Below are positions 1 through 32,000 of a stretch of DNA of 32,000 nt, in pieces. This stretch comes from Microcystis aeruginosa NIES-843 (lineage in GTDB: Bacteria; Cyanobacteriota; Cyanobacteriia; Cyanobacteriales; Microcystaceae). Under the pieces are notes generated by a model, which was not told the DNA's origin, ran no database searches, and saw only the letters and a program-made list of their open reading frames with translations. A program made the position numbers and the translations under genes. Every line of letters begins with the position of its first letter. Within the stretch, counting starts at the first letter, position 1. The stretch is taken from the NCBI RefSeq assembly GCF_000010625.1, contig NC_010296.1, positions 3,960,001 to 3,992,000 of the forward strand, in the 5' to 3' direction.

Positions 1-126
1 CATAATCAATGCTCAAGCCCGGGATGACTCGATAGTGGTTCACGTTGAAAAAGCTCCCAATTCCATATCTTCGTTAGAAAGGCTTTGCTGCCATTTTAAT
101 TCACTTTCAATATCTTCTAGCAATTG

Positions 127-161
127 ATAATTCATAATTCATAATTCATAATTCATAATTC
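127..161. repeat. Heptanucleotide tandem repeat (ATAATTC) x5
   Basis: Read directly: ATAATTC occurs five times head to tail, followed by a degenerate ATACTCC. Confidence 0.9.
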
Positions 162-174
162 ATACTCCTTTTTC

Positions 175-867
175 TTATTGCGCCAATATTCTGACTAGCT
201 CTGCTTTCTTCATCTTGCTTAAACCAACGATTCCTTTTTCTTTGGCTAGAGTCTTTAATTCAGAAACAGTCTTGAGTTTGAGAGTTTCTTCTGAAAACTC
301 CTCAATCACTGCATCTTGTTGAGATTGAGGAGTGAGATAAAAGACAGTTTTGAGTAAATCTAATCCCTTCCCTTTTGTAATTCCACACTTGAGGGCAACA
401 ATTGAATCTAAACTCTTCCAGAATTGACGGGGAGCCTCATCAATCCTAGCAGTAGCAGTAGCTAATTTAATTGTTTTTAGTGGGCTATTCGGTTGTTCAA
501 TCAAGAACTGTAAAGCAGATTTAATTTCTTCTCTTGAAGCTGTTGACAGATTTAGTTTTGGGGTTTCTTCTCTTGCCAAAACTCTGGATATATTCCTAGC
601 ATCTTCTGTTCCATCGGCAATAATACACCAAATTCTTTCTAGTCCAGCCCTTTCAGCCACAGCATAAACAAATGAGTTGCCGATAACTTCATAGCGATCC
701 TCTGATAGTTCTTTCACGATTACAGGCAGCCAATTGCGTCCACCTGTCTGCTGTAATAGTTTAGCAGTAGCTTCAATTAAAAAACTATCAGCATCGGTCC
801 CATTGGTAATTTCTATTTCATCTAGGTATAGATACTTCAAAGTACCAATATCGGTATATTCCATCAT
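175..867 (-). CDS. ParB/Srx-like N-terminal domain protein with a C-terminal Rho-N/SAP-like motif
   Basis: 230-aa ORF. LPVIVKELSEDRYEVIGNSFVYAVAERAGLERIWCII resembles the ParB N-terminal fold, but the GxRR arginine motif reads GNSF. The C-terminal VSELKTLAKEKGIVGLSKMKKAELVRILAQ is SAP/Rho-N-like. The ATG overlaps the stop of the upstream ParA-like gene (ATGA at 864-867). Confidence 0.6.
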   Translation of the reverse strand: MMEYTDIGTLKYLYLDEIEITNGTDADSFLIEATAKLLQQTGGRNWLPVIVKELSEDRYEVIGNSFVYAVAERAGLERIWCIIADGTEDARNISRVLAREETPKLNLSTASREEIKSALQFLIEQPNSPLKTIKLATATARIDEAPRQFWKSLDSIVALKCGITKGKGLDLLKTVFYLTPQSQQDAVIEEFSEETLKLKTVSELKTLAKEKGIVGLSKMKKAELVRILAQ

Positions 868-2198
868 TGTAAAAAATACTCCTTTGCTAAGTCTTTGTAA
901 TAGTCATAAGCGGAACGATTTTTATAAACGGCTGGCACGCGAGCGAAAGCAGCACTGGCTATAATAGCGTATTCTGGCAGGTGATGAATATGTAAATCTT
1001 TTTTGGCATTAGTGTATCTGGGATAAAAATAGGGTAAAAGGGTTTTGTCATTTTTTAGTATTTGATTAATTTCTTTTTGGGCAAGCTCTAACTGTGGTTG
1101 AGTAATCTTCTCACCGTTGAAAAAAATTGGTAAGGCTATGGGAGTCCCATCTTTTTTTAATTTTTGCATTTGCGGCAGAAACTCCTTGATGGCAGTGGCT
1201 GCATTATTAAGGGAGAATGAATTGTTATGTTTTGTGGGTAAGAGGACAACATCGGCAGCATAAACAGCCAGCCGGCTAGTAAATCGCCAATTGGGAGCTG
1301 CATCTATAAAAATGTAATCATATTCATATCTAGCTAAGTCTAATTTTCTATGGAGAGTGGATATTGTCATTTTAGCATTATACTCCAATTCCGGATACTC
1401 TGCCATTTTAGGCTCAGCAGGAACAACATCGAAGGTAATTTGTAGTTTTGAATTCTTAAAAGTATAGGGACGAATCACTGATTTTAGTTCAATATTGCGG
1501 TCAGTTAAAGTCTTTTCTAGTAGGCCATCTTCTGGTTCGATATTTAGGATAGATTTAGTTAAATCTCGTTGATTAAAATCAAAGTCTAAAACTAGAACTT
1601 TTTTACCTAAAAAGGCAAGGAAAGCGGCAAGATTTACGGTTGTGGTGGTTTTGCCTATACCGCCTTTATTATTGTAAACAGTAACCGTTAATGCTTTGGG
1701 AGTATTGTCAATTTTTGTTTTGATCCGAGCTACAGTCTCATCAATGTTCTCAGGGGTTAGCTCTATGCAAGTAGTGGCAGGAAAAATGGTTTTACCATGT
1801 TTTCTAAATAACTGGATGTGTGAACTATTATTGATAATTCCCCATTGGGATGCTTGACACTTAGTCCCTAATAACTGACGCTTTAACTGATTGACAGTTG
1901 CCTTATAACTTGGACTATTTTCAGTTAGGTTAATATCTCTACCTTTTAACTCTATCAGCAGAAAAGGATTACTCTTTGTCTGCAAAAAAATATCCTTTTC
2001 TAGGTTTCTCCGAGTGGCAAAGTCGGTAATCCCACCGCCTCCCGTGTCGTACTGTGGAATTATCTCTGTGGTTGAAAATCCTAAATATGATATCAGGTAA
2101 GGTGCAAAGTTGGTGCTAACGATCGCTTCAGACGCATCTTGAGGCAAATGCTGAAGATAAGATTTGAGACTTGTTACTCTGGGGGTGTTATCTTTCAT
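864..2198 (-). CDS. ParA/MinD-family P-loop ATPase with an N-terminal PD-(D/E)xK-like (HsdR_N-like) extension
   Basis: 444-aa ORF. A deviant Walker A (YNNKGGIGKTTTTVNLAAFLA) and LVLDFD place a ParA core in the C-terminal ~270 aa. The N-terminal ~170 aa carries ITDFATRR...PFLLIELKGRD, a D...ExK nuclease-like motif. Confidence 0.75.
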   Translation of the reverse strand: MKDNTPRVTSLKSYLQHLPQDASEAIVSTNFAPYLISYLGFSTTEIIPQYDTGGGGITDFATRRNLEKDIFLQTKSNPFLLIELKGRDINLTENSPSYKATVNQLKRQLLGTKCQASQWGIINNSSHIQLFRKHGKTIFPATTCIELTPENIDETVARIKTKIDNTPKALTVTVYNNKGGIGKTTTTVNLAAFLAFLGKKVLVLDFDFNQRDLTKSILNIEPEDGLLEKTLTDRNIELKSVIRPYTFKNSKLQITFDVVPAEPKMAEYPELEYNAKMTISTLHRKLDLARYEYDYIFIDAAPNWRFTSRLAVYAADVVLLPTKHNNSFSLNNAATAIKEFLPQMQKLKKDGTPIALPIFFNGEKITQPQLELAQKEINQILKNDKTLLPYFYPRYTNAKKDLHIHHLPEYAIIASAAFARVPAVYKNRSAYDYYKDLAKEYFLQ

Positions 2199-2282
2199 TT
2201 CAGTTCACAAACTATAGACTAAAGTTAATGAATTACTGTTTTTTTGAGTATAACACCCCATCTCCTCAACCCCTAAACCATT

Positions 2283-2702
2283 ATGGAAAAATTAACTAAT
2301 CTCGATCGCATTGCTGAAGAAATTTTAGGTTTAATTCCGACAGAAACGGTTATCATTGCCGAATTTGACGGTGATAGTATTTATTATCGCGCGGGTGCGG
2401 GTAAAAACAGCCAGGCAATTGTGGGCAAAAGGGGTGATATTGCCACGTCGGGATTGTGTACGGTGGTTTACCGGGATAGTTGTCCGGTGGTGGTGGGACA
2501 AACTCTAGGAGATAATCGCATTCGTCAGGATATAGCGGTGGCTTTGGGGATAAAAACGGCTTTAGCTGTGCCAATTAGGGTTAATAATCGGTTATTTGGT
2601 GCAGTAATGCTTTTAAATCGTCTCGATGGTCAGGAATTGACCGATCGAGATAGTTTGTTAGTGGAGGAATATCTGAACTCGCTATTCAGAAATGAGGGAT
2701 AG
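2283..2702 (+). CDS. Small GAF-domain protein
   Basis: 139-aa ORF with a GAF-like pattern (AGAGKNSQAIVGKR...GLCTVV...ALAVPIRVNNRLFGAVMLLNR). The 3' end overlaps the convergent NDH-2 gene by 21 nt. Confidence 0.55.
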   Translation: MEKLTNLDRIAEEILGLIPTETVIIAEFDGDSIYYRAGAGKNSQAIVGKRGDIATSGLCTVVYRDSCPVVVGQTLGDNRIRQDIAVALGIKTALAVPIRVNNRLFGAVMLLNRLDGQELTDRDSLLVEEYLNSLFRNEG

Positions 2703-3875
2703 AAGGGGTTGGGTAATCCAGTTGAATGCTACGGCGATTTGATGGTTAAGGGTGGGCAGACGGTAGAGATAGACTAAGCGACGGGTAAGATGGGCAAGGG
2801 GACCGGCTAATTCTAGTCCTAAACCGCTAATGGCAGCTTCATCGACTCCGAGGGTCAACATTTCGCCTAAAGGTTGATAACGGAAGGGTAAAGCTGGTTT
2901 ATCGTGGAAACTCGCCCAAATATTCCAAGCGCAGTAGTCGGACTGTTGAAGGGCCACTTGGGCCGTGGCAGCGTATGGTTTATCCTCTTGGTCGCGACTA
3001 TCGGCCGCATCGCCGATCGCGTAGATGCTGGGGTTTTCGACAGTTTGTAAATATTGATTAACTTTTAGTAATTTGCGCTCACTATGTGCTATGGGCAAAT
3101 TAGCGAGCAGTGGGGAGGCGATCGGACTAACGGTCCAGAGAATTAGATCAACGGGGATATTGTCGATCTGTCCTTTGTAGTCAAGGGAGAGGCGATCCGC
3201 TTGGATGTCGGCGACGGTGGTTTCGAGGTCTAACCAAACTAGACGTTTTTCTAGGGCTTTTTTGGCGGTGTCGCGGTTAAATTGGGTTGAAGGGCCAAGT
3301 ATATCGCTATTTCTTTCGATCAGACGAATTCTTCCCCTTTCTCCGAGACGCTCGGCCAGCTTACAGGCTAATTCTACGCCGCTATAACCGCCCCCGATAA
3401 TGGCGACCCGAATTTTATCGCGATCGGATTGTTCTAGGGTTTTAAGTCGATCCCGAAGACGATAGGCATCCTCTAGACTACGAAAGGGGATAGCGTGGGT
3501 TCTGGCCCCAGGTAGGAAGTCAAGGGAGGATTGACCACCGAGGGCGATCACGAGGCGGTCATAGCATATATCTTTTTGATTGTCAAGGGTTATTTTATGA
3601 TTATTAACATCGATCGCCGTGACGGTTCCCTGTTGGAAGTCAACGGGGGTATTGGCGAGCAATTCGCTGAAAGGGGGAGCAATTTCCCAAGATTGTAGTT
3701 CTGAGGTGACTAATTCGTAGAGAAGGGGAGAAAATAAAAAGCGATCACTTTTATCAATTAAGGTAATTTGGGGGGGGTGTTGATCGGGCCAAGGCAATTG
3801 ACTCAAACGTAAAGCAGTATAGAGTCCACCAAAACCACCACCGAGAATACAAATTTTTGGGCTTGAGTCAGTCAT
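2682..3875 (-). CDS. Type II NADH dehydrogenase (NDH-2) family FAD/NAD(P)-binding oxidoreductase
   Basis: 397-aa ORF with two Rossmann GxGxxG motifs (ICILGGGFGGLYTA and VAIIGGGYSGVELA) and an AIGDAA motif near the C-terminus. Confidence 0.85.
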   Translation of the reverse strand: MTDSSPKICILGGGFGGLYTALRLSQLPWPDQHPPQITLIDKSDRFLFSPLLYELVTSELQSWEIAPPFSELLANTPVDFQQGTVTAIDVNNHKITLDNQKDICYDRLVIALGGQSSLDFLPGARTHAIPFRSLEDAYRLRDRLKTLEQSDRDKIRVAIIGGGYSGVELACKLAERLGERGRIRLIERNSDILGPSTQFNRDTAKKALEKRLVWLDLETTVADIQADRLSLDYKGQIDNIPVDLILWTVSPIASPLLANLPIAHSERKLLKVNQYLQTVENPSIYAIGDAADSRDQEDKPYAATAQVALQQSDYCAWNIWASFHDKPALPFRYQPLGEMLTLGVDEAAISGLGLELAGPLAHLTRRLVYLYRLPTLNHQIAVAFNWITQPLLSLISE

Positions 3876-3985
3876 ATCGATCGCTGAGGGTTTTGTTTCT
3901 TATTTTGACACTCCCTGCCGTAAAATGGACGGGGAACCTTAAACCCAAATTTTCGGTAAAGCGAGGAAAGAAAAATAGTTTTTAT

Positions 3986-4078
3986 TTATCTACTCAGCCA
4001 AATCGTCAGCAAAGCCATAATTGTAGCCAGAAAAAGGATATGATTCATCCAATCGTCGAAAGACCAATTTTTAAACAT
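3986..4078 (-). CDS. Candidate 30-aa single-pass membrane peptide (below the ORF-track cutoff)
   Basis: Own translation: MFKNWSFDDWMNHILFLATIMALLTIWLSR, with a hydrophobic core and an AAGGA-like sequence 8 nt upstream of the ATG. No homolog was recognised. Confidence 0.3.
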   Translation of the reverse strand: MFKNWSFDDWMNHILFLATIMALLTIWLSR

Positions 4079-4348
4079 AATTAGTTCCTTAAAATCTTAC
4101 TGCTCAACAGCTTACCTTAATTCCTGATAGAAGTGCTATCGGGTGCGGCCGGTTGACTGGGGCAATATGTTGAGATTAGGTCAACTACCTCGACCCGCTA
4201 CGCGCGATTGTCGAGGCCTCTGAACTCGGGGGGGAATGCCTCAAGACAGACTAGCTCCCATCTTTCTTTCGGACTTACACTAAATCCGGTTATTAAAGAC
4301 TGATTATTAGAGAGGAAAAACCTAACCAGAAGAATTTTTAGGTGAATC

Positions 4349-4639
4349 CTAATTGAGATGGGAGTCTTTGGGAATAACATCCAAACCGAGGAGAACCTTT
4401 TGAGTATTGGACATATCGCCGATAATTCTTTGTAGGGGTGGGGGAAGTTGTTTGACTAAAGTAGGAGTTACGAGAATTTTATCCTGTTCCGCTAATTGGG
4501 GCTGTTCGAGAACATCAATTATTTCTACTGTATAAAGATCGGATAACTCCTCGCGACAGATACGAAAAATATTGGCGATCGCCCTCTGGGATTTACTTGA
4601 ATCGCCCATAATGTAGAGTTTGAGAAGATATTGACTCAT
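4349..4639 (-). CDS. KaiB-like thioredoxin-fold protein (KaiB paralog)
   Basis: 96-aa ORF. YLLKLYIMGDS...SQRAIANIFRICREEL...YTVEIIDVLEQPQLAEQDKILVTPTLVKQLPPPLQRIIGD matches the KaiB family pattern. The start overlaps the stop of the upstream receiver-like gene (4636-4639). Confidence 0.8.
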   Translation of the reverse strand: MSQYLLKLYIMGDSSKSQRAIANIFRICREELSDLYTVEIIDVLEQPQLAEQDKILVTPTLVKQLPPPLQRIIGDMSNTQKVLLGLDVIPKDSHLN

Positions 4640-5502
4640 GATTGCGTGTTATTGAACAGTTTAATGTTGCTGAGACCGATATAGTATTTACGATAGAAAG
4701 AGACGAGATAACCCATCAATTCCAAGACCATGAGACGACCTTCGCTAACGTAGGCCTGCGCTTTGGCCAGGGTGACATCCTGATTTTTTTGGCGTAGGGT
4801 GGTGGTATGAATATCCACCACATCGCGAGGACTAGCTTTTAAGAATCCTAACTTATCGGCCAAGCTTCGCAGTCGTTCCGATAGATTATGTTCCACTTTG
4901 TATGCTTGTTCTTCTAAAGCTAAGTCTAATAACTCTCCGTAATTTTGGACTAATTCTTGAAAAATATCGGGAATACTCTGCTTTATTGCCTCAGAACCGA
5001 ACATTTTCGCCGTGATGCTAGTTTGTACTCCCTTGATTAACTGTTCCAGTTCGCGAAATTCCTCTTCCTGTTGTTGATGTTTAAGATTGAGGATATATTG
5101 CTGACGTTCGATCGCCACACGAATTTGATAGACTAAAAGACTACTATCGATATTATTTAACTGAATATAACCGTCAGCACCCAGTTGAAAGGCTTTAACG
5201 ACTAATTTCTCATCATTGCTAGTAGTTTGAACCACTATCGGTATATCAGAGGCTAATTCTCTGGTTTTGACTAGAATATTTAAGCCGGGGGGGACAGAGA
5301 TTTCCAAGCTTAAGAGGATGAGATCAAATTTCTCCCCTGCTAGTTTTTCGGCAGTTTGCTGTAGATCCTGAGCTTGGGTGAGGGTAAAAGTCAACCCCCC
5401 GGCCAGGGAACATTGGGGGGCCTTTAACAGCAATCTCTGGATTAATTTAACAGTCGTCGGTTCATCCTCTATCAATAAAATCCTACAGAGCTCCCTAGTC
5501 AT
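4636..5502 (-). CDS. Pseudo-receiver domain protein with a C-terminal RsbU_N-like helical domain
   Basis: 288-aa ORF with a CheY-like N-terminus (ILLIEDEP...FDLILLSLEISVPPG...IVVQTTSND...GADGYIQL). The phospho-acceptor Asp position reads Ser and the conserved Lys-Pro is absent. The C-terminus (ASPRDVVDIHTTTLRQK...) resembles the RsbU N-terminal domain. Confidence 0.6.
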   Translation of the reverse strand: MTRELCRILLIEDEPTTVKLIQRLLLKAPQCSLAGGLTFTLTQAQDLQQTAEKLAGEKFDLILLSLEISVPPGLNILVKTRELASDIPIVVQTTSNDEKLVVKAFQLGADGYIQLNNIDSSLLVYQIRVAIERQQYILNLKHQQQEEEFRELEQLIKGVQTSITAKMFGSEAIKQSIPDIFQELVQNYGELLDLALEEQAYKVEHNLSERLRSLADKLGFLKASPRDVVDIHTTTLRQKNQDVTLAKAQAYVSEGRLMVLELMGYLVSFYRKYYIGLSNIKLFNNTQS

Positions 5503-5610
5503 TGTTAATCGATCGCTAAAATTATCTTTTTTCCCCTACTTTCATAGTACGCCCATCTTTGGGAAACGCAAGGACAAAATCACCATCTAGCAGCTGCTAT
5601 CTCGAAGTCT

Positions 5611-5719
5611 TAAGTAGTCGTGCAAAATAAATTTCCTAGTGAAGAAAGGCACTCATGCACTCATGCAAGAGGCAAGGGGGGGGGTTAGATATGTGTAATT
5701 AATTTTGCTTAGGTACTTA
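5611..5719 (+). mobile_element. MITE-like element, short copy
   Basis: Imperfect terminal inverted repeats: TAAGTAGTCGTGCAAAATAAATTTCCTAG at the left and ATGTGTAATTAATTTTGCTTAGGTACTTA at the right. Both ends recur at 6208-6402. An internal GCACTCAT x2 microrepeat is present. Confidence 0.6.
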
Positions 5720-5802
5720 TTCTACCGCTTAGGCGCTCGCTGGGGGTTTTCTGTGGCCCTAAGTCGTCAAGTGAAGCATCACTTAAAAATTGATGATCAA
5801 GT

Positions 5803-6102
5803 TTACTGCCATTGAGCGTGAATGCTTGGATGGAGTAAACGCTCAACTGGTTGACCGTTTTTTAAATGTTCTTCGACAATCTGATTGACATCCTCTGGTT
5901 TAACACGACAGTACCAGGTTTCCTCGGGAATAATTCTCACCGTGGGGCTAGTGCTGCACTGTCCTTGACAACCGCTGGTCATAACGATGACATCTTCTGG
6001 GAGAGCTGCCGTTTGCCAAGCTAAAAGAAGCTCCGACGCACCCTGTACCAAACAGGAAGAATGCTGACAGACCATCACAAATCGCTTTTGGGGATAAGAC
6101 AT
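5803..6102 (-). CDS. Thioredoxin-like [2Fe-2S] ferredoxin domain protein
   Basis: 99-aa ORF with a Cys pattern VCQHSSC...SGCQGQC plus TWYCRVKPEDVNQIVEEHL, typical of the (2Fe-2S) ferredoxin-like family. Confidence 0.7.
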   Translation of the reverse strand: MSYPQKRFVMVCQHSSCLVQGASELLLAWQTAALPEDVIVMTSGCQGQCSTSPTVRIIPEETWYCRVKPEDVNQIVEEHLKNGQPVERLLHPSIHAQWQ

Positions 6103-6207
6103 ATTATCTAAAAAGTTGCAAAATTAGATAGTTCCCTGGGTATATTCTTGGGAATGGCTTTGAGGAAGCATATATTATATTTTGCCCCGAATCCCCGATA
6201 CTGGCAA

Positions 6208-6402
6208 TAAGTAGTCGTGCAAAATTAATTTCCTAGTCGAGACAGGAGACTCCGAGACTCCGAGACTCCGAGACGGGGGACTCCGGGACAGCTATCAGGG
6301 ATCAGATTTGAATTTTTAGTTCACTGTTTACTGGTCACAGCAAAAAGCTTTTGGCTGACGGGTGACGGCTTGGATGTGTAATTAATTTTGCTTAGGTACT
6401 TA
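6208..6402 (+). mobile_element. MITE-like element, long copy of the 5611-5719 family
   Basis: Same terminal sequences as 5611-5719 in the same orientation. The internal part differs and contains GAGACTCC x3-4 (6246-6290). Confidence 0.6.
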
Positions 6403-6481
6403 CAAAAAAGGGGGCGAAAAATTAACCATCAATCTTTAAAATAGAATTCGGAGAAAAATTTAGTCAATCAAGAGGGTAAAA

Positions 6482-7183
6482 GTGGCATTCGCTAGTCATT
6501 GGATCATGTTAGGTTTATTACTGGGTTTTGCTGTTGCCCATAGCGGATTAGCCAGTTTACGAACGCGGGGAGAAGCTATCATCGGTGCGCGACTGTATCG
6601 GGTATTATTTGCCCTTGTGAGTATCCCTCTAGCCGTGATTTTAGTAGTTTATTTCTTCAATCATCGTTATGATGGTTTGCTTCTCTGGCAAGTACAGGGA
6701 GTAACCGGAGTAAAAACCCTAGTTTGGATACTTTCGGCCATTTCTTTTTTCTTTCTCTATCCTGCCACTTTTAACCTGCTGGAGATCGCCGCTATCCAAA
6801 AACCGCAGGTTCATCTCTACGAAACCGGCATCCTGCGCGTTACCCGTCATCCCCAGATGGTAGGACAGGTGATCTGGTGTATTGCTCACACCCTCTGGTT
6901 AGGGACAAGCTTTACCCTATTAACTTCCCTGGGTTTAATTGCTCATCATCTTTTTGCCGTCTGGCATGGCGATCGCCGGTTAGAAGACCGTTACGGAGAG
7001 GCATTTTTAAAGATCAAAGAACGCACCTCAGTGGTCCCCTTTTTAGCGATTATCGATGGTCGGCAAAGCCTGAAATGGCAAGAATTCCTTCGTCCTGCCT
7101 ATCTAGGAGTAACAGGGTTTATTTTACTCCTCTGGTGGGCGCATCCTTGGCTAATGCAAGCAACAAGTAAAATTTATTGGTGA
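6482..7183 (+). CDS. NnrU-family integral membrane protein
   Basis: 233-aa multi-pass ORF with a GTG start. AHSGLASLRTR...RVTRHPQMVGQVIWCIAHTLW resembles NnrU/Z-ISO-like proteins. Confidence 0.65.
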   Translation: MAFASHWIMLGLLLGFAVAHSGLASLRTRGEAIIGARLYRVLFALVSIPLAVILVVYFFNHRYDGLLLWQVQGVTGVKTLVWILSAISFFFLYPATFNLLEIAAIQKPQVHLYETGILRVTRHPQMVGQVIWCIAHTLWLGTSFTLLTSLGLIAHHLFAVWHGDRRLEDRYGEAFLKIKERTSVVPFLAIIDGRQSLKWQEFLRPAYLGVTGFILLLWWAHPWLMQATSKIYW

Positions 7184-7271
7184 TTTTGCTCCCAACCCCT
7201 TTCCTGTTGATCCCGATTGGTGTAGAATGGTTTATATATCAAAATAAAGTTTTCATAAAATACGTTTAGAC

Positions 7272-7613
7272 ATGATACTATCTGTCAACGAAAAGAGCTT
7301 CCCTAAGCTAGTTTTAGAGTCTTCTCGTCCGGTTCTCGTGTATTTTTGGGCGCCTTGGTGTGGTTTATGTCGTTTAATCCAACCCACCCTCTTGTCTTGG
7401 CAAAATGACTGTCAAGGTGCGATTCAATTAGTAGCTGTCAATGCCGATGATAATTTTAAATTAGCTAATAGTTTTCGTCTGCGTAGTCTGCCTACTTTAA
7501 TTCTCTTCGATCAAGGTGTTCCCGTTCATCGTCTGGAGGAAATTCACAGTCGCGAGGAATTGCAACAAACCCTGCGACTAATAGTCAAAAATCAAATCCC
7601 GCGTTCAGCTTAA
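7272..7613 (+). CDS. Thioredoxin-family protein with an atypical WCGLC active site
   Basis: 113-aa ORF. VLVYFWAPWCGLCRL...LPTLILF fits the thioredoxin fold, with Leu in place of the usual Pro in the CxxC motif. Confidence 0.8.
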   Translation: MILSVNEKSFPKLVLESSRPVLVYFWAPWCGLCRLIQPTLLSWQNDCQGAIQLVAVNADDNFKLANSFRLRSLPTLILFDQGVPVHRLEEIHSREELQQTLRLIVKNQIPRSA

Positions 7614-7878
7614 GGGAAAGATATCTTTTCTGATGGGTTCTGTGGTTAAAATGTATTCTAAGATACGGTAACGCTGGTGGGTGAGTGGAACGAACCACTC
7701 CAGACACAGAGAACACAAAGATTGATCGCTCTTATATCAATTAAACTTATCACACAAAGAATAAGAGAGCCTCTGATGGGACTGGCAGAGATAATATAAT
7801 AGGACAAAAAGTAGATAATCTCAATTCCTAACACTCCCATAGTTCCCCCAGTTCAAAAAATTAGGAGGCTTGCAAAAA

Positions 7879-8535
7879 ATGCCGATTGGTGTGGCTGAAT
7901 TTGTCGAAAATCAGGAAACTCGCTGTCCTGTGGTACTACTACTAGATACCTCCGGTTCAATGCAAGGGGAACCGATTAAGGCTCTCAATGATGGCATCAA
8001 AACCTTTCAGGAGGACGTGATGCGGGATATCCAAGCGACGTTGAGCGTAGAAACCGCCATTGTTACCTTTGGTAGGGGAGGGGTTAAAACCGTGCAAGAT
8101 TTTGTCGGGATTGATCAATTTACGCCACCGACTTTAACCGCAGGAGACTTAACCCCCATGGGAAAAGCGATTGAATTGGCCTTAGATTTAATCGAAGATC
8201 GTAAAGCGATTTATAGAAATCATGGTATCCAATACTATCGCCCCTGGATATTTTTAATTACTGATGGTGCGCCTACGGATCAATGGAATCTGGCGGCGCA
8301 ACGGGTAAAACAAGCCGAAGCAGAAAATCGGGTTTTATTTTTTTCTGTAGGTGTTCAGGGTGCTGATATGGAGAAGCTCAAACAGATTTCTAATAATCCC
8401 CCCGTGTTACTCAATGGTTTAGATTTTCGGGATTTATTTCAGTGGTTAAGTAACTCAATGAAACGAGTTTCTGGTGGTAAAATTGGAGCGGCGATCACTT
8501 TACCACCAGTGAATTGGGGACAAATTACCACCTAG
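7879..8535 (+). CDS. TerY-like von Willebrand factor A (vWA) domain protein
   Basis: MIDAS motif in VVLLLDTSGSMQG, plus ITDGAPTD. I prefer the ATG at 7879 (AGGAGG at 7863-7868) over the TTG at 7870 used by the ORF track. Confidence 0.8.
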   Translation: MPIGVAEFVENQETRCPVVLLLDTSGSMQGEPIKALNDGIKTFQEDVMRDIQATLSVETAIVTFGRGGVKTVQDFVGIDQFTPPTLTAGDLTPMGKAIELALDLIEDRKAIYRNHGIQYYRPWIFLITDGAPTDQWNLAAQRVKQAEAENRVLFFSVGVQGADMEKLKQISNNPPVLLNGLDFRDLFQWLSNSMKRVSGGKIGAAITLPPVNWGQITT

Positions 8536-8548
8536 AGGACAGTTAATT

Positions 8549-9316
8549 ATGTGGAGAACATTATGTCAGTCGGTGGTCGGTAGTTTTCATATCCAAGCGG
8601 GATTACCCTGTCAAGATTACGGTGCTTATCAAGTATTGGGTCAGGATGTTTTGATTGGAGCCGTGGCCGATGGGGCCGGTAGTGCCAAACATTCGGATTT
8701 GGGTGCGAAAATAACAGTTAAAGCAGCGCTGCAATTTTTAGAGGAAAATCTCAAAAAAACAGCATTAGCTGCCACTGGAACTGAAGCCGAATTAGAGGAA
8801 ATATTCCGGCGACTGTTGGCTTATGTTCAGCAAATTCTCCAAGAAAAAGCTGAAAAAGAACAGTTATATATTAATGATCTGGCGACAACTTTACTGGTTG
8901 TTTTGGTTACTTCAAAACGGTTAGCAGCGATGCAGATAGGAGATGGTTTTATTGTGTTCAAACCTCTGGGAGGAAATTATCAGTTATTGTTCCAGCCTGA
9001 CAAGGGGGAATACATCAATGAAACCACTTTTGTTACTTCTAGTAATGCTTTGGAGGATATGCAAATAAAAGTTTTAACCGAGCCAGTTGCCTTTATTTGT
9101 GTGGCGACGGATGGAGTGGAAAAGGTATCGATCGATTATAAAAATTGGCAGCCTTTTCCGCCTTTTTTTCAGCCATTAGAGGAATATTTGCAACAGACAG
9201 AAACGCCATTGCAAGAAGACCTCAAAGAATTTTTAATGCGGGAGGATTTAAATAAGTTAACAACCGATGATAAAACCTTACTCCTAGCTTTTTGTTCAGA
9301 AACCGGGTTTGTTTGA
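8549..9316 (+). CDS. PP2C-family (PP2C_2-like) protein phosphatase
   Basis: 255-aa ORF. HIQAGLPCQDYG...GAVADGAGSAKHSDLGA...TLLVVLV...MQIGDG...VATDGV matches the bacterial PP2C_2 pattern. It starts 13 nt after the vWA gene. Confidence 0.75.
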   Translation: MWRTLCQSVVGSFHIQAGLPCQDYGAYQVLGQDVLIGAVADGAGSAKHSDLGAKITVKAALQFLEENLKKTALAATGTEAELEEIFRRLLAYVQQILQEKAEKEQLYINDLATTLLVVLVTSKRLAAMQIGDGFIVFKPLGGNYQLLFQPDKGEYINETTFVTSSNALEDMQIKVLTEPVAFICVATDGVEKVSIDYKNWQPFPPFFQPLEEYLQQTETPLQEDLKEFLMREDLNKLTTDDKTLLLAFCSETGFV

Positions 9317-9331
9317 CAAACCCGGTTTCTG
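9297..9331. other. 15-bp-stem hairpin spanning the PP2C stop codon
   Basis: CAGAAACCGGGTTTG-TTTGA-CAAACCCGGTTTCTG. The TGA stop lies in the loop and no T-tract follows. Confidence 0.6.
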
Positions 9332-9337
9332 GATCTG

Positions 9338-9370
9338 GTTCAACCCAACCTATGATAAGACTATGGACTA
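9338..9370 (+). repeat. 33-nt direct repeat, copy 1, upstream of the MNT gene
   Basis: GTTCAACCCAACCTATGATAAGACTATGGACTA matches 10048-10080 at 29 of 33 positions by eye. Confidence 0.75.
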
Positions 9371-9378
9371 AGTAAATT

Positions 9379-9672
9379 ATGAAAATTGACGAATTACTCA
9401 AAAACAAACGAGAAAAAATTATTGCTATTGCGGCTAAACACGGCGCAAATAACGTGCGAATCTTTGGTTCTGTCGCACGGGGAGAAGCTGACGAAAAAAG
9501 CGATATTGATTTATTAATTGATTATTGTAGCGAACGTCGGAGTCCCTGGTTTCCCTTGCCGTTAATTCGAGAACTTGAAGCCTTGTTAGGCTGTAAAGTT
9601 GATATTGTTACCGAACAGGGACTTAAAGATAGAATCAGAGAGCGGGTACTAAAAGAAGCAATACCACTATGA
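9379..9672 (+). CDS. mntA: MNT-type nucleotidyltransferase antitoxin (type VII TA)
   Basis: 97-aa ORF with the minimal nucleotidyltransferase motif IFGSVARGEADEKSDIDLLI. It overlaps the downstream HepT gene by 4 nt. Confidence 0.85.
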   Translation: MKIDELLKNKREKIIAIAAKHGANNVRIFGSVARGEADEKSDIDLLIDYCSERRSPWFPLPLIRELEALLGCKVDIVTEQGLKDRIRERVLKEAIPL

Positions 9673-10004
9673 GAGATGATAGCGAACGCTTGCGGGATAT
9701 TTTAGAAGCAATTGAGCGTTTAGAAAAGTATGCTCGACAGGGAAAAACCCTGTTTGAACAACAAGAATTAATTCAAACTTGGATTGTCTATCATTTACAA
9801 ATTATTGGTGAAGCAGCTAGAGCAACTTCTCAAGAATTTAAAGCAAGATATCCCGAAGTTCCTTGGCGAGATGCCAGCGATCTAAGAAACTTAACTATTC
9901 ATGAATATTTTCGTATCAATCTAGAGATTATTTGGGATATTGTTGAAAATGACATTCCTCCTCTAAAACAACAAATCGAAGCTATTTTACAGGAATTGAT
10001 TTGA
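9669..10004 (+). CDS. hepT: HepT/DUF86 HEPN-domain toxin
   Basis: 111-aa ORF with the HEPN Rx4H motif in LRNLTIHEYF, paired with the MNT gene. Confidence 0.85.
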   Translation: MRDDSERLRDILEAIERLEKYARQGKTLFEQQELIQTWIVYHLQIIGEAARATSQEFKARYPEVPWRDASDLRNLTIHEYFRINLEIIWDIVENDIPPLKQQIEAILQELI

Positions 10005-10047
10005 CGAAACCCAACTCAATTATTAAAAAATGTTGGGTTTCACTATC

Positions 10048-10080
10048 GTTCAACCCAACCTAGGATAAGATCATTGACTA
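10048..10080 (+). repeat. 33-nt direct repeat, copy 2, upstream of the RHH/VapC pair
   Basis: GTTCAACCCAACCTAGGATAAGATCATTGACTA. A hairpin (GAAACCCAAC...GTTGGGTTTC, 10006-10041) lies 6 nt upstream, mirroring the arrangement at 9297-9370. Confidence 0.75.
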
Positions 10081-10129
10081 TCATTGCTATCATTTAAATG
10101 GTTGAGAATACAATACCACTCTCAAACGG

Positions 10130-10372
10130 ATGTCGTCTATGGCAGATTTAATCGTCCGCAATATCGATGAAGCCATCGTCAAAGCTCTCAAAAAGCGAGC
10201 CAGCCAACACGGGATCAGTGCCGAAGCCGAACACCGCCAAATCTTAGAAAAAGCCTTGCTGCAACCGCAACGAAAATCCCTAGCAGAGGTGCTACGCCAG
10301 ATTCCCAACGTTGGCAACGATTCAGACTTTGATCGCGTTCAAGATGACACAGCCAAACCAGTATTTGATTGA
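10130..10372 (+). CDS. FitA/VapB-like ribbon-helix-helix antitoxin
   Basis: 80-aa ORF. DLIVRNIDEAIVKALKKRASQHGISAEAEHRQIL is a typical RHH antitoxin N-terminus. It overlaps the PIN toxin gene. Confidence 0.75.
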   Translation: MSSMADLIVRNIDEAIVKALKKRASQHGISAEAEHRQILEKALLQPQRKSLAEVLRQIPNVGNDSDFDRVQDDTAKPVFD

Positions 10373-10790
10373 TACTAATATTATTAGCGAATTGCGTAAA
10401 AAAAGCACAGCCAACCCCGGTGTCCTGCAATTTTTCCAGCAAGCTGTCGAGCAATCCGCGCCGCTTTATCTTAGCGTTATCACTATTGGCGAACTGCGGC
10501 GAGGAGTTGACCTGATTCGACATCGTGGCGACCAACACCAAGCCGAACTGTTAGAAACCTGGTTGCAGACTGTTTTGGAAGACTACACCGACCATATTCT
10601 AGATTTCACAGCACTTGAAGCCCAAGTTTGGGGCAAATTGCGCGTTCCCAATCCTCATAATGCTCTAGATAAAATGATCGCCGCTACTGCACTCACCTAC
10701 GGCTTAATCCTAGTCACCCGTAATGTGAGTGACTTCGCTGGCACAGGAGTTCCTATAATCAATCCTTTTGAATCAGTGGTCAGTTCCTGA
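10344..10790 (+). CDS. vapC: VapC/FitB-like PIN-domain toxin
   Basis: I prefer the ATG at 10344 (MTQPNQYLIDTNIISELRK, where the first PIN acidic residue lies) over the track start at 10311. LILVTRNVSDF is near the C-terminus. Confidence 0.85.
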   Translation: MTQPNQYLIDTNIISELRKKSTANPGVLQFFQQAVEQSAPLYLSVITIGELRRGVDLIRHRGDQHQAELLETWLQTVLEDYTDHILDFTALEAQVWGKLRVPNPHNALDKMIAATALTYGLILVTRNVSDFAGTGVPIINPFESVVSS

Positions 10791-10791
10791 C

Positions 10792-12039
10792 GGGAGCATC
10801 TCACCTTTGCAATGAGCATAAATACTTAGTGGAAAAATAGGCTTTTCGAGGGTAATTCTTGTTTTAATTCTCCATGTACGCAGTCTTTAAAAGCCTCTAT
10901 TTCGTTCCAAGACACGATTAAGAGTGGCTTTTAGGCTAAGTATAATTACTTATCGCGTAAGTGAGATGCTCCCATGTCTCTATGAGCAATCCCCAATTAA
11001 TAAATTTAATAACTTGGGAGAGATAGAGGAGACAGTCAGAGATTTAATGATTCAGTATGTCAACCCAGAAATCGGTATTTTTTTGTCAAAACAAGCACAG
11101 GAGAAACAGCTGGTCGGACAAGAAAAGTGAAAAGTATTTTGGGGGAATTACCAATTACAGAAAAACAAGCGAAAAAATTAGAAATAAAGTCTCGGACTCA
11201 GATGAGTCCAATGTTAGAGAAGAACTGTTTGCTATTAAGTGGCGATGAATCCTACGAGAAATCGGCGCAGAAAATCAAATCATTGACAGGGATTGCTGTT
11301 TCTCACAGTACCCAACAACGCCTCGTACATCGCTATGCTTTTGAAGAATTACCGTCTAACCCAGAAGTGGAAGTGGAAGAAATGAGCCTAGATGGCGGTA
11401 AGGTACGACTAAGAACTGCCAAGGGAAAAGCCTTAATTTGGCGTGATTATAAAGCAGTGAGTTTTCATCAACTGGGGGTAGCGGCTTTTTTTCAAGATAA
11501 CTCAGCTTTATTAGATTTGGTTAATTCTCAAGTTTTGGCCAAGCCTTTAATTTGTTTAGGAGATGGACATGATGGTATCTGGAATTTATTTCGTGAGATA
11601 GGAGAGAAACAGGAAAGAATTGAAATATTGGATTGGTATCATTTAATCGAAAACCTCTATAAAGTTGGCGGGTCATTCCAGCGAATTGAGGAGGTAAAAT
11701 GTTTTCTCTGGAAGGGGGAAGTGGAGGCGGCTATCTCTTGTTGTGAAGGATGGTCAGAGCCGCAAGTTGAGAATTTTATTACTTATTTAAACAAGCATAA
11801 ACATCGAATTGTCAATTATGGTTATTTGCAGGCAGAGGGGATTTCCATTGGCTCTGGCTCCGTCGAATCAAAAATTAAACAAATTGCTCATCGTCTTAAA
11901 ATTACTGGTGCAAGTTGGGAATCTGGTAATGTACCGCAAGTCCTTCGTCATCGCTGTGCTTATCTAAATGGTTGCCTTTTTTAACTTTTTTATTGAGATC
12001 ATTAAGCATTTCTACTTATTGCAAAGGTGAGATGCTCCC
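10792..12039 (+). mobile_element. About 1.25-kb insertion sequence (ISKra4/ISNCY-like by recollection)
   Basis: Left end GGGAGCATCTCACCTTTGCAAT is inverted at the right end as ATTGCAAAGGTGAGATGCTCCC (12018-12039). It encloses transposase ORFs. Its first 182 bp (10792-10973) appear identical by eye to the solo MITE at 26929-27110. Confidence 0.75.
10966..11984 (+). CDS. DDE transposase encoded in two overlapping frames (-1 shift at 11127-11130)
   Basis: The N-terminal part (ATG 10966 to stop 11130) and the C-terminal 285-aa part (11127-11984; LGDGHDGIWNLF...ILDWYHLIENLYK) overlap at GTGA after GAAAAG. This is either a programmed frameshift or a decayed gene. Family assignment is tentative. 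Confidence 0.6.
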
Positions 12040-14312
12040 GTCAGGAAGCGAAAATCTACCACAATCCCCATAATGAAAGGGTTGATAAATTACAGTTAAT
12101 GGTGAGAAATCGTCCCAGTGATCCTAATGCTAATCTTAACCATATTTCCTTCGCTTGGCCCTATTCTATCTTAGAAGATAAACAGGGAAAAGTCGTTGGG
12201 TTTTTAATGCCAGAAGTGGTGGGTTCAGAAACATTATTAAAGCTTTGTACGCCCATAATGAGAAGAAAATACAAGTTAGAAACTAATTGGTATTTTCTTC
12301 ATGTAGTAGCGCGGAATATAGCCGCTATTATCCAAGCAATTCACCTTAAAGGTTATGTTTTGGGAGACATCAAGCTAGAAAATATCTTAGTGAATAATCG
12401 GGCGTTGCCTACAATTATTGATACAGATTCATTTCAAGTATCAGATCCGGATAGTAGTAAAATATATCGGTGTTTAGTTGGTTCAGAAGGATTTACGCCG
12501 GCGGAATTAATCGGAGTGAATATAGCAGATGTAGATCAAACAGAAGTGCATGATCGCTTTCGATTAGGAGTTGTTATTTATTATCTACTATTTAGCGGGC
12601 CGCCGTTTCGGGGATTGTGGCAAGGAGGAGGGGATTCCTTGGAACAGTCGGAACTAATTCGACGGGGACTCTGGCCTTTTTCTGGGGATAAATTGCTTGT
12701 ACCTAGTAATACAACAATCCCATTAAATATTTTACATCCCGACTTACACGCCTTATTTTTGCGCTGTTTCAATGAGGGACATAAATTCCCCCACAGACGA
12801 CCGACGGCTAAGGAATGGCGTGGTACTTTGGAAGCTGCACTAAAAGAGGTTGTACGCTGTGGCAAAATTGATAATCATTACTACAGTCGCAGTTACGGAA
12901 AGTGTTATTGGTGTGAGCGATCTAGTAATTTAAATCTTGATATTTTTCCGGGTAAAAGTATCGCTACTGTGACACCTACACCGTCACCTAAAGTAGCGCT
13001 AACTCCACTGACAAACTTTACCGAAAACCTACCCAAGGGAATAACACTGGAGATGGTGAACTTACCAGCAGGTCAATTTCTCATGGGATCTCCTGACAGT
13101 GATACCGATGCTAGGGATTTTGAAAAGCCTCAACACCAAGTTCAAGTCAACAGTTTTGCGATCGGTAAATATCCAGTGACTCAGGCACAATATCAAGCGG
13201 TAATGGGAACCAATCCCTCTCATTTTTCAAATAATCCCCAAAATCCGGTAGAAAAGGTTAGTTGGGATGATGCTCAAGCTTTTTGTCAGAAATTGAGTCA
13301 AATAACCGGGAAAACCTATCGCCTACCGACGGAAGCGGAATGGGAGTATGCTTGTCGTGCGGGGACTACTACTCGCTTTTATTTCGGTGATGATGCTAAT
13401 CAGTTAGGAGATTACGCTTGGTATTACGGACATTCTCAGCAGACAACTCATCCTGTGGGACAGAAAAGTCCCAATGCTTGGGGACTGTATGATATGAGTG
13501 GCAATCTTTGGGAGTGGTGCGAGGACAATTGGCACGATAACTATATCGGAGCGCCAAAAGATGGCAGTGCTTGGCTGACAAATGATAATGATTATCAAAT
13601 AGTGCGGGGCGGTTCTTGGTACGACTATCCGTCTTTCTGCCGTTCCGCTTTCCGCGGCTACTACTTCCGCCGCGACTTCATCAACGACGTCGGTTTTCGG
13701 GTGGTGTGCGTCCCCAATGTGACATCTACACAGTTACCTATCGCTACTGTGACATCTACACCGTTACCTAAAGTAGCGCCTCCAGCGCCCTCTTCGCCAC
13801 CACCTCCCCCAGCAAAGCTAACTCTATTTAGCGAAAACCTACCCAAGGGAATAACACTGGAAATGGTGAGCTTACCAGCAGGTCAATTTCTCATGGGATC
13901 TTCTGACAGTGATCCCGATGCTTACCAGAACGAAAAGCCTCCACACCAAGTTCAAGTAAACAGTTTTGCGATTGGCAAATATCCAGTTACTCAGGCACAA
14001 TATCAAGCGGTAATGGGAACCAATCCCTCTCGGTTTAAAAATTGGTTTAAAAATAATCCCCAAAATCCAGTAGAAAATGTTAGCTGGAATGATGCTCAAG
14101 CCTTTTGTCAGAAATTGAGTCAAATAACAGGAAAAACCTATCGTCTCCCCACAGAAGCGGAATGGGAATATGCCTGTCGTGCGGGGACAACTACTCGCTA
14201 TTATTTTGGTGATGATGCTAATCAGTTAGGAGATTATGCTTGGTATTACGGAAATTCTCAAGATACAACTCATCCTGTGGGCCAGAAAAAGCCCAATGCT
14301 TGGGGACTCTAT
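12027..14312 (+). pseudogene. Ser/Thr protein kinase-FGE-FGE fusion, 5'-truncated and IS-interrupted (upstream fragment)
   Basis: Kinase catalytic-loop and DFG-like motifs are present (HLKGYVLGDIKLENILV, IIDTDSF), but the Gly-loop and the start of the N-lobe are missing. The apparent GTG start lies inside the IS inverted repeat. Two FGE-sulfatase modules follow (RLPTEAEWEYACRAG twice). The reading frame is broken at 14312 by an IS701-type element. Confidence 0.8.
13605..13709 (+). other. DGR variable-region-like cassette F1 (internal FGE domain)
   Basis: Adenine-free invariant blocks CGGGGCGGTTCTTGG / TGCCGTTCCGCT / GGTTTTCGGGTGGTGTGC are interspersed with NNC/NNT codons. It aligns with the other three cassettes. 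Confidence 0.6.
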
Positions 14313-15675
14313 TGGGACTTAAACAAATTTCAAGCCCAAACAAAGCCTAAACTGGCTTTGTAAGCGGCAAACACATCCCGATTCTCGGTCAGCCACTCAA
14401 AGAAACGGAAAGACATCGCTGTCCGAAAAGCTTCCAAGGCTTCCACAAAAGTGTTTAAAGGTCGATTCGCCCACTGCCTTTGCAATCCCCCAGTTAACTG
14501 ATGCCACAGGATAAATGTATAGGCACAAAACACCAGGATAAAATGACGAAGTAAGCTTCGTTTATCCCTGACTTGATATTCCCTTAACCCTAACCATCCT
14601 TTGGCTTCTCGGTAGAATACTTCCACCCAATTTCTTTCGGTGTAAGTCCTCACTATCCACGAAGCTGTTACTGTATCTGCCTCAACTACATTGGTGATGA
14701 AATAGTCCACCTCTGTGGCTTTTTCCATTGAACTTGCATTCATGACGATCGCCAAGTTCCTTTCTCCTTCTAGTTGAGATATTTTCGCTCTGAATACCGC
14801 TACCCAAACCGTTTTTTCTTTATCTAGATTTAGGGTGATTTTCTCCCAATCCTTTTCTGATAGGCTTTTTGCTAGTTGCTCAAGCTGGATTGTTTCTTCC
14901 ACACCCCCTTCTTTTTCAATAATTACTTTTCGATTTTTTGCCAATCCTCCTAAGTATTTTAGCTTTCTTTCTTCCAGGGCTTTGAGAAAATTTGTGTTGT
15001 TGCCATAACCAGCATCTATTAAGACGATTTTCGGTCGATAGCCTCTGGTTAAGCTCCGGTCAATTAAATCTATCGCTATCTCTGGTTTCTTCTTAAATTC
15101 TTTGTCTTCTTTCCCCTCGGCTAAGGAACTAGCCGGTTGATAAATTTCAATGTCTAGGGGGACACTTTTTTTGCCGTCGTAGAGATGAGTAGTGACGGCG
15201 ACTATTCCGTTGTCTGTCTTGCCAATTTCTCCCAGGTACTGCCTGCCAACTCCGGCGGTCAGATTGCCACTTTTTCGATGTCCTGAGTCATCGACAATCA
15301 GGGAAAATCCTCGGGGGATTTGCGTCTGGCGGCATTGGTTCATCACTTGCAACCGACATTCATTCACCTGACGGTCTGACCAGGGAGATTCGGTCAAAAA
15401 GTGATGTAATCGGTTATAAACTACTCCGACGGCATTATTGGCCATTTGAGTGAGGTTTTTCCTCTCACTTTCCCCTAATAATCCTCCTAAATATTGTCTG
15501 AAGCCGTTTTTTTGCGCTTCGTTTTTGAAGCAATTGTCAAACCGCCGACACCATCGGTCAAAGCATGGGGGCATCGCGGCTGGGGTTGTCTCTTTCATCG
15601 CTGATCTTTCAACGTAAAGTGCTTACTCTTTAACGATTATACTCGATTTGATCTTTATTTGGCGTTTAAGTCCCA
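14313..15675 (-). mobile_element. IS701-family insertion sequence (1363 bp)
   Basis: Terminal inverted repeats TGGGACTTAAAC (14313-14324) and GTTTAAGTCCCA (15664-15675). Flanked by a direct CTAT duplication (14309-14312 and 15676-15679). Confidence 0.85.
14330..15598 (-). CDS. IS701-family DDE transposase
   Basis: 422-aa ORF filling the element. The N-terminal pattern (FDRWCRRFDNCF...QYLGGLL...ERKNLTQMA...LHHFLTESPW) is recalled from IS701/IS4-related transposases. Confidence 0.8.
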   Translation of the reverse strand: MKETTPAAMPPCFDRWCRRFDNCFKNEAQKNGFRQYLGGLLGESERKNLTQMANNAVGVVYNRLHHFLTESPWSDRQVNECRLQVMNQCRQTQIPRGFSLIVDDSGHRKSGNLTAGVGRQYLGEIGKTDNGIVAVTTHLYDGKKSVPLDIEIYQPASSLAEGKEDKEFKKKPEIAIDLIDRSLTRGYRPKIVLIDAGYGNNTNFLKALEERKLKYLGGLAKNRKVIIEKEGGVEETIQLEQLAKSLSEKDWEKITLNLDKEKTVWVAVFRAKISQLEGERNLAIVMNASSMEKATEVDYFITNVVEADTVTASWIVRTYTERNWVEVFYREAKGWLGLREYQVRDKRSLLRHFILVFCAYTFILWHQLTGGLQRQWANRPLNTFVEALEAFRTAMSFRFFEWLTENRDVFAAYKASLGFVWA

Positions 15676-15679
15676 CTAT

Positions 15680-15916
15680 GACATGAGTGGCAATGTTTGG
15701 GAGTGGTGCGAAGACAATTGGCACGATAACTATATCGGAGCGCCAAAGGATGGCAGTGCTTGGCTGACAAATGATAATGATTGTCAAATAATGCGGGGCG
15801 GTTCTTGGTCCTTCAATCCATCTTACTGCCGTTCCGCTTACCGCGACGAATTCTACCGCGACGGCTACGACGACATCGGTTTTCGGGTGGTGTGCGGTGT
15901 CGGGAGGACTCTGTAA
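15680..15916 (+). pseudogene. Kinase-FGE-FGE fusion, downstream fragment after the IS701 insertion
   Basis: Removing 14313-15679 joins ...NAWGLY to [18 protein letters not shown]... in frame. The fragment ends [12 protein letters not shown]-stop. Confidence 0.85.
15794..15895 (+). other. DGR variable-region-like cassette F2 (C-terminal FGE domain of the kinase)
   Basis: Same adenine-free scaffold as F1, F3 and F4, but one codon shorter. Followed by GGTGTCGGGAGGACTCTGTAA. Confidence 0.6.
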
Positions 15917-16082
15917 CCCTTATTTTCTTTTTACCCTTTTTACCCTTTTTTACTTTTTCCTGCCCTTAGGCGGGTCGATTTTTTTTTGAGATTTTCTATA
16001 TCTCGTAGGGTGCGTGTTTGCGGCAATCAATTCGGTCAAAAAACTAAAATTAACAATCCGCCGTAACGCACCACCTTTATCA

Positions 16083-16177
16083 TTCGGGTTGCGTGTGTCT
16101 CCCCAGGACTTTAACCCTCTGTTCTTTTGCTCTTTTGCCCTTTGTCTCCCGCCTAGCGACGGGTCGATTTTTTTGAG
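16083..16177 (+). pseudogene. Decayed copy of an FGE gene 3' end plus its 3' flank
   Basis: TTCGGGTTGCGTGTGTCTCCCCAGGACTTTAACCC...GGGTCGATTTTTTTGAG parallels TTCGGGTGGTGTGCGGTGTCGGGAGGACTCTGTAACCC...GGGTCGATTTTTTTTTGAG at 15882-15990. Confidence 0.45.
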
Positions 16178-16207
16178 AAAATTGAGGTAGTGTTAATTTT
16201 TAACTAC

Positions 16208-16529
16208 TTAGGGTTTGCTGAATAAATCTAATACTAAATCCGGTTATTAAAGACTGATTATTTATCCCCCCTTTTGCCTTTTGCATGAGTGCCTTTTGCC
16301 TGTCTTGATATGTAGCCTATACTCAACGGATTTAGTATAAAAACCTTGTTGGATAAGACTTTTAGACCTTTGGGAAATCAAAAAGTACCGGATATGGGAG
16401 TGAGCGGGGGGAAAATTCAGGTACTTTTTCCCTGAAAATTAGGTAATTGACCAGATGAAAATCGGTGAAACCCCACACCTCACACCCCACACCCTGCCCC
16501 CAGGAAAAACTTTTTGCCGCAAACCCTAA
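16208..16529. mobile_element. MITE-like element with TTAGGGTTTGC termini
   Basis: TTAGGGTTTGC (16208-16218) is inverted at 16519-16529. The interior carries a 30-nt exact copy of 4279-4308 (16233-16262) and inverted ACTAAATCCG motifs. The terminus family is shared with 21552-21715. Confidence 0.5.
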
Positions 16530-16808
16530 TTATGATTGAGAAAAAGGGAGAATAATATAGCGAATGACTGTTCCTAGTAAAGCTGTTCCCAAGATGCCGA
16601 TTAACGTCCAAATCTGGCCTTTCTGAGAGCCTTTTAATTCTTTTGTATCTTCTTTTACTCCTTCAATATCTTTTTCTAAACTATCGACTTTTTCCTCTAA
16701 TCTCGCCTGTACTATTTTAATATCCATAACATCTTTTTGCAGATTATCCAACTTCTGATTAATTGAACCTAAAATTTCTTTGAGATCCTGTTCAATAGTA
16801 ACTGACAT
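16530..16808 (-). CDS. Small coiled-coil protein with a C-terminal transmembrane anchor (XhlA-like architecture)
   Basis: 92-aa ORF with heptad-like charged repeats (LDNLQKDVMDIKIVQARLEEKVDSLEKDIEGVKEDTKELK) followed by the hydrophobic IWTLIGILGTALLGTVIRYIIL. Assigned on architecture only. Confidence 0.45.
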   Translation of the reverse strand: MSVTIEQDLKEILGSINQKLDNLQKDVMDIKIVQARLEEKVDSLEKDIEGVKEDTKELKGSQKGQIWTLIGILGTALLGTVIRYIILPFSQS

Positions 16809-16834
16809 CTAATGATTCTCCTAATAATGATAGT

Positions 16835-18068
16835 TAAGCTAAAACGCACTTAAACCACCTAAAATAGAAATAGTAATTTTAGAAAAATCCTACTTATGCC
16901 AGCAAAAGATTTCCTAGACTTAGAAGAAAAGAAAAACTTACAAAAAGCTCTTAAAGAAGAAGAAAGAGCAGAGGTTAGGGAAAGAATTTTAATGTTTCTC
17001 TTGCTAAACGACGGAAAAACTCAACGAGAAATAGCTGACTTTATTGGCTGTTCACTCAAAACGGTCGCCCCTTGGTGTGTTCACGGTGATCCTAACAATT
17101 TAGAAAGTCTAGAAGATGGGAGAAAAAATGGAAATCATAAAAAAGCCACAGAGGAATATATTAATTTACTATTAAAAATAGTTGATGAAGACCCGAAGGA
17201 ATTTGGATATGAATTCGGGAGATGGACAGCGGCAAGATTAGCAGAGCATCTAGAAAAGGAAACAAGAATTAAACTGAGTGGCTCGCAAGTGAGAAGAATA
17301 TTGAGAAGAAAAAAGTATGTGTATATCTGGGCGAAATATAGTCTAGAAGATAAGCAAGACAAGAAATTAAGAAAAGCATTTAAAGAAAAATTAGATGAAT
17401 ATTTAAGGTTGGCTAAAGAAAAGCCAGAGTCAATCCAGGTATGGTTTTGGGACGGGGCTTTCAAGGTGGCGACGCAGGTTCGCCACACAGCCCCTCATGA
17501 GTGTGGATTTAGTTTGAGAGTAATAAGAAGGAGAGCTTGGACAAAAAAAGGAAAGCGAAAAAAAGTGAATGGACAAAGAAAAAGAGGAAGGGTGAATGTG
17601 ATGGGAGCCTTAAGATATAATGACAAAAAACGAGTCTGTTTTATGAGCAAAAAAGGAAATTCAGAAACTTTCCATGAACAATTAAAGAAACTTCATGAAG
17701 AGATTCGTCAAGAATGGATAAACTTGGGAAATCTGCCCGAAGATTTTCGAGAAAAAAGACCGAAAATTATCATCATATTAGACAATGCTAGTTATCACAA
17801 AAAGAAAGATGTTATTGAGCAGGTGGAAAAAGAGTTGCCCAATATTAGGCTAGAGTTTTTACCAGCTTATAGTCCAGATTACAACCTAATAGAATTAGTG
17901 TGGCATTCCGCTAAAGAGTACATAGCTAATCGAGAATTTGAAAATAAAGAAGAACTGGAAAAAGTAGTCAATCAGCTTTTAAATGAAGGGGGATTGATTA
18001 TTAAATGGAGTAGAAAACTTAAAAATAAGGGTAATGCTGTCAATGTAACTTAAATGCGTAAAAGCTTA
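16835..18068 (+). mobile_element. IS630-family insertion sequence (boundaries approximate)
   Basis: Imperfect inverted ends TAAGCTAAAACGCACTTAAA and TTAAATGCGTAAAAGCTTA, about 15 of 20 matched, both at TA dinucleotides. They enclose the transposase ORF. Confidence 0.7.
16896..18053 (+). CDS. IS630-family (Tc1/mariner-like) DDE transposase carrying a 15-aa in-frame insertion
   Basis: 385-aa ORF with an HTH N-terminus and motifs ILDNASYHKK and LPAYSPDYNLIELVW. WFWD-[GAFKVATQVRHTAPH]-ECGFSL interrupts the usual DE.GF motif. Confidence 0.85.
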   Translation: MPAKDFLDLEEKKNLQKALKEEERAEVRERILMFLLLNDGKTQREIADFIGCSLKTVAPWCVHGDPNNLESLEDGRKNGNHKKATEEYINLLLKIVDEDPKEFGYEFGRWTAARLAEHLEKETRIKLSGSQVRRILRRKKYVYIWAKYSLEDKQDKKLRKAFKEKLDEYLRLAKEKPESIQVWFWDGAFKVATQVRHTAPHECGFSLRVIRRRAWTKKGKRKKVNGQRKRGRVNVMGALRYNDKKRVCFMSKKGNSETFHEQLKKLHEEIRQEWINLGNLPEDFREKRPKIIIILDNASYHKKKDVIEQVEKELPNIRLEFLPAYSPDYNLIELVWHSAKEYIANREFENKEELEKVVNQLLNEGGLIIKWSRKLKNKGNAVNVT

Positions 18069-18198
18069 TCAGCATTGTTGTCTATCTTATCTTAAGTGTT
18101 TGCCCAACCGAAGCGCCTCATTTTCCCTTGCTGCCTTCCCTCATTGTTGCCCTCCCCCTCCCATTATCTCCACTAATTTATGAGCCGATAATTCCTGA

Positions 18199-19167
18199 TT
18201 AAGCCAATCCTTTCTCAGCCAACCATTGAGGATTATATAAACGAGATTGATAACGGGACCCACCATCACAAAGAACAGTAACGATGGTGTGGCCCGGTCC
18301 CATTTGTTTAGCCAAAGCCACGGCAGCACCGACATTAATACCCACAGAACCCCCCATAAATAAACCATCTTTTTGTAATAGTTGATAAACAACTTTAATG
18401 GCAGTGGGATCATCAATTTGAATGGCATCATCTATGGGTGCGCCTTCCATATTAGCCGTAATACGACTATTACCAATCCCTTCGGTAATTGAACTACCTT
18501 CCAGGGTAATTGTCCCGGTTTTCACATAACTATATAAACCGCTACCCATCGGATCCGCCACCAGGCAGCGCACCTGCGGATTTTGGTCTTTTAAAAACAT
18601 CGCCACCCCCGCGTAGGTTCCCCCGGTTCCTGTGGCAGCCACCCAAGCATCAATTTTACCGTCGGTTTGTTCCCAGATTTCCCGGCCGGTGGTTTCGTAG
18701 TGAGCGCGACGATTAGCCAGATTATCGAATTGATTGGCCCAGATAGCATTTTCCATCTCACTGGCCAATCTCCCCGATAATTTAACGTAATTATTGGCAT
18801 CTCGGTAGGGAACGGCGGGAACAGTACGCACTTCTGCGCCAAGGGTTCTCAATAGGTCGATTTTCTCTTGGGATTGGGTATCGGGAATGATAATCAGGCA
18901 TTTATAACCTTTAGCATTGCAGATATGGGCCAAACCGATGCCAGTATTGCCGGCGGTTCCTTCGACAACGGTTCCCCCCGGTTGGAGAGTACCGGCTTTT
19001 TCCGCTTCTTGAATAATATATAAAGCGGCCCGATCCTTGACCGAACCACCGGGGTTAAGAAATTCGGCCTTACCGAGAATCTCGCAGCCGGTTTCCTCGC
19101 TAAAACTATTGAGACGAATTAGGGGAGTATTACCCACCGCATCGACGAAACCATGTTTAATATCCAT
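18199..19167 (-). CDS. PLP-dependent cysteine synthase / CBS-like family enzyme
   Basis: 322-aa ORF. NPGGSVKDRAALYII carries the PLP lysine, with TAGNTGIGLA and ATGTGGTYAGV loops. No CBS-pair domain is present. Confidence 0.8.
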   Translation of the reverse strand: MDIKHGFVDAVGNTPLIRLNSFSEETGCEILGKAEFLNPGGSVKDRAALYIIQEAEKAGTLQPGGTVVEGTAGNTGIGLAHICNAKGYKCLIIIPDTQSQEKIDLLRTLGAEVRTVPAVPYRDANNYVKLSGRLASEMENAIWANQFDNLANRRAHYETTGREIWEQTDGKIDAWVAATGTGGTYAGVAMFLKDQNPQVRCLVADPMGSGLYSYVKTGTITLEGSSITEGIGNSRITANMEGAPIDDAIQIDDPTAIKVVYQLLQKDGLFMGGSVGINVGAAVALAKQMGPGHTIVTVLCDGGSRYQSRLYNPQWLAEKGLA

Positions 19168-19191
19168 AATCTGTTATTTTTCGTGCTGTTC

Positions 19192-19395
19192 CTAGGCTGA
19201 GACGATTTTTTGTACCAAGGGATGACGCACCACATCGGCCCGCGATAGGTAAGAAAAAGCGATCCCTTCTACTGATTTTAGGATTTTTTGAGCGGCAATT
19301 AACCCCGATTCTTGTTGTTGCGGTAAATCGGTTTGGGTGACATCTCCAGTTACTACCATGCGCGAACCGAATCCCAAGGGAGTTAAGACCATCAA
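19192..19395 (-). pseudogene. phoH: phoH 3' remnant (C-terminal ~65 aa only)
   Basis: LTPLGFGSRMVVTGDVTQTDLP...SGL...VEGIAFSYLSRADVVRHPLVQKIVSA matches the PhoH C-terminus. Upstream in frame there is no Walker A or DEAQN region, and a stop lies about 20 codons up. Confidence 0.6.
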
Positions 19396-19558
19396 TGCGA
19401 TCGCACTTTCTCCACTGGGGAATTGAATCGTTGGCCAAATTCTACCACTTTAGCAAAATTGTTGTCTTAGCTGGAAATATTGATTAAATTGGAAGTTTTT
19501 TAGCTGTGATTCGTTACCTAACCTAATATAGTGGTGGCATTCTGTAAGGAGTCCCACC

Positions 19559-20479
19559 GTGACTAACAATTCCATCGAGCCTTTAACTATTGGAAATACC
19601 ATTAATACTGCCTTCCGTCTTTATCGTGATCGCTTCCCAACTTATGTATTCTTTGCTGTCCGCGCCTGTTTGTGGTCGCTTCTTCCCTTAGTTTTGCAAT
19701 TAATTCTCAGTCAATTACTTTATCAAACAATTACCCCCGAAGAAGGCAGCGATATCGGTTTACGTTTATTTCTTTTCCCAGTACAAATTTTCTCGGCCGC
19801 TAAGTATCTTTTCAATAGTGCGGTTATCTCACGATTAGCTTTTCAAGACATCATTTATCAGCCGGAAACTGCCGGACAAGCGGAAAAAAAAGTTAAGCCG
19901 AAAATGTGGCGCTTGTGGTGGATGCAGGTTTTGCTTGGTTTGTTGGGAGCGGCAATAATCTTGGCGATAACGCTGTCTCTGGCGCTAGTAAGTTTGATCC
20001 CCATCCTTGGTGTATTGCTTATTTTACTGGCTTCTTTCTGTCTTCCTGTTTTCTTCCTTTGGTTATCTGCTCGCATTTGCATTGCCGAATTGCCCTTAGT
20101 AATTGAAGATAATTTAGGCAGTTGGCAAGCAATCAAGAGAGGTTGGCATTTAACTAAAAACTCGGCTTGGAGAATTGTGGGAGTGATATTTATTGCCAGT
20201 TTATTAATTATTCCAGTTTATATTCTGTCAGTAGCTTTGGCTTCAATTCCCTTTTGGGTTAATTTTTCCTCTTTTTATAGTAGTTTGGAATCGGTAGAGG
20301 ACTGGCAAACGCTCACGGAAAATCCTCTTTTTTTACAACAAATGGCGATGTTTTCCTATGGTCTGACTACTATTTTCTTACTTCTGAGTACTTTATTAGT
20401 TCCTTTTTGGCAATCTCTCAAAAGTGTGATCTATAATCATCTTTTAGACCAGAAAAAAAATGATGGGGGAGAATACTAA
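19559..20479 (+). CDS. Multi-pass membrane protein of unknown function
   Basis: 306-aa ORF with a GTG start and several long hydrophobic segments. No catalytic motif was recognised. Confidence 0.5.
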   Translation: MTNNSIEPLTIGNTINTAFRLYRDRFPTYVFFAVRACLWSLLPLVLQLILSQLLYQTITPEEGSDIGLRLFLFPVQIFSAAKYLFNSAVISRLAFQDIIYQPETAGQAEKKVKPKMWRLWWMQVLLGLLGAAIILAITLSLALVSLIPILGVLLILLASFCLPVFFLWLSARICIAELPLVIEDNLGSWQAIKRGWHLTKNSAWRIVGVIFIASLLIIPVYILSVALASIPFWVNFSSFYSSLESVEDWQTLTENPLFLQQMAMFSYGLTTIFLLLSTLLVPFWQSLKSVIYNHLLDQKKNDGGEY

Positions 20480-20751
20480 TAACTGAGCCGCTGTTGATGT
20501 AAACTAAGACGCATTTAAACCGCTTATTCTTAGATTAGTTGAACTTCCCCCAATCCCTTTACTGTTGCCTCTTGTCTCGTCTCAACAAGCAATTTATCCT
20601 AAATCCGTTGAGTAACCCACAGAAAACGGGTTTCTCGGAGAAACCCGTTTTCTACTCATGATAATTCTCTCAATCCTTTTATAGTACATATATAGTACAT
20701 CTGCTCAAAAAAAATCGAAAAAGGGTAAAAAGAGAAAAAAGAGAAAAAGGG

Positions 20752-21549
20752 TTACAAAGTCCTCCCAGCACCGCACACCACCCGAAAACCGCAGGTGTTG
20801 AGGCTGACGGGGCGGAGGTCGTAGCTGCGGCAAGCGGAACGGCAGCCATCTGGATCGCTGTACCAAGAACCGCCCCGCAGAGCTTTATCTGCCTGATTTT
20901 GCTGTTTTTTGCTCTTTTTTATCTCCTCATAATTTTCGCGCCAATCATCTTGACACCACTCCCAGACATTTCCGGGCATATCATATAAACCAAAGTCGTT
21001 GGCGTAGAATTGCCCAACAGGGGTGGTTTTTTGGAGATTGCCATTATAGTTGGCTAAATCTGGGGTAAGAATTTCCCCAAAGTGATAGGGGGGGTAGGTT
21101 TCTCCTTTGTGGAGATTTAAGGGTTTGGTTTGCGCTCGACAAGCGTACTCCCACTCAGCTTCCGTTGGGAGCCTATATTTTCTTTTACTTAATTTAGAGA
21201 GCCTTTGGCAAAATTCGACGGCATCTAACCAAGATACATTTTCAACGGGGTTTGTGCTGCCTTTAAACTCCGATGGCTCTGGTTTTAAATCTTGCTCTAC
21301 TTTTAAATCTTCTCTTTGGGCAATATATAACCATTGAGCTTGGGTAATGGGATAAATACCCATCAAGAAGTTTTTCAGGGTGACGTTGTGTTGCGGCTTT
21401 TCACTTGTATTACCACTTTCTTGTTCTGAAGAACCCATTGTAAAGGTTCCCGATGGTATTTTGACTAATTCTATTTCTAGGTCATCGGTGAGTTTTTCTC
21501 TATAGATTAAAAGACGTTTTTGGGTCTTTTGGATGATTATTGTAGGCAT
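20752..21549 (-). CDS. Stand-alone FGE-sulfatase (SUMF1/C-type-lectin fold) domain protein
   Basis: 265-aa ORF with VKIPSGTFTMGS, RLPTEAEWEYACRA, GLYDMPGNVWEWCQD, GGSWYS and GFRVVCGAGRTL-stop. Confidence 0.85.
   Translation of the reverse strand: MPTIIIQKTQKRLLIYREKLTDDLEIELVKIPSGTFTMGSSEQESGNTSEKPQHNVTLKNFLMGIYPITQAQWLYIAQREDLKVEQDLKPEPSEFKGSTNPVENVSWLDAVEFCQRLSKLSKRKYRLPTEAEWEYACRAQTKPLNLHKGETYPPYHFGEILTPDLANYNGNLQKTTPVGQFYANDFGLYDMPGNVWEWCQDDWRENYEEIKKSKKQQNQADKALRGGSWYSDPDGCRSACRSYDLRPVSLNTCGFRVVCGAGRTL
20773..20877 (-). other. DGR variable-region-like cassette F3
   Basis: Same adenine-free scaffold with NNC codons. Followed by GGTGCTGGGAGGACTTTGTAA. Confidence 0.6.
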
Positions 21550-21551
21550 AA

Positions 21552-21715
21552 GTAGGGTTGGCTGAATAAATGTGAAATATAGACGAGGTAAGGGTTTTAG
21601 TGTCCTGTATCGGCCCGCGTCCCGTAGGGGCGAAGCATTCGGGTAATAACCTATCGGTGAAACCGTAGATTTTCTATCCGAATGCTTCGCCCGTACTTTT
21701 TCAGCAAGCCCTAAG
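21552..21715. mobile_element. MITE-like element with TAGGGYTKGCTGAA termini and a long internal hairpin
   Basis: TAGGGTTGGCTGAA on the left is inverted on the right as TTCAGCAAGCCCTA. The internal 15-bp stem is GGGCGAAGCATTCGG (21628-21642) pairing with CCGAATGCTTCGCCC (21678-21692). Confidence 0.5.
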
Positions 21716-21753
21716 TAAGTAATTATAATTAAATTAAAAATTGATTTTATACT

Positions 21754-22239
21754 CTATCCTTCACCAGCTAATTTTAACACAGAAGTACGAGTAGTGGCAT
21801 CTAAGCGAAACTTCAGCAATTCTAGTTGATTAAGAATTGGCTCAATACGGTGTAGATAACCATTTTGTTTAGCCTTTAATAATATTCCCATTGTACCAGT
21901 GAGTTTTATTCCTAATAAATTTGCATATCGTCTCGCCAAGCCATCATCAAGTAAAGCGAGAAAATCGGTAATTTCTATTGCTAAAGCTAATACTTCTTTT
22001 TCTCCTTTTCCTAAATCAGTGACAAGGGGTAAAAGAGAAACTGATTTTGCTTGTTGAATAATTATCCAACTTAAGGAGGTTATATCAGGTAAAGAGATTC
22101 CAGAAGCTTTTCCAACGGCTAACTCTTGAGCTACTGAAAAAGGAATAATTATCTGTCCGTAAAAGTTCGGTAGTAAGTCAAGTAAGTTAGTCTGATAGAG
22201 GTATTGAATCGGTGATGTATCGGCAATGACGTTAGGCAT
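21754..22239 (-). CDS. DUF3368-type PIN-like putative toxin
   Basis: 161-aa ORF. IADTSPIQYL...GKGEKEVLALA...LLDDGLARRYA matches the PIN-like pattern recalled for DUF3368. It overlaps the upstream antitoxin-like gene by 8 nt. Confidence 0.65.
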   Translation of the reverse strand: MPNVIADTSPIQYLYQTNLLDLLPNFYGQIIIPFSVAQELAVGKASGISLPDITSLSWIIIQQAKSVSLLPLVTDLGKGEKEVLALAIEITDFLALLDDGLARRYANLLGIKLTGTMGILLKAKQNGYLHRIEPILNQLELLKFRLDATTRTSVLKLAGEG

Positions 22240-22483
22240 TAGCCAGATCCTCGATTAATTCTGCTTCCTTGAGTCGGAAGGTATCAACTCCATAGTCTGC
22301 AAGTTTAGAGAGAAAAACAACTCGCGGAATACCTGCTAAGTTGGCAGCAGTGCCAGAGGAAAGTTTTCCCAATTCATAAAGTTTAATGGCAGCAAGAAGA
22401 GAGATTTCCTGTGCTAGTTGTTCTGGAGTGAGATGTAAAGCGAGAGCGGTTTCATCGGGTAGGGAAAGAGTGATTTGGTACAT
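22232..22483 (-). CDS. UPF0175-family putative antitoxin
   Basis: 83-aa ORF. AAIKLYELGKLSSGTAANLAGIPRVVFLSKLADYGV is typical of UPF0175 partners of DUF3368 proteins. Confidence 0.65.
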   Translation of the reverse strand: MYQITLSLPDETALALHLTPEQLAQEISLLAAIKLYELGKLSSGTAANLAGIPRVVFLSKLADYGVDTFRLKEAELIEDLANA

Positions 22484-22491
22484 GATGAATA

Positions 22492-22718
22492 CTAGGATTA
22501 ATTGATTGTAGGGTTGATTCTAGGGTTGATAGGGTTGATTGTAGGGTTGATAGGTTTGATTCTAGGTTTGATTGTAGGGTTGATTCTAGGTTTGATTGTA
22601 GGGTTGATTCTAGGTTTGATTGTAGGGTTGATTCTAGGTTTGATTGTAGGGTTGATAGGTTTGATTGTAGGGTTGATTCTAGGTTTGATTGTAGGGTTGA
22701 TTCATGAATCAACCCTAC
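22492..22718. repeat. Tandem array of 17 units of 12 or 9 nt, ending in a 28-nt perfect palindrome
   Basis: Alternating GATTGTAGGGTT and GATTCTAGGTTT units with three 9-nt GATAGG(G/T)TT variants run from 22504 to 22698. The array ends in GTAGGGTTGATTCATGAATCAACCCTAC (22691-22718). Confidence 0.9.
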
Positions 22719-22854
22719 CTTGATAAGGGGAAAACCTAAAACCCGTCTTCAATTTAATTATAACCAGCTACTGATCAGCCAACCTCATATAGTACATTTG
22801 TTCAAAAAATCGAAAAAGAGAAAAAGGGTAAAAAGGAAAAAAAGAGAAAAAGGG

Positions 22855-25740
22855 TTACAAAGTCCTCCCAGCACCGCACACCACCCGAAAACCGTCGATG
22901 TCGATGTCGTCGCGGCGGAGGCTGATGTTGCGGTAAGCGGAACGGCAGAGATCCGGATTGCTGTACCAAGAACCGCCCCGCCGAGCTTTATATGCCTGAT
23001 TTTGCTGTTTTTTGCTCTTTTTTTGCCAAGGACTACCATCCCTAGGTGCGCCTTGATAATTATTCCAGAAGTCATCCTGACACGACTCCCAGACATTTCC
23101 GTGCATATCATACAAACCAAAACCATTGGGGGGAAATTGCCCCACGGGGGTGGTTTCCTCGCGATATTCTCCTGCTGGTTCCCTAGCAAAGCGTTGCGTA
23201 CCATTGTAGTTAGCTAAATTTGAGGTGAGGGTTGCTCCGAAGTGGAAGGGAGTGGTGGTTCCAGCACGACAAGCATACTCCCATTCCGCCTCACTGGGTA
23301 GCCGATACTGTTTCTTGGTCATTTTAGAGAGCCTTTGGCAAAATTCTACGGCATCTAACCAAGATACATTTTCAACGGGGTTTGTGCTGCCTTTAAACCG
23401 CGATGGCTCTGGGTTTAAATCTCGCTCTACTTTTAAATCTTCCCTTTGGGCAATATATAACCATTGAGCTTGGGTAATCGGAGTTTGACTTAGGTAAAAC
23501 GGGGCGATTTTTACTAAATGTCTGGGGGATTCTGGTTGGAACCAATCCCTATTGTATTTTTTCACTAGCCGCGCTATTTCCTCCGCTTCGGTTCCCATCC
23601 AAAACTCCCCCGAAGGAATATAGAGCATTTTTAAGCTGGGGGGATTTTCTTTAAAGTAGAAGGCTCTCACGGGTTCTTTAGCGGTAATTTGTCCCGTCTC
23701 ATCCACAAAAACGGTTTCAGACTTGAACAGGGTTAGGTTAAATTTCTCGGTGATGATTTCTTCTTCTGTGTTATCCAAGACTTCCCTAAACTGGACTGGG
23801 ATTGTCTCGGCGGTTATTTCTTCGCTTGCCAAAATTTTAAGCTGCTCAGGGGTTAAACGAAGGCGCTGATACAGTTCCCCATCTTCTACGCTGAAATCCT
23901 TAAGTCTATCCTTGAGCAGTTGAAACAATATTTCCTCTCCTCCCGTAAGCTCTTTTACCTTAGCTATGGTTACGGTTTTATATTTCCTCAGCCACTTTTC
24001 CTCAACCGGTGGGGGTGGAGGTGAGTCAACCATAGATTGCAGCTTTTGGCTAATTTCTTGGTACTTTGCTTCCCCTAGCTTTTGGAAAACCTTAGCAGAT
24101 ACCTTGGCAAAGGCGCGAACTAGATTAGCTGCTTCTTTGCCGAGGAGAACTTGGGGATTGGTAAGAATAAGACCAAAAAAGGTGGTGGTACTCAGGTTGA
24201 GTTTTTGGGCGATGTATTCCGAGAGGACAAAAATTACCTCTAAGGCGCGGCTATTCCCTAGTTCAGTGAGCAGAAGCTCTCTGTCCTCATCATCCAATTC
24301 AAAATCTAGGCTGTTGGGGGGAGTATGAAAGTTAAATTTACCTCCTTTGTCCCACTTCACTGGTTCCCCTCCTAGATAGACTTTGAGAAAACCGCTAAGG
24401 ATGACTTCTGCTATGTTTAGGGGGTTAGAGGCGCTTAAAAGTTTGCTTTGGATAAGACGGATGATGGGAAGATTTACCGGGGCTGCGGCTAATTTTTTCA
24501 GTAACTCCCAAGCTAGAGGTGAGGCGGTACTGGCGAATAGTTCTAGAGCTTGCTTCCTAGACATCTCCGGAGAAATAGTTGCGGGTATTTCTCTGTTTTG
24601 GGGAGATTTTTCTAGTAGTACCCCCGCACAGGTGGCGTTGCTGTCACCACTGAGAACAAGCGCCCAAGCTTTTAAGGATGAAGGGGTTAGGGAGATGGTG
24701 GGTAGGGGAAAGTAGGTTTTTTGGATTGTTTCTCTGAGAATATGTTGATTTTCCTCTTCCTTCTCAATTTGTAGCAGCAGGGGGATAGAGGTAAATCTCC
24801 AGTTTTGTGAAGGTTTCCGGGGGGTTTGGTTGACTAGGGAGACGAACCAACCTCGACTAAGGGCGGTTCTTTCCCACATTGCTTCCGGGAAGGGAGAAAG
24901 CAGGGTGACGATTTGGTGTTTTCCCCAGTCCTGAAGAGCTTGGTTATAGCGTCCTTGATACCAGTCTGGGGAAGTACAATCACTGTAGAAGAGGATAAGT
25001 CTTTCGCCGCGAGGATGGATGAGATCTTTTGGGTGAATTGAGCAAGTATCGTTAGAGTAGGTACGGATGGCTAAATTTTGCCTGTCTTCGTCCCATCCTA
25101 TGCGGTAGAGTTTGACATCCCGAAAGGCCCCGATTTGTTCTAGCCAATCGCGGATTTCCCCGGCCATTTCTTTCCAAAAGACCATGGAGGCCCATTCTTC
25201 AATCAGTAAAACTACCTCTAGGGAACGGACTTTTTTGGCTTGGTAAACGGGTATTAGGGCTAAACTGCCATCTTTCTTGCCGATGCTATACTCGGCCGAT
25301 TTCTGTACGGTGCTGTTTAGGTTTATTTGTCTTTGGGTGGCTGAGTCTATCTTTTGGATGAGGGGACGCACTGCCCGCCCTAATTTTAGGGTTTCTCGCC
25401 AGAATTTGGCACTGGGGAGGCTAATGGGTAGGGTATCTGCGCCTATCTTCTCCGGCTGTTTTTGTGCTTCTGTCTCGCGTATTAAGGGAACTTCATCGGA
25501 TGGGGCCGCTGGCTCTTGGGTTTCGTTTTTACTCTCCTGGGGGGGGTTTTTAGCGGGAGGGGTTTCTTCCTTTTCTTCCCTAGGCTCTGGAGGGGGTTGG
25601 GGTTTTCCTTCCTCTTCTTGGGTGAGAACATACCACCATAAACTATCAGCTATCTGGTAACTGTCTAGGTCCCATCCCCTGCCCTTGACAAAGGTGATAA
25701 ATTTATCAATCAGTTCTGGTGTGGGAAGGGTTTGGGTCAT
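22855..25740 (-). CDS. SAV_2336-N-like / vWA-like / FGE-sulfatase multidomain protein (vWA partner of the MoxR ATPase)
   Basis: 961-aa ORF. The N-terminus has YQIADSLWWYVL (ADALWLA-like), then a Pro/Glu-rich linker and a vWA-like region with a degenerate MIDAS (VVLLIEEWASM...ILFYSDCTSPDW). The C-terminal FGE domain has RLPSEAEWEYACRAG and GFRVVCGAGRTL. The ATG overlaps the AAA gene stop (ATGA, 25737-25740). Confidence 0.8.
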   Translation of the reverse strand: MTQTLPTPELIDKFITFVKGRGWDLDSYQIADSLWWYVLTQEEEGKPQPPPEPREEKEETPPAKNPPQESKNETQEPAAPSDEVPLIRETEAQKQPEKIGADTLPISLPSAKFWRETLKLGRAVRPLIQKIDSATQRQINLNSTVQKSAEYSIGKKDGSLALIPVYQAKKVRSLEVVLLIEEWASMVFWKEMAGEIRDWLEQIGAFRDVKLYRIGWDEDRQNLAIRTYSNDTCSIHPKDLIHPRGERLILFYSDCTSPDWYQGRYNQALQDWGKHQIVTLLSPFPEAMWERTALSRGWFVSLVNQTPRKPSQNWRFTSIPLLLQIEKEEENQHILRETIQKTYFPLPTISLTPSSLKAWALVLSGDSNATCAGVLLEKSPQNREIPATISPEMSRKQALELFASTASPLAWELLKKLAAAPVNLPIIRLIQSKLLSASNPLNIAEVILSGFLKVYLGGEPVKWDKGGKFNFHTPPNSLDFELDDEDRELLLTELGNSRALEVIFVLSEYIAQKLNLSTTTFFGLILTNPQVLLGKEAANLVRAFAKVSAKVFQKLGEAKYQEISQKLQSMVDSPPPPPVEEKWLRKYKTVTIAKVKELTGGEEILFQLLKDRLKDFSVEDGELYQRLRLTPEQLKILASEEITAETIPVQFREVLDNTEEEIITEKFNLTLFKSETVFVDETGQITAKEPVRAFYFKENPPSLKMLYIPSGEFWMGTEAEEIARLVKKYNRDWFQPESPRHLVKIAPFYLSQTPITQAQWLYIAQREDLKVERDLNPEPSRFKGSTNPVENVSWLDAVEFCQRLSKMTKKQYRLPSEAEWEYACRAGTTTPFHFGATLTSNLANYNGTQRFAREPAGEYREETTPVGQFPPNGFGLYDMHGNVWESCQDDFWNNYQGAPRDGSPWQKKSKKQQNQAYKARRGGSWYSNPDLCRSAYRNISLRRDDIDIDGFRVVCGAGRTL
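22876..22980 (-). other. DGR variable-region-like cassette F4
   Basis: Same adenine-free scaffold with NNC codons. Followed by GGTGCTGGGAGGACTTTGTAA. Confidence 0.6.
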
Positions 25741-26696
25741 GTATTGCCTGTGTCGGTGAGATAGGTAAATAGTAGGTCGGTAAGGGACTTTAATTCTGCA
25801 CCCGTGGGTTTATTTTCGCCCATGCTCATAAAGACGGCGTTTAAAAGCTGGTCCGTTGCTAGTTCCCCTTTTTCTCGTTTTTTAACATATTCTGCGATCG
25901 CGTCTTCTATTTTTTTACTTTCTGGACTGGCCTCTTTATAATCAAAATGGCTTTTTACTATCTTTTTTAGTTCCTCTGGGGTGGGGTCGGGAATTTCTAA
26001 GAGCAGACATCTACGTTTAAAGGGTAGGGGAAAATCCCTCTCGCCGTTGCTCGTCATAATCACTATGGGGAACTGTTGGCAGCTTACCTTACCTTGGGGG
26101 ATGGATTCCCATTCACCGTCATGGGTTTGTACTGGTATTGGTTGGTTTTCGGTATCTTTAGCGAGTCGGGAAAGTTCGGTGATTTCAAATCTTCCCTCTT
26201 CAAAAAGGTTTAAGAGGTCGTTGGGTAAGTCGATGTCACTTTTATCTATCTCATCGATAAGCAGTACCCGGGGATAATTTCTCGGACAGAGGGCTGTCCC
26301 CAAGGGACCCAAGCGGATATACTGCCCTATGTCTTTTTTTTCTTCTAATTGGTAATCTTGCAAACGTGCGATCGCGTCGTAGTAGTATAATCCCTCTTGT
26401 AGGGTGGTGCGGGTATTAATTGGCCAGACTAATACTTCTTTTAAGTCTAATTCGTAGGCGATTGCGTAGGCTAGGGAGGTTTTCCCTGTACCCGGTTTCC
26501 CTGTGACTAAAATAGGCCGGCGTAGGTGAATGGCTGCGTTTACGGTTTCGATGGTTTTAGGGTTAACTATGAGTTGTTTTCCCCGCTCCTCGGATTTGTT
26601 GGTGGCGAAGCTTCGCCAAGGTGGGATTTCTGGCCAAGTAATCTTATCCCTTGAGCGTTTTTGATGATTGCCTTGAAAGATTTTCCATGAACTCAT
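25737..26696 (-). CDS. MoxR-like (AAA_5-type) AAA+ ATPase
   Basis: 319-aa ORF with Walker A LVTGKPGTGKTSLA and Walker B RVLLIDEIDKSDIDLPNDLLNLFEEG. It begins 6 nt after the upstream gene and overlaps the downstream gene. Confidence 0.85.
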   Translation of the reverse strand: MSSWKIFQGNHQKRSRDKITWPEIPPWRSFATNKSEERGKQLIVNPKTIETVNAAIHLRRPILVTGKPGTGKTSLAYAIAYELDLKEVLVWPINTRTTLQEGLYYYDAIARLQDYQLEEKKDIGQYIRLGPLGTALCPRNYPRVLLIDEIDKSDIDLPNDLLNLFEEGRFEITELSRLAKDTENQPIPVQTHDGEWESIPQGKVSCQQFPIVIMTSNGERDFPLPFKRRCLLLEIPDPTPEELKKIVKSHFDYKEASPESKKIEDAIAEYVKKREKGELATDQLLNAVFMSMGENKPTGAELKSLTDLLFTYLTDTGNT

Positions 26697-26702
26697 AGTT
26701 AG

Positions 26703-28399
26703 TTAACCTAGGTGCTGAGATGTTAAGTAGTGGAAGGGGGGCATCCGATTAGGGTCTTCTAAAAAGCATAATAGATGATGTCCTAGATGTTCTGGTTCAT
26801 CTTCTAAATTATCTGGTGATTGTCGCCTCACCTCTTGAACTCTTGTGGACAATTGATTGATTTGAATACCCTGTAAGAGTGTATTAATTTCTGTTCTGTG
26901 AATTGCTTCCTGAGCATGACAGCGCGACGGGAGCATCTCACTTACGCGATAAGTAATTATACTTAGCCTAAAAGCCACTCTTAATCGTGTCTTGGAACGA
27001 AATAGAGGCTTTTAAAGACTGCGTACATGGAGAATTAAAACAAGAATTACCCTCGAAAAGCCTATTTTTCCACTAAGTATTTATGCTCATTGCAAAGGTG
27101 AGATGCTCCCCAGCGCGACCCAACGGCTAAAGGTATGCCATATTTTAAGCTTCTTTTAAAGAATTGCTCTAAATCCTCTTGAGTTGAAGCGCAAAGATTG
27201 CTCCATAGAGTTGTTTCTTGGCACAAATAGGACTCGCTGTTATTAACTGTTTGTGTATCTATAGAATTTGTCGTTAATCTCTCCCATCTACTTTTCCAAT
27301 TTTTATAAACTGGTTGATTCCGATATCTATTCTCCAATCTCATAAGAGAGCGAACATTAACAAAATATACTCTCTTAAGTTGAGTTAGGCTATCAAAGTA
27401 ATTGTATTCCCAAGATTCAAAGTTAGTATATAGTAGCTTACCATCGGTGAAAAATTCAATATTTAAGTTTGCACCTCCTCGCTCATGACAATCTTCAATA
27501 ATTTTTGTTAAAATGTTCGTTATATCTTTTTGAGTATAAACATCTTTGCTAACGCTACTATCTACAGGAAGAGGTATATAATTATTTCCTTGACTTTGAG
27601 ATGTATTTAACTGTAGAAAACACGCAGCAAATTTATATTCAGGGGAAGTATTTGCTTGACTTTTACTCTCCTCTATTTTGATAATTAGATAGTTGTTAAT
27701 ATTTTCTCGATTGTTAGGTTTTGGATCAATTTCTGTTATCTCTGCTGTCCAAGCATTGTAATCTGTGTCAGTAATATTTAATAGTTTCTTTAACTCCTGT
27801 ATTGTTTGTTCAATGTATGAGCGATTGTAGCTATTAATTCTGCTATCTTGAGTAAGTCTAAAAAGTATTCTTAATAAATCTTTATCATCTGGAAGATTTA
27901 TGATTTTATCGATGATTTCTTCAAAATTAGCATTGTCATTATCTAGCAAGTACGACTTTATGATCAGATTCAGTTCTGCTTGTTGTTGTCCAGACAATTT
28001 ATTTTTAAGTTCTGTAAATATATCAATTTTTGTCTTGCTTTTAACAAAACTATTTTCTACAGAGATACCCTTGTTATCGATAGCATTCCAATGCTCAATT
28101 AATGTAATAAAATTGGTCTTTTGAACTTTTATAGGCGTTTTCATAGCTTCTGTGAGAGCTTTAGAAATCAAGGGAAATAATTTTTTATTTGCTTCTTTCC
28201 TAAGATTTTCTGAATTTAAGTAATTTTTCTCTGCTATCTCATCATAAGTTAAATCTTGACGAAATCCATTTACTAAGATTTTTTGTATATCAGATAATCC
28301 CTTATTATCTACTTTTATAACTAACTGCATTACAATGCCCAAAAAATCTGATTCATTCAGATCACTTGGTTTTTTAGACTTAGATTTTCTATCTCCCAT
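26703..28399 (-). pseudogene. HTH + VMAP-C-like (vWA-MoxR-associated) protein gene disrupted by a MITE
   Basis: ORFs 27062-28399 and 26703-26978 join in frame when 26929-27111 and one 8-bp duplication are removed, giving about 501 aa. The N-terminus has a LuxR/sigma-r4-like HTH (LSDIQKILVNGFRQDLTYDEIAEK). The C-terminal half has NIEFFTDGKLLYTNFESWE...VYFVNVRSLMRLENRY...WKSRWERL, recalled as the VMAP-C pattern. Confidence 0.7.
26929..27110 (-). mobile_element. 182-bp MITE identical to the left arm of the IS at 10792
   Basis: 13-bp terminal inverted repeats (GGGAGCATCTCAC and GTGAGATGCTCCC). Flanked by direct AGCGCGAC copies (26921-26928 and 27112-27119). Its reverse complement matches 10792-10973 with no mismatch found by eye. 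Confidence 0.85.
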
Positions 28400-28803
28400 T
28401 TGTACTTGTGGTTCTCCTTTTAAGAATACAATTCACAAAATGCTACTTTTAGCTACTTAATGATACTTTGGCAAATTGACTACTAAATGCTACAAAAACT
28501 ACCTCGACAATTAAAAGGGCTAGAAATAAGCTAAAAGTGTAGTCTAATTCAGAGCTTATGTACATCTCAAACTACCAGATTAAATCACTAACCCAGAGGC
28601 TAACAAATCGCTTGGGGTATATACCCAAAGAAGCTTGGGTAATTAATCTCGCCATCGAGATAGAAATCTCTCCAAAGCCGTTTTTTAGTGATGGGCAATT
28701 AGTCCAGCACTACCGAGAAATCGAACAACTGCACAGCTAATAAAACCGCCTGAATTTGGTTATTTAACCATTTTCAGGACAGTACAACTTATTTTCTACT
28801 GTC

Positions 28804-29919
28804 ATGATACTCAAAAAACCCACCCCAACACAAGCATCGGCTTTAAGGGATAATCCACGCCTAGGGATGCTCCAACTCAGCGATAATCGTCTCGTACAAG
28901 CTTTCTTTGACTGGCTAACAGGCTACTACCTTACCCCCCCTCTCTGGAAAAGCACGCCCTCCTTAGAGCTAATCTATGGCATACTCCAGTATATAGGCGG
29001 ATTAGCGATCGCTCTTAGCCACTGGCAATTAATACCCCTAGGATGGGTGCTATCCGTAGCTGGAGCGGCTCAATTGCAGGAAATAGCCCACTTTTGCGCC
29101 CATAATGCTTTTTTCCCTCAATATCCCACTTATAACCATCTTTTAGGTTGTTTACTTACCTTAATTACCGGGAAAAAGCCCTTTCCATTGTTCAAAAAAG
29201 ATCACCTATTAATTCACCACCCGCCGAAAAACCTAGCTACCATGAATGACAAGGGGAATACCCCCTACCTAGTAGAAGATTTAGGTTTTGAATTTGCCCA
29301 AGAAGAGGCCTTCTATTGGCAAAATTTGGGCAAGTTATTACTCTCTCCCAAGTTTTACGGAGAAACCTTCCTTGCTCGTCTGACTAATCTCCTTAAAGCC
29401 CCCATTAACTACCAAATAGCTACCCTGATTGTGCTTTTCTTGGCCTCTGTTTGTGCGGGTTTAACCCATTCTTGTTTAATCTGCTTACTCTGGGCGGTAT
29501 TTACCCAACTCGGAACCTATGCGGCCGCACTCTTGCAACAGCTACCGGAGCATAATTGGGCCTATGAAGCCGATGAGAATGAGGGAGCTAAATCTCAGGT
29601 AATTGGTAAATCTTTTGCCCTATATTTGGGTGCTTATCCTCCGCGCTCAAATCACTGGTTAGAGTGGTTAAAATGGTACATAGAATTAGTAGGAGCAGTC
29701 TTTATTCGGCTGACCATCCTTCCAGTTAGCCTAGGGGCGCACTGTGTTCACCATGCTACACCAAACGATCACAACTGGGCTAATCAACTATACACCCTAA
29801 GAGCTTTTCAGACTGGCTCGGTGAAAGGATGGCAGCGTTATCAATTCCTTGAGGTTTGGGGATACCGAAACGCTTTAAACTACGTCTTTGTCGGTTTTAG
29901 TTTAAGGGGAAAAAGCTAA
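28804..29919 (+). CDS. Membrane fatty-acid-desaturase-like di-iron protein
   Basis: 371-aa hydrophobic ORF with three His boxes: HFCAH (Hx3H), HLLIHH (Hx3HH) and HCVHH (Hx2HH). Confidence 0.65.
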   Translation: MILKKPTPTQASALRDNPRLGMLQLSDNRLVQAFFDWLTGYYLTPPLWKSTPSLELIYGILQYIGGLAIALSHWQLIPLGWVLSVAGAAQLQEIAHFCAHNAFFPQYPTYNHLLGCLLTLITGKKPFPLFKKDHLLIHHPPKNLATMNDKGNTPYLVEDLGFEFAQEEAFYWQNLGKLLLSPKFYGETFLARLTNLLKAPINYQIATLIVLFLASVCAGLTHSCLICLLWAVFTQLGTYAAALLQQLPEHNWAYEADENEGAKSQVIGKSFALYLGAYPPRSNHWLEWLKWYIELVGAVFIRLTILPVSLGAHCVHHATPNDHNWANQLYTLRAFQTGSVKGWQRYQFLEVWGYRNALNYVFVGFSLRGKS

Positions 29920-30062
29920 ATTAAACTCGGTGTGCAACTATATTTTTAGTCTTGATTTACAACAAGGCTTTCAGAAATCAGCAGAGATAAAGTATCCTCT
30001 GGAACCCTGATTCTGTCGTTTTTAGTTGCACATCGCGTTAAATTAACCTAATTCTATAGTTA

Positions 30063-31313
30063 CTAATTCTGTACGCAAATATTGCATCTAGAATTAGCTT
30101 TGTACGCTTTGACCCGTACTGGGTTAACTACGAACCTCTCTATCGGATTCCCGCTAAAGGCGGCCTCTCCGACTACCTTTCTTCCAATATTTAAGGAACC
30201 ATTAATATCTGCTCCATAGAAATAACCCGACGAGCTTCTGAATAGTCCTCTTTTAATTCTCTTGCCTAAATAGCTTTTTTGCTTTTGAATAGACTCTAAG
30301 TCCAAGAAACTACATTTAGAGGTATAGCTTTCATTAGTTGTTTTGACCTCTATTCCTACTAAATTTGCTTTATAGGTAAGTTGTTCGATCAACCTTGAAT
30401 GAGGAATATTTACGAATGACTGGTTATTTCTATCTCCAATATTAATGTTTTGTTTCCAGCCTTGATTATGACCAATAACTAAAAGGTTAATTTGATGAGC
30501 TAGTAATTTATCAATAATATATTTACTAGCGGTGTGGAGGTAATAATCCACCTGGCAATTACGCTTTAAAGTTAAACCTTGTATTCTTTTACTGGTCTTC
30601 TGTAGACTGGGTAATTCCGATTTGAGTTTAGCTAGTGTCTTGTTGTACTTTTGATTGCAGGATTTTAAGGCTTTTCCACATACTAAAGTTGGCTGAAATT
30701 CGGGAATATTAGAGGTAACAGCAGCTAGGTTATTTAAGCCTAAATCGATAAAAGCATATCTTTCTCCCTCTTGACTTGATGAGGATGGTTGTTCATAGAC
30801 AATCTCTAAACAATAAGCACCCAATTTAGGAATAATCCTGACCTCTAAGACTTTCTTTAAATTAGTTTTAAATTCTCAATTAGTCCCTGATAGCTTGATT
30901 AAACCTTGCTTCAACGCTTTTTGAGAAATGGCTTGATAGTTATAAGTTAAAACGTTTCTACCTTTTTCCTTGTCTTTGTATCTTGGCAACTTAGGCTCTC
31001 CTGTAAATTTATCTGGCGATTTTTTGGATTGTTCTTTCGCTTTTTGGTAGGATTTAAAGGTTTTTTCTACTTGCTTTAATACTAACTGACTTACTTTGGC
31101 GGGTAAGGCTTGATAATCTGGACTCATTTTTAAGGCATGATGTAACTCAGTCATTGTTAAAAATGGTTGATGTGAAAAGAAAACTTGACGGTTTAAATAA
31201 ACAGCACAATTATACAGATTCTTCGATAAAAATCCTAATTTATCAATTACTGAATAATTTTTGTGATTAAATTTAATTAGATGTTTTTGAACTAATTTCA
31301 TCATTCTCCTCAA
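30063..31313 (-). pseudogene. tnpB: TnpB (IS200/IS605-family OrfB, RNA-guided nuclease family) with one in-frame TGA
   Basis: ORFs 30876-31313 and 30063-30824 are in the same frame, separated by the TGA at 30876-30878 (...IKLSGTN-stop-EFKTNLKKVLEVRIIPKLGAYCLEIVYEQ...). FIDLGLNNLAAV carries the RuvC-I Asp. About 416 codons in total. Confidence 0.8.
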
Positions 31314-31866
31314 GGCATTTAATTAAACATTCTGTCTTTCTATTTCGTTGTCTTAATGAGTATAATCGAGCGCAAAATGAGGTAATTATGCTCACGAAGT
31401 CTTGCCTTAAATCGTCTTTTCTTTCTTCTGCTAGATTAACGACCTCTATATCTCTATTTGTTTGAGTTAAAAGAACTTTCAGATAATTAAACCCTACTCT
31501 GCTTAAACGATCTTTATGTTCTACGACAATCAAATTATAATCAGTTTGTTCTAGAAGTTTTAATAATAGCTTTCGATGATCATTGACTCCACTTCCTACT
31601 TCTTTAACTACTCGAACAATTTGATAGCCTTTCGCAATACAATAAGCTTCCAATCTTTTTGCCTGAGTCTCTAAGTCAGATTTATTTTCTGAACTAGAAA
31701 CTCGCGCATAAATAGCTACTTTATTTTCACCGCAAGAACGGTCATCTTCAAAAATAATAATTGTTCCTGTAGGAAGACGTTCTCCTTGTAACTGCCCTCG
31801 ATTCCACATTCTCCAAGCAGTGTCATAACTGATCCCTTTTTTCTTAGCATAATCTGATAGTTTCAT
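31273..31866 (-). CDS. tnpA: IS607-family serine recombinase transposase TnpA
   Basis: 197-aa ORF with a MerR-like HTH (LSDYAKKKGISYDTAWRMW) and a serine-recombinase core (AIYARVSSSENKSDLETQ...VVEHKDRLSR). It overlaps the tnpB start by 41 nt. Confidence 0.85.
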   Translation of the reverse strand: MKLSDYAKKKGISYDTAWRMWNRGQLQGERLPTGTIIIFEDDRSCGENKVAIYARVSSSENKSDLETQAKRLEAYCIAKGYQIVRVVKEVGSGVNDHRKLLLKLLEQTDYNLIVVEHKDRLSRVGFNYLKVLLTQTNRDIEVVNLAEERKDDLRQDFVSIITSFCARLYSLRQRNRKTECLIKCLEENDEISSKTSN

Positions 31867-32000
31867 GTGAACTGCAATGTAAACTTGTACTAACCATATT
31901 AGCAGTTGTTTGCAGTCATTTGCATATATTTTTTACAAAACTTTACAATACTCTCTCGCAAGAGTACAAGAGCGACTATCTCAACAATCTGTTATTTTTC

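Follow-up and report, generated by a model that had tools for sequence, protein, structure and literature searches.

A TerY-P-like vWA, PP2C and kinase locus of Microcystis aeruginosa NIES-843, with DGR variable repeats in the kinase, toxin–antitoxin cassettes and two insertion sequences

The closest described counterparts of the locus analyzed here come from E. coli and from conserved triads of signaling genes. The E. coli kinase YegI and phosphatase PphC have been characterized biochemically (bioRxiv 10.1101/819920, 10.1101/303594); YegI requires K39 and its DSD motif, autophosphorylates with second-order kinetics, and is encoded adjacent to pphC (bioRxiv 10.1101/819920). The TerY-P triad of Anantharaman, Iyer and Aravind (2012) is taken here as summarized in PMC11090510, and TerY-P-like modules with an OB-fold kinase (Gao et al. 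2020) have been reported to be anti-phage (PMC11090510, PMC7699616). A first-pass annotation, made from the DNA alone, had described the association at this locus as known but functionally uncharacterized; the first half of that description holds, whereas the second does not wholly apply, given the YegI/PphC biochemistry and the anti-phage modules already published.

Here, we analyzed a stretch of 32,000 nucleotides from M. aeruginosa NIES-843 (the window), in which positions 7879–15916 very probably hold the Microcystis copy of a cyanobacteria-wide YegL/PphC/YegI-type (TerY-P-like) three-gene phospho-signaling module. Every element of the first-pass annotation was recovered by Pfam or NCBIfam, at nearly the positions it had given. 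All of the components are already known; the link between the triad and a kinase targeted by a diversity-generating retroelement (DGR), a hypermutation system, appears to be unreported.

Composition and conservation of the triad

Pfam bears out the initial proposal that an intact vWA gene with a DTSGS MIDAS motif is followed directly by an intact PP2C gene. The TerY/YegL-like vWA gene (7879–8535, plus strand; Pfam, BLASTP) encodes an adhesion-type protein of 218 amino acids, in which residues 21–178 match Pfam VWA (PF00092, 51 bits) and the translation contains both DTSGS and TDG. It is 54% identical to E. coli YegL (E = 5e-68, pairwise BLASTP) and 94–96% identical, over its full length, to its Microcystis orthologues, with a pN/pS of 0.25–0.37. 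The PP2C_2 phosphatase gene (8549–9316, plus strand; 255 amino acids) starts 14 bp past the vWA stop codon; its product covers profile positions 1–208 of 209 of PF13672 (215 bits), is 33% identical to E. coli PphC (E = 3e-39, pairwise BLASTP) and has a pN/pS of 0.30. The PADLOC TerY model gave no match to the window vWA at E ≤ 1 and matched E. coli YegL at E = 0.032 only (PDLC02224); profile membership of the vWA protein thus gives no support to a defense function.

The third member persists as a kinase-domain remnant (12048–12914, plus strand), delimited by Pfam Pkinase, orthologue N-termini and BLAST junctions. The gene had been taken to resume at 12040; a kinase is indeed present, but its native sequence restarts at 12048, with codon A38 of ...L-AKIYH, and positions 12040–12047 are filler. 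Although it lacks a start codon and the P-loop, the remnant retains the beta-3 lysine (AKIYH), GDIKLEN (12363–12383), DTDSF (12420–12434) and TPAE, with AKIYH and DTDSF conserved in the remnant and in 12/12 relatives. It ends in a zinc ribbon, C-x5-H-x8-C-x2-C (12858–12914), a putative metal site that aligns with YegI and has Cys/His ligands invariant in 12/12 diverse family members. Identity to E. coli YegI is 32% (E = 1e-49, pairwise BLASTP). The intact kinase is a protein of about 870 amino acids, comprising an atypical Hanks-type domain, the CHCC zinc ribbon, a Pro/Thr-rich linker and two FGE modules of C-type-lectin fold.

The association of vWA and PP2C with this kinase family stands up across cyanobacteria: both genes lie immediately upstream, on the same strand, in 67/80 cyanobacterial kinase loci. 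The distance from the PP2C hit to the kinase match has a median of 43 bp and is widest in the Microcystis loci. The E. coli homologues YegL (vWA), PphC (PP2C) and YegI (kinase) are encoded in the identical order. A further comparison is with an IS-free orthologous locus (L001), in which the gene order is NnrU, Trx, vWA, PP2C, MNT, HepT, RHH, PIN, kinase, the flanking NnrU and thioredoxin genes are as in the window, and the kinase start is intact; the two loci are collinear on both sides of the IS at 96–98% identity, their sole difference being 218 bp replaced in the window. The features that define TerY-P triads—a stand-alone vWA with MIDAS, an adjacent PP2C, a kinase with a C-terminal zinc ribbon and the linkage of the three genes—are all found, but the triad in the window is not complete, the kinase having lost codons 1–37 and being split by an IS701 element.

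Toxin–antitoxin cassettes between PP2C and the kinase

Both toxin–antitoxin cassettes listed in the first-pass annotation are confirmed by Pfam, and both pairs are intact. The MNT/HepT cassette (9379–10004, plus strand) is predicted to be a toxin–antitoxin pair, with a nucleotidyltransferase antitoxin gene overlapping a HEPN toxin gene: MNT (9379–9672; PF01909 and PF18765) carries GSVARGE..SDIDL, HepT (9669–10004; PF01934, 94.6 bits) carries RNLTIH (Rx4H), and the two genes share 4 bp. The second cassette is likewise a predicted VapBC/FitAB-type pair, in which an intact, FitA-like RHH antitoxin gene (10130–10372, plus strand; PF22513, 59 bits) precedes and overlaps an intact PIN toxin gene (10344–10790, plus strand; PF01850, 42 bits) that is full length relative to L001 and whose stop codon, the vapC TGA at 10788–10790, is native sequence. 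Comparison of L001 (3823–4623) with two further Microcystis loci, L004 and L005, sets the limits of this RHH/PIN (FitA/VapC-type) insertion, an 801-bp cassette of which the window keeps 10067–10791 (plus strand).

Each cassette has its own copy of a leader motif (GTTCAACCCAACCTAnGATAAGA..GACTA). Copy 1 lies 5' of MNT (9338–9370, plus strand) and is 88% identical to copy 2 (10048–10080), a direct repeat within a segment (10006–10080, plus strand) that also folds into a hairpin (−15.7 kcal/mol, z = −2.8); the leader 15-mer occurs twice in the window against 0.03 expected, and the repeat grows to about 75 bp in L005 and L006. Upstream of both copies, a perfect 19-bp hairpin, detected as an inverted repeat and by RNA folding, extends across the PP2C stop codon (9294–9334, plus strand). 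Its predicted fold (−30.7 kcal/mol, z = −6.1) was matched in stability by 0/200 shuffles, and it may act as an insulator, a stability element or a repeat element.

The toxin–antitoxin cassettes are Microcystis-specific insertions in the PP2C–kinase spacer. L004 and L005 contain MNT/HepT only; L001 has the two cassettes but no IS, and its kinase gene is intact at the 5' end; in L006, HepT is replaced by a different ORF and PIN is truncated. This strain comparison shows that PP2C was ancestrally followed directly by the kinase, that MNT/HepT entered the spacer in Microcystis, and that the 801-bp RHH/PIN cassette came after it, each cassette with its own leader copy. As the strains with cassettes keep intact kinase 5' ends, the cassettes moved the genes apart and left them undamaged. 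The stepwise destruction of the triad that had been suggested is accordingly documented by the L004/L005 and L001 intermediates and by two IS elements, but the part assigned in it to the toxin–antitoxin genes is reduced to separation.

An unlikely alternative is that the cassettes, especially the HEPN RNase HepT with MNT, are no selfish intruders but have been co-opted as working parts of the Microcystis triad, for example as an effector arm controlled by the kinase and phosphatase. In 5/5 Microcystis loci (the window, L001, L004, L005 and L006), this very position is taken by MNT, with or without HepT; MNT is under strong constraint (pN/pS 0–0.14) and matches the PADLOC defense candidate PDC-S09 (E = 1.4e-39). 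Furthermore, CoCoNuT systems show a tight linkage of TerY-P triads to proteins with HEPN domains (PMC11090510). However, MNT/HepT was found between PP2C and the kinase in 0 of the non-Microcystis triad loci examined, none of which has toxin–antitoxin genes there, and the content of the cassettes differs by strain, with RHH/PIN present or absent and both HepT and PIN altered in L006. The repeated leader of each cassette suggests modular mobility instead, and a very stable hairpin stands between PP2C and the cassettes. Insertion of the cassettes into the spacer is the reading adopted below.

Insertion sequences and loss of the kinase gene

The 1.25-kb IS that had been drawn at 10792–12039 (plus strand, 1248 bp) lies exactly there and is assigned to the ISKra4 family, of which it is a defective member. 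Its transposase matches NF033572 with 264 bits (cutoff 205), over profile positions 75–422 only, and is frameshifted and shortened (10966–11128 and 11127–11984). The element has 40-nt terminal inverted repeats (10792–10831 and 12000–12039) and a third end copy in its interior (10929–10973), and its leftmost 182 bp are 182/182 identical to a MITE at 26929–27110 of the same window. The MITE copy is flanked by a 9-bp target duplication (26920–26928 and 27111–27119); comparison of the two flanks of the element at 10792–12039 revealed no such duplication. On the right, the element is followed by the 8-bp filler GTCAGGAA (12040–12047, plus strand; sequence comparison), the exact reverse complement of the 8 bp to the left of the IS (10784–10791), which the IS-free orthologue L001 does not have. 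The 218 bp replaced comprise 107 bp of the 108-bp vapC–kinase spacer and kinase codons 1–37, including the P-loop; the missing residues, exactly 37 codons as defined by orthologue N-termini and BLAST junctions, read MSLTYRCQLQNRLITLTQEMADSGEAKVWHTNFNGYL. The ISKra4 event is a 218-bp replacement without target duplication, not a simple insertion, and the loss together with the inverted filler probably arose by an IS-adjacent event. Alignment with the orthologous triads thereby locates both the missing kinase 5' end and the ancestral PP2C–kinase junction, and upholds the earlier assignment of the loss to the Gly-loop and N-lobe start, up to the beta-3 lysine strand. The missing 5' end was found nowhere else in the window.

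The second element, of 1363 bp (14313–15675, minus strand; NF033540, 344 bits), has the attributes of the IS701 family: a transposase (14330–15598, minus strand), terminal inverted repeats (12 bp, perfect, TGGGACTTAAAC) and a short target duplication (the 4-bp CTAT at 14309–14312 and 15676–15679). It splits the second of two tandem FGE modules; the tandem modules and a split of the kinase by IS701 had been recognized at first pass and are supported by PF03781 and NF033540. Once the element is removed in silico, the frame that begins at A38 stays open for 833 codons, until the stop at 15916.

In this strain, the defective ISKra4 element came to be placed at the vapC stop codon with the loss of 218 bp, and IS701 entered FGE module 2 either before or after that event. 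The kinase gene is dead in this strain: its start codon and P-loop are missing, and its sensor is interrupted. The pN/pS of the remnant is 0.21–0.24, and the values for the remnant, vWA and PP2C lie in the range that is also seen when strains whose kinase 5' end is intact are compared with one another; the lack of further decay indicates that the inactivation is recent.

It is improbable that expression of the remnant from a GTG at 12027, which lies within the right-hand end of the IS, yields a kinase–lectin protein that lacks its N-terminus and catalytic activity and serves as a scaffold or decoy. Such a product could be read from an uninterrupted ORF (12027 to 14363, 778 amino acids), non-synonymous changes are not in excess in the remnant, and related conflict systems commonly contain kinase domains without activity (PMC7159879). 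However, the ORF enters IS701 and lacks the last part of FGE module 2, a scan (weak evidence in itself) found no promoter-like site near 12000, and the observed pN/pS is equally expected of a very recent pseudogene. The whole P-loop strand is also gone, and YegI becomes inactive when the function of K39 is lost (bioRxiv 10.1101/819920). Inactivation of an original neighbor of PP2C is likewise preferred over recombination between two ISKra4 copies that joined unrelated loci, such that the kinase never lay beside vWA-PP2C-TA in this lineage, a reading that has hardly any probability. The absent target duplication, the mutually unrelated flanks and the second, 100% identical IS end copy (the MITE) would agree with it, but the IS-free L001, with the same order and collinear on both sides at 96–98% identity, refutes it.

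DGR variable repeats in the FGE modules

The first FGE/CLec module (13029–13710, plus strand; PF03781) contains the variable repeat VR1 (13604–13710). The 5' part of the second (13839–14312, plus strand), recognized by direct repeats 90–95% identical to module 1, ends with ...NAWGLY, and its 3' part beyond IS701 (15680–15916, plus strand; PF03781, 63.9 bits) contains VR2 (15793–15896), followed by an IMH-like tail up to the stop codon. The PF03781 matches stop at GFRVVC in both modules, and the VRs are C-terminal in the FGE fold.

A TR sequence deduced in advance from the VRs has exact matches in four contigs (L084–L087), which are metagenomic and do not belong to this genome. It lies directly downstream of an RT coding sequence in all four, where the contig reaches; L084 and L087 hold a full RT and Avd, and in L084 the order is target, Avd, RT (YVDD motif), TR. 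Relative to the TR, VR1 is changed at 21/31 adenine positions and 0/75 others (Fisher p = 5.6e-15), and VR2 at 18/31 adenine positions and 1/72 others (Fisher p = 6.1e-11), together with one 3-nt deletion. Judged from these adenine-specific changes, the repeats in the two FGE modules are true DGR variable repeats, which exceeds the initial description of the modules as DGR-like. VR2 has GGTG..GGGAGGACT.TGTAA, a putative IMH-like 3' element, in common with two other VRs in the window, where two further DGR targets lie near the kinase. The homology of VR1 to the TR ends after GTGTGCG, leaving no IMH-like 3' end; VR1 differs between strains (window versus L002) despite this. Ordinary paralogue divergence under diversifying selection, without DGR mutagenic retrohoming, is exceedingly improbable: no RT, Avd or TR was found within the window and VR1 lacks the IMH-like end, which would favor it, but the changes are confined to TR adenines, the predicted TR exists just downstream of RT coding sequence, and one invariant scaffold recurs in four genes or modules that are otherwise unrelated.

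Proposed mode of action and comparison with known systems

In the intact system, the hypervariable lectin modules would bind a ligand, and binding may activate the kinase through oligomerization and autophosphorylation, by analogy with the behavior measured for YegI. The kinase would then phosphorylate the vWA protein and/or other targets—the vWA protein is suggested by gene linkage and by a hypothesis cited in PMC11090510—and the PP2C phosphatase would reset the switch.

YegI resembles the window kinase in its atypical P-loop, its AKIYH lysine strand, the DSD/DTDSF that replaces DFG and a C..H..C.WC zinc ribbon, and the E. coli K-12 triad is interrupted too, by yegJ between pphC and yegI (bioRxiv 10.1101/819920). 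Past the zinc ribbon, however, the C-terminus of YegI is a membrane-associated region, whereas the window kinase has FGE/CLec modules; unlike the window, the E. coli YegL/PphC/YegI operon has no DGR and no toxin–antitoxin cassettes inside it. TerY-P triads share with the window a conserved linkage of three genes, for a stand-alone vWA, a PP2C and a Ser/Thr kinase with a C-terminal zinc ribbon, and both lie among mobile and defense-type genes. The TerY-P-like kinases validated in defense have an OB-fold in place of the two DGR-diversified CLec modules of the window kinase; C-terminal to the kinase domain of the latter, the Pfam search found no OB-fold but two FGE-sulfatase domains. Together with the missing PADLOC TerY match, this places the window triad in a different branch from the validated defense TerY-P systems.

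The nearest likeness to the kinase itself is among the cyanobacterial variable proteins of Vallota-Eastman et al. (2020), which (PMC7517822) include an N-terminal kinase with a C-terminal CLec/FGE module bearing a VR, and whose DGRs, as here, have several targets per TR, dispersed from the RT and TR. In a term search of that paper, the word phosphatase occurs a single time and the only VWA named is a VWA-CoxE repeat domain of variable proteins; it thus appears not to report vWA or PP2C neighbors of these kinases. The window kinase differs from this type in being the third member of a conserved vWA-PP2C-kinase unit, in having two tandem VR-bearing modules and in being an inactivated copy. Finally, the VMAP/vWA-MoxR ternary conflict systems (Kaur et al. 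2020, PMC7159879) carry the same kind of C-terminal hypervariable FGS/CLec module, and one such system is present in the window (22855–28399), with a VR that matches the same TR. Its core consists of a MoxR AAA ATPase, a VMAP protein and a vWA-type component, whereas that of the triad described here consists of a kinase, a PP2C phosphatase and a stand-alone vWA protein.

Gene content and conservation of the triad

An ORF list of the window, combined with Pfam and NCBIfam scans, recovered every element named in the first-pass annotation at essentially the coordinates that it gave. The vWA protein (7879–8535; PF00092, 51 bits, DTSGS read in the translation) and the PP2C_2 phosphatase (8549–9316; 215 bits, profile matched over its full length) are both full length, in agreement with their description as intact genes. 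They are followed by MNT (9379–9672), HepT (9669–10004), a FitA-type RHH protein (10130–10372), PIN (VapC; 10344–10790), a 1248-bp ISKra4-family insertion sequence (10792–12039; NF033572, 264 bits against a cutoff of 205) whose transposase is frameshifted and covers profile positions 75–422 only, and, from ~12040, a protein-kinase ORF with two FGE-sulfatase domains. An IS701 element, with its DDE transposase (NF033540, 344 bits) on the strand opposite to the kinase, lies inside the second FGE domain. Further mobile elements in the window are an IS630-family transposase at 16896–18053 (NF033545, 294 bits) and an IS607-type pair at 30063–31866, comprising a serine-recombinase gene (31273–31866) and a TnpB/OrfB gene, apparently as two ORFs (30063–30824 and 30876–31313). 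A KaiB-domain gene (PF07689, 99.7 bits) lies on the minus strand within 4349–5502, immediately 3′ of a 288-aa receiver-domain protein, and is followed by no kaiC on that strand; assignment of ORF 4636–5502 as KaiA was dropped, as Pfam supports a response-regulator receiver domain only.

In a protein search, the kinase domain matched Microcystis proteins at 94–95% identity and, at ~55–60% identity, a very large cyanobacterial family with diverse C-terminal parts (WD40, TPR, PDZ, FGE). Twelve diverse kinases were aligned, all retaining the motifs SGE(G/A)xVW, AKIYH, GDIKxxN, DTDSF, TPxE and C-x5-H-x8-C-x2-C, and the alignment was used to fetch 80 kinase loci from cyanobacterial reference genomes, in which neighbors were sought by tblastn with the vWA and PP2C proteins of the window. 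Of the 80 loci, 67 have both neighbors, which in every case lie 5′ of the kinase and on its strand, with a median of 43 bp between the end of the PP2C hit and the start of the kinase match; two loci carry only one of the pair, 10 have unrelated upstream genes and are solo paralogues, and the remaining one, L006, is too short on its upstream side for judgment. The triad is thus a conserved unit, as had been proposed, and the opposing possibility of a kinase family that never follows vWA and PP2C genes is clearly contradicted. The largest PP2C–kinase gaps among the loci, 825 and 906 bp, are those of the Microcystis loci.

The history of the toxin–antitoxin (TA) cassettes was followed by aligning the PP2C-to-kinase interval across Microcystis loci. 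MNT/HepT occurs alone in two of them (L004 and L005); the window and L001, an insertion-sequence-free locus, contain an additional 801-bp RHH/PIN segment (L001 3823–4623), and in L006 an unrelated small ORF stands between MNT and RHH, and PIN is truncated. Because cassette content differs in this way, the spacer is a hotspot of cassette turnover in Microcystis, and the most parsimonious order from these alignments would place MNT/HepT earlier and RHH/PIN later. A separate copy of GTTCAACCCAACCTAnGATAAGA..GACTA stands ahead of each cassette (9338–9370 and 10048–10080), and the 15-mer is confined to these two sites in the window, where 0.03 occurrences would be expected; in L004 and L005 a related form is present immediately 5′ of the kinase start, and the PP2C stop codon is overlapped by a perfect 19-bp hairpin (−30.7 kcal/mol, z = −6.1). 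The L006 contig (JBIPMW010000299.1) is labeled as a Crocinitomicaceae MAG, and its MNT and kinase are 99% and 89% identical to the Microcystis versions, so it is probably mis-binned. The proposed stepwise break-up of the triad by TA and insertion sequences holds for the separation of the genes by the cassettes; destruction by them does not, since the kinase 5′ end is intact in L001, L004 and L005, and the cassettes split the genes apart without inactivating them. The strains, with no TA cassette, with one, with two and with the IS knock-out, constitute a natural allelic series for experiments in a bloom-forming organism.

Two insertion-sequence junctions in the kinase gene

Intact Microcystis kinase orthologues start MSLTYRCQLQNRLITLTQE(M/L)A(D/N)SGEAKVWHTNFNGYL-AKIYHNPHNERV, and one of them lies on the L001 contig, where the kinase start is intact and the gene order (NnrU-like, thioredoxin, vWA, PP2C, MNT, HepT, RHH, PIN, kinase) is collinear with that of the window. 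BLAST aligned L001 158–4547 with window 6402–10791 (97.7% identity) and L001 4765–5726 with window 12047–13008 (96.4% identity). The intervening 218 bp (L001 4548–4765), which hold 107 of the 108 bp of the vapC–kinase spacer together with kinase codons 1–37, are missing from the window, confirming that the kinase lacks its Gly-loop and N-lobe start; a search for the lost segment elsewhere in the window did not find it. In its place stand the IS (10792–12039) and 8 bp, GTCAGGAA (12040–12047), that are the exact reverse complement of 10784–10791 to the left of the IS and bring the ISKra4 terminal inverted repeat, otherwise 40 nt, to 48 nt. Reading of both sequences shows the 8 bp TTCCTGAC (10784–10791) and the stop codon of vapC to be native, and VapC is therefore intact.

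Reading both flanks of the ISKra4 copy against L001 revealed no direct target duplication, whereas a 182-bp MITE at 26929–27110, identical at 182 of 182 positions to the ISKra4 left end, has a 9-bp duplication, CAGCGCGAC, on both sides. The event at the kinase was hence not a simple insertion: the position assigned to the disruption is correct, and relative to L001 the change is a 218-bp replacement-deletion. Our guess, consistent with these data, is a snap-back template switch between the terminal repeats of the IS with re-priming 218 bp downstream. An ISKra4 element would first have inserted normally at the vapC stop codon; during a subsequent IS-adjacent deletion, the nascent strand would have folded back onto the complementary terminal repeat and picked up 8 nt from the left flank before synthesis resumed 218 bp downstream. 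Replicative-inversion models also address the inverted 8-bp filler, and are ruled out by the still ancestral orientation of the kinase. A larger IS spanning 10784–12047 and supplying the vapC stop codon, as the 48-nt inverted repeat (10784–10831/12000–12047) would imply, is excluded both by the presence of TTCCTGAC in L001 without any IS and by the MITE copy, which ends GGGAGC with a clean 9-bp duplication. IS-mediated joining of unrelated loci is ruled out as well, since L001 and the window are collinear. Besides its two termini, the IS has a third end copy inside it, at 10929–10973, just before and overlapping the likely transposase start (ATG 10966), and the left 182 bp of the IS thus correspond to a complete MITE. 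No other copies of either IS were found in the fetched loci.

The second junction is simpler. IS701 (14313–15675, 1363 bp) is bounded by 12-bp inverted repeats without a mismatch, TGGGACTTAAAC, and flanked by a CTAT target duplication (14309–14312 and 15676–15679), and its excision in silico together with one CTAT joins ...NAWGLY to DMSGNVWEW... in a frame that stays open from A38 through 833 codons, up to the stop at 15916. The reported splitting of the kinase by IS701, within its second FGE module, is thereby borne out, and the restored frame indicates an ancestral kinase of ~870 aa. Two copies of a short GC hairpin with a T-run (73% identical; 15958–15994 and 16147–16183) lie 3′ of the kinase stop codon and look like terminators; hairpins 3′ of variable repeats have also been reported to help homing of diversity-generating retroelements (DGRs).

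The remnant keeps the lysine equivalent to the one that is essential in the E. coli kinase YegI; its P-loop strand, start codon and upstream spacer are gone, and it is accordingly predicted to be inactive. Its pN/pS of 0.21–0.24 and freedom from internal stops point to recent inactivation. For vWA and PP2C, pN/pS is 0.25–0.37 in comparisons with the window against 0.11–0.42 between strains with an intact kinase 5′ end, values too alike to inform on whether the two genes are decaying as orphans; a promoter/terminator consensus scan, which gave fewer promoter-like sites than shuffled sequence, was likewise uninformative. IS knock-outs are ordinary in the IS-rich genome of Microcystis, and the kinase copy in the window is a recent pseudogene, an ordinary event for this organism.

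Variable repeats in the lectin-fold modules

The last 110–130 nt of four FGE domains (kinase modules 1 and 2, a 265-aa gene at 20752–21549 and a 961-aa gene at 22855–25740) have a common invariant scaffold with variable NNC-type codons. A template repeat (TR) was predicted by assuming an adenine at each variable site, and scanning a metagenome collection with it gave exact matches in four contigs, which are the source of both the TR and the reverse transcriptase (RT) considered here; the window itself encodes neither RT nor Avd. In one contig (L084) the match lies directly 3′ of a 352-aa RT with a YVDD motif, 5′ of which are an Avd-like ORF and a CHAT/NB-ARC/NACHT protein with a terminal FGE domain; in the other three it lies just 3′ of the RT coding sequence, as far as the contig extends. 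Against this TR, kinase variable repeat (VR) 1 is changed at 21 of 31 adenine positions and at none of 75 others (Fisher p = 5.6e-15), and VR2, which has a 3-nt deletion, at 18 of 31 and 1 of 72 (p = 6.1e-11). The VRs of the 265-aa gene (19/31 adenine, 1/75 other positions) and the 961-aa gene (15/31, 0/75) follow the same pattern, and in the kinase VR of another strain (L002) the scaffold is the same and the set of substituted adenines differs. The TR match of VR1 ends right after GTGTGCG, and an IMH-like tail is lacking; GGTG..GGGAGGACT.TGTAA is common to VR2 and the two other window VRs. By this adenine-confined pattern and the placement of the TR beside an RT, the modules previously described as DGR-like carry true DGR variable repeats.

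The 265-aa protein is a stand-alone FGE/CLec protein on the minus strand with a C-terminal VR at 20752–20878; as this is also a target, ~9.4 kb (13604–22981) hold four VRs for one TR, without RT or TR. The 961-aa protein (minus strand; SAV_2336 N-terminal domain, C-terminal FGE domain), whose VR (22855–22981) fits the template of the kinase VRs, belongs to a vWA–MoxR-type (VMAP) conflict system at 22855–28399 on the minus strand, together with an AAA ATPase (25737–26696, minus) and the VMAP protein (27062–28399, minus; VMAP-M9, 293 bits, and VMAP-C). Two more targets of the same TR are thus near the kinase, one of them in the VMAP/MoxR system. The MITE at 26929–27110 provides the last codons and stop codon of the VMAP gene, which may therefore also be damaged.

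The number of FGE modules per kinase varies, with one in L002 (1–1534) and L004 (9998–12088), the latter with a longer VR bearing an 18-nt insertion relative to the TR, and two in L006 (2358–3482) and the window. The linker after the zinc ribbon in the orthologues P0001 and P0004 (L001 ~5726–6130) contains a hydrophobic, transmembrane-like stretch, …RRKVLITFGLFTVGTVASNIFAQLF…, that is absent from the window allele (from 13008), so the lectin modules may be extracytoplasmic or cytoplasmic according to strain. FGE modules also follow the triad kinase in two non-Microcystis cyanobacterial loci (L003, 6093–10090; L043, Pleurocapsa, 10001–12246, with a VR-like C-terminus on another scaffold), and DGR-type sensors on triad kinases may accordingly extend beyond Microcystis.

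Comparison with known triads and DGR kinases

In E. coli K-12 (2146000–2156000), yegL (vWA), pphC (PP2C) and yegI (kinase) have the same gene order as the window, pphC and yegI being separated by yegJ, which is on the opposite strand. The vWA protein matches YegL (54% identity, E = 5e-68), the phosphatase PphC (33%, E = 3e-39) and the intact orthologue P0001 YegI (32%, E = 1e-49), the last alignment covering the N-terminal strand, the AKIYH lysine and the C..H..C.WC motif after the kinase domain. The E. coli triad adjoins the type I toxin–antitoxin loci ibsA/sibA and ibsB/sibB, a parallel to the TA genes of the Microcystis triad. The architecture also agrees with the TerY-P triad as summarized in PMC11090510 (a TerY-like vWA protein, PP2C and a kinase with a C-terminal zinc ribbon). 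The PADLOC TerY model does not match the vWA protein of the window and reaches only E = 0.03 with YegL; TerY-P membership by PADLOC was therefore dropped and the locus filed with the YegLKI branch rather than the PADLOC-TerY branch.

The triad had been called functionally uncharacterized, and this needs amending. In YegI, the gene of which adjoins that of PphC, K39 and the DSD motif are essential and autophosphorylation follows second-order kinetics (bioRxiv 10.1101/819920); TerY-P-like modules with an OB-fold kinase are reported to be anti-phage systems (PMC11090510, PMC7699616), and the vWA–PP2C–kinase triad is seen as a phospho-switch tied to defense systems (PMC11090510). Partial characterization of the triad, the non-destructive cassettes and the ISKra4 replacement-deletion are the three corrections to an interpretation that is otherwise supported.

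The mechanism suggested for the triad draws on gene linkage and the E. coli biochemistry. If the DGR-target kinases are its kinase arm, in Microcystis and perhaps in other cyanobacteria, the hypervariable receptor gains a downstream module of phosphatase and vWA protein, the triad gains a candidate input in a diversifiable ligand-binding domain, and both become testable. A more ambitious joint reading, which we consider improbable, casts the triad as a programmable innate-immune or surveillance receptor. The DGR would rewrite the lectin-fold modules of the kinase into a population repertoire of ligand specificities; binding of, for example, phage or grazer-derived molecules would throw the kinase–PP2C–vWA switch; in Microcystis, the HEPN RNase cassette embedded in the triad (HepT, restrained by MNT) would have been recruited as effector; and frequent IS knock-outs, as in NIES-843, would reflect the carrying cost of the system.

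PMC7517822 reports that the commonest cyanobacterial DGR targets are Ser/Thr kinases carrying a lectin-fold domain at the C-terminus, and gives their pathway context only as 'regulatory tuning'. A term search of that paper gave a single occurrence of 'phosphatase', and VWA solely as a repeat domain inside variable proteins, so it appears not to tie DGR kinases to vWA/PP2C neighbors. As far as we have found, the DGR-kinase and triad literatures have no earlier connection and meet at this locus, where a DGR-diversified kinase sensor within a triad of YegLKI/TerY-P type makes a new combination of known kinds of component.

Follow-up and report, generated by a model that had tools for sequence, protein, structure and literature searches.

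Organization of the locus

The window, a stretch of 32,000 nucleotides from the genome of Microcystis aeruginosa NIES-843, harbors four short variable regions (VRs), F1 to F4, which lie in FGE/C-type-lectin (CLec) domains of genes of two signalling or conflict modules. The genes and VRs are as follows:

7870–9316, + strand: vWA protein (7870–8535) and PP2C phosphatase (8549–9316), both from profile matches
12047–14312, + strand: Ser/Thr kinase including FGE domain 1 and the proximal portion of FGE domain 2 (Pfam Pkinase and two FGE-sulfatase stretches)
13605–13709, + strand: F1, internal, at the end of the first FGE/CLec domain of the kinase gene; template homology from about 13603 to 13710
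14313–15675, − strand: IS701-family insertion sequence with terminal inverted repeats TGGGACTTAAAC / GTTTAAGTCCCA; transposase at 14330–15598
15676–15916, + strand: distal FGE domain 2 of the kinase gene, with F2 and the stop codon (Pfam, synteny and protein comparison)
15794–15895, + strand: F2, terminal, in the second FGE domain of the same kinase gene as F1
20752–21549, − strand: FGE-only (CLec-only) target of 265 aa (Pfam FGE-sulfatase, E=2e-53)
20773–20877, − strand: F3, terminal in the 265-aa protein; template homology 20763–20880
22855–25740, − strand: target of 961 aa; N-terminal domain of SAV_2336 type, C-terminal FGE domain
22876–22980, − strand: F4, terminal in the 961-aa protein; template homology 22866–22983
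25737–26696, − strand: MoxR-like AAA ATPase; its gene overlaps that of the 961-aa target at the latter's start
27062–28399, − strand: vWA-MoxR-associated protein (VMAP-M9 and VMAP-C, profile match)

As judged from the sequence, F1 and F2 belong to one kinase gene that is truncated at its 5' end and split by IS701. Synteny with comparison loci L001–L006 and comparison with the kinase of L005 place the loss at about 37 first codons and show that the 3' end is cut by the insertion sequence, which is flanked by a 4-bp target duplication, CTAT (14309–14312 and 15676–15679). Deleting 14313–15679 in silico gives an 840-aa open frame ending with F2, which today is found inside a 77-aa stub ORF (15683–15916) corresponding to positions 181–254 of the Pfam FGE-sulfatase profile. 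The vWA and PP2C genes are upstream of the kinase-FGE gene in all strains compared. The C-terminal half of the 265-aa protein resembles the Treponema denticola variable protein TvpA (2y3c; sequence match, E=1e-17), and profile searches detected no vWA domain in the 961-aa protein.

An earlier note on this DNA had described four cassettes of 102–105 nt at these positions and on these strands, and alignment bears this description out: F1 to F4 align codon for codon, their common blocks lack adenine, and the variable codons are NNC or NNT with the sole exception of GAA in F2, which is one codon short (102 nt). Four exact copies each of GGTTTTCGGGTGGTGTGC and CGGGGCGGTTCTTGG occur in the window, compared with 0.02 and 0.00 expected from shuffles. 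The Pfam FGE-sulfatase matches stop at each cassette; however, the claim that all four stand at protein C-termini fails for F1, which ends the first of two FGE domains rather than the protein.

The template repeat in other Microcystis genomes

Neither a reverse transcriptase (RT), nor Avd, nor an AAC-rich repeat was found in the window by Pfam, tblastn and pattern searches, in agreement with the earlier note, and a pattern search for a degenerate template copy within the window was also negative. Species-representative genomes were therefore scanned with the first half of the template that the note had predicted, and the matches were confined to three Microcystis contigs. The 105-nt template repeat (TR) has the form CGGGGCGGTTCTTGG TAC AAC AAT CCA AAT AAC TGCCGTTCCGCT TAC CGC (AAC)4 CGC CGC GAC (AAC)5 GGTTTTCGGGTGGTGTGC. 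The prediction thus held as to the existence of the template and its place beside RT and Avd genes in other Microcystis genomes, but it had put AAC where the repeat has TAC (twice), CGC and GAC. Target sequence alone thus suffices to recognise DGR targets and to predict their template with nearly every base correct.

The TR lies directly 3' of an RVT_1 reverse transcriptase, in the gene order cis FGE target, Avd, RT, TR. The adjoining RTs of L008, L015, L018 and L022 are 352–360 aa long, match RVT_1 and carry the motifs IGNLTSQ and YVDD; IGxxxSQ is the signature of DGR RTs. Identity between the Microcystis RT and RTs assigned by name to other cyanobacteria (Nostoc, Fischerella, Calothrix and Nodularia) is 72–77%. 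The gene between the cis target and the RT matches NCBIfam NF033474 (DivGenRetAVD) with 131 bits, against a cutoff of 80, and also Pfam bAvd. Rfam, applied at the gathering threshold to the window and to two RT loci, gave no match.

Adenine specificity of the cassette changes

With the 105-nt TR from conspecific genomes as reference, the four cassettes together show substitutions at 69 of their 120 adenine sites, against 2 among the 297 remaining sites, with one additional codon deletion in F2, which sustains the earlier claim of an adenine-specific DGR footprint. F1 (20/30 adenine sites changed) and F4 (14/30) show no change at the 75 non-adenine sites inside the cassette, F2 (17/30) has one such change (C to A, giving GAA) and lacks one CGC codon, and F3 (18/30) has one, G to C, turning CGC into CCC. 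Of the 71 substitutions that the four cassettes contain, 69 are thus at template adenines; the published criterion for a DGR VR is that more than 80% of TR-VR mismatches are located there (Vallota-Eastman et al. 2020, PMC7517822). The specificity has a Fisher p of 6e-35 with the flanks included, and 11 distinct 105-nt VRs from different strains show the same pattern (193/330 adenine sites and 9/825 non-adenine sites changed). All but 2 of 70 adenine changes in the cassettes and their short template-homologous flanks affect codon positions 1 and 2, as follows from variable template codons of the AAC/AAT type, which never give rise to stop codons. Cassettes range from 102 to 114 nt and templates are 105 or 108 nt, the differences being whole codons.

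The note had also read differences just upstream of the cassettes as adenine events. This reading is ruled out, as the template does not extend there. TAT/TGT and GAT/TAT lie beyond it, and at GTG/ATG and CTG/CGG the template bases are C and T, not adenine.

Might such a pattern arise without a retroelement, in paralogous FGE C-termini whose loops vary through diversifying selection and gene conversion? The common blocks do encode structurally conserved residues (RGGSW, CRSA, GFRVVC), at positions that are also kept in non-DGR formylglycine-generating enzymes. Selection nevertheless leaves unexplained why unrelated genes share the same synonymous scaffold sites, why the variable codons are NNC/NNT only, why a copy that encodes no protein and has A wherever the cassettes vary lies beside an RT and Avd, and how markers of a TR allele were transferred (see below). 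The TR beside RT/Avd and the near-confinement of differences to adenines effectively refute this explanation, to which we give almost no credence.

Thus, F1 to F4 are very probably VRs of the Microcystis DGR, acting as remote targets that are served in trans. The TR, located elsewhere in the genome 3' of a cis target, Avd and RT, would be transcribed and then reverse-transcribed with misincorporation opposite adenines, and the cDNA would replace the VR at the end of the FGE/C-type-lectin domains. Some 17 residues of the ligand-binding face would be randomised in this way (17 of the 35 template codons have A at position 1 or 2). The process would diversify three sensors, namely the kinase of the vWA-PP2C-kinase module, the CLec-only protein and the 961-aa protein of the MoxR/VMAP module, which are putative antigen or ligand sensors. 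A TR and RT are presumably present in the window's own genome.

3' modules and the IMH-like junction

In F2, F3 and F4, homology does not stop with the cassette but extends 3' over the stop codon and into a tract rich in pyrimidines, whereas F1 has no such extension. The three modules are:

15896–15990, + strand: module after F2; GGTGTCGGGA, template-homologous with 2 mismatches, then GGACTCTGTAA, IMH-like and including the stop codon; its distal part comprises a pyrimidine-rich tract, the hairpin CCTGCCC-TTAG-GCGGG and then TCGATTTTTTTTT
20690–20772, − strand: module after F3; GGTGCTGGGA, template-homologous, then GGACTTTGTAA and a pyrimidine-rich tract
22795–22875, − strand: module after F4; GGTGCTGGGA, then GGACTTTGTAA and a pyrimidine-rich tract

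The same module follows every terminal VR, cis or remote (15 loci). Its junction reads GGGA GGACT in F2, F3, F4 and every terminal VR of these loci, whereas in the TR alleles GGGA is followed by TTACT, GAACT or GTACT. On this comparison, the GGGA/GGACT junction (GGGA/TTACT in the TR) is a putative IMH/IMH* directionality element.

A BPP-1-style cruciform at the VRs of the window was considered and dropped, since none of the four cassette 3' flanks folds more stably than shuffles (z = −0.7 to +1.4) and the F3 and F4 flanks have no hairpin. The GC hairpin seen after other targets is missing after F3; after F2, folding gives a weak terminator-like hairpin about 75 nt downstream.

F1 differs from the other VRs in its 3' flank. 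Its template homology ends at GTGTGCG and is followed by a linker (GTCCCCAATGTGACATC...) instead of a 3' module; GGTGCTGGGAGGACTYTGTAA and the pyrimidine tract, which follow every terminal VR (15 loci), are absent. F1 may be no homing target at all: it may be copied from a VR that stood at the terminus until tandem duplication of the FGE domain enclosed it, and would then bear its footprint passively. Over some 110 nt of upstream sequence, F1 and F2 share about 95% identity, which points to a recent domain duplication, and other internal FGE domains are degenerate (L002 12727–12822 and L005 13436–13546, with 11–12 non-adenine mismatches). On the other side, F1 has no change at 75 non-adenine sites though its upstream flank is about 5% different from that of F2; two internal cassettes of L002 (13504–13617 and 11917–12021, with 0 and 2 non-adenine mismatches, respectively) keep the scaffold and differ from F1 at adenine sites; and for Thiohalocapsa, CLec domains that stand in tandem and carry VRs have been reported as DGR targets (PMC10907252). 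For F1 itself, we consider a passive copy and an active target to be about evenly balanced.

If internal cassettes are written, a broader proposal can be made, which we regard as rather doubtful: one trans-acting DGR may write both internal cassettes lacking the IMH-like module (F1 and its counterparts in L002) and length-shifted cassettes, with the TR alleles T1, T2 and T3 circulating in the population and mixed among cis and remote targets. Slippage of the RT on the (AAC)n run would be a possible source of the length changes. Were this so, the GC-rich GGTTTTCGGGTGGTGTGCG end would suffice for homing, and the DGR would diversify loops both in sequence and in length.

Comparison between strains and rewriting in trans

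Orthologous VRs of different strains are 70–88% identical, while their flanks are 93–98% identical (for F3, VRs 70–88% and flanks 97–98%; for F4, VRs 76–88% and flanks 93–95%), so that hypervariability between strains is a property of the cassette and not of its flanks. The F3 orthologue in L003 has no non-adenine mismatch to TR allele T3 but four to T1, and it bears the T3 markers GATAGGCGC and TTTCGCG. Since these markers are at non-adenine sites, template information evidently reaches a remote locus, indicating rewriting in trans.

Whether NIES-843 still rewrites its VRs is a separate matter. The cassettes could be fossil targets, written by a past DGR in a strain that now lacks a working RT and TR, their VRs frozen and slowly decaying. 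Some Microcystis strains do have a broken or absent RT: that of L009 (strain M015S2) is in two pieces of 191 and 166 aa, and the RT cluster includes members of 191, 225 and 260 aa, one of them from NIES-2520. For NIES-843, the myRT paper reports RTs of the group II intron type only (PMC8934634), which also speaks for fossil targets. The window VRs carry non-adenine changes (in F2, the C to A change, the codon deletion and 2 changes in GGTGCTGGGA; in F3, the G to C change), and because fresh homing would erase the F3 change as well as the F2 change and deletion, these count against the trans-served reading. The lack of an RT, Avd or TR in the window and of a 3' module at F1 also weighs against it. 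The two disruptions of the F1/F2 gene point in the same direction, as does the finding that the F3 and F4 alleles of the window are identical in three independent metagenome samples, so that no ongoing turnover is visible in that comparison; exact matches to the F3 and F4 proteins occurred only on short metagenome contigs (JGI 3300015613 and 3300016469; ENA ERZ27292640 and ERZ27272027). A metagenome scan with the second half of the 105-nt template returned three contigs only, none from samples carrying these alleles, and the same was true of the RT variants P0001, P0124 and P0137 that were looked up.

Against this stand the absence of non-adenine changes in F1 and in F4 (0/75 each) and the intact Avd-RT-TR loci of L015 and L018, whose 105-nt TR matches exactly. 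Moreover, the VR alleles of the window are unique among the strains compared, which speaks for rewriting after those lineages split. Taken together, frozen targets appear a somewhat unlikely though substantial alternative, and targets served in trans remain our preferred reading.

Comparison with known systems

The prototype of these elements is the DGR of Bordetella phage BPP-1 (Mtd/Brt/Avd). The Microcystis system shares with it mutagenesis from TR to VR that is specific for adenines, a template rich in AAC codons, a VR on the C-terminal face of the CLec/FGE fold and the accessory protein Avd; its VR and TR also differ at the junction, in a way that would correspond to the IMH/IMH* of the phage. 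It departs from the prototype in that the TR lies 3' of the RT, several targets are remote and F3 and F4 have no GC hairpin directly past the junction.

For cyanobacteria, Microcystis included, published work already describes DGRs that serve several remote targets of the kinase-CLec and MoxR-associated CLec kinds. The survey of Vallota-Eastman et al. (2020, PMC7517822; Table S3) lists a DGR in M. aeruginosa NIES-2549 with three Pkinase-CLec remote variable proteins (RT AKE65309.1, VP AKE65307.1). The element described here is of the same genus and type as the cyanobacterial DGRs of that study, with kinase-CLec, CLec-only and long-N-terminus CLec targets, and remote targets far from the RT, VRs at 3' termini and transposases close by are features in common. 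Compared as systems rather than locus by locus, it does not differ in kind from the NIES-2549 DGR; the window strain has its own alleles and a kinase target with two tandem FGE domains, broken by IS elements. What is added is that, in a cyanobacterium that forms blooms, three sensors from two modules of signalling or conflict type are marked as hypervariable, which leaves existing knowledge unchanged.

The VMAP-M9, MoxR and FGE genes at 22855–28399 resemble in their arrangement the VMAP/MoxR-vWA ternary conflict systems with FGS domains described by Kaur, Burroughs, Iyer and Aravind (2020, PMC7159879), except that the third component of the window consists of a SAV_2336-type N-terminus and FGE, with no vWA match. 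That work reports association with a DGR for about 80% of the ternary VMAP systems in cyanobacteria, the TR lying either nearby or at another place in the genome; a vWA, PP2C and kinase trio is described there for an actinobacterial context, which is not that of the window.

Putative conflict-system sensors are likewise diversified by the DGRs of Thiohalocapsa PB-PSB1 and related ones of multicellular bacteria (Dore et al. 2024, PMC10907252). That system belongs to another phylum and another RT clade, and its diversification was seen in reads, whereas here it is deduced from strain comparison. Nevertheless, the two have in common a MoxR ATPase directly upstream of a target whose N-terminus is long and uncharacterised, an adjoining short CLec-only target, tandem VR-bearing CLec domains, remote loci diversified in trans, and IS/MITE erosion of DGR parts.

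Cassettes and their template

The earlier note had read four cassettes in FGE-sulfatase domains as variable regions (VRs) of a diversity-generating retroelement (DGR), and this inference proved accurate. An alignment confirmed that the cassettes are in register codon by codon, that their scaffold is free of adenine, that variable codons are NNC/NNT with the one exception of GAA, and that F2 has lost a codon. All four sit at exactly the stated coordinates:

F1: 13605-13709, plus strand
F2: 15794-15895, plus strand
F3: 20773-20877, minus strand
F4: 22876-22980, minus strand

The two longer invariant blocks occur four times each in the window, against shuffle expectations of 0.02 and 0.00. Past the cassette, the similarity among F2, F3 and F4 continues for about 60 nt (GGTGCTGGGAGGACTYTGTAA, then a pyrimidine-rich tract), while F1 is unlike them right after GTGTGC.

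The adenine positions of the template were deduced from the four cassettes, and a species-representative genome collection was scanned with the query CTTGGNACAACAATCCAAATAACTGCCGTTCC. Only three contigs, all from Microcystis, were matched, and the adenine-rich template repeat (TR) that had been predicted beside a reverse transcriptase (RT) and an accessory variability determinant (Avd) gene was found in these conspecific genomes. The full repeat in Microcystis sp. M015S2 (L009) reads CGGGGCGGTTCTTGG TAC AAC AAT CCA AAT AAC TGCCGTTCCGCT TAC CGC AAC AAC AAC AAC CGC CGC GAC AAC AAC AAC AAC AAC GGTTTTCGGGTGGTGTGC GGTGCTGGGA TTACTC. The repeat is non-coding and directly follows the RT; upstream in the template loci are the Avd gene (131 bits on the NCBI DGR-Avd model, cutoff 80) and a cis FGE target that is a STAND NTPase, CHAT or caspase fusion. 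The RT carries the motifs IGNLTSQ and YVDD, shares 72-77% identity with RTs named for Nostoc, Fischerella, Calothrix and Nodularia, and falls in a cluster with 179 Microcystis members at 90% identity. Intact Avd-RT loci with a template of exactly 105 nt are present in L015 and L018. In M015S2, the RT (5649-6846) is split into ORFs of 191 and 166 aa by roughly 120 inserted nt, with residues 183-188 duplicated, and this RT is probably inactivated.

Adenine-specific footprint

Inside the 105-nt cassette, each VR was compared with the template from the other Microcystis genomes.

Cassette positions differing from the template
F1: 20/30 adenine sites; 0/75 non-adenine sites
F2: 17/30 adenine sites; 1 non-adenine site (GAA); one CGC of the CGC-CGC pair lost
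F3: 18/30 adenine sites; 1 non-adenine site (CGC->CCC)
F4: 14/30 adenine sites; 0 non-adenine sites

As the earlier note had expected, the differences were concentrated at adenines (69/120 sites against 2/297 non-adenine sites; Fisher p = 6e-35 with short flanks included). The changes fall at codon positions 1 and 2, with the exception of a synonymous CCA->CCG. A set of 11 distinct 105-nt cassettes drawn from different strains had changes at 193/330 adenine and 9/825 non-adenine sites. The differences just upstream, which had also been attributed to template adenines, did not conform: TAT/TGT and GAT/TAT are beyond the bounds of the template, and at GTG/ATG and CTG/CGG the template has C and T. 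As template homology begins only 2-3 nt before the cassette (extending 10 nt past it), these upstream differences have another origin.

Strain comparison and template alleles

Divergence among strains was confined to the cassettes, as the DGR reading had anticipated. Compared with its orthologues, the F3 gene is 97-98% identical in the flanks and 70-88% in the cassette; for the F4 gene, the values are 93-95% and 76-88%. In addition, Microcystis harbors at least three template alleles (L009 6871-6975; L007 198-305; L008 1799-1906; L022 4108-4215):

T1: 105 nt
T2: 108 nt, with an extra CGC
T3: 108 nt, with GATAGGCGC, ATC and TTTCGCG

The junction also differs from allele to allele (GGTGCTGGGATTACT, GTATTCGGGAGAACT, GGTGCCGGGAGTACT), and the cassettes bear non-adenine markers of one or other allele. 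The F3 orthologue of the syntenic strain locus L003 shows 0 non-adenine mismatches to T3 and 4 to T1; template information therefore reaches this remote locus. T1 is the best-fitting template for all four window cassettes.

The cassettes of one genome can bear markers of different alleles, and the cis VR of M015S2 is T2b-like, yet its template is T1. Cassette length often departs from that of the adjacent template by whole codons, ranging from 96 to 114 nt across strains (including L002, L004, L005 and L006): L015 has a 108-nt cis VR (2446-2553) beside a 105-nt TR (4186-4290), and L024 a 105-nt T1-type VR (754-858) beside a 108-nt T3 TR (2491-2598). These length differences may come from slippage of the RT along the (AAC)n run, from turnover of the template or from a second DGR. 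On metagenome contig L012 (4087-4191 and 6195-6302), the F4 gene is 100% identical to that of the window; the F3 orthologue there is a very different allele, with 10 non-adenine mismatches to any template seen and the junction GTATTCGGGAGGACT, which points to recombination or to a fourth type of template. The F3-orthologue cassette of L006 (2826-2935) is 110 nt, not a multiple of three, and with a protein of 282 aa instead of about 265 is likely a frameshifted target.

Target genes and the broken kinase gene

Gene sets were called with Pfam and NCBIfam, and the syntenic comparison covered six strain loci (L001-L006). The targets belong to two modules:

Module 1
7870-8535: vWA protein
8549-9316: PP2C
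12027-14363 and onward: kinase with two FGE-sulfatase domains

Module 2
20752-21549: FGE-only protein, 265 aa
22855-25740: 961-aa protein, SAV_2336-type N-terminus and C-terminal FGE domain
25737-26696: MoxR-like AAA ATPase
27062-28399: VMAP-M9

An IS701-family element (14313-15675; 422-aa transposase on the minus strand), with 12-nt terminal inverted repeats TGGGACTTAAAC/GTTTAAGTCCCA and the target duplication CTAT (14309-15679 with duplications), interrupts the second of the kinase gene's FGE domains. Its removal restores an 840-aa frame ending with F2; F1 and F2 are thus parts of a single ancestral protein, in which F1, previously taken for a C-terminal cassette, is internal. The six syntenic strains all lack a 1.66-kb insertion (10388-12046) that in the window takes the place of the kinase gene's promoter region and roughly its first 37 codons; the insertion carries a PIN-domain ORF (10311-10790) and part of an ISKra4-family transposase (11127-11984). 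The kinase gene of this strain is broken.

The 3' module and the proposed mechanism

A conserved non-coding module, GTAACCCTTTTTCTCTTTTTT..CCCTTTTTACCC, lies beyond the stop codon in all terminal target genes, irrespective of their identity (window 15896-15990, 20690-20772 and 22795-22875; terminal VRs of L001-L024). In many terminal targets it goes on with CCCGCC-N4/5-GGCGGG and then TCGATTTTTT, about 75 nt downstream, which together look like a terminator. Folding of the 3' flanks gave no stable hairpin for F3 or F4; in both, and in their orthologues, the hairpin part has been lost and hypervariability is kept.

Since F1 is without the 3' module, it could simply be a duplicate carried along passively. 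The case is evenly poised: the F1 scaffold is perfect at all non-adenine sites, and the internal cassettes of L002 likewise keep the scaffold and differ at adenine sites.

In the BPP-1 prototype, reverse transcription is error-prone opposite adenine and the cDNA replaces the cassette. By established DGR biology (summarised in PMC7517822 and PMC7159879), the RT would here copy the template RNA, making errors opposite A, and the error-bearing cDNA would replace the cassette. The direction of transfer may be set by the junction: targets read GGGA|GGACT there, and templates GGGA|TTACT, GAACT or GTACT.

Known systems and present activity

The DGR phenomenon of this kind is already described for Microcystis. 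A survey of 52 cyanobacterial genomes with DGRs defined remote variable proteins and listed seven CLec paralogues in M. aeruginosa NIES-2549, three of them kinase-CLec remote targets (PMC7517822 Table S3), with the RT AKE65309.1 (Table S1). VMAP ternary systems of cyanobacteria include FGS domains and are associated with DGRs in about 80% of cases, the template being local or elsewhere (PMC7159879). Another study reported a MoxR ATPase beside a long-N-terminus target, accompanied by a short target of the CLec-only kind; it also described VRs in tandem CLec domains, diversification in trans and erosion by transposons (PMC10907252). The window is an instance of these patterns.

It is possible, though we think it less likely than not, that the window cassettes are now fossils in this strain. 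No RT, Avd or template was found in the window, and only group II intron RTs are reported for NIES-843 (PMC8934634). The RT is broken in some Microcystis strains (L009; shortened cluster members), the window alleles of F3 and F4 recur unchanged in three metagenome samples, and F2 and F3 carry non-adenine changes.

Neighboring genes

The slot between PP2C and kinase (9379-10387) holds toxin-antitoxin cassettes that differ by strain: MNT/HepT in the window, L003 and L004; BrnT/BrnA and FitA-like in L002; NTP_transf_2, BrnA and FitA-like in L001, L005 and L006. The VMAP-M9 ORF is 445 aa in the window and L011 and 500-503 aa in other strains, which may reflect a shorter N-terminus or a differing start-codon call. 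The window is of Microcystis origin, and its cysteine-synthase-like protein is identical to a copy on Microcystis contigs (e.g., HE973734.1). An IS630/DDE_3-type transposase (16896-18053) lies within 16837-18065, where other strains run from the XhlA-like region directly to the PALP gene. Near the window end, within 30063-31866, a TnpB-like ORF (OrfB_IS605 and Cas12f1-like TNB, 30063-30824) is adjacent to a serine resolvase ORF (31273-31866), and the pair resembles an IS607-type element.

Follow-up and report, generated by a model that had tools for sequence, protein, structure and literature searches.

The locus described here is almost certainly a chromosomal VMAP ternary system of Microcystis aeruginosa, as defined by Kaur et al. 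2020, comprising a VMAP protein (HTH, VMAP-M9 and VMAP-C), a MoxR AAA+ ATPase and a vWA protein whose C-terminal lectin-fold FGE domain is a remote target of a DGR located in another part of the genome; the second target is a short FGE-only paralog. This identity is supported by translational coupling of the genes, by domain profiles, by co-conservation and by the DGR pattern. In strain NIES-843 the system is probably disabled, since a MITE truncates VMAP-C and the substitution W886S falls in an otherwise invariant FGE motif. We tentatively propose for the locus a sensor mechanism following Doré et al. 2024, which we rate slightly below an even chance, and we give the account as a whole, combining VMAP ternary identity, sensor mechanism and a disabled state in this strain, an even chance of being correct. 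The system class has already been published, and the present locus is its Microcystis copy; the details that are new here are the MITE-disrupted VMAP gene, W886S, the absence of RT and TR from the window (the whole 32,000-nt stretch of DNA that was analysed) and the short FGE-only fourth member.

The earlier note on this DNA, whose observations were right in all details checked, had described three minus-strand genes, the first two 6 nt apart and the last two overlapping by ATGA. The ORF coordinates agree (Table 1): a gap at 26697-26702 separates the VMAP stop codon (26703-26705) from the MoxR start at 26696, and the MoxR stop overlaps the ATG of the vWA-FGE gene at 25737-25740. Examination of gene neighbourhoods bore out the triad as a unit, co-conserved and intact in other Microcystis, with the same order and chromosomal site in TAIHU98, FBCC-A270 and S464, and kept at 47-49% identity in two cyanobacterial contigs (L012 and L013). 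The short FGE-only gene, which has an FGE-sulfatase match of 2.1e-53, also comes next after the triad in TAIHU98, FBCC-A270 and S464 and on the distant contig L013. Of the 19 mismatches between the TR and its own VR, 18 fall on template adenines, and the gene is probably a fourth member of the locus and the second target of the DGR. Purifying selection acts on MoxR and the vWA core (dN/dS 0.2-0.5), and not on the VR or VMAP-M9.

Table 1. Features of the VMAP ternary locus, in positions of the window.
Feature	Coordinates	Strand	Remarks
Split VMAP gene	26703..28399	-	ORFs 27062..28399 (445 aa) and 26703..26978 (91 aa)
MITE, 182 bp	26929-27110	.	Within VMAP-C coding region; splits VMAP into the 445-aa and 91-aa ORFs
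MoxR-type AAA+ ATPase, 319 aa	25737..26696	-	AAA_5 profile match
vWA-FGE protein, 961 aa	22855..25740	-	SAV_2336_NTERM and FGE-sulfatase matches
vWA-FGE, N-terminal parts			Two-helix N-terminal domain, residues 8-44; disordered Pro/Glu linker, 46-112
vWA-FGE, remaining parts			vWA-like Rossmannoid fold and accessory domains, about 117-573; linker; FGE-sulfatase/C-type-lectin fold, 704-954
vWA-like fold	24691..25368	-	Approximately residues 125-350; secondary structure and fold matches
VR of DGR target, 116 nt	22866..22981	-	Within FGE domain of vWA-FGE gene
Short FGE-only protein, 265 aa	20752..21549	-	FGE-sulfatase match; own VR

Excision of the MITE together with one copy of its target duplication restores an open VMAP frame of 501 aa, the length predicted earlier, and the reconstructed junction, ..PLAVGSRCHAQEAIH.., is identical in intact orthologs of 497-504 aa. 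The VMAP-C-type C-terminus recognized from the sequence was upheld by Pfam profile searches, in which both VMAP-C (1.8e-16, residues 282-486) and VMAP-M9 (4.9e-88, residues 91-225) scored above their cut-offs. The N-terminal HTH is a predicted assignment, based on the Pfam family name PF26355 (HTH_VMAP-M9), which database entries assign to VMAP orthologs, and on a predicted structure that is confidently helical at residues 16-86 and of low confidence in the VMAP-C part; neither a profile search of PDB sequences nor Foldseek returned an HTH match for this N-terminus. The LuxR/sigma-r4 type to which the earlier note had likened the HTH was not confirmed. The HTH segment occurs as two ancient, deeply divergent alleles of 36% identity, which is odd for an output domain expected to read a fixed operator.

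The second gene had been read as a MoxR/AAA_5-type ATPase, and its product contains both Walker A GKPGTGKT (residues 66-73, 26478-26501) and Walker B LLIDEID (residues 145-151, 26244-26264) and matches Pfam AAA_5 at 4.8e-9 (36.8 bits, cut-off 22). Its closest PDB sequences are midasin, placing the ATPase by sequence in the MoxR/midasin clade, and its dN/dS against other Microcystis is 0.44-0.53.

Profiles and structure prediction agree on the architecture of the 961-aa protein. The SAV_2336-like N-terminus and C-terminal FGE domain assigned to it were both recovered, by the motif ADSLWW at residues 31-36, an NCBIfam SAV_2336_NTERM match of 3.2e-94 over residues 27-514 (316 bits, cut-off 200) and a Pfam FGE-sulfatase match of 3e-45; for the N-terminal module there are 3056 representative homologs. 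The postulated vWA fold was found in a confident AF2 model (pLDDT 80.5, pTM 0.72) whose best PDB matches in Foldseek (E 3.2e-4 and 7.4e-4) are to the vWA domain of NorD in complex with NorQ, followed by the vWA domains of CMG2, TRAP, integrin and Ku80. The middle region, proposed to be about 400 aa of helices, is mixed alpha/beta and helical after the vWA fold in this model rather than purely helical. The degenerate MIDAS, EEWAS, is present as part of LLIEEWASM (residues 178-186), with MIDAS-like residues E181-E-W-A-S185 and D254. Among 26 sampled family members, D254 is invariant and S185 nearly so, and the first position is Asp in 15 and Glu in 11; the Glu is therefore common, and only the Trp that replaces Ser at position 3 is out of the ordinary. 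This Trp may alter the metal-mediated capture of peptides.

Judged by its substitution pattern, the C-terminal variable region of the vWA-FGE protein is a genuine DGR target. The DGR-like diversification claimed for it is borne out by adenine-specific mismatches between TR and VR: within a 110-nt core, all 14 mismatches to a Microcystis TR (L011) coincide with adenines of the template, as do 20 of 21 and 18 of 19 in two other VRs of the window. All VRs carry GGGAGGAC at the place of the TR's GGGATTAC, and the VR ends 3' in the IMH-like GGTGCTGGGAGGAC; no stable hairpin is predicted directly 3' of it. A TR sequence predicted from VR variation has an exact match in 3 other Microcystis genomes, and no RT or TR lies within the window. 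In a related Microcystis locus in one of these three genomes (L010) the TR is directly 3' of genes for an RVT_1 reverse transcriptase and bAvd, and the cis target is a CHAT-NB-ARC-FGE protein. The VR peptides of 13 orthologs examined are all different, and the VR has a dN/dS of 3.9-6.2. In S464, about 5 of the mismatches between the cognate TR and the VR of the vWA-FGE gene lie outside adenines, suggesting that the present TR may not have been its last writer.

The MITE had been noted earlier, and its consequence, a system probably crippled in this strain, had not been drawn. The element has terminal inverted repeats GGGAGCATCTCAC and is flanked by a 9-bp duplication of its target site, GTCGCGCTG, at 26920-26928 and 27111-27119. 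Its insertion cuts off the conserved C-terminal 72 residues of VMAP-C, including the most conserved tail, ..LEDPNRMPPFHYLTSQHLG, and is recent, as the window has another copy of the element (10792-10973) that matches it at 182 of 182 positions. We consider it rather probable that the locus is a decaying relic in this strain, with no working protein made from the split VMAP and the remaining genes persisting only because the disruption is recent, a reading that is orthogonal to models of mechanism. The loss of the VMAP-C tail and the recent date of the insertion favor it, as do W886S, which strikes a Trp invariant in 12 orthologs, and the fate of a neighbouring DGR target, a kinase with two FGE domains that is itself split by an IS element. 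Against it, the MoxR and vWA-FGE frames are still open, and the 91-aa downstream fragment has a GTG start of its own and a promoter-like site lies within the MITE (26984-26956), though such matches are no more frequent here than expected by chance. M. protocystis FBCC-A270 and strain S464 lack the insertion; the disrupted allele persists in nature, in TAIHU98, in metagenome contigs (L002 and L003) and in several metagenome/Logan assemblies, 21 contigs in total. Furthermore, the window and TAIHU98 are identical across 3.6 kb of flanking genes but differ at about 40 VR positions, indicating that the VR was rewritten or exchanged after the MITE had inserted.

The tentative sensor mechanism would begin with the DGR, whose RT, as the substitution pattern indicates, copies the TR with adenine-specific errors and overwrites the 116-nt VR, so that the ligand-binding surface differs per lineage. 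The cytoplasmic vWA-lectin protein may then serve as sensor for an invader-derived or other ligand. From fold and gene coupling, the vWA domain is predicted to dock on a MoxR hexamer in the way that NorD binds NorQ, and ATP hydrolysis would remodel the complex with VMAP-C. This remodelling would free or activate the N-terminal HTH of VMAP, which would bind DNA and so give a transcriptional output; other VMAPs have a peptidase, cyclase or adaptor where the HTH is here. None of the papers found reports an experiment on any VMAP ternary system, and the sequence would be compatible with either signal direction, the lectin as sensor or as effector. In the opposite polarity, as stated by Kaur et al. 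(PMC7159879), VMAP-M9 senses the invader, MoxR/vWA sets a threshold and the hypervariable FGS/lectin on the vWA protein is an antibody-like, non-enzymatic effector that binds and neutralises a molecule of the invader; the HTH would then be an accessory sensor of DNA or invader DNA, or an autoregulator. VMAP-M9 is indeed a hot spot of variation between strains (dN/dS about 1.07, 71% amino-acid identity) compared with VMAP-C (93-96% identical), and the two HTH alleles show the pattern expected of an invader-contacting part. We nonetheless find this polarity unlikely: the experimentally characterised DGR lectin folds, Mtd and TvpA, are established as ligand-recognition modules (as cited in PMC10907252 and PMC7159879), this VMAP lacks the peptidase that releases the effector at the second threshold of the Kaur scheme, and no part of the locus looks toxic or enzymatic.

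A role outside defence appears more improbable still. The triad would then be a regulatory signal-transduction module for environmental or cell-cell cues (e.g. colony formation or stress), the DGR providing population bet-hedging of receptor specificity, much as Vallota-Eastman et al. 2020 (PMC7517822) read cyanobacterial DGR targets, VWA-containing ones included, as signal-transduction proteins. In all Microcystis examined the locus sits at the same place in the chromosome, flanked by housekeeping genes and on no obvious island; its output domain is an HTH and not a toxin; and PADLOC, which has no model for VMAP or vWA-FGE proteins, gave no match at the locus. However, the family as a whole combines a constant core with fast-swapped modules, and its relatives are linked to effectors of the caspase, TIR and trypsin kinds, as is typical for conflict systems, a related MoxR-vWA module has been reported in threat sensing in Actinobacteria (bioRxiv 10.64898/2026.09.08.750141), and the nearby TA pair, MITEs and IS elements suggest a variable region.

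Where the earlier note overreached is in the novelty of the combination of parts, which the literature does not sustain. Joining a vWA protein to a DGR-diversified FGS is already explicit for cyanobacterial VMAP ternary systems in Kaur, Burroughs, Iyer & Aravind (2020, eLife, PMC7159879), where FGS is nearly exclusive to cyanobacterial VMAP systems and always C-terminal, and the TR is placed "in the same neighbourhood or elsewhere in the genome"; a programmable sensor with a MoxR switch is already the model of Doré et al. (2024, PNAS, PMC10907252); and the HTH-VMAP-M9 architecture is anticipated by Pfam, which already holds HTH_VMAP-M9 (PF26355), VMAP-M9 and VMAP-C as families. With the systems of PMC7159879 the locus shares the three core components in canonical order and tight coupling, a tripartite VMAP (N-terminal domain, VMAP-M and VMAP-C), a vWA protein with variable C-terminal FGS and the pattern of DGR association. 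It differs in its N-terminal HTH, where the main-text classes have a peptidase, nucleotide-signal enzyme or EAD, in the Trp at MIDAS position 3 and in its MITE-disrupted gene. The putative antigen sensors of PMC10907252 likewise have a vWA and C-type-lectin DGR target beside a MoxR ATPase and a third protein, trans diversification by a remote RT/TR, loci shaped by MITEs and IS elements, a short lectin-only target paired with a long one and, at some loci, an HTH gene in the place of VMAP. Those data concern Thiohalocapsa and relatives, with the cyanobacterial clade 5E in summary only, and the HTH here is fused to bona fide VMAP-M9/VMAP-C rather than replacing VMAP.

Bordetella phage Mtd and Treponema TvpA resemble the present target in having the VR at the C-terminus of an FGE-sulfatase/CLec fold, adenine-specific substitutions arising from TR AAY codons, conserved scaffold residues between variable positions and, as in the related Microcystis locus, bAvd, RT and TR together. 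Unlike these surface or tail-fibre proteins, the target here is cytoplasmic, fused to a signalling/chaperone module and remote from RT/TR, and no stable hairpin is predicted directly after its VR. MoxR/vWA pairs of the NorQ/NorD type act on a metabolic enzyme, which they remodel or supply with cofactors. NorQ/NorD, CbbQ/CbbO and RavA/ViaA share with this locus adjacent ATPase and vWA genes and an ATPase that by sequence is of the same MoxR/midasin clade, and the modelled vWA best matches NorD bound to NorQ, a likeness that does not extend beyond the vWA core (TM 0.29-0.33, normalised to target). In contrast to these pairs, the Microcystis locus has a third partner, VMAP, in place of an enzyme client, and its vWA protein carries about 600 extra residues that include the hypervariable lectin domain.

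Three closely packed minus-strand genes, 22855-28399, make up the locus, and their ORF coordinates agree with those given in the earlier note. The VMAP gene is separated from the MoxR gene by a 6-nt gap (26697-26702), the MoxR gene shares an ATGA overlap with the vWA-FGE gene (25737-25740), and every sequence motif quoted earlier for the three proteins is present. Because promoter and terminator consensus matches are no commoner in the region than in shuffled sequence, the evidence for an operon is the gene spacing, and a promoter-like site in the MITE that lies within the VMAP gene (TTAAGA-17-TATAAT, 10/12), oriented towards the downstream piece of VMAP and on to MoxR, is a lead only.

Features of the triad and its surroundings (window coordinates); dN/dS values are from a codon-level comparison of the window with two other strains
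Feature	Coordinates	Strand	dN/dS	Description
VMAP gene	27062..28399 and 26703..26978	minus		ORF pair (445 aa and 91 aa); single gene split by MITE
VMAP, first 90 residues	28130-28399	minus	dS saturated	~36% amino-acid identity with the VMAP comparison sequences L014 and L015
VMAP-M9			~1.07	
MITE in VMAP gene	26929-27110			182 bp; perfect 13-bp terminal inverted repeats GGGAGCATCTCAC; 9-bp target-site duplication GTCGCGCTG
Same MITE family	10792-10973; solo end 12000-12039			terminal repeat GGGAGCATCTCAC
Promoter-like site	26956-26984	minus		in MITE
MoxR gene	25737..26696	minus	0.44-0.53	purifying selection
vWA-FGE gene	22855..25740	minus		961 aa; FGE cassette
vWA core			~0.2	purifying selection
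FGE domain outside VR			1.39	
VR of vWA-FGE gene	22866-22981	minus	3.9-6.2	
Tandem array	22502-22703			12/24-nt unit (TTGATTGTAGGG / TTGATTCTAGGT), ~17.5 copies; between vWA-FGE and antitoxin-like genes
Toxin-antitoxin-like pair	21754-22483			UPF0175 (83 aa) and DUF3368 PIN-like (161 aa); between vWA-FGE and short FGE genes
Short FGE-only gene	20752-21549			265 aa; FGE cassette
Protein-kinase gene	12027-14363			two tandem FGE-sulfatase domains, each an FGE cassette
IS4-family (DDE_5) transposase	14330-15598			splits second FGE domain of kinase gene
Displaced 3' end of kinase gene	15659-15916			end of second FGE domain
Stand-alone vWA protein, PP2C phosphatase, HepT-like RNase gene	7870-9316 and 9669-10004			vWA protein (221 aa) directly followed by PP2C (255 aa); HepT-like gene nearby
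IS630-family transposase (DDE_3 and HTH domains) and TnpB/IS605 OrfB-like gene	16896-18053 and 30063-30824			

Removal of the MITE and of one duplication copy restores a 501-aa frame in the VMAP gene. Its junction, ..PLAVGSRCHAQEAIH.., is the same as in the intact 497-504-aa orthologs of many Microcystis strains, which bears out the proposed length of ~501 aa for the first protein. The VMAP-type domain proposed for this protein is recovered as two Pfam matches above the cut-offs of 27 bits, VMAP-M9 (residues 91-225, 292.6 bits, 4.9e-88) and VMAP-C (residues 282-486, 61.2 bits, 1.8e-16). Precomputed annotations of the VMAP orthologs list PF26355, HTH_VMAP-M9, and the protein fits these existing families, VMAP-M9 and HTH_VMAP-M9, almost perfectly. 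The earlier assignment of the N-terminus to a helix-turn-helix (HTH) of the LuxR/GerE or sigma-70 region-4 type was not confirmed. At a threshold as loose as E<=10, the local Pfam library gave no HTH match for the first 105 aa; no HTH protein turned up among PDB sequences searched with a profile built from the N-terminal 95 aa, and Foldseek returned no significant match for a model of the whole protein, in which the VMAP-C half has low confidence (pLDDT mostly <50). An HTH of some kind may be present at this end, as suggested by the PF26355 label and by the confident helical model of residues 16-86. A second, profile-based search for further VMAP homologs found none outside Microcystis and two metagenomic clusters.

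The MoxR gene product is predicted to be an AAA_5/AAA ATPase, as the earlier note had proposed, from an AAA_5 match of 36.8 bits (cut-off 22) and from Walker A (GKPGTGKT) and Walker B (LLIDEID) motifs. Its best match among solved structures, searched as PDB sequences, is midasin, a member of the MoxR/midasin clade. In the 961-aa protein, NCBIfam SAV_2336_NTERM covers residues 27-514 (3.2e-94, 316 bits, cut-off 200) and Pfam FGE-sulfatase covers residues 704-954 (3e-45). An exhaustive search with residues 1-573 retrieved 3056 representative homologs (E<=1e-3) with total lengths from ~500 to 2475 aa, and this wide spread of lengths points to a constant module bearing differing, variable C-termini. 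An AlphaFold2 model of the same residues, built on 26 diverse sequences (mean pLDDT 80.5, pTM 0.72), has a two-helix domain at the N-terminus, then a disordered Pro/Glu linker (46-112), a domain of Rossmannoid alpha/beta type, and further alpha/beta and helical parts. When this model was compared with the PDB by Foldseek, the vWA domain of NorD in NorQ/NorD complexes came first (E 3.2e-4 and 7.4e-4, probability 1.00), followed by the vWA domains of CMG2, TRAP, integrin I, and Ku80. Together with the SAV_2336_NTERM match, these results support the vWA fold proposed for this protein, whose nearest solved relative works with a MoxR ATPase. The proposed degeneracy of its MIDAS was right in part only. 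The motif reads E-E-W-A-S ... D254, with Glu at the strand-1 position and Asp (D254) at the strand-4 position, and among 26 sampled family members D254 is invariant, the last Ser is nearly so, and the first position is Asp in 15 and Glu in 11; Glu is thus common at this position, and the sole unusual residue is Trp in place of Ser at position 3.

Databases name the orthologs of the 961-aa protein "formylglycine-generating enzyme family protein". Its FGE domain bears the variable region (VR) of a diversity-generating retroelement (DGR) and is fused to a vWA domain, and a non-enzymatic, lectin-fold use has been described for such vWA-fused, DGR-diversified domains, termed FGS (PMC7159879). The window holds four FGE cassettes, in each of which the last ~110 nt are invariant blocks broken by variable first and second codon positions. 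The kinase gene with two tandem FGE domains is another DGR-type target; upstream of it, the stand-alone vWA, PP2C, and HepT-like genes may constitute a signalling module of their own. The 3' end displaced from the kinase gene has its own VR and could pass for a template repeat (TR); we rejected it as a TR, since it is the end of the second FGE domain split off by the transposase. No RT and no Avd were found in the 32-kb window: repeat and motif scans returned the four VR-type cassettes and no adenine-rich fifth copy, and Pfam scans of 20 of the larger window ORFs outside the triad revealed transposases and housekeeping genes but no RT.

A TR predicted from the variation pattern by DGR logic, TCTTGGTACAACAATCCAAATAACTGCCGTTC, was searched in one genome per prokaryotic species and occurs exactly in three Microcystis genomes and in no others. 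One of these, M. aeruginosa S464 (SFBL01000156.1, 1800-6982), has a complete DGR consisting of a CHAT-NB-ARC-FGE cis target (1017 aa), bAvd (117 aa, 6.9e-20), an RT (352 aa; RVT_1, 5.2e-21), and a TR that starts directly after the RT stop codon, and it also carries the triad. The TR differs by a few codons among the three genomes; one such difference changes its length by one codon, in agreement with the varying lengths of the VRs. With the TR of Microcystis sp. M015S2, another genome than that of the window, as reference for the 110-nt core (31 A), all 14 core mismatches of the triad VR fall at TR adenines (chance ~2e-8), as do 20 of the 21 in the VR of the first kinase-gene FGE domain and 18 of the 19 in that of the short FGE gene. 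Within S464 itself, the cis target has 23 adenine mismatches, and the core of the vWA-FGE VR has 12 adenine and ~5 non-adenine mismatches. TR variants thus differ between strains, and some remote VRs may have been written by a TR other than the present one. All VRs have GGTGCTGGGAGGAC in common, in place of which the TRs read GGGATTAC or something else; after the conserved run, likewise, all VRs have GGGAGGAC and the TRs GGGATTAC or another sequence. Such a 3' difference would fit an IMH/IMH* distinction; folding of the 130 nt that follow the VR predicted no stable hairpin (-1.5 kcal/mol, weaker than in shuffles). Each of 13 orthologs (13/13) has a unique VR peptide within a fixed scaffold, RGGSW..P..CRSA.R....RR......GFRVVC. 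As judged from these adenine-specific mismatches and unique VRs, the earlier reading of DGR-like diversification is well founded, and the hypervariable end of vWA-FGE is a real DGR target.

The copy of this system in NIES-843 has been damaged. The MITE interrupts VMAP-C at residue 429, and the 72 residues lost by this include the family's most conserved tail, ..LEDPNRMPPFHYLTSQHLG. A second copy of the element in the window is identical at 182 of 182 positions, which indicates that the MITE is foreign to the VMAP gene, was recently active, and transposed very recently; a solo MITE end adjoins the kinase-FGE ORF at its start. The window is rich in mobile elements overall, and those outside the triad include an IS630-family transposase and a TnpB/IS605 OrfB-like gene. 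Residue 886, within the GNVWEWC motif of the FGE domain, is Ser (codon TCG, 23083-23085); in the 12 other Microcystis orthologs examined it is Trp without exception. Since W886S also occurs in L002 and L003, two metagenome contigs with the MITE, and in L004, each 100% identical to the window over this residue, it is no read error. The MITE-disrupted allele is present in strain TAIHU98 and in several metagenome assemblies as well. The window and TAIHU98 show 0 differences over ~3.6 kb of the MoxR gene and the vWA part and ~40 in the VR and last 250 nt. As both strains carry the MITE, the VR has changed after its insertion, and this could have happened by retrohoming or, given that the rest of the FGE domain is also somewhat different, by recombination. 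The MoxR and vWA-FGE genes are still open in the window strain; on balance, we judge that its VMAP system is probably crippled.

The triad occupies the same chromosomal site, flanked by cysK and a desaturase-like gene, in TAIHU98, in M. protocystis FBCC-A270 (with an intact 502-aa VMAP), and in S464. The order VMAP-C, MoxR, vWA-FGE is kept in two cyanobacterial contigs whose vWA-FGE proteins are only 47-49% identical, so the three genes are co-conserved. A short FGE-only gene follows the triad in Microcystis and at one of the two distant loci, and it is likely a fourth component; its pairing was noted too by Doré et al. (PMC10907252). The toxin-antitoxin-like pair and the tandem array lie between the triad and this gene in the window, and the region of the array differs strongly between strains. 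In S464 both pair and array are absent, and the short FGE gene follows directly. Strains that differ in the HTH segment of VMAP are >90-95% identical over the rest of the operon, and the low identity and saturated dS of this segment therefore point to two ancient HTH alleles and to a recombined cassette rather than gradual divergence. The alleles are exchanged by recombination, and neither point mutation nor the DGR has produced them. A DGR origin was rejected for the variability of the VMAP region as a whole, since the HTH segment has saturated dS and neither a repeat nor a TR is present; this variability is of allelic or recombinational kind.

The strong variability of VMAP-M9 and the HTH lends real support to the main rival account of how the system works, the polarity of Kaur et al. 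(PMC7159879), in which sensing falls to the variable VMAP-M, and the lectin domain serves as a binder-effector without enzymatic activity. We favour the polarity of Doré et al., with the lectin end as sensor. What the DNA itself shows is VR rewriting of the DGR type, the domains of the proteins, and the close coupling of the genes; the steps that join them are inferred. With the lectin end as sensor, a cytoplasmic vWA-lectin protein would sense a ligand via its diversified surface, and its vWA domain would engage the MoxR ring as in NorQ/NorD. ATP-driven remodelling would then work on VMAP through VMAP-C, with the N-terminal module of VMAP as the output. In other VMAPs a peptidase, a cyclase, or an adaptor stands at this place; with a putative HTH there instead, the system would act by binding DNA. 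The HTH-VMAP variant might then be a programmable transcription switch, in which the DGR-rewritten lectin sets the ligand, MoxR remodels VMAP, and the HTH, present in Microcystis populations as two ancient, interchangeable alleles, turns on a defined regulon; we regard this as unlikely. If true, it would give the VMAP systems their first member with direct control of transcription as output, and would be a natural case in which a hypermutable input specificity governs gene expression. Another possibility is that the triad is a regulatory module that serves no defence (Vallota-Eastman et al., PMC7517822).

VMAP ternary systems are widespread, and the N-terminal vWA module alone has >3000 representative homologs. 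Microcystis is an ecologically important bloom-former, and its strains hold many natural alleles of the locus, in which the copy is whole or broken by the MITE, the HTH is of one type or the other, and the VR changes from strain to strain; this makes the locus a convenient natural test bed for the diversified lectin as sensor versus effector. PADLOC models cover neither the VMAP nor the vWA-FGE protein, and for MoxR they give only generic AAA matches. The literature we found reports no experimental test of a VMAP ternary system, in agreement with the earlier statement that the mechanism has not been defined experimentally; a related beta-propeller-type MoxR-vWA module of Actinobacteria has recently been tied experimentally to threat sensing (bioRxiv 10.64898/2026.09.08.750141).

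The novelty that the earlier note gave to this combination does not stand, as the class was described by Kaur et al. 2020 (PMC7159879) from a survey set that included Microcystis genomes. In that survey, the FGS domain occurs almost exclusively in cyanobacterial VMAP ternary systems, a DGR accompanies ~80% of the VMAP systems of cyanobacteria and gammaproteobacteria, with FGS then usually fused to the vWA component, and the TR may sit elsewhere in the genome (PMC7159879). As a computational prediction the system was therefore known before, and the window adds one more, damaged, example of a published class. Specific to the window are the MITE disruption, W886S, targets presumably remote from the DGR, two ancient HTH alleles, and a conserved short FGE partner. 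The domain matches, the vWA fold, and the synteny all support the earlier assignment of the triad as a predicted vWA-MoxR-VMAP ternary system. With the VMAP ternary system of Kaur et al. it shares a protein containing VMAP-M and VMAP-C, an adjacent MoxR-type ATPase, a conserved three-gene neighbourhood, and a variable module C-terminal to the vWA domain, here FGE-sulfatase at residues 704-954.
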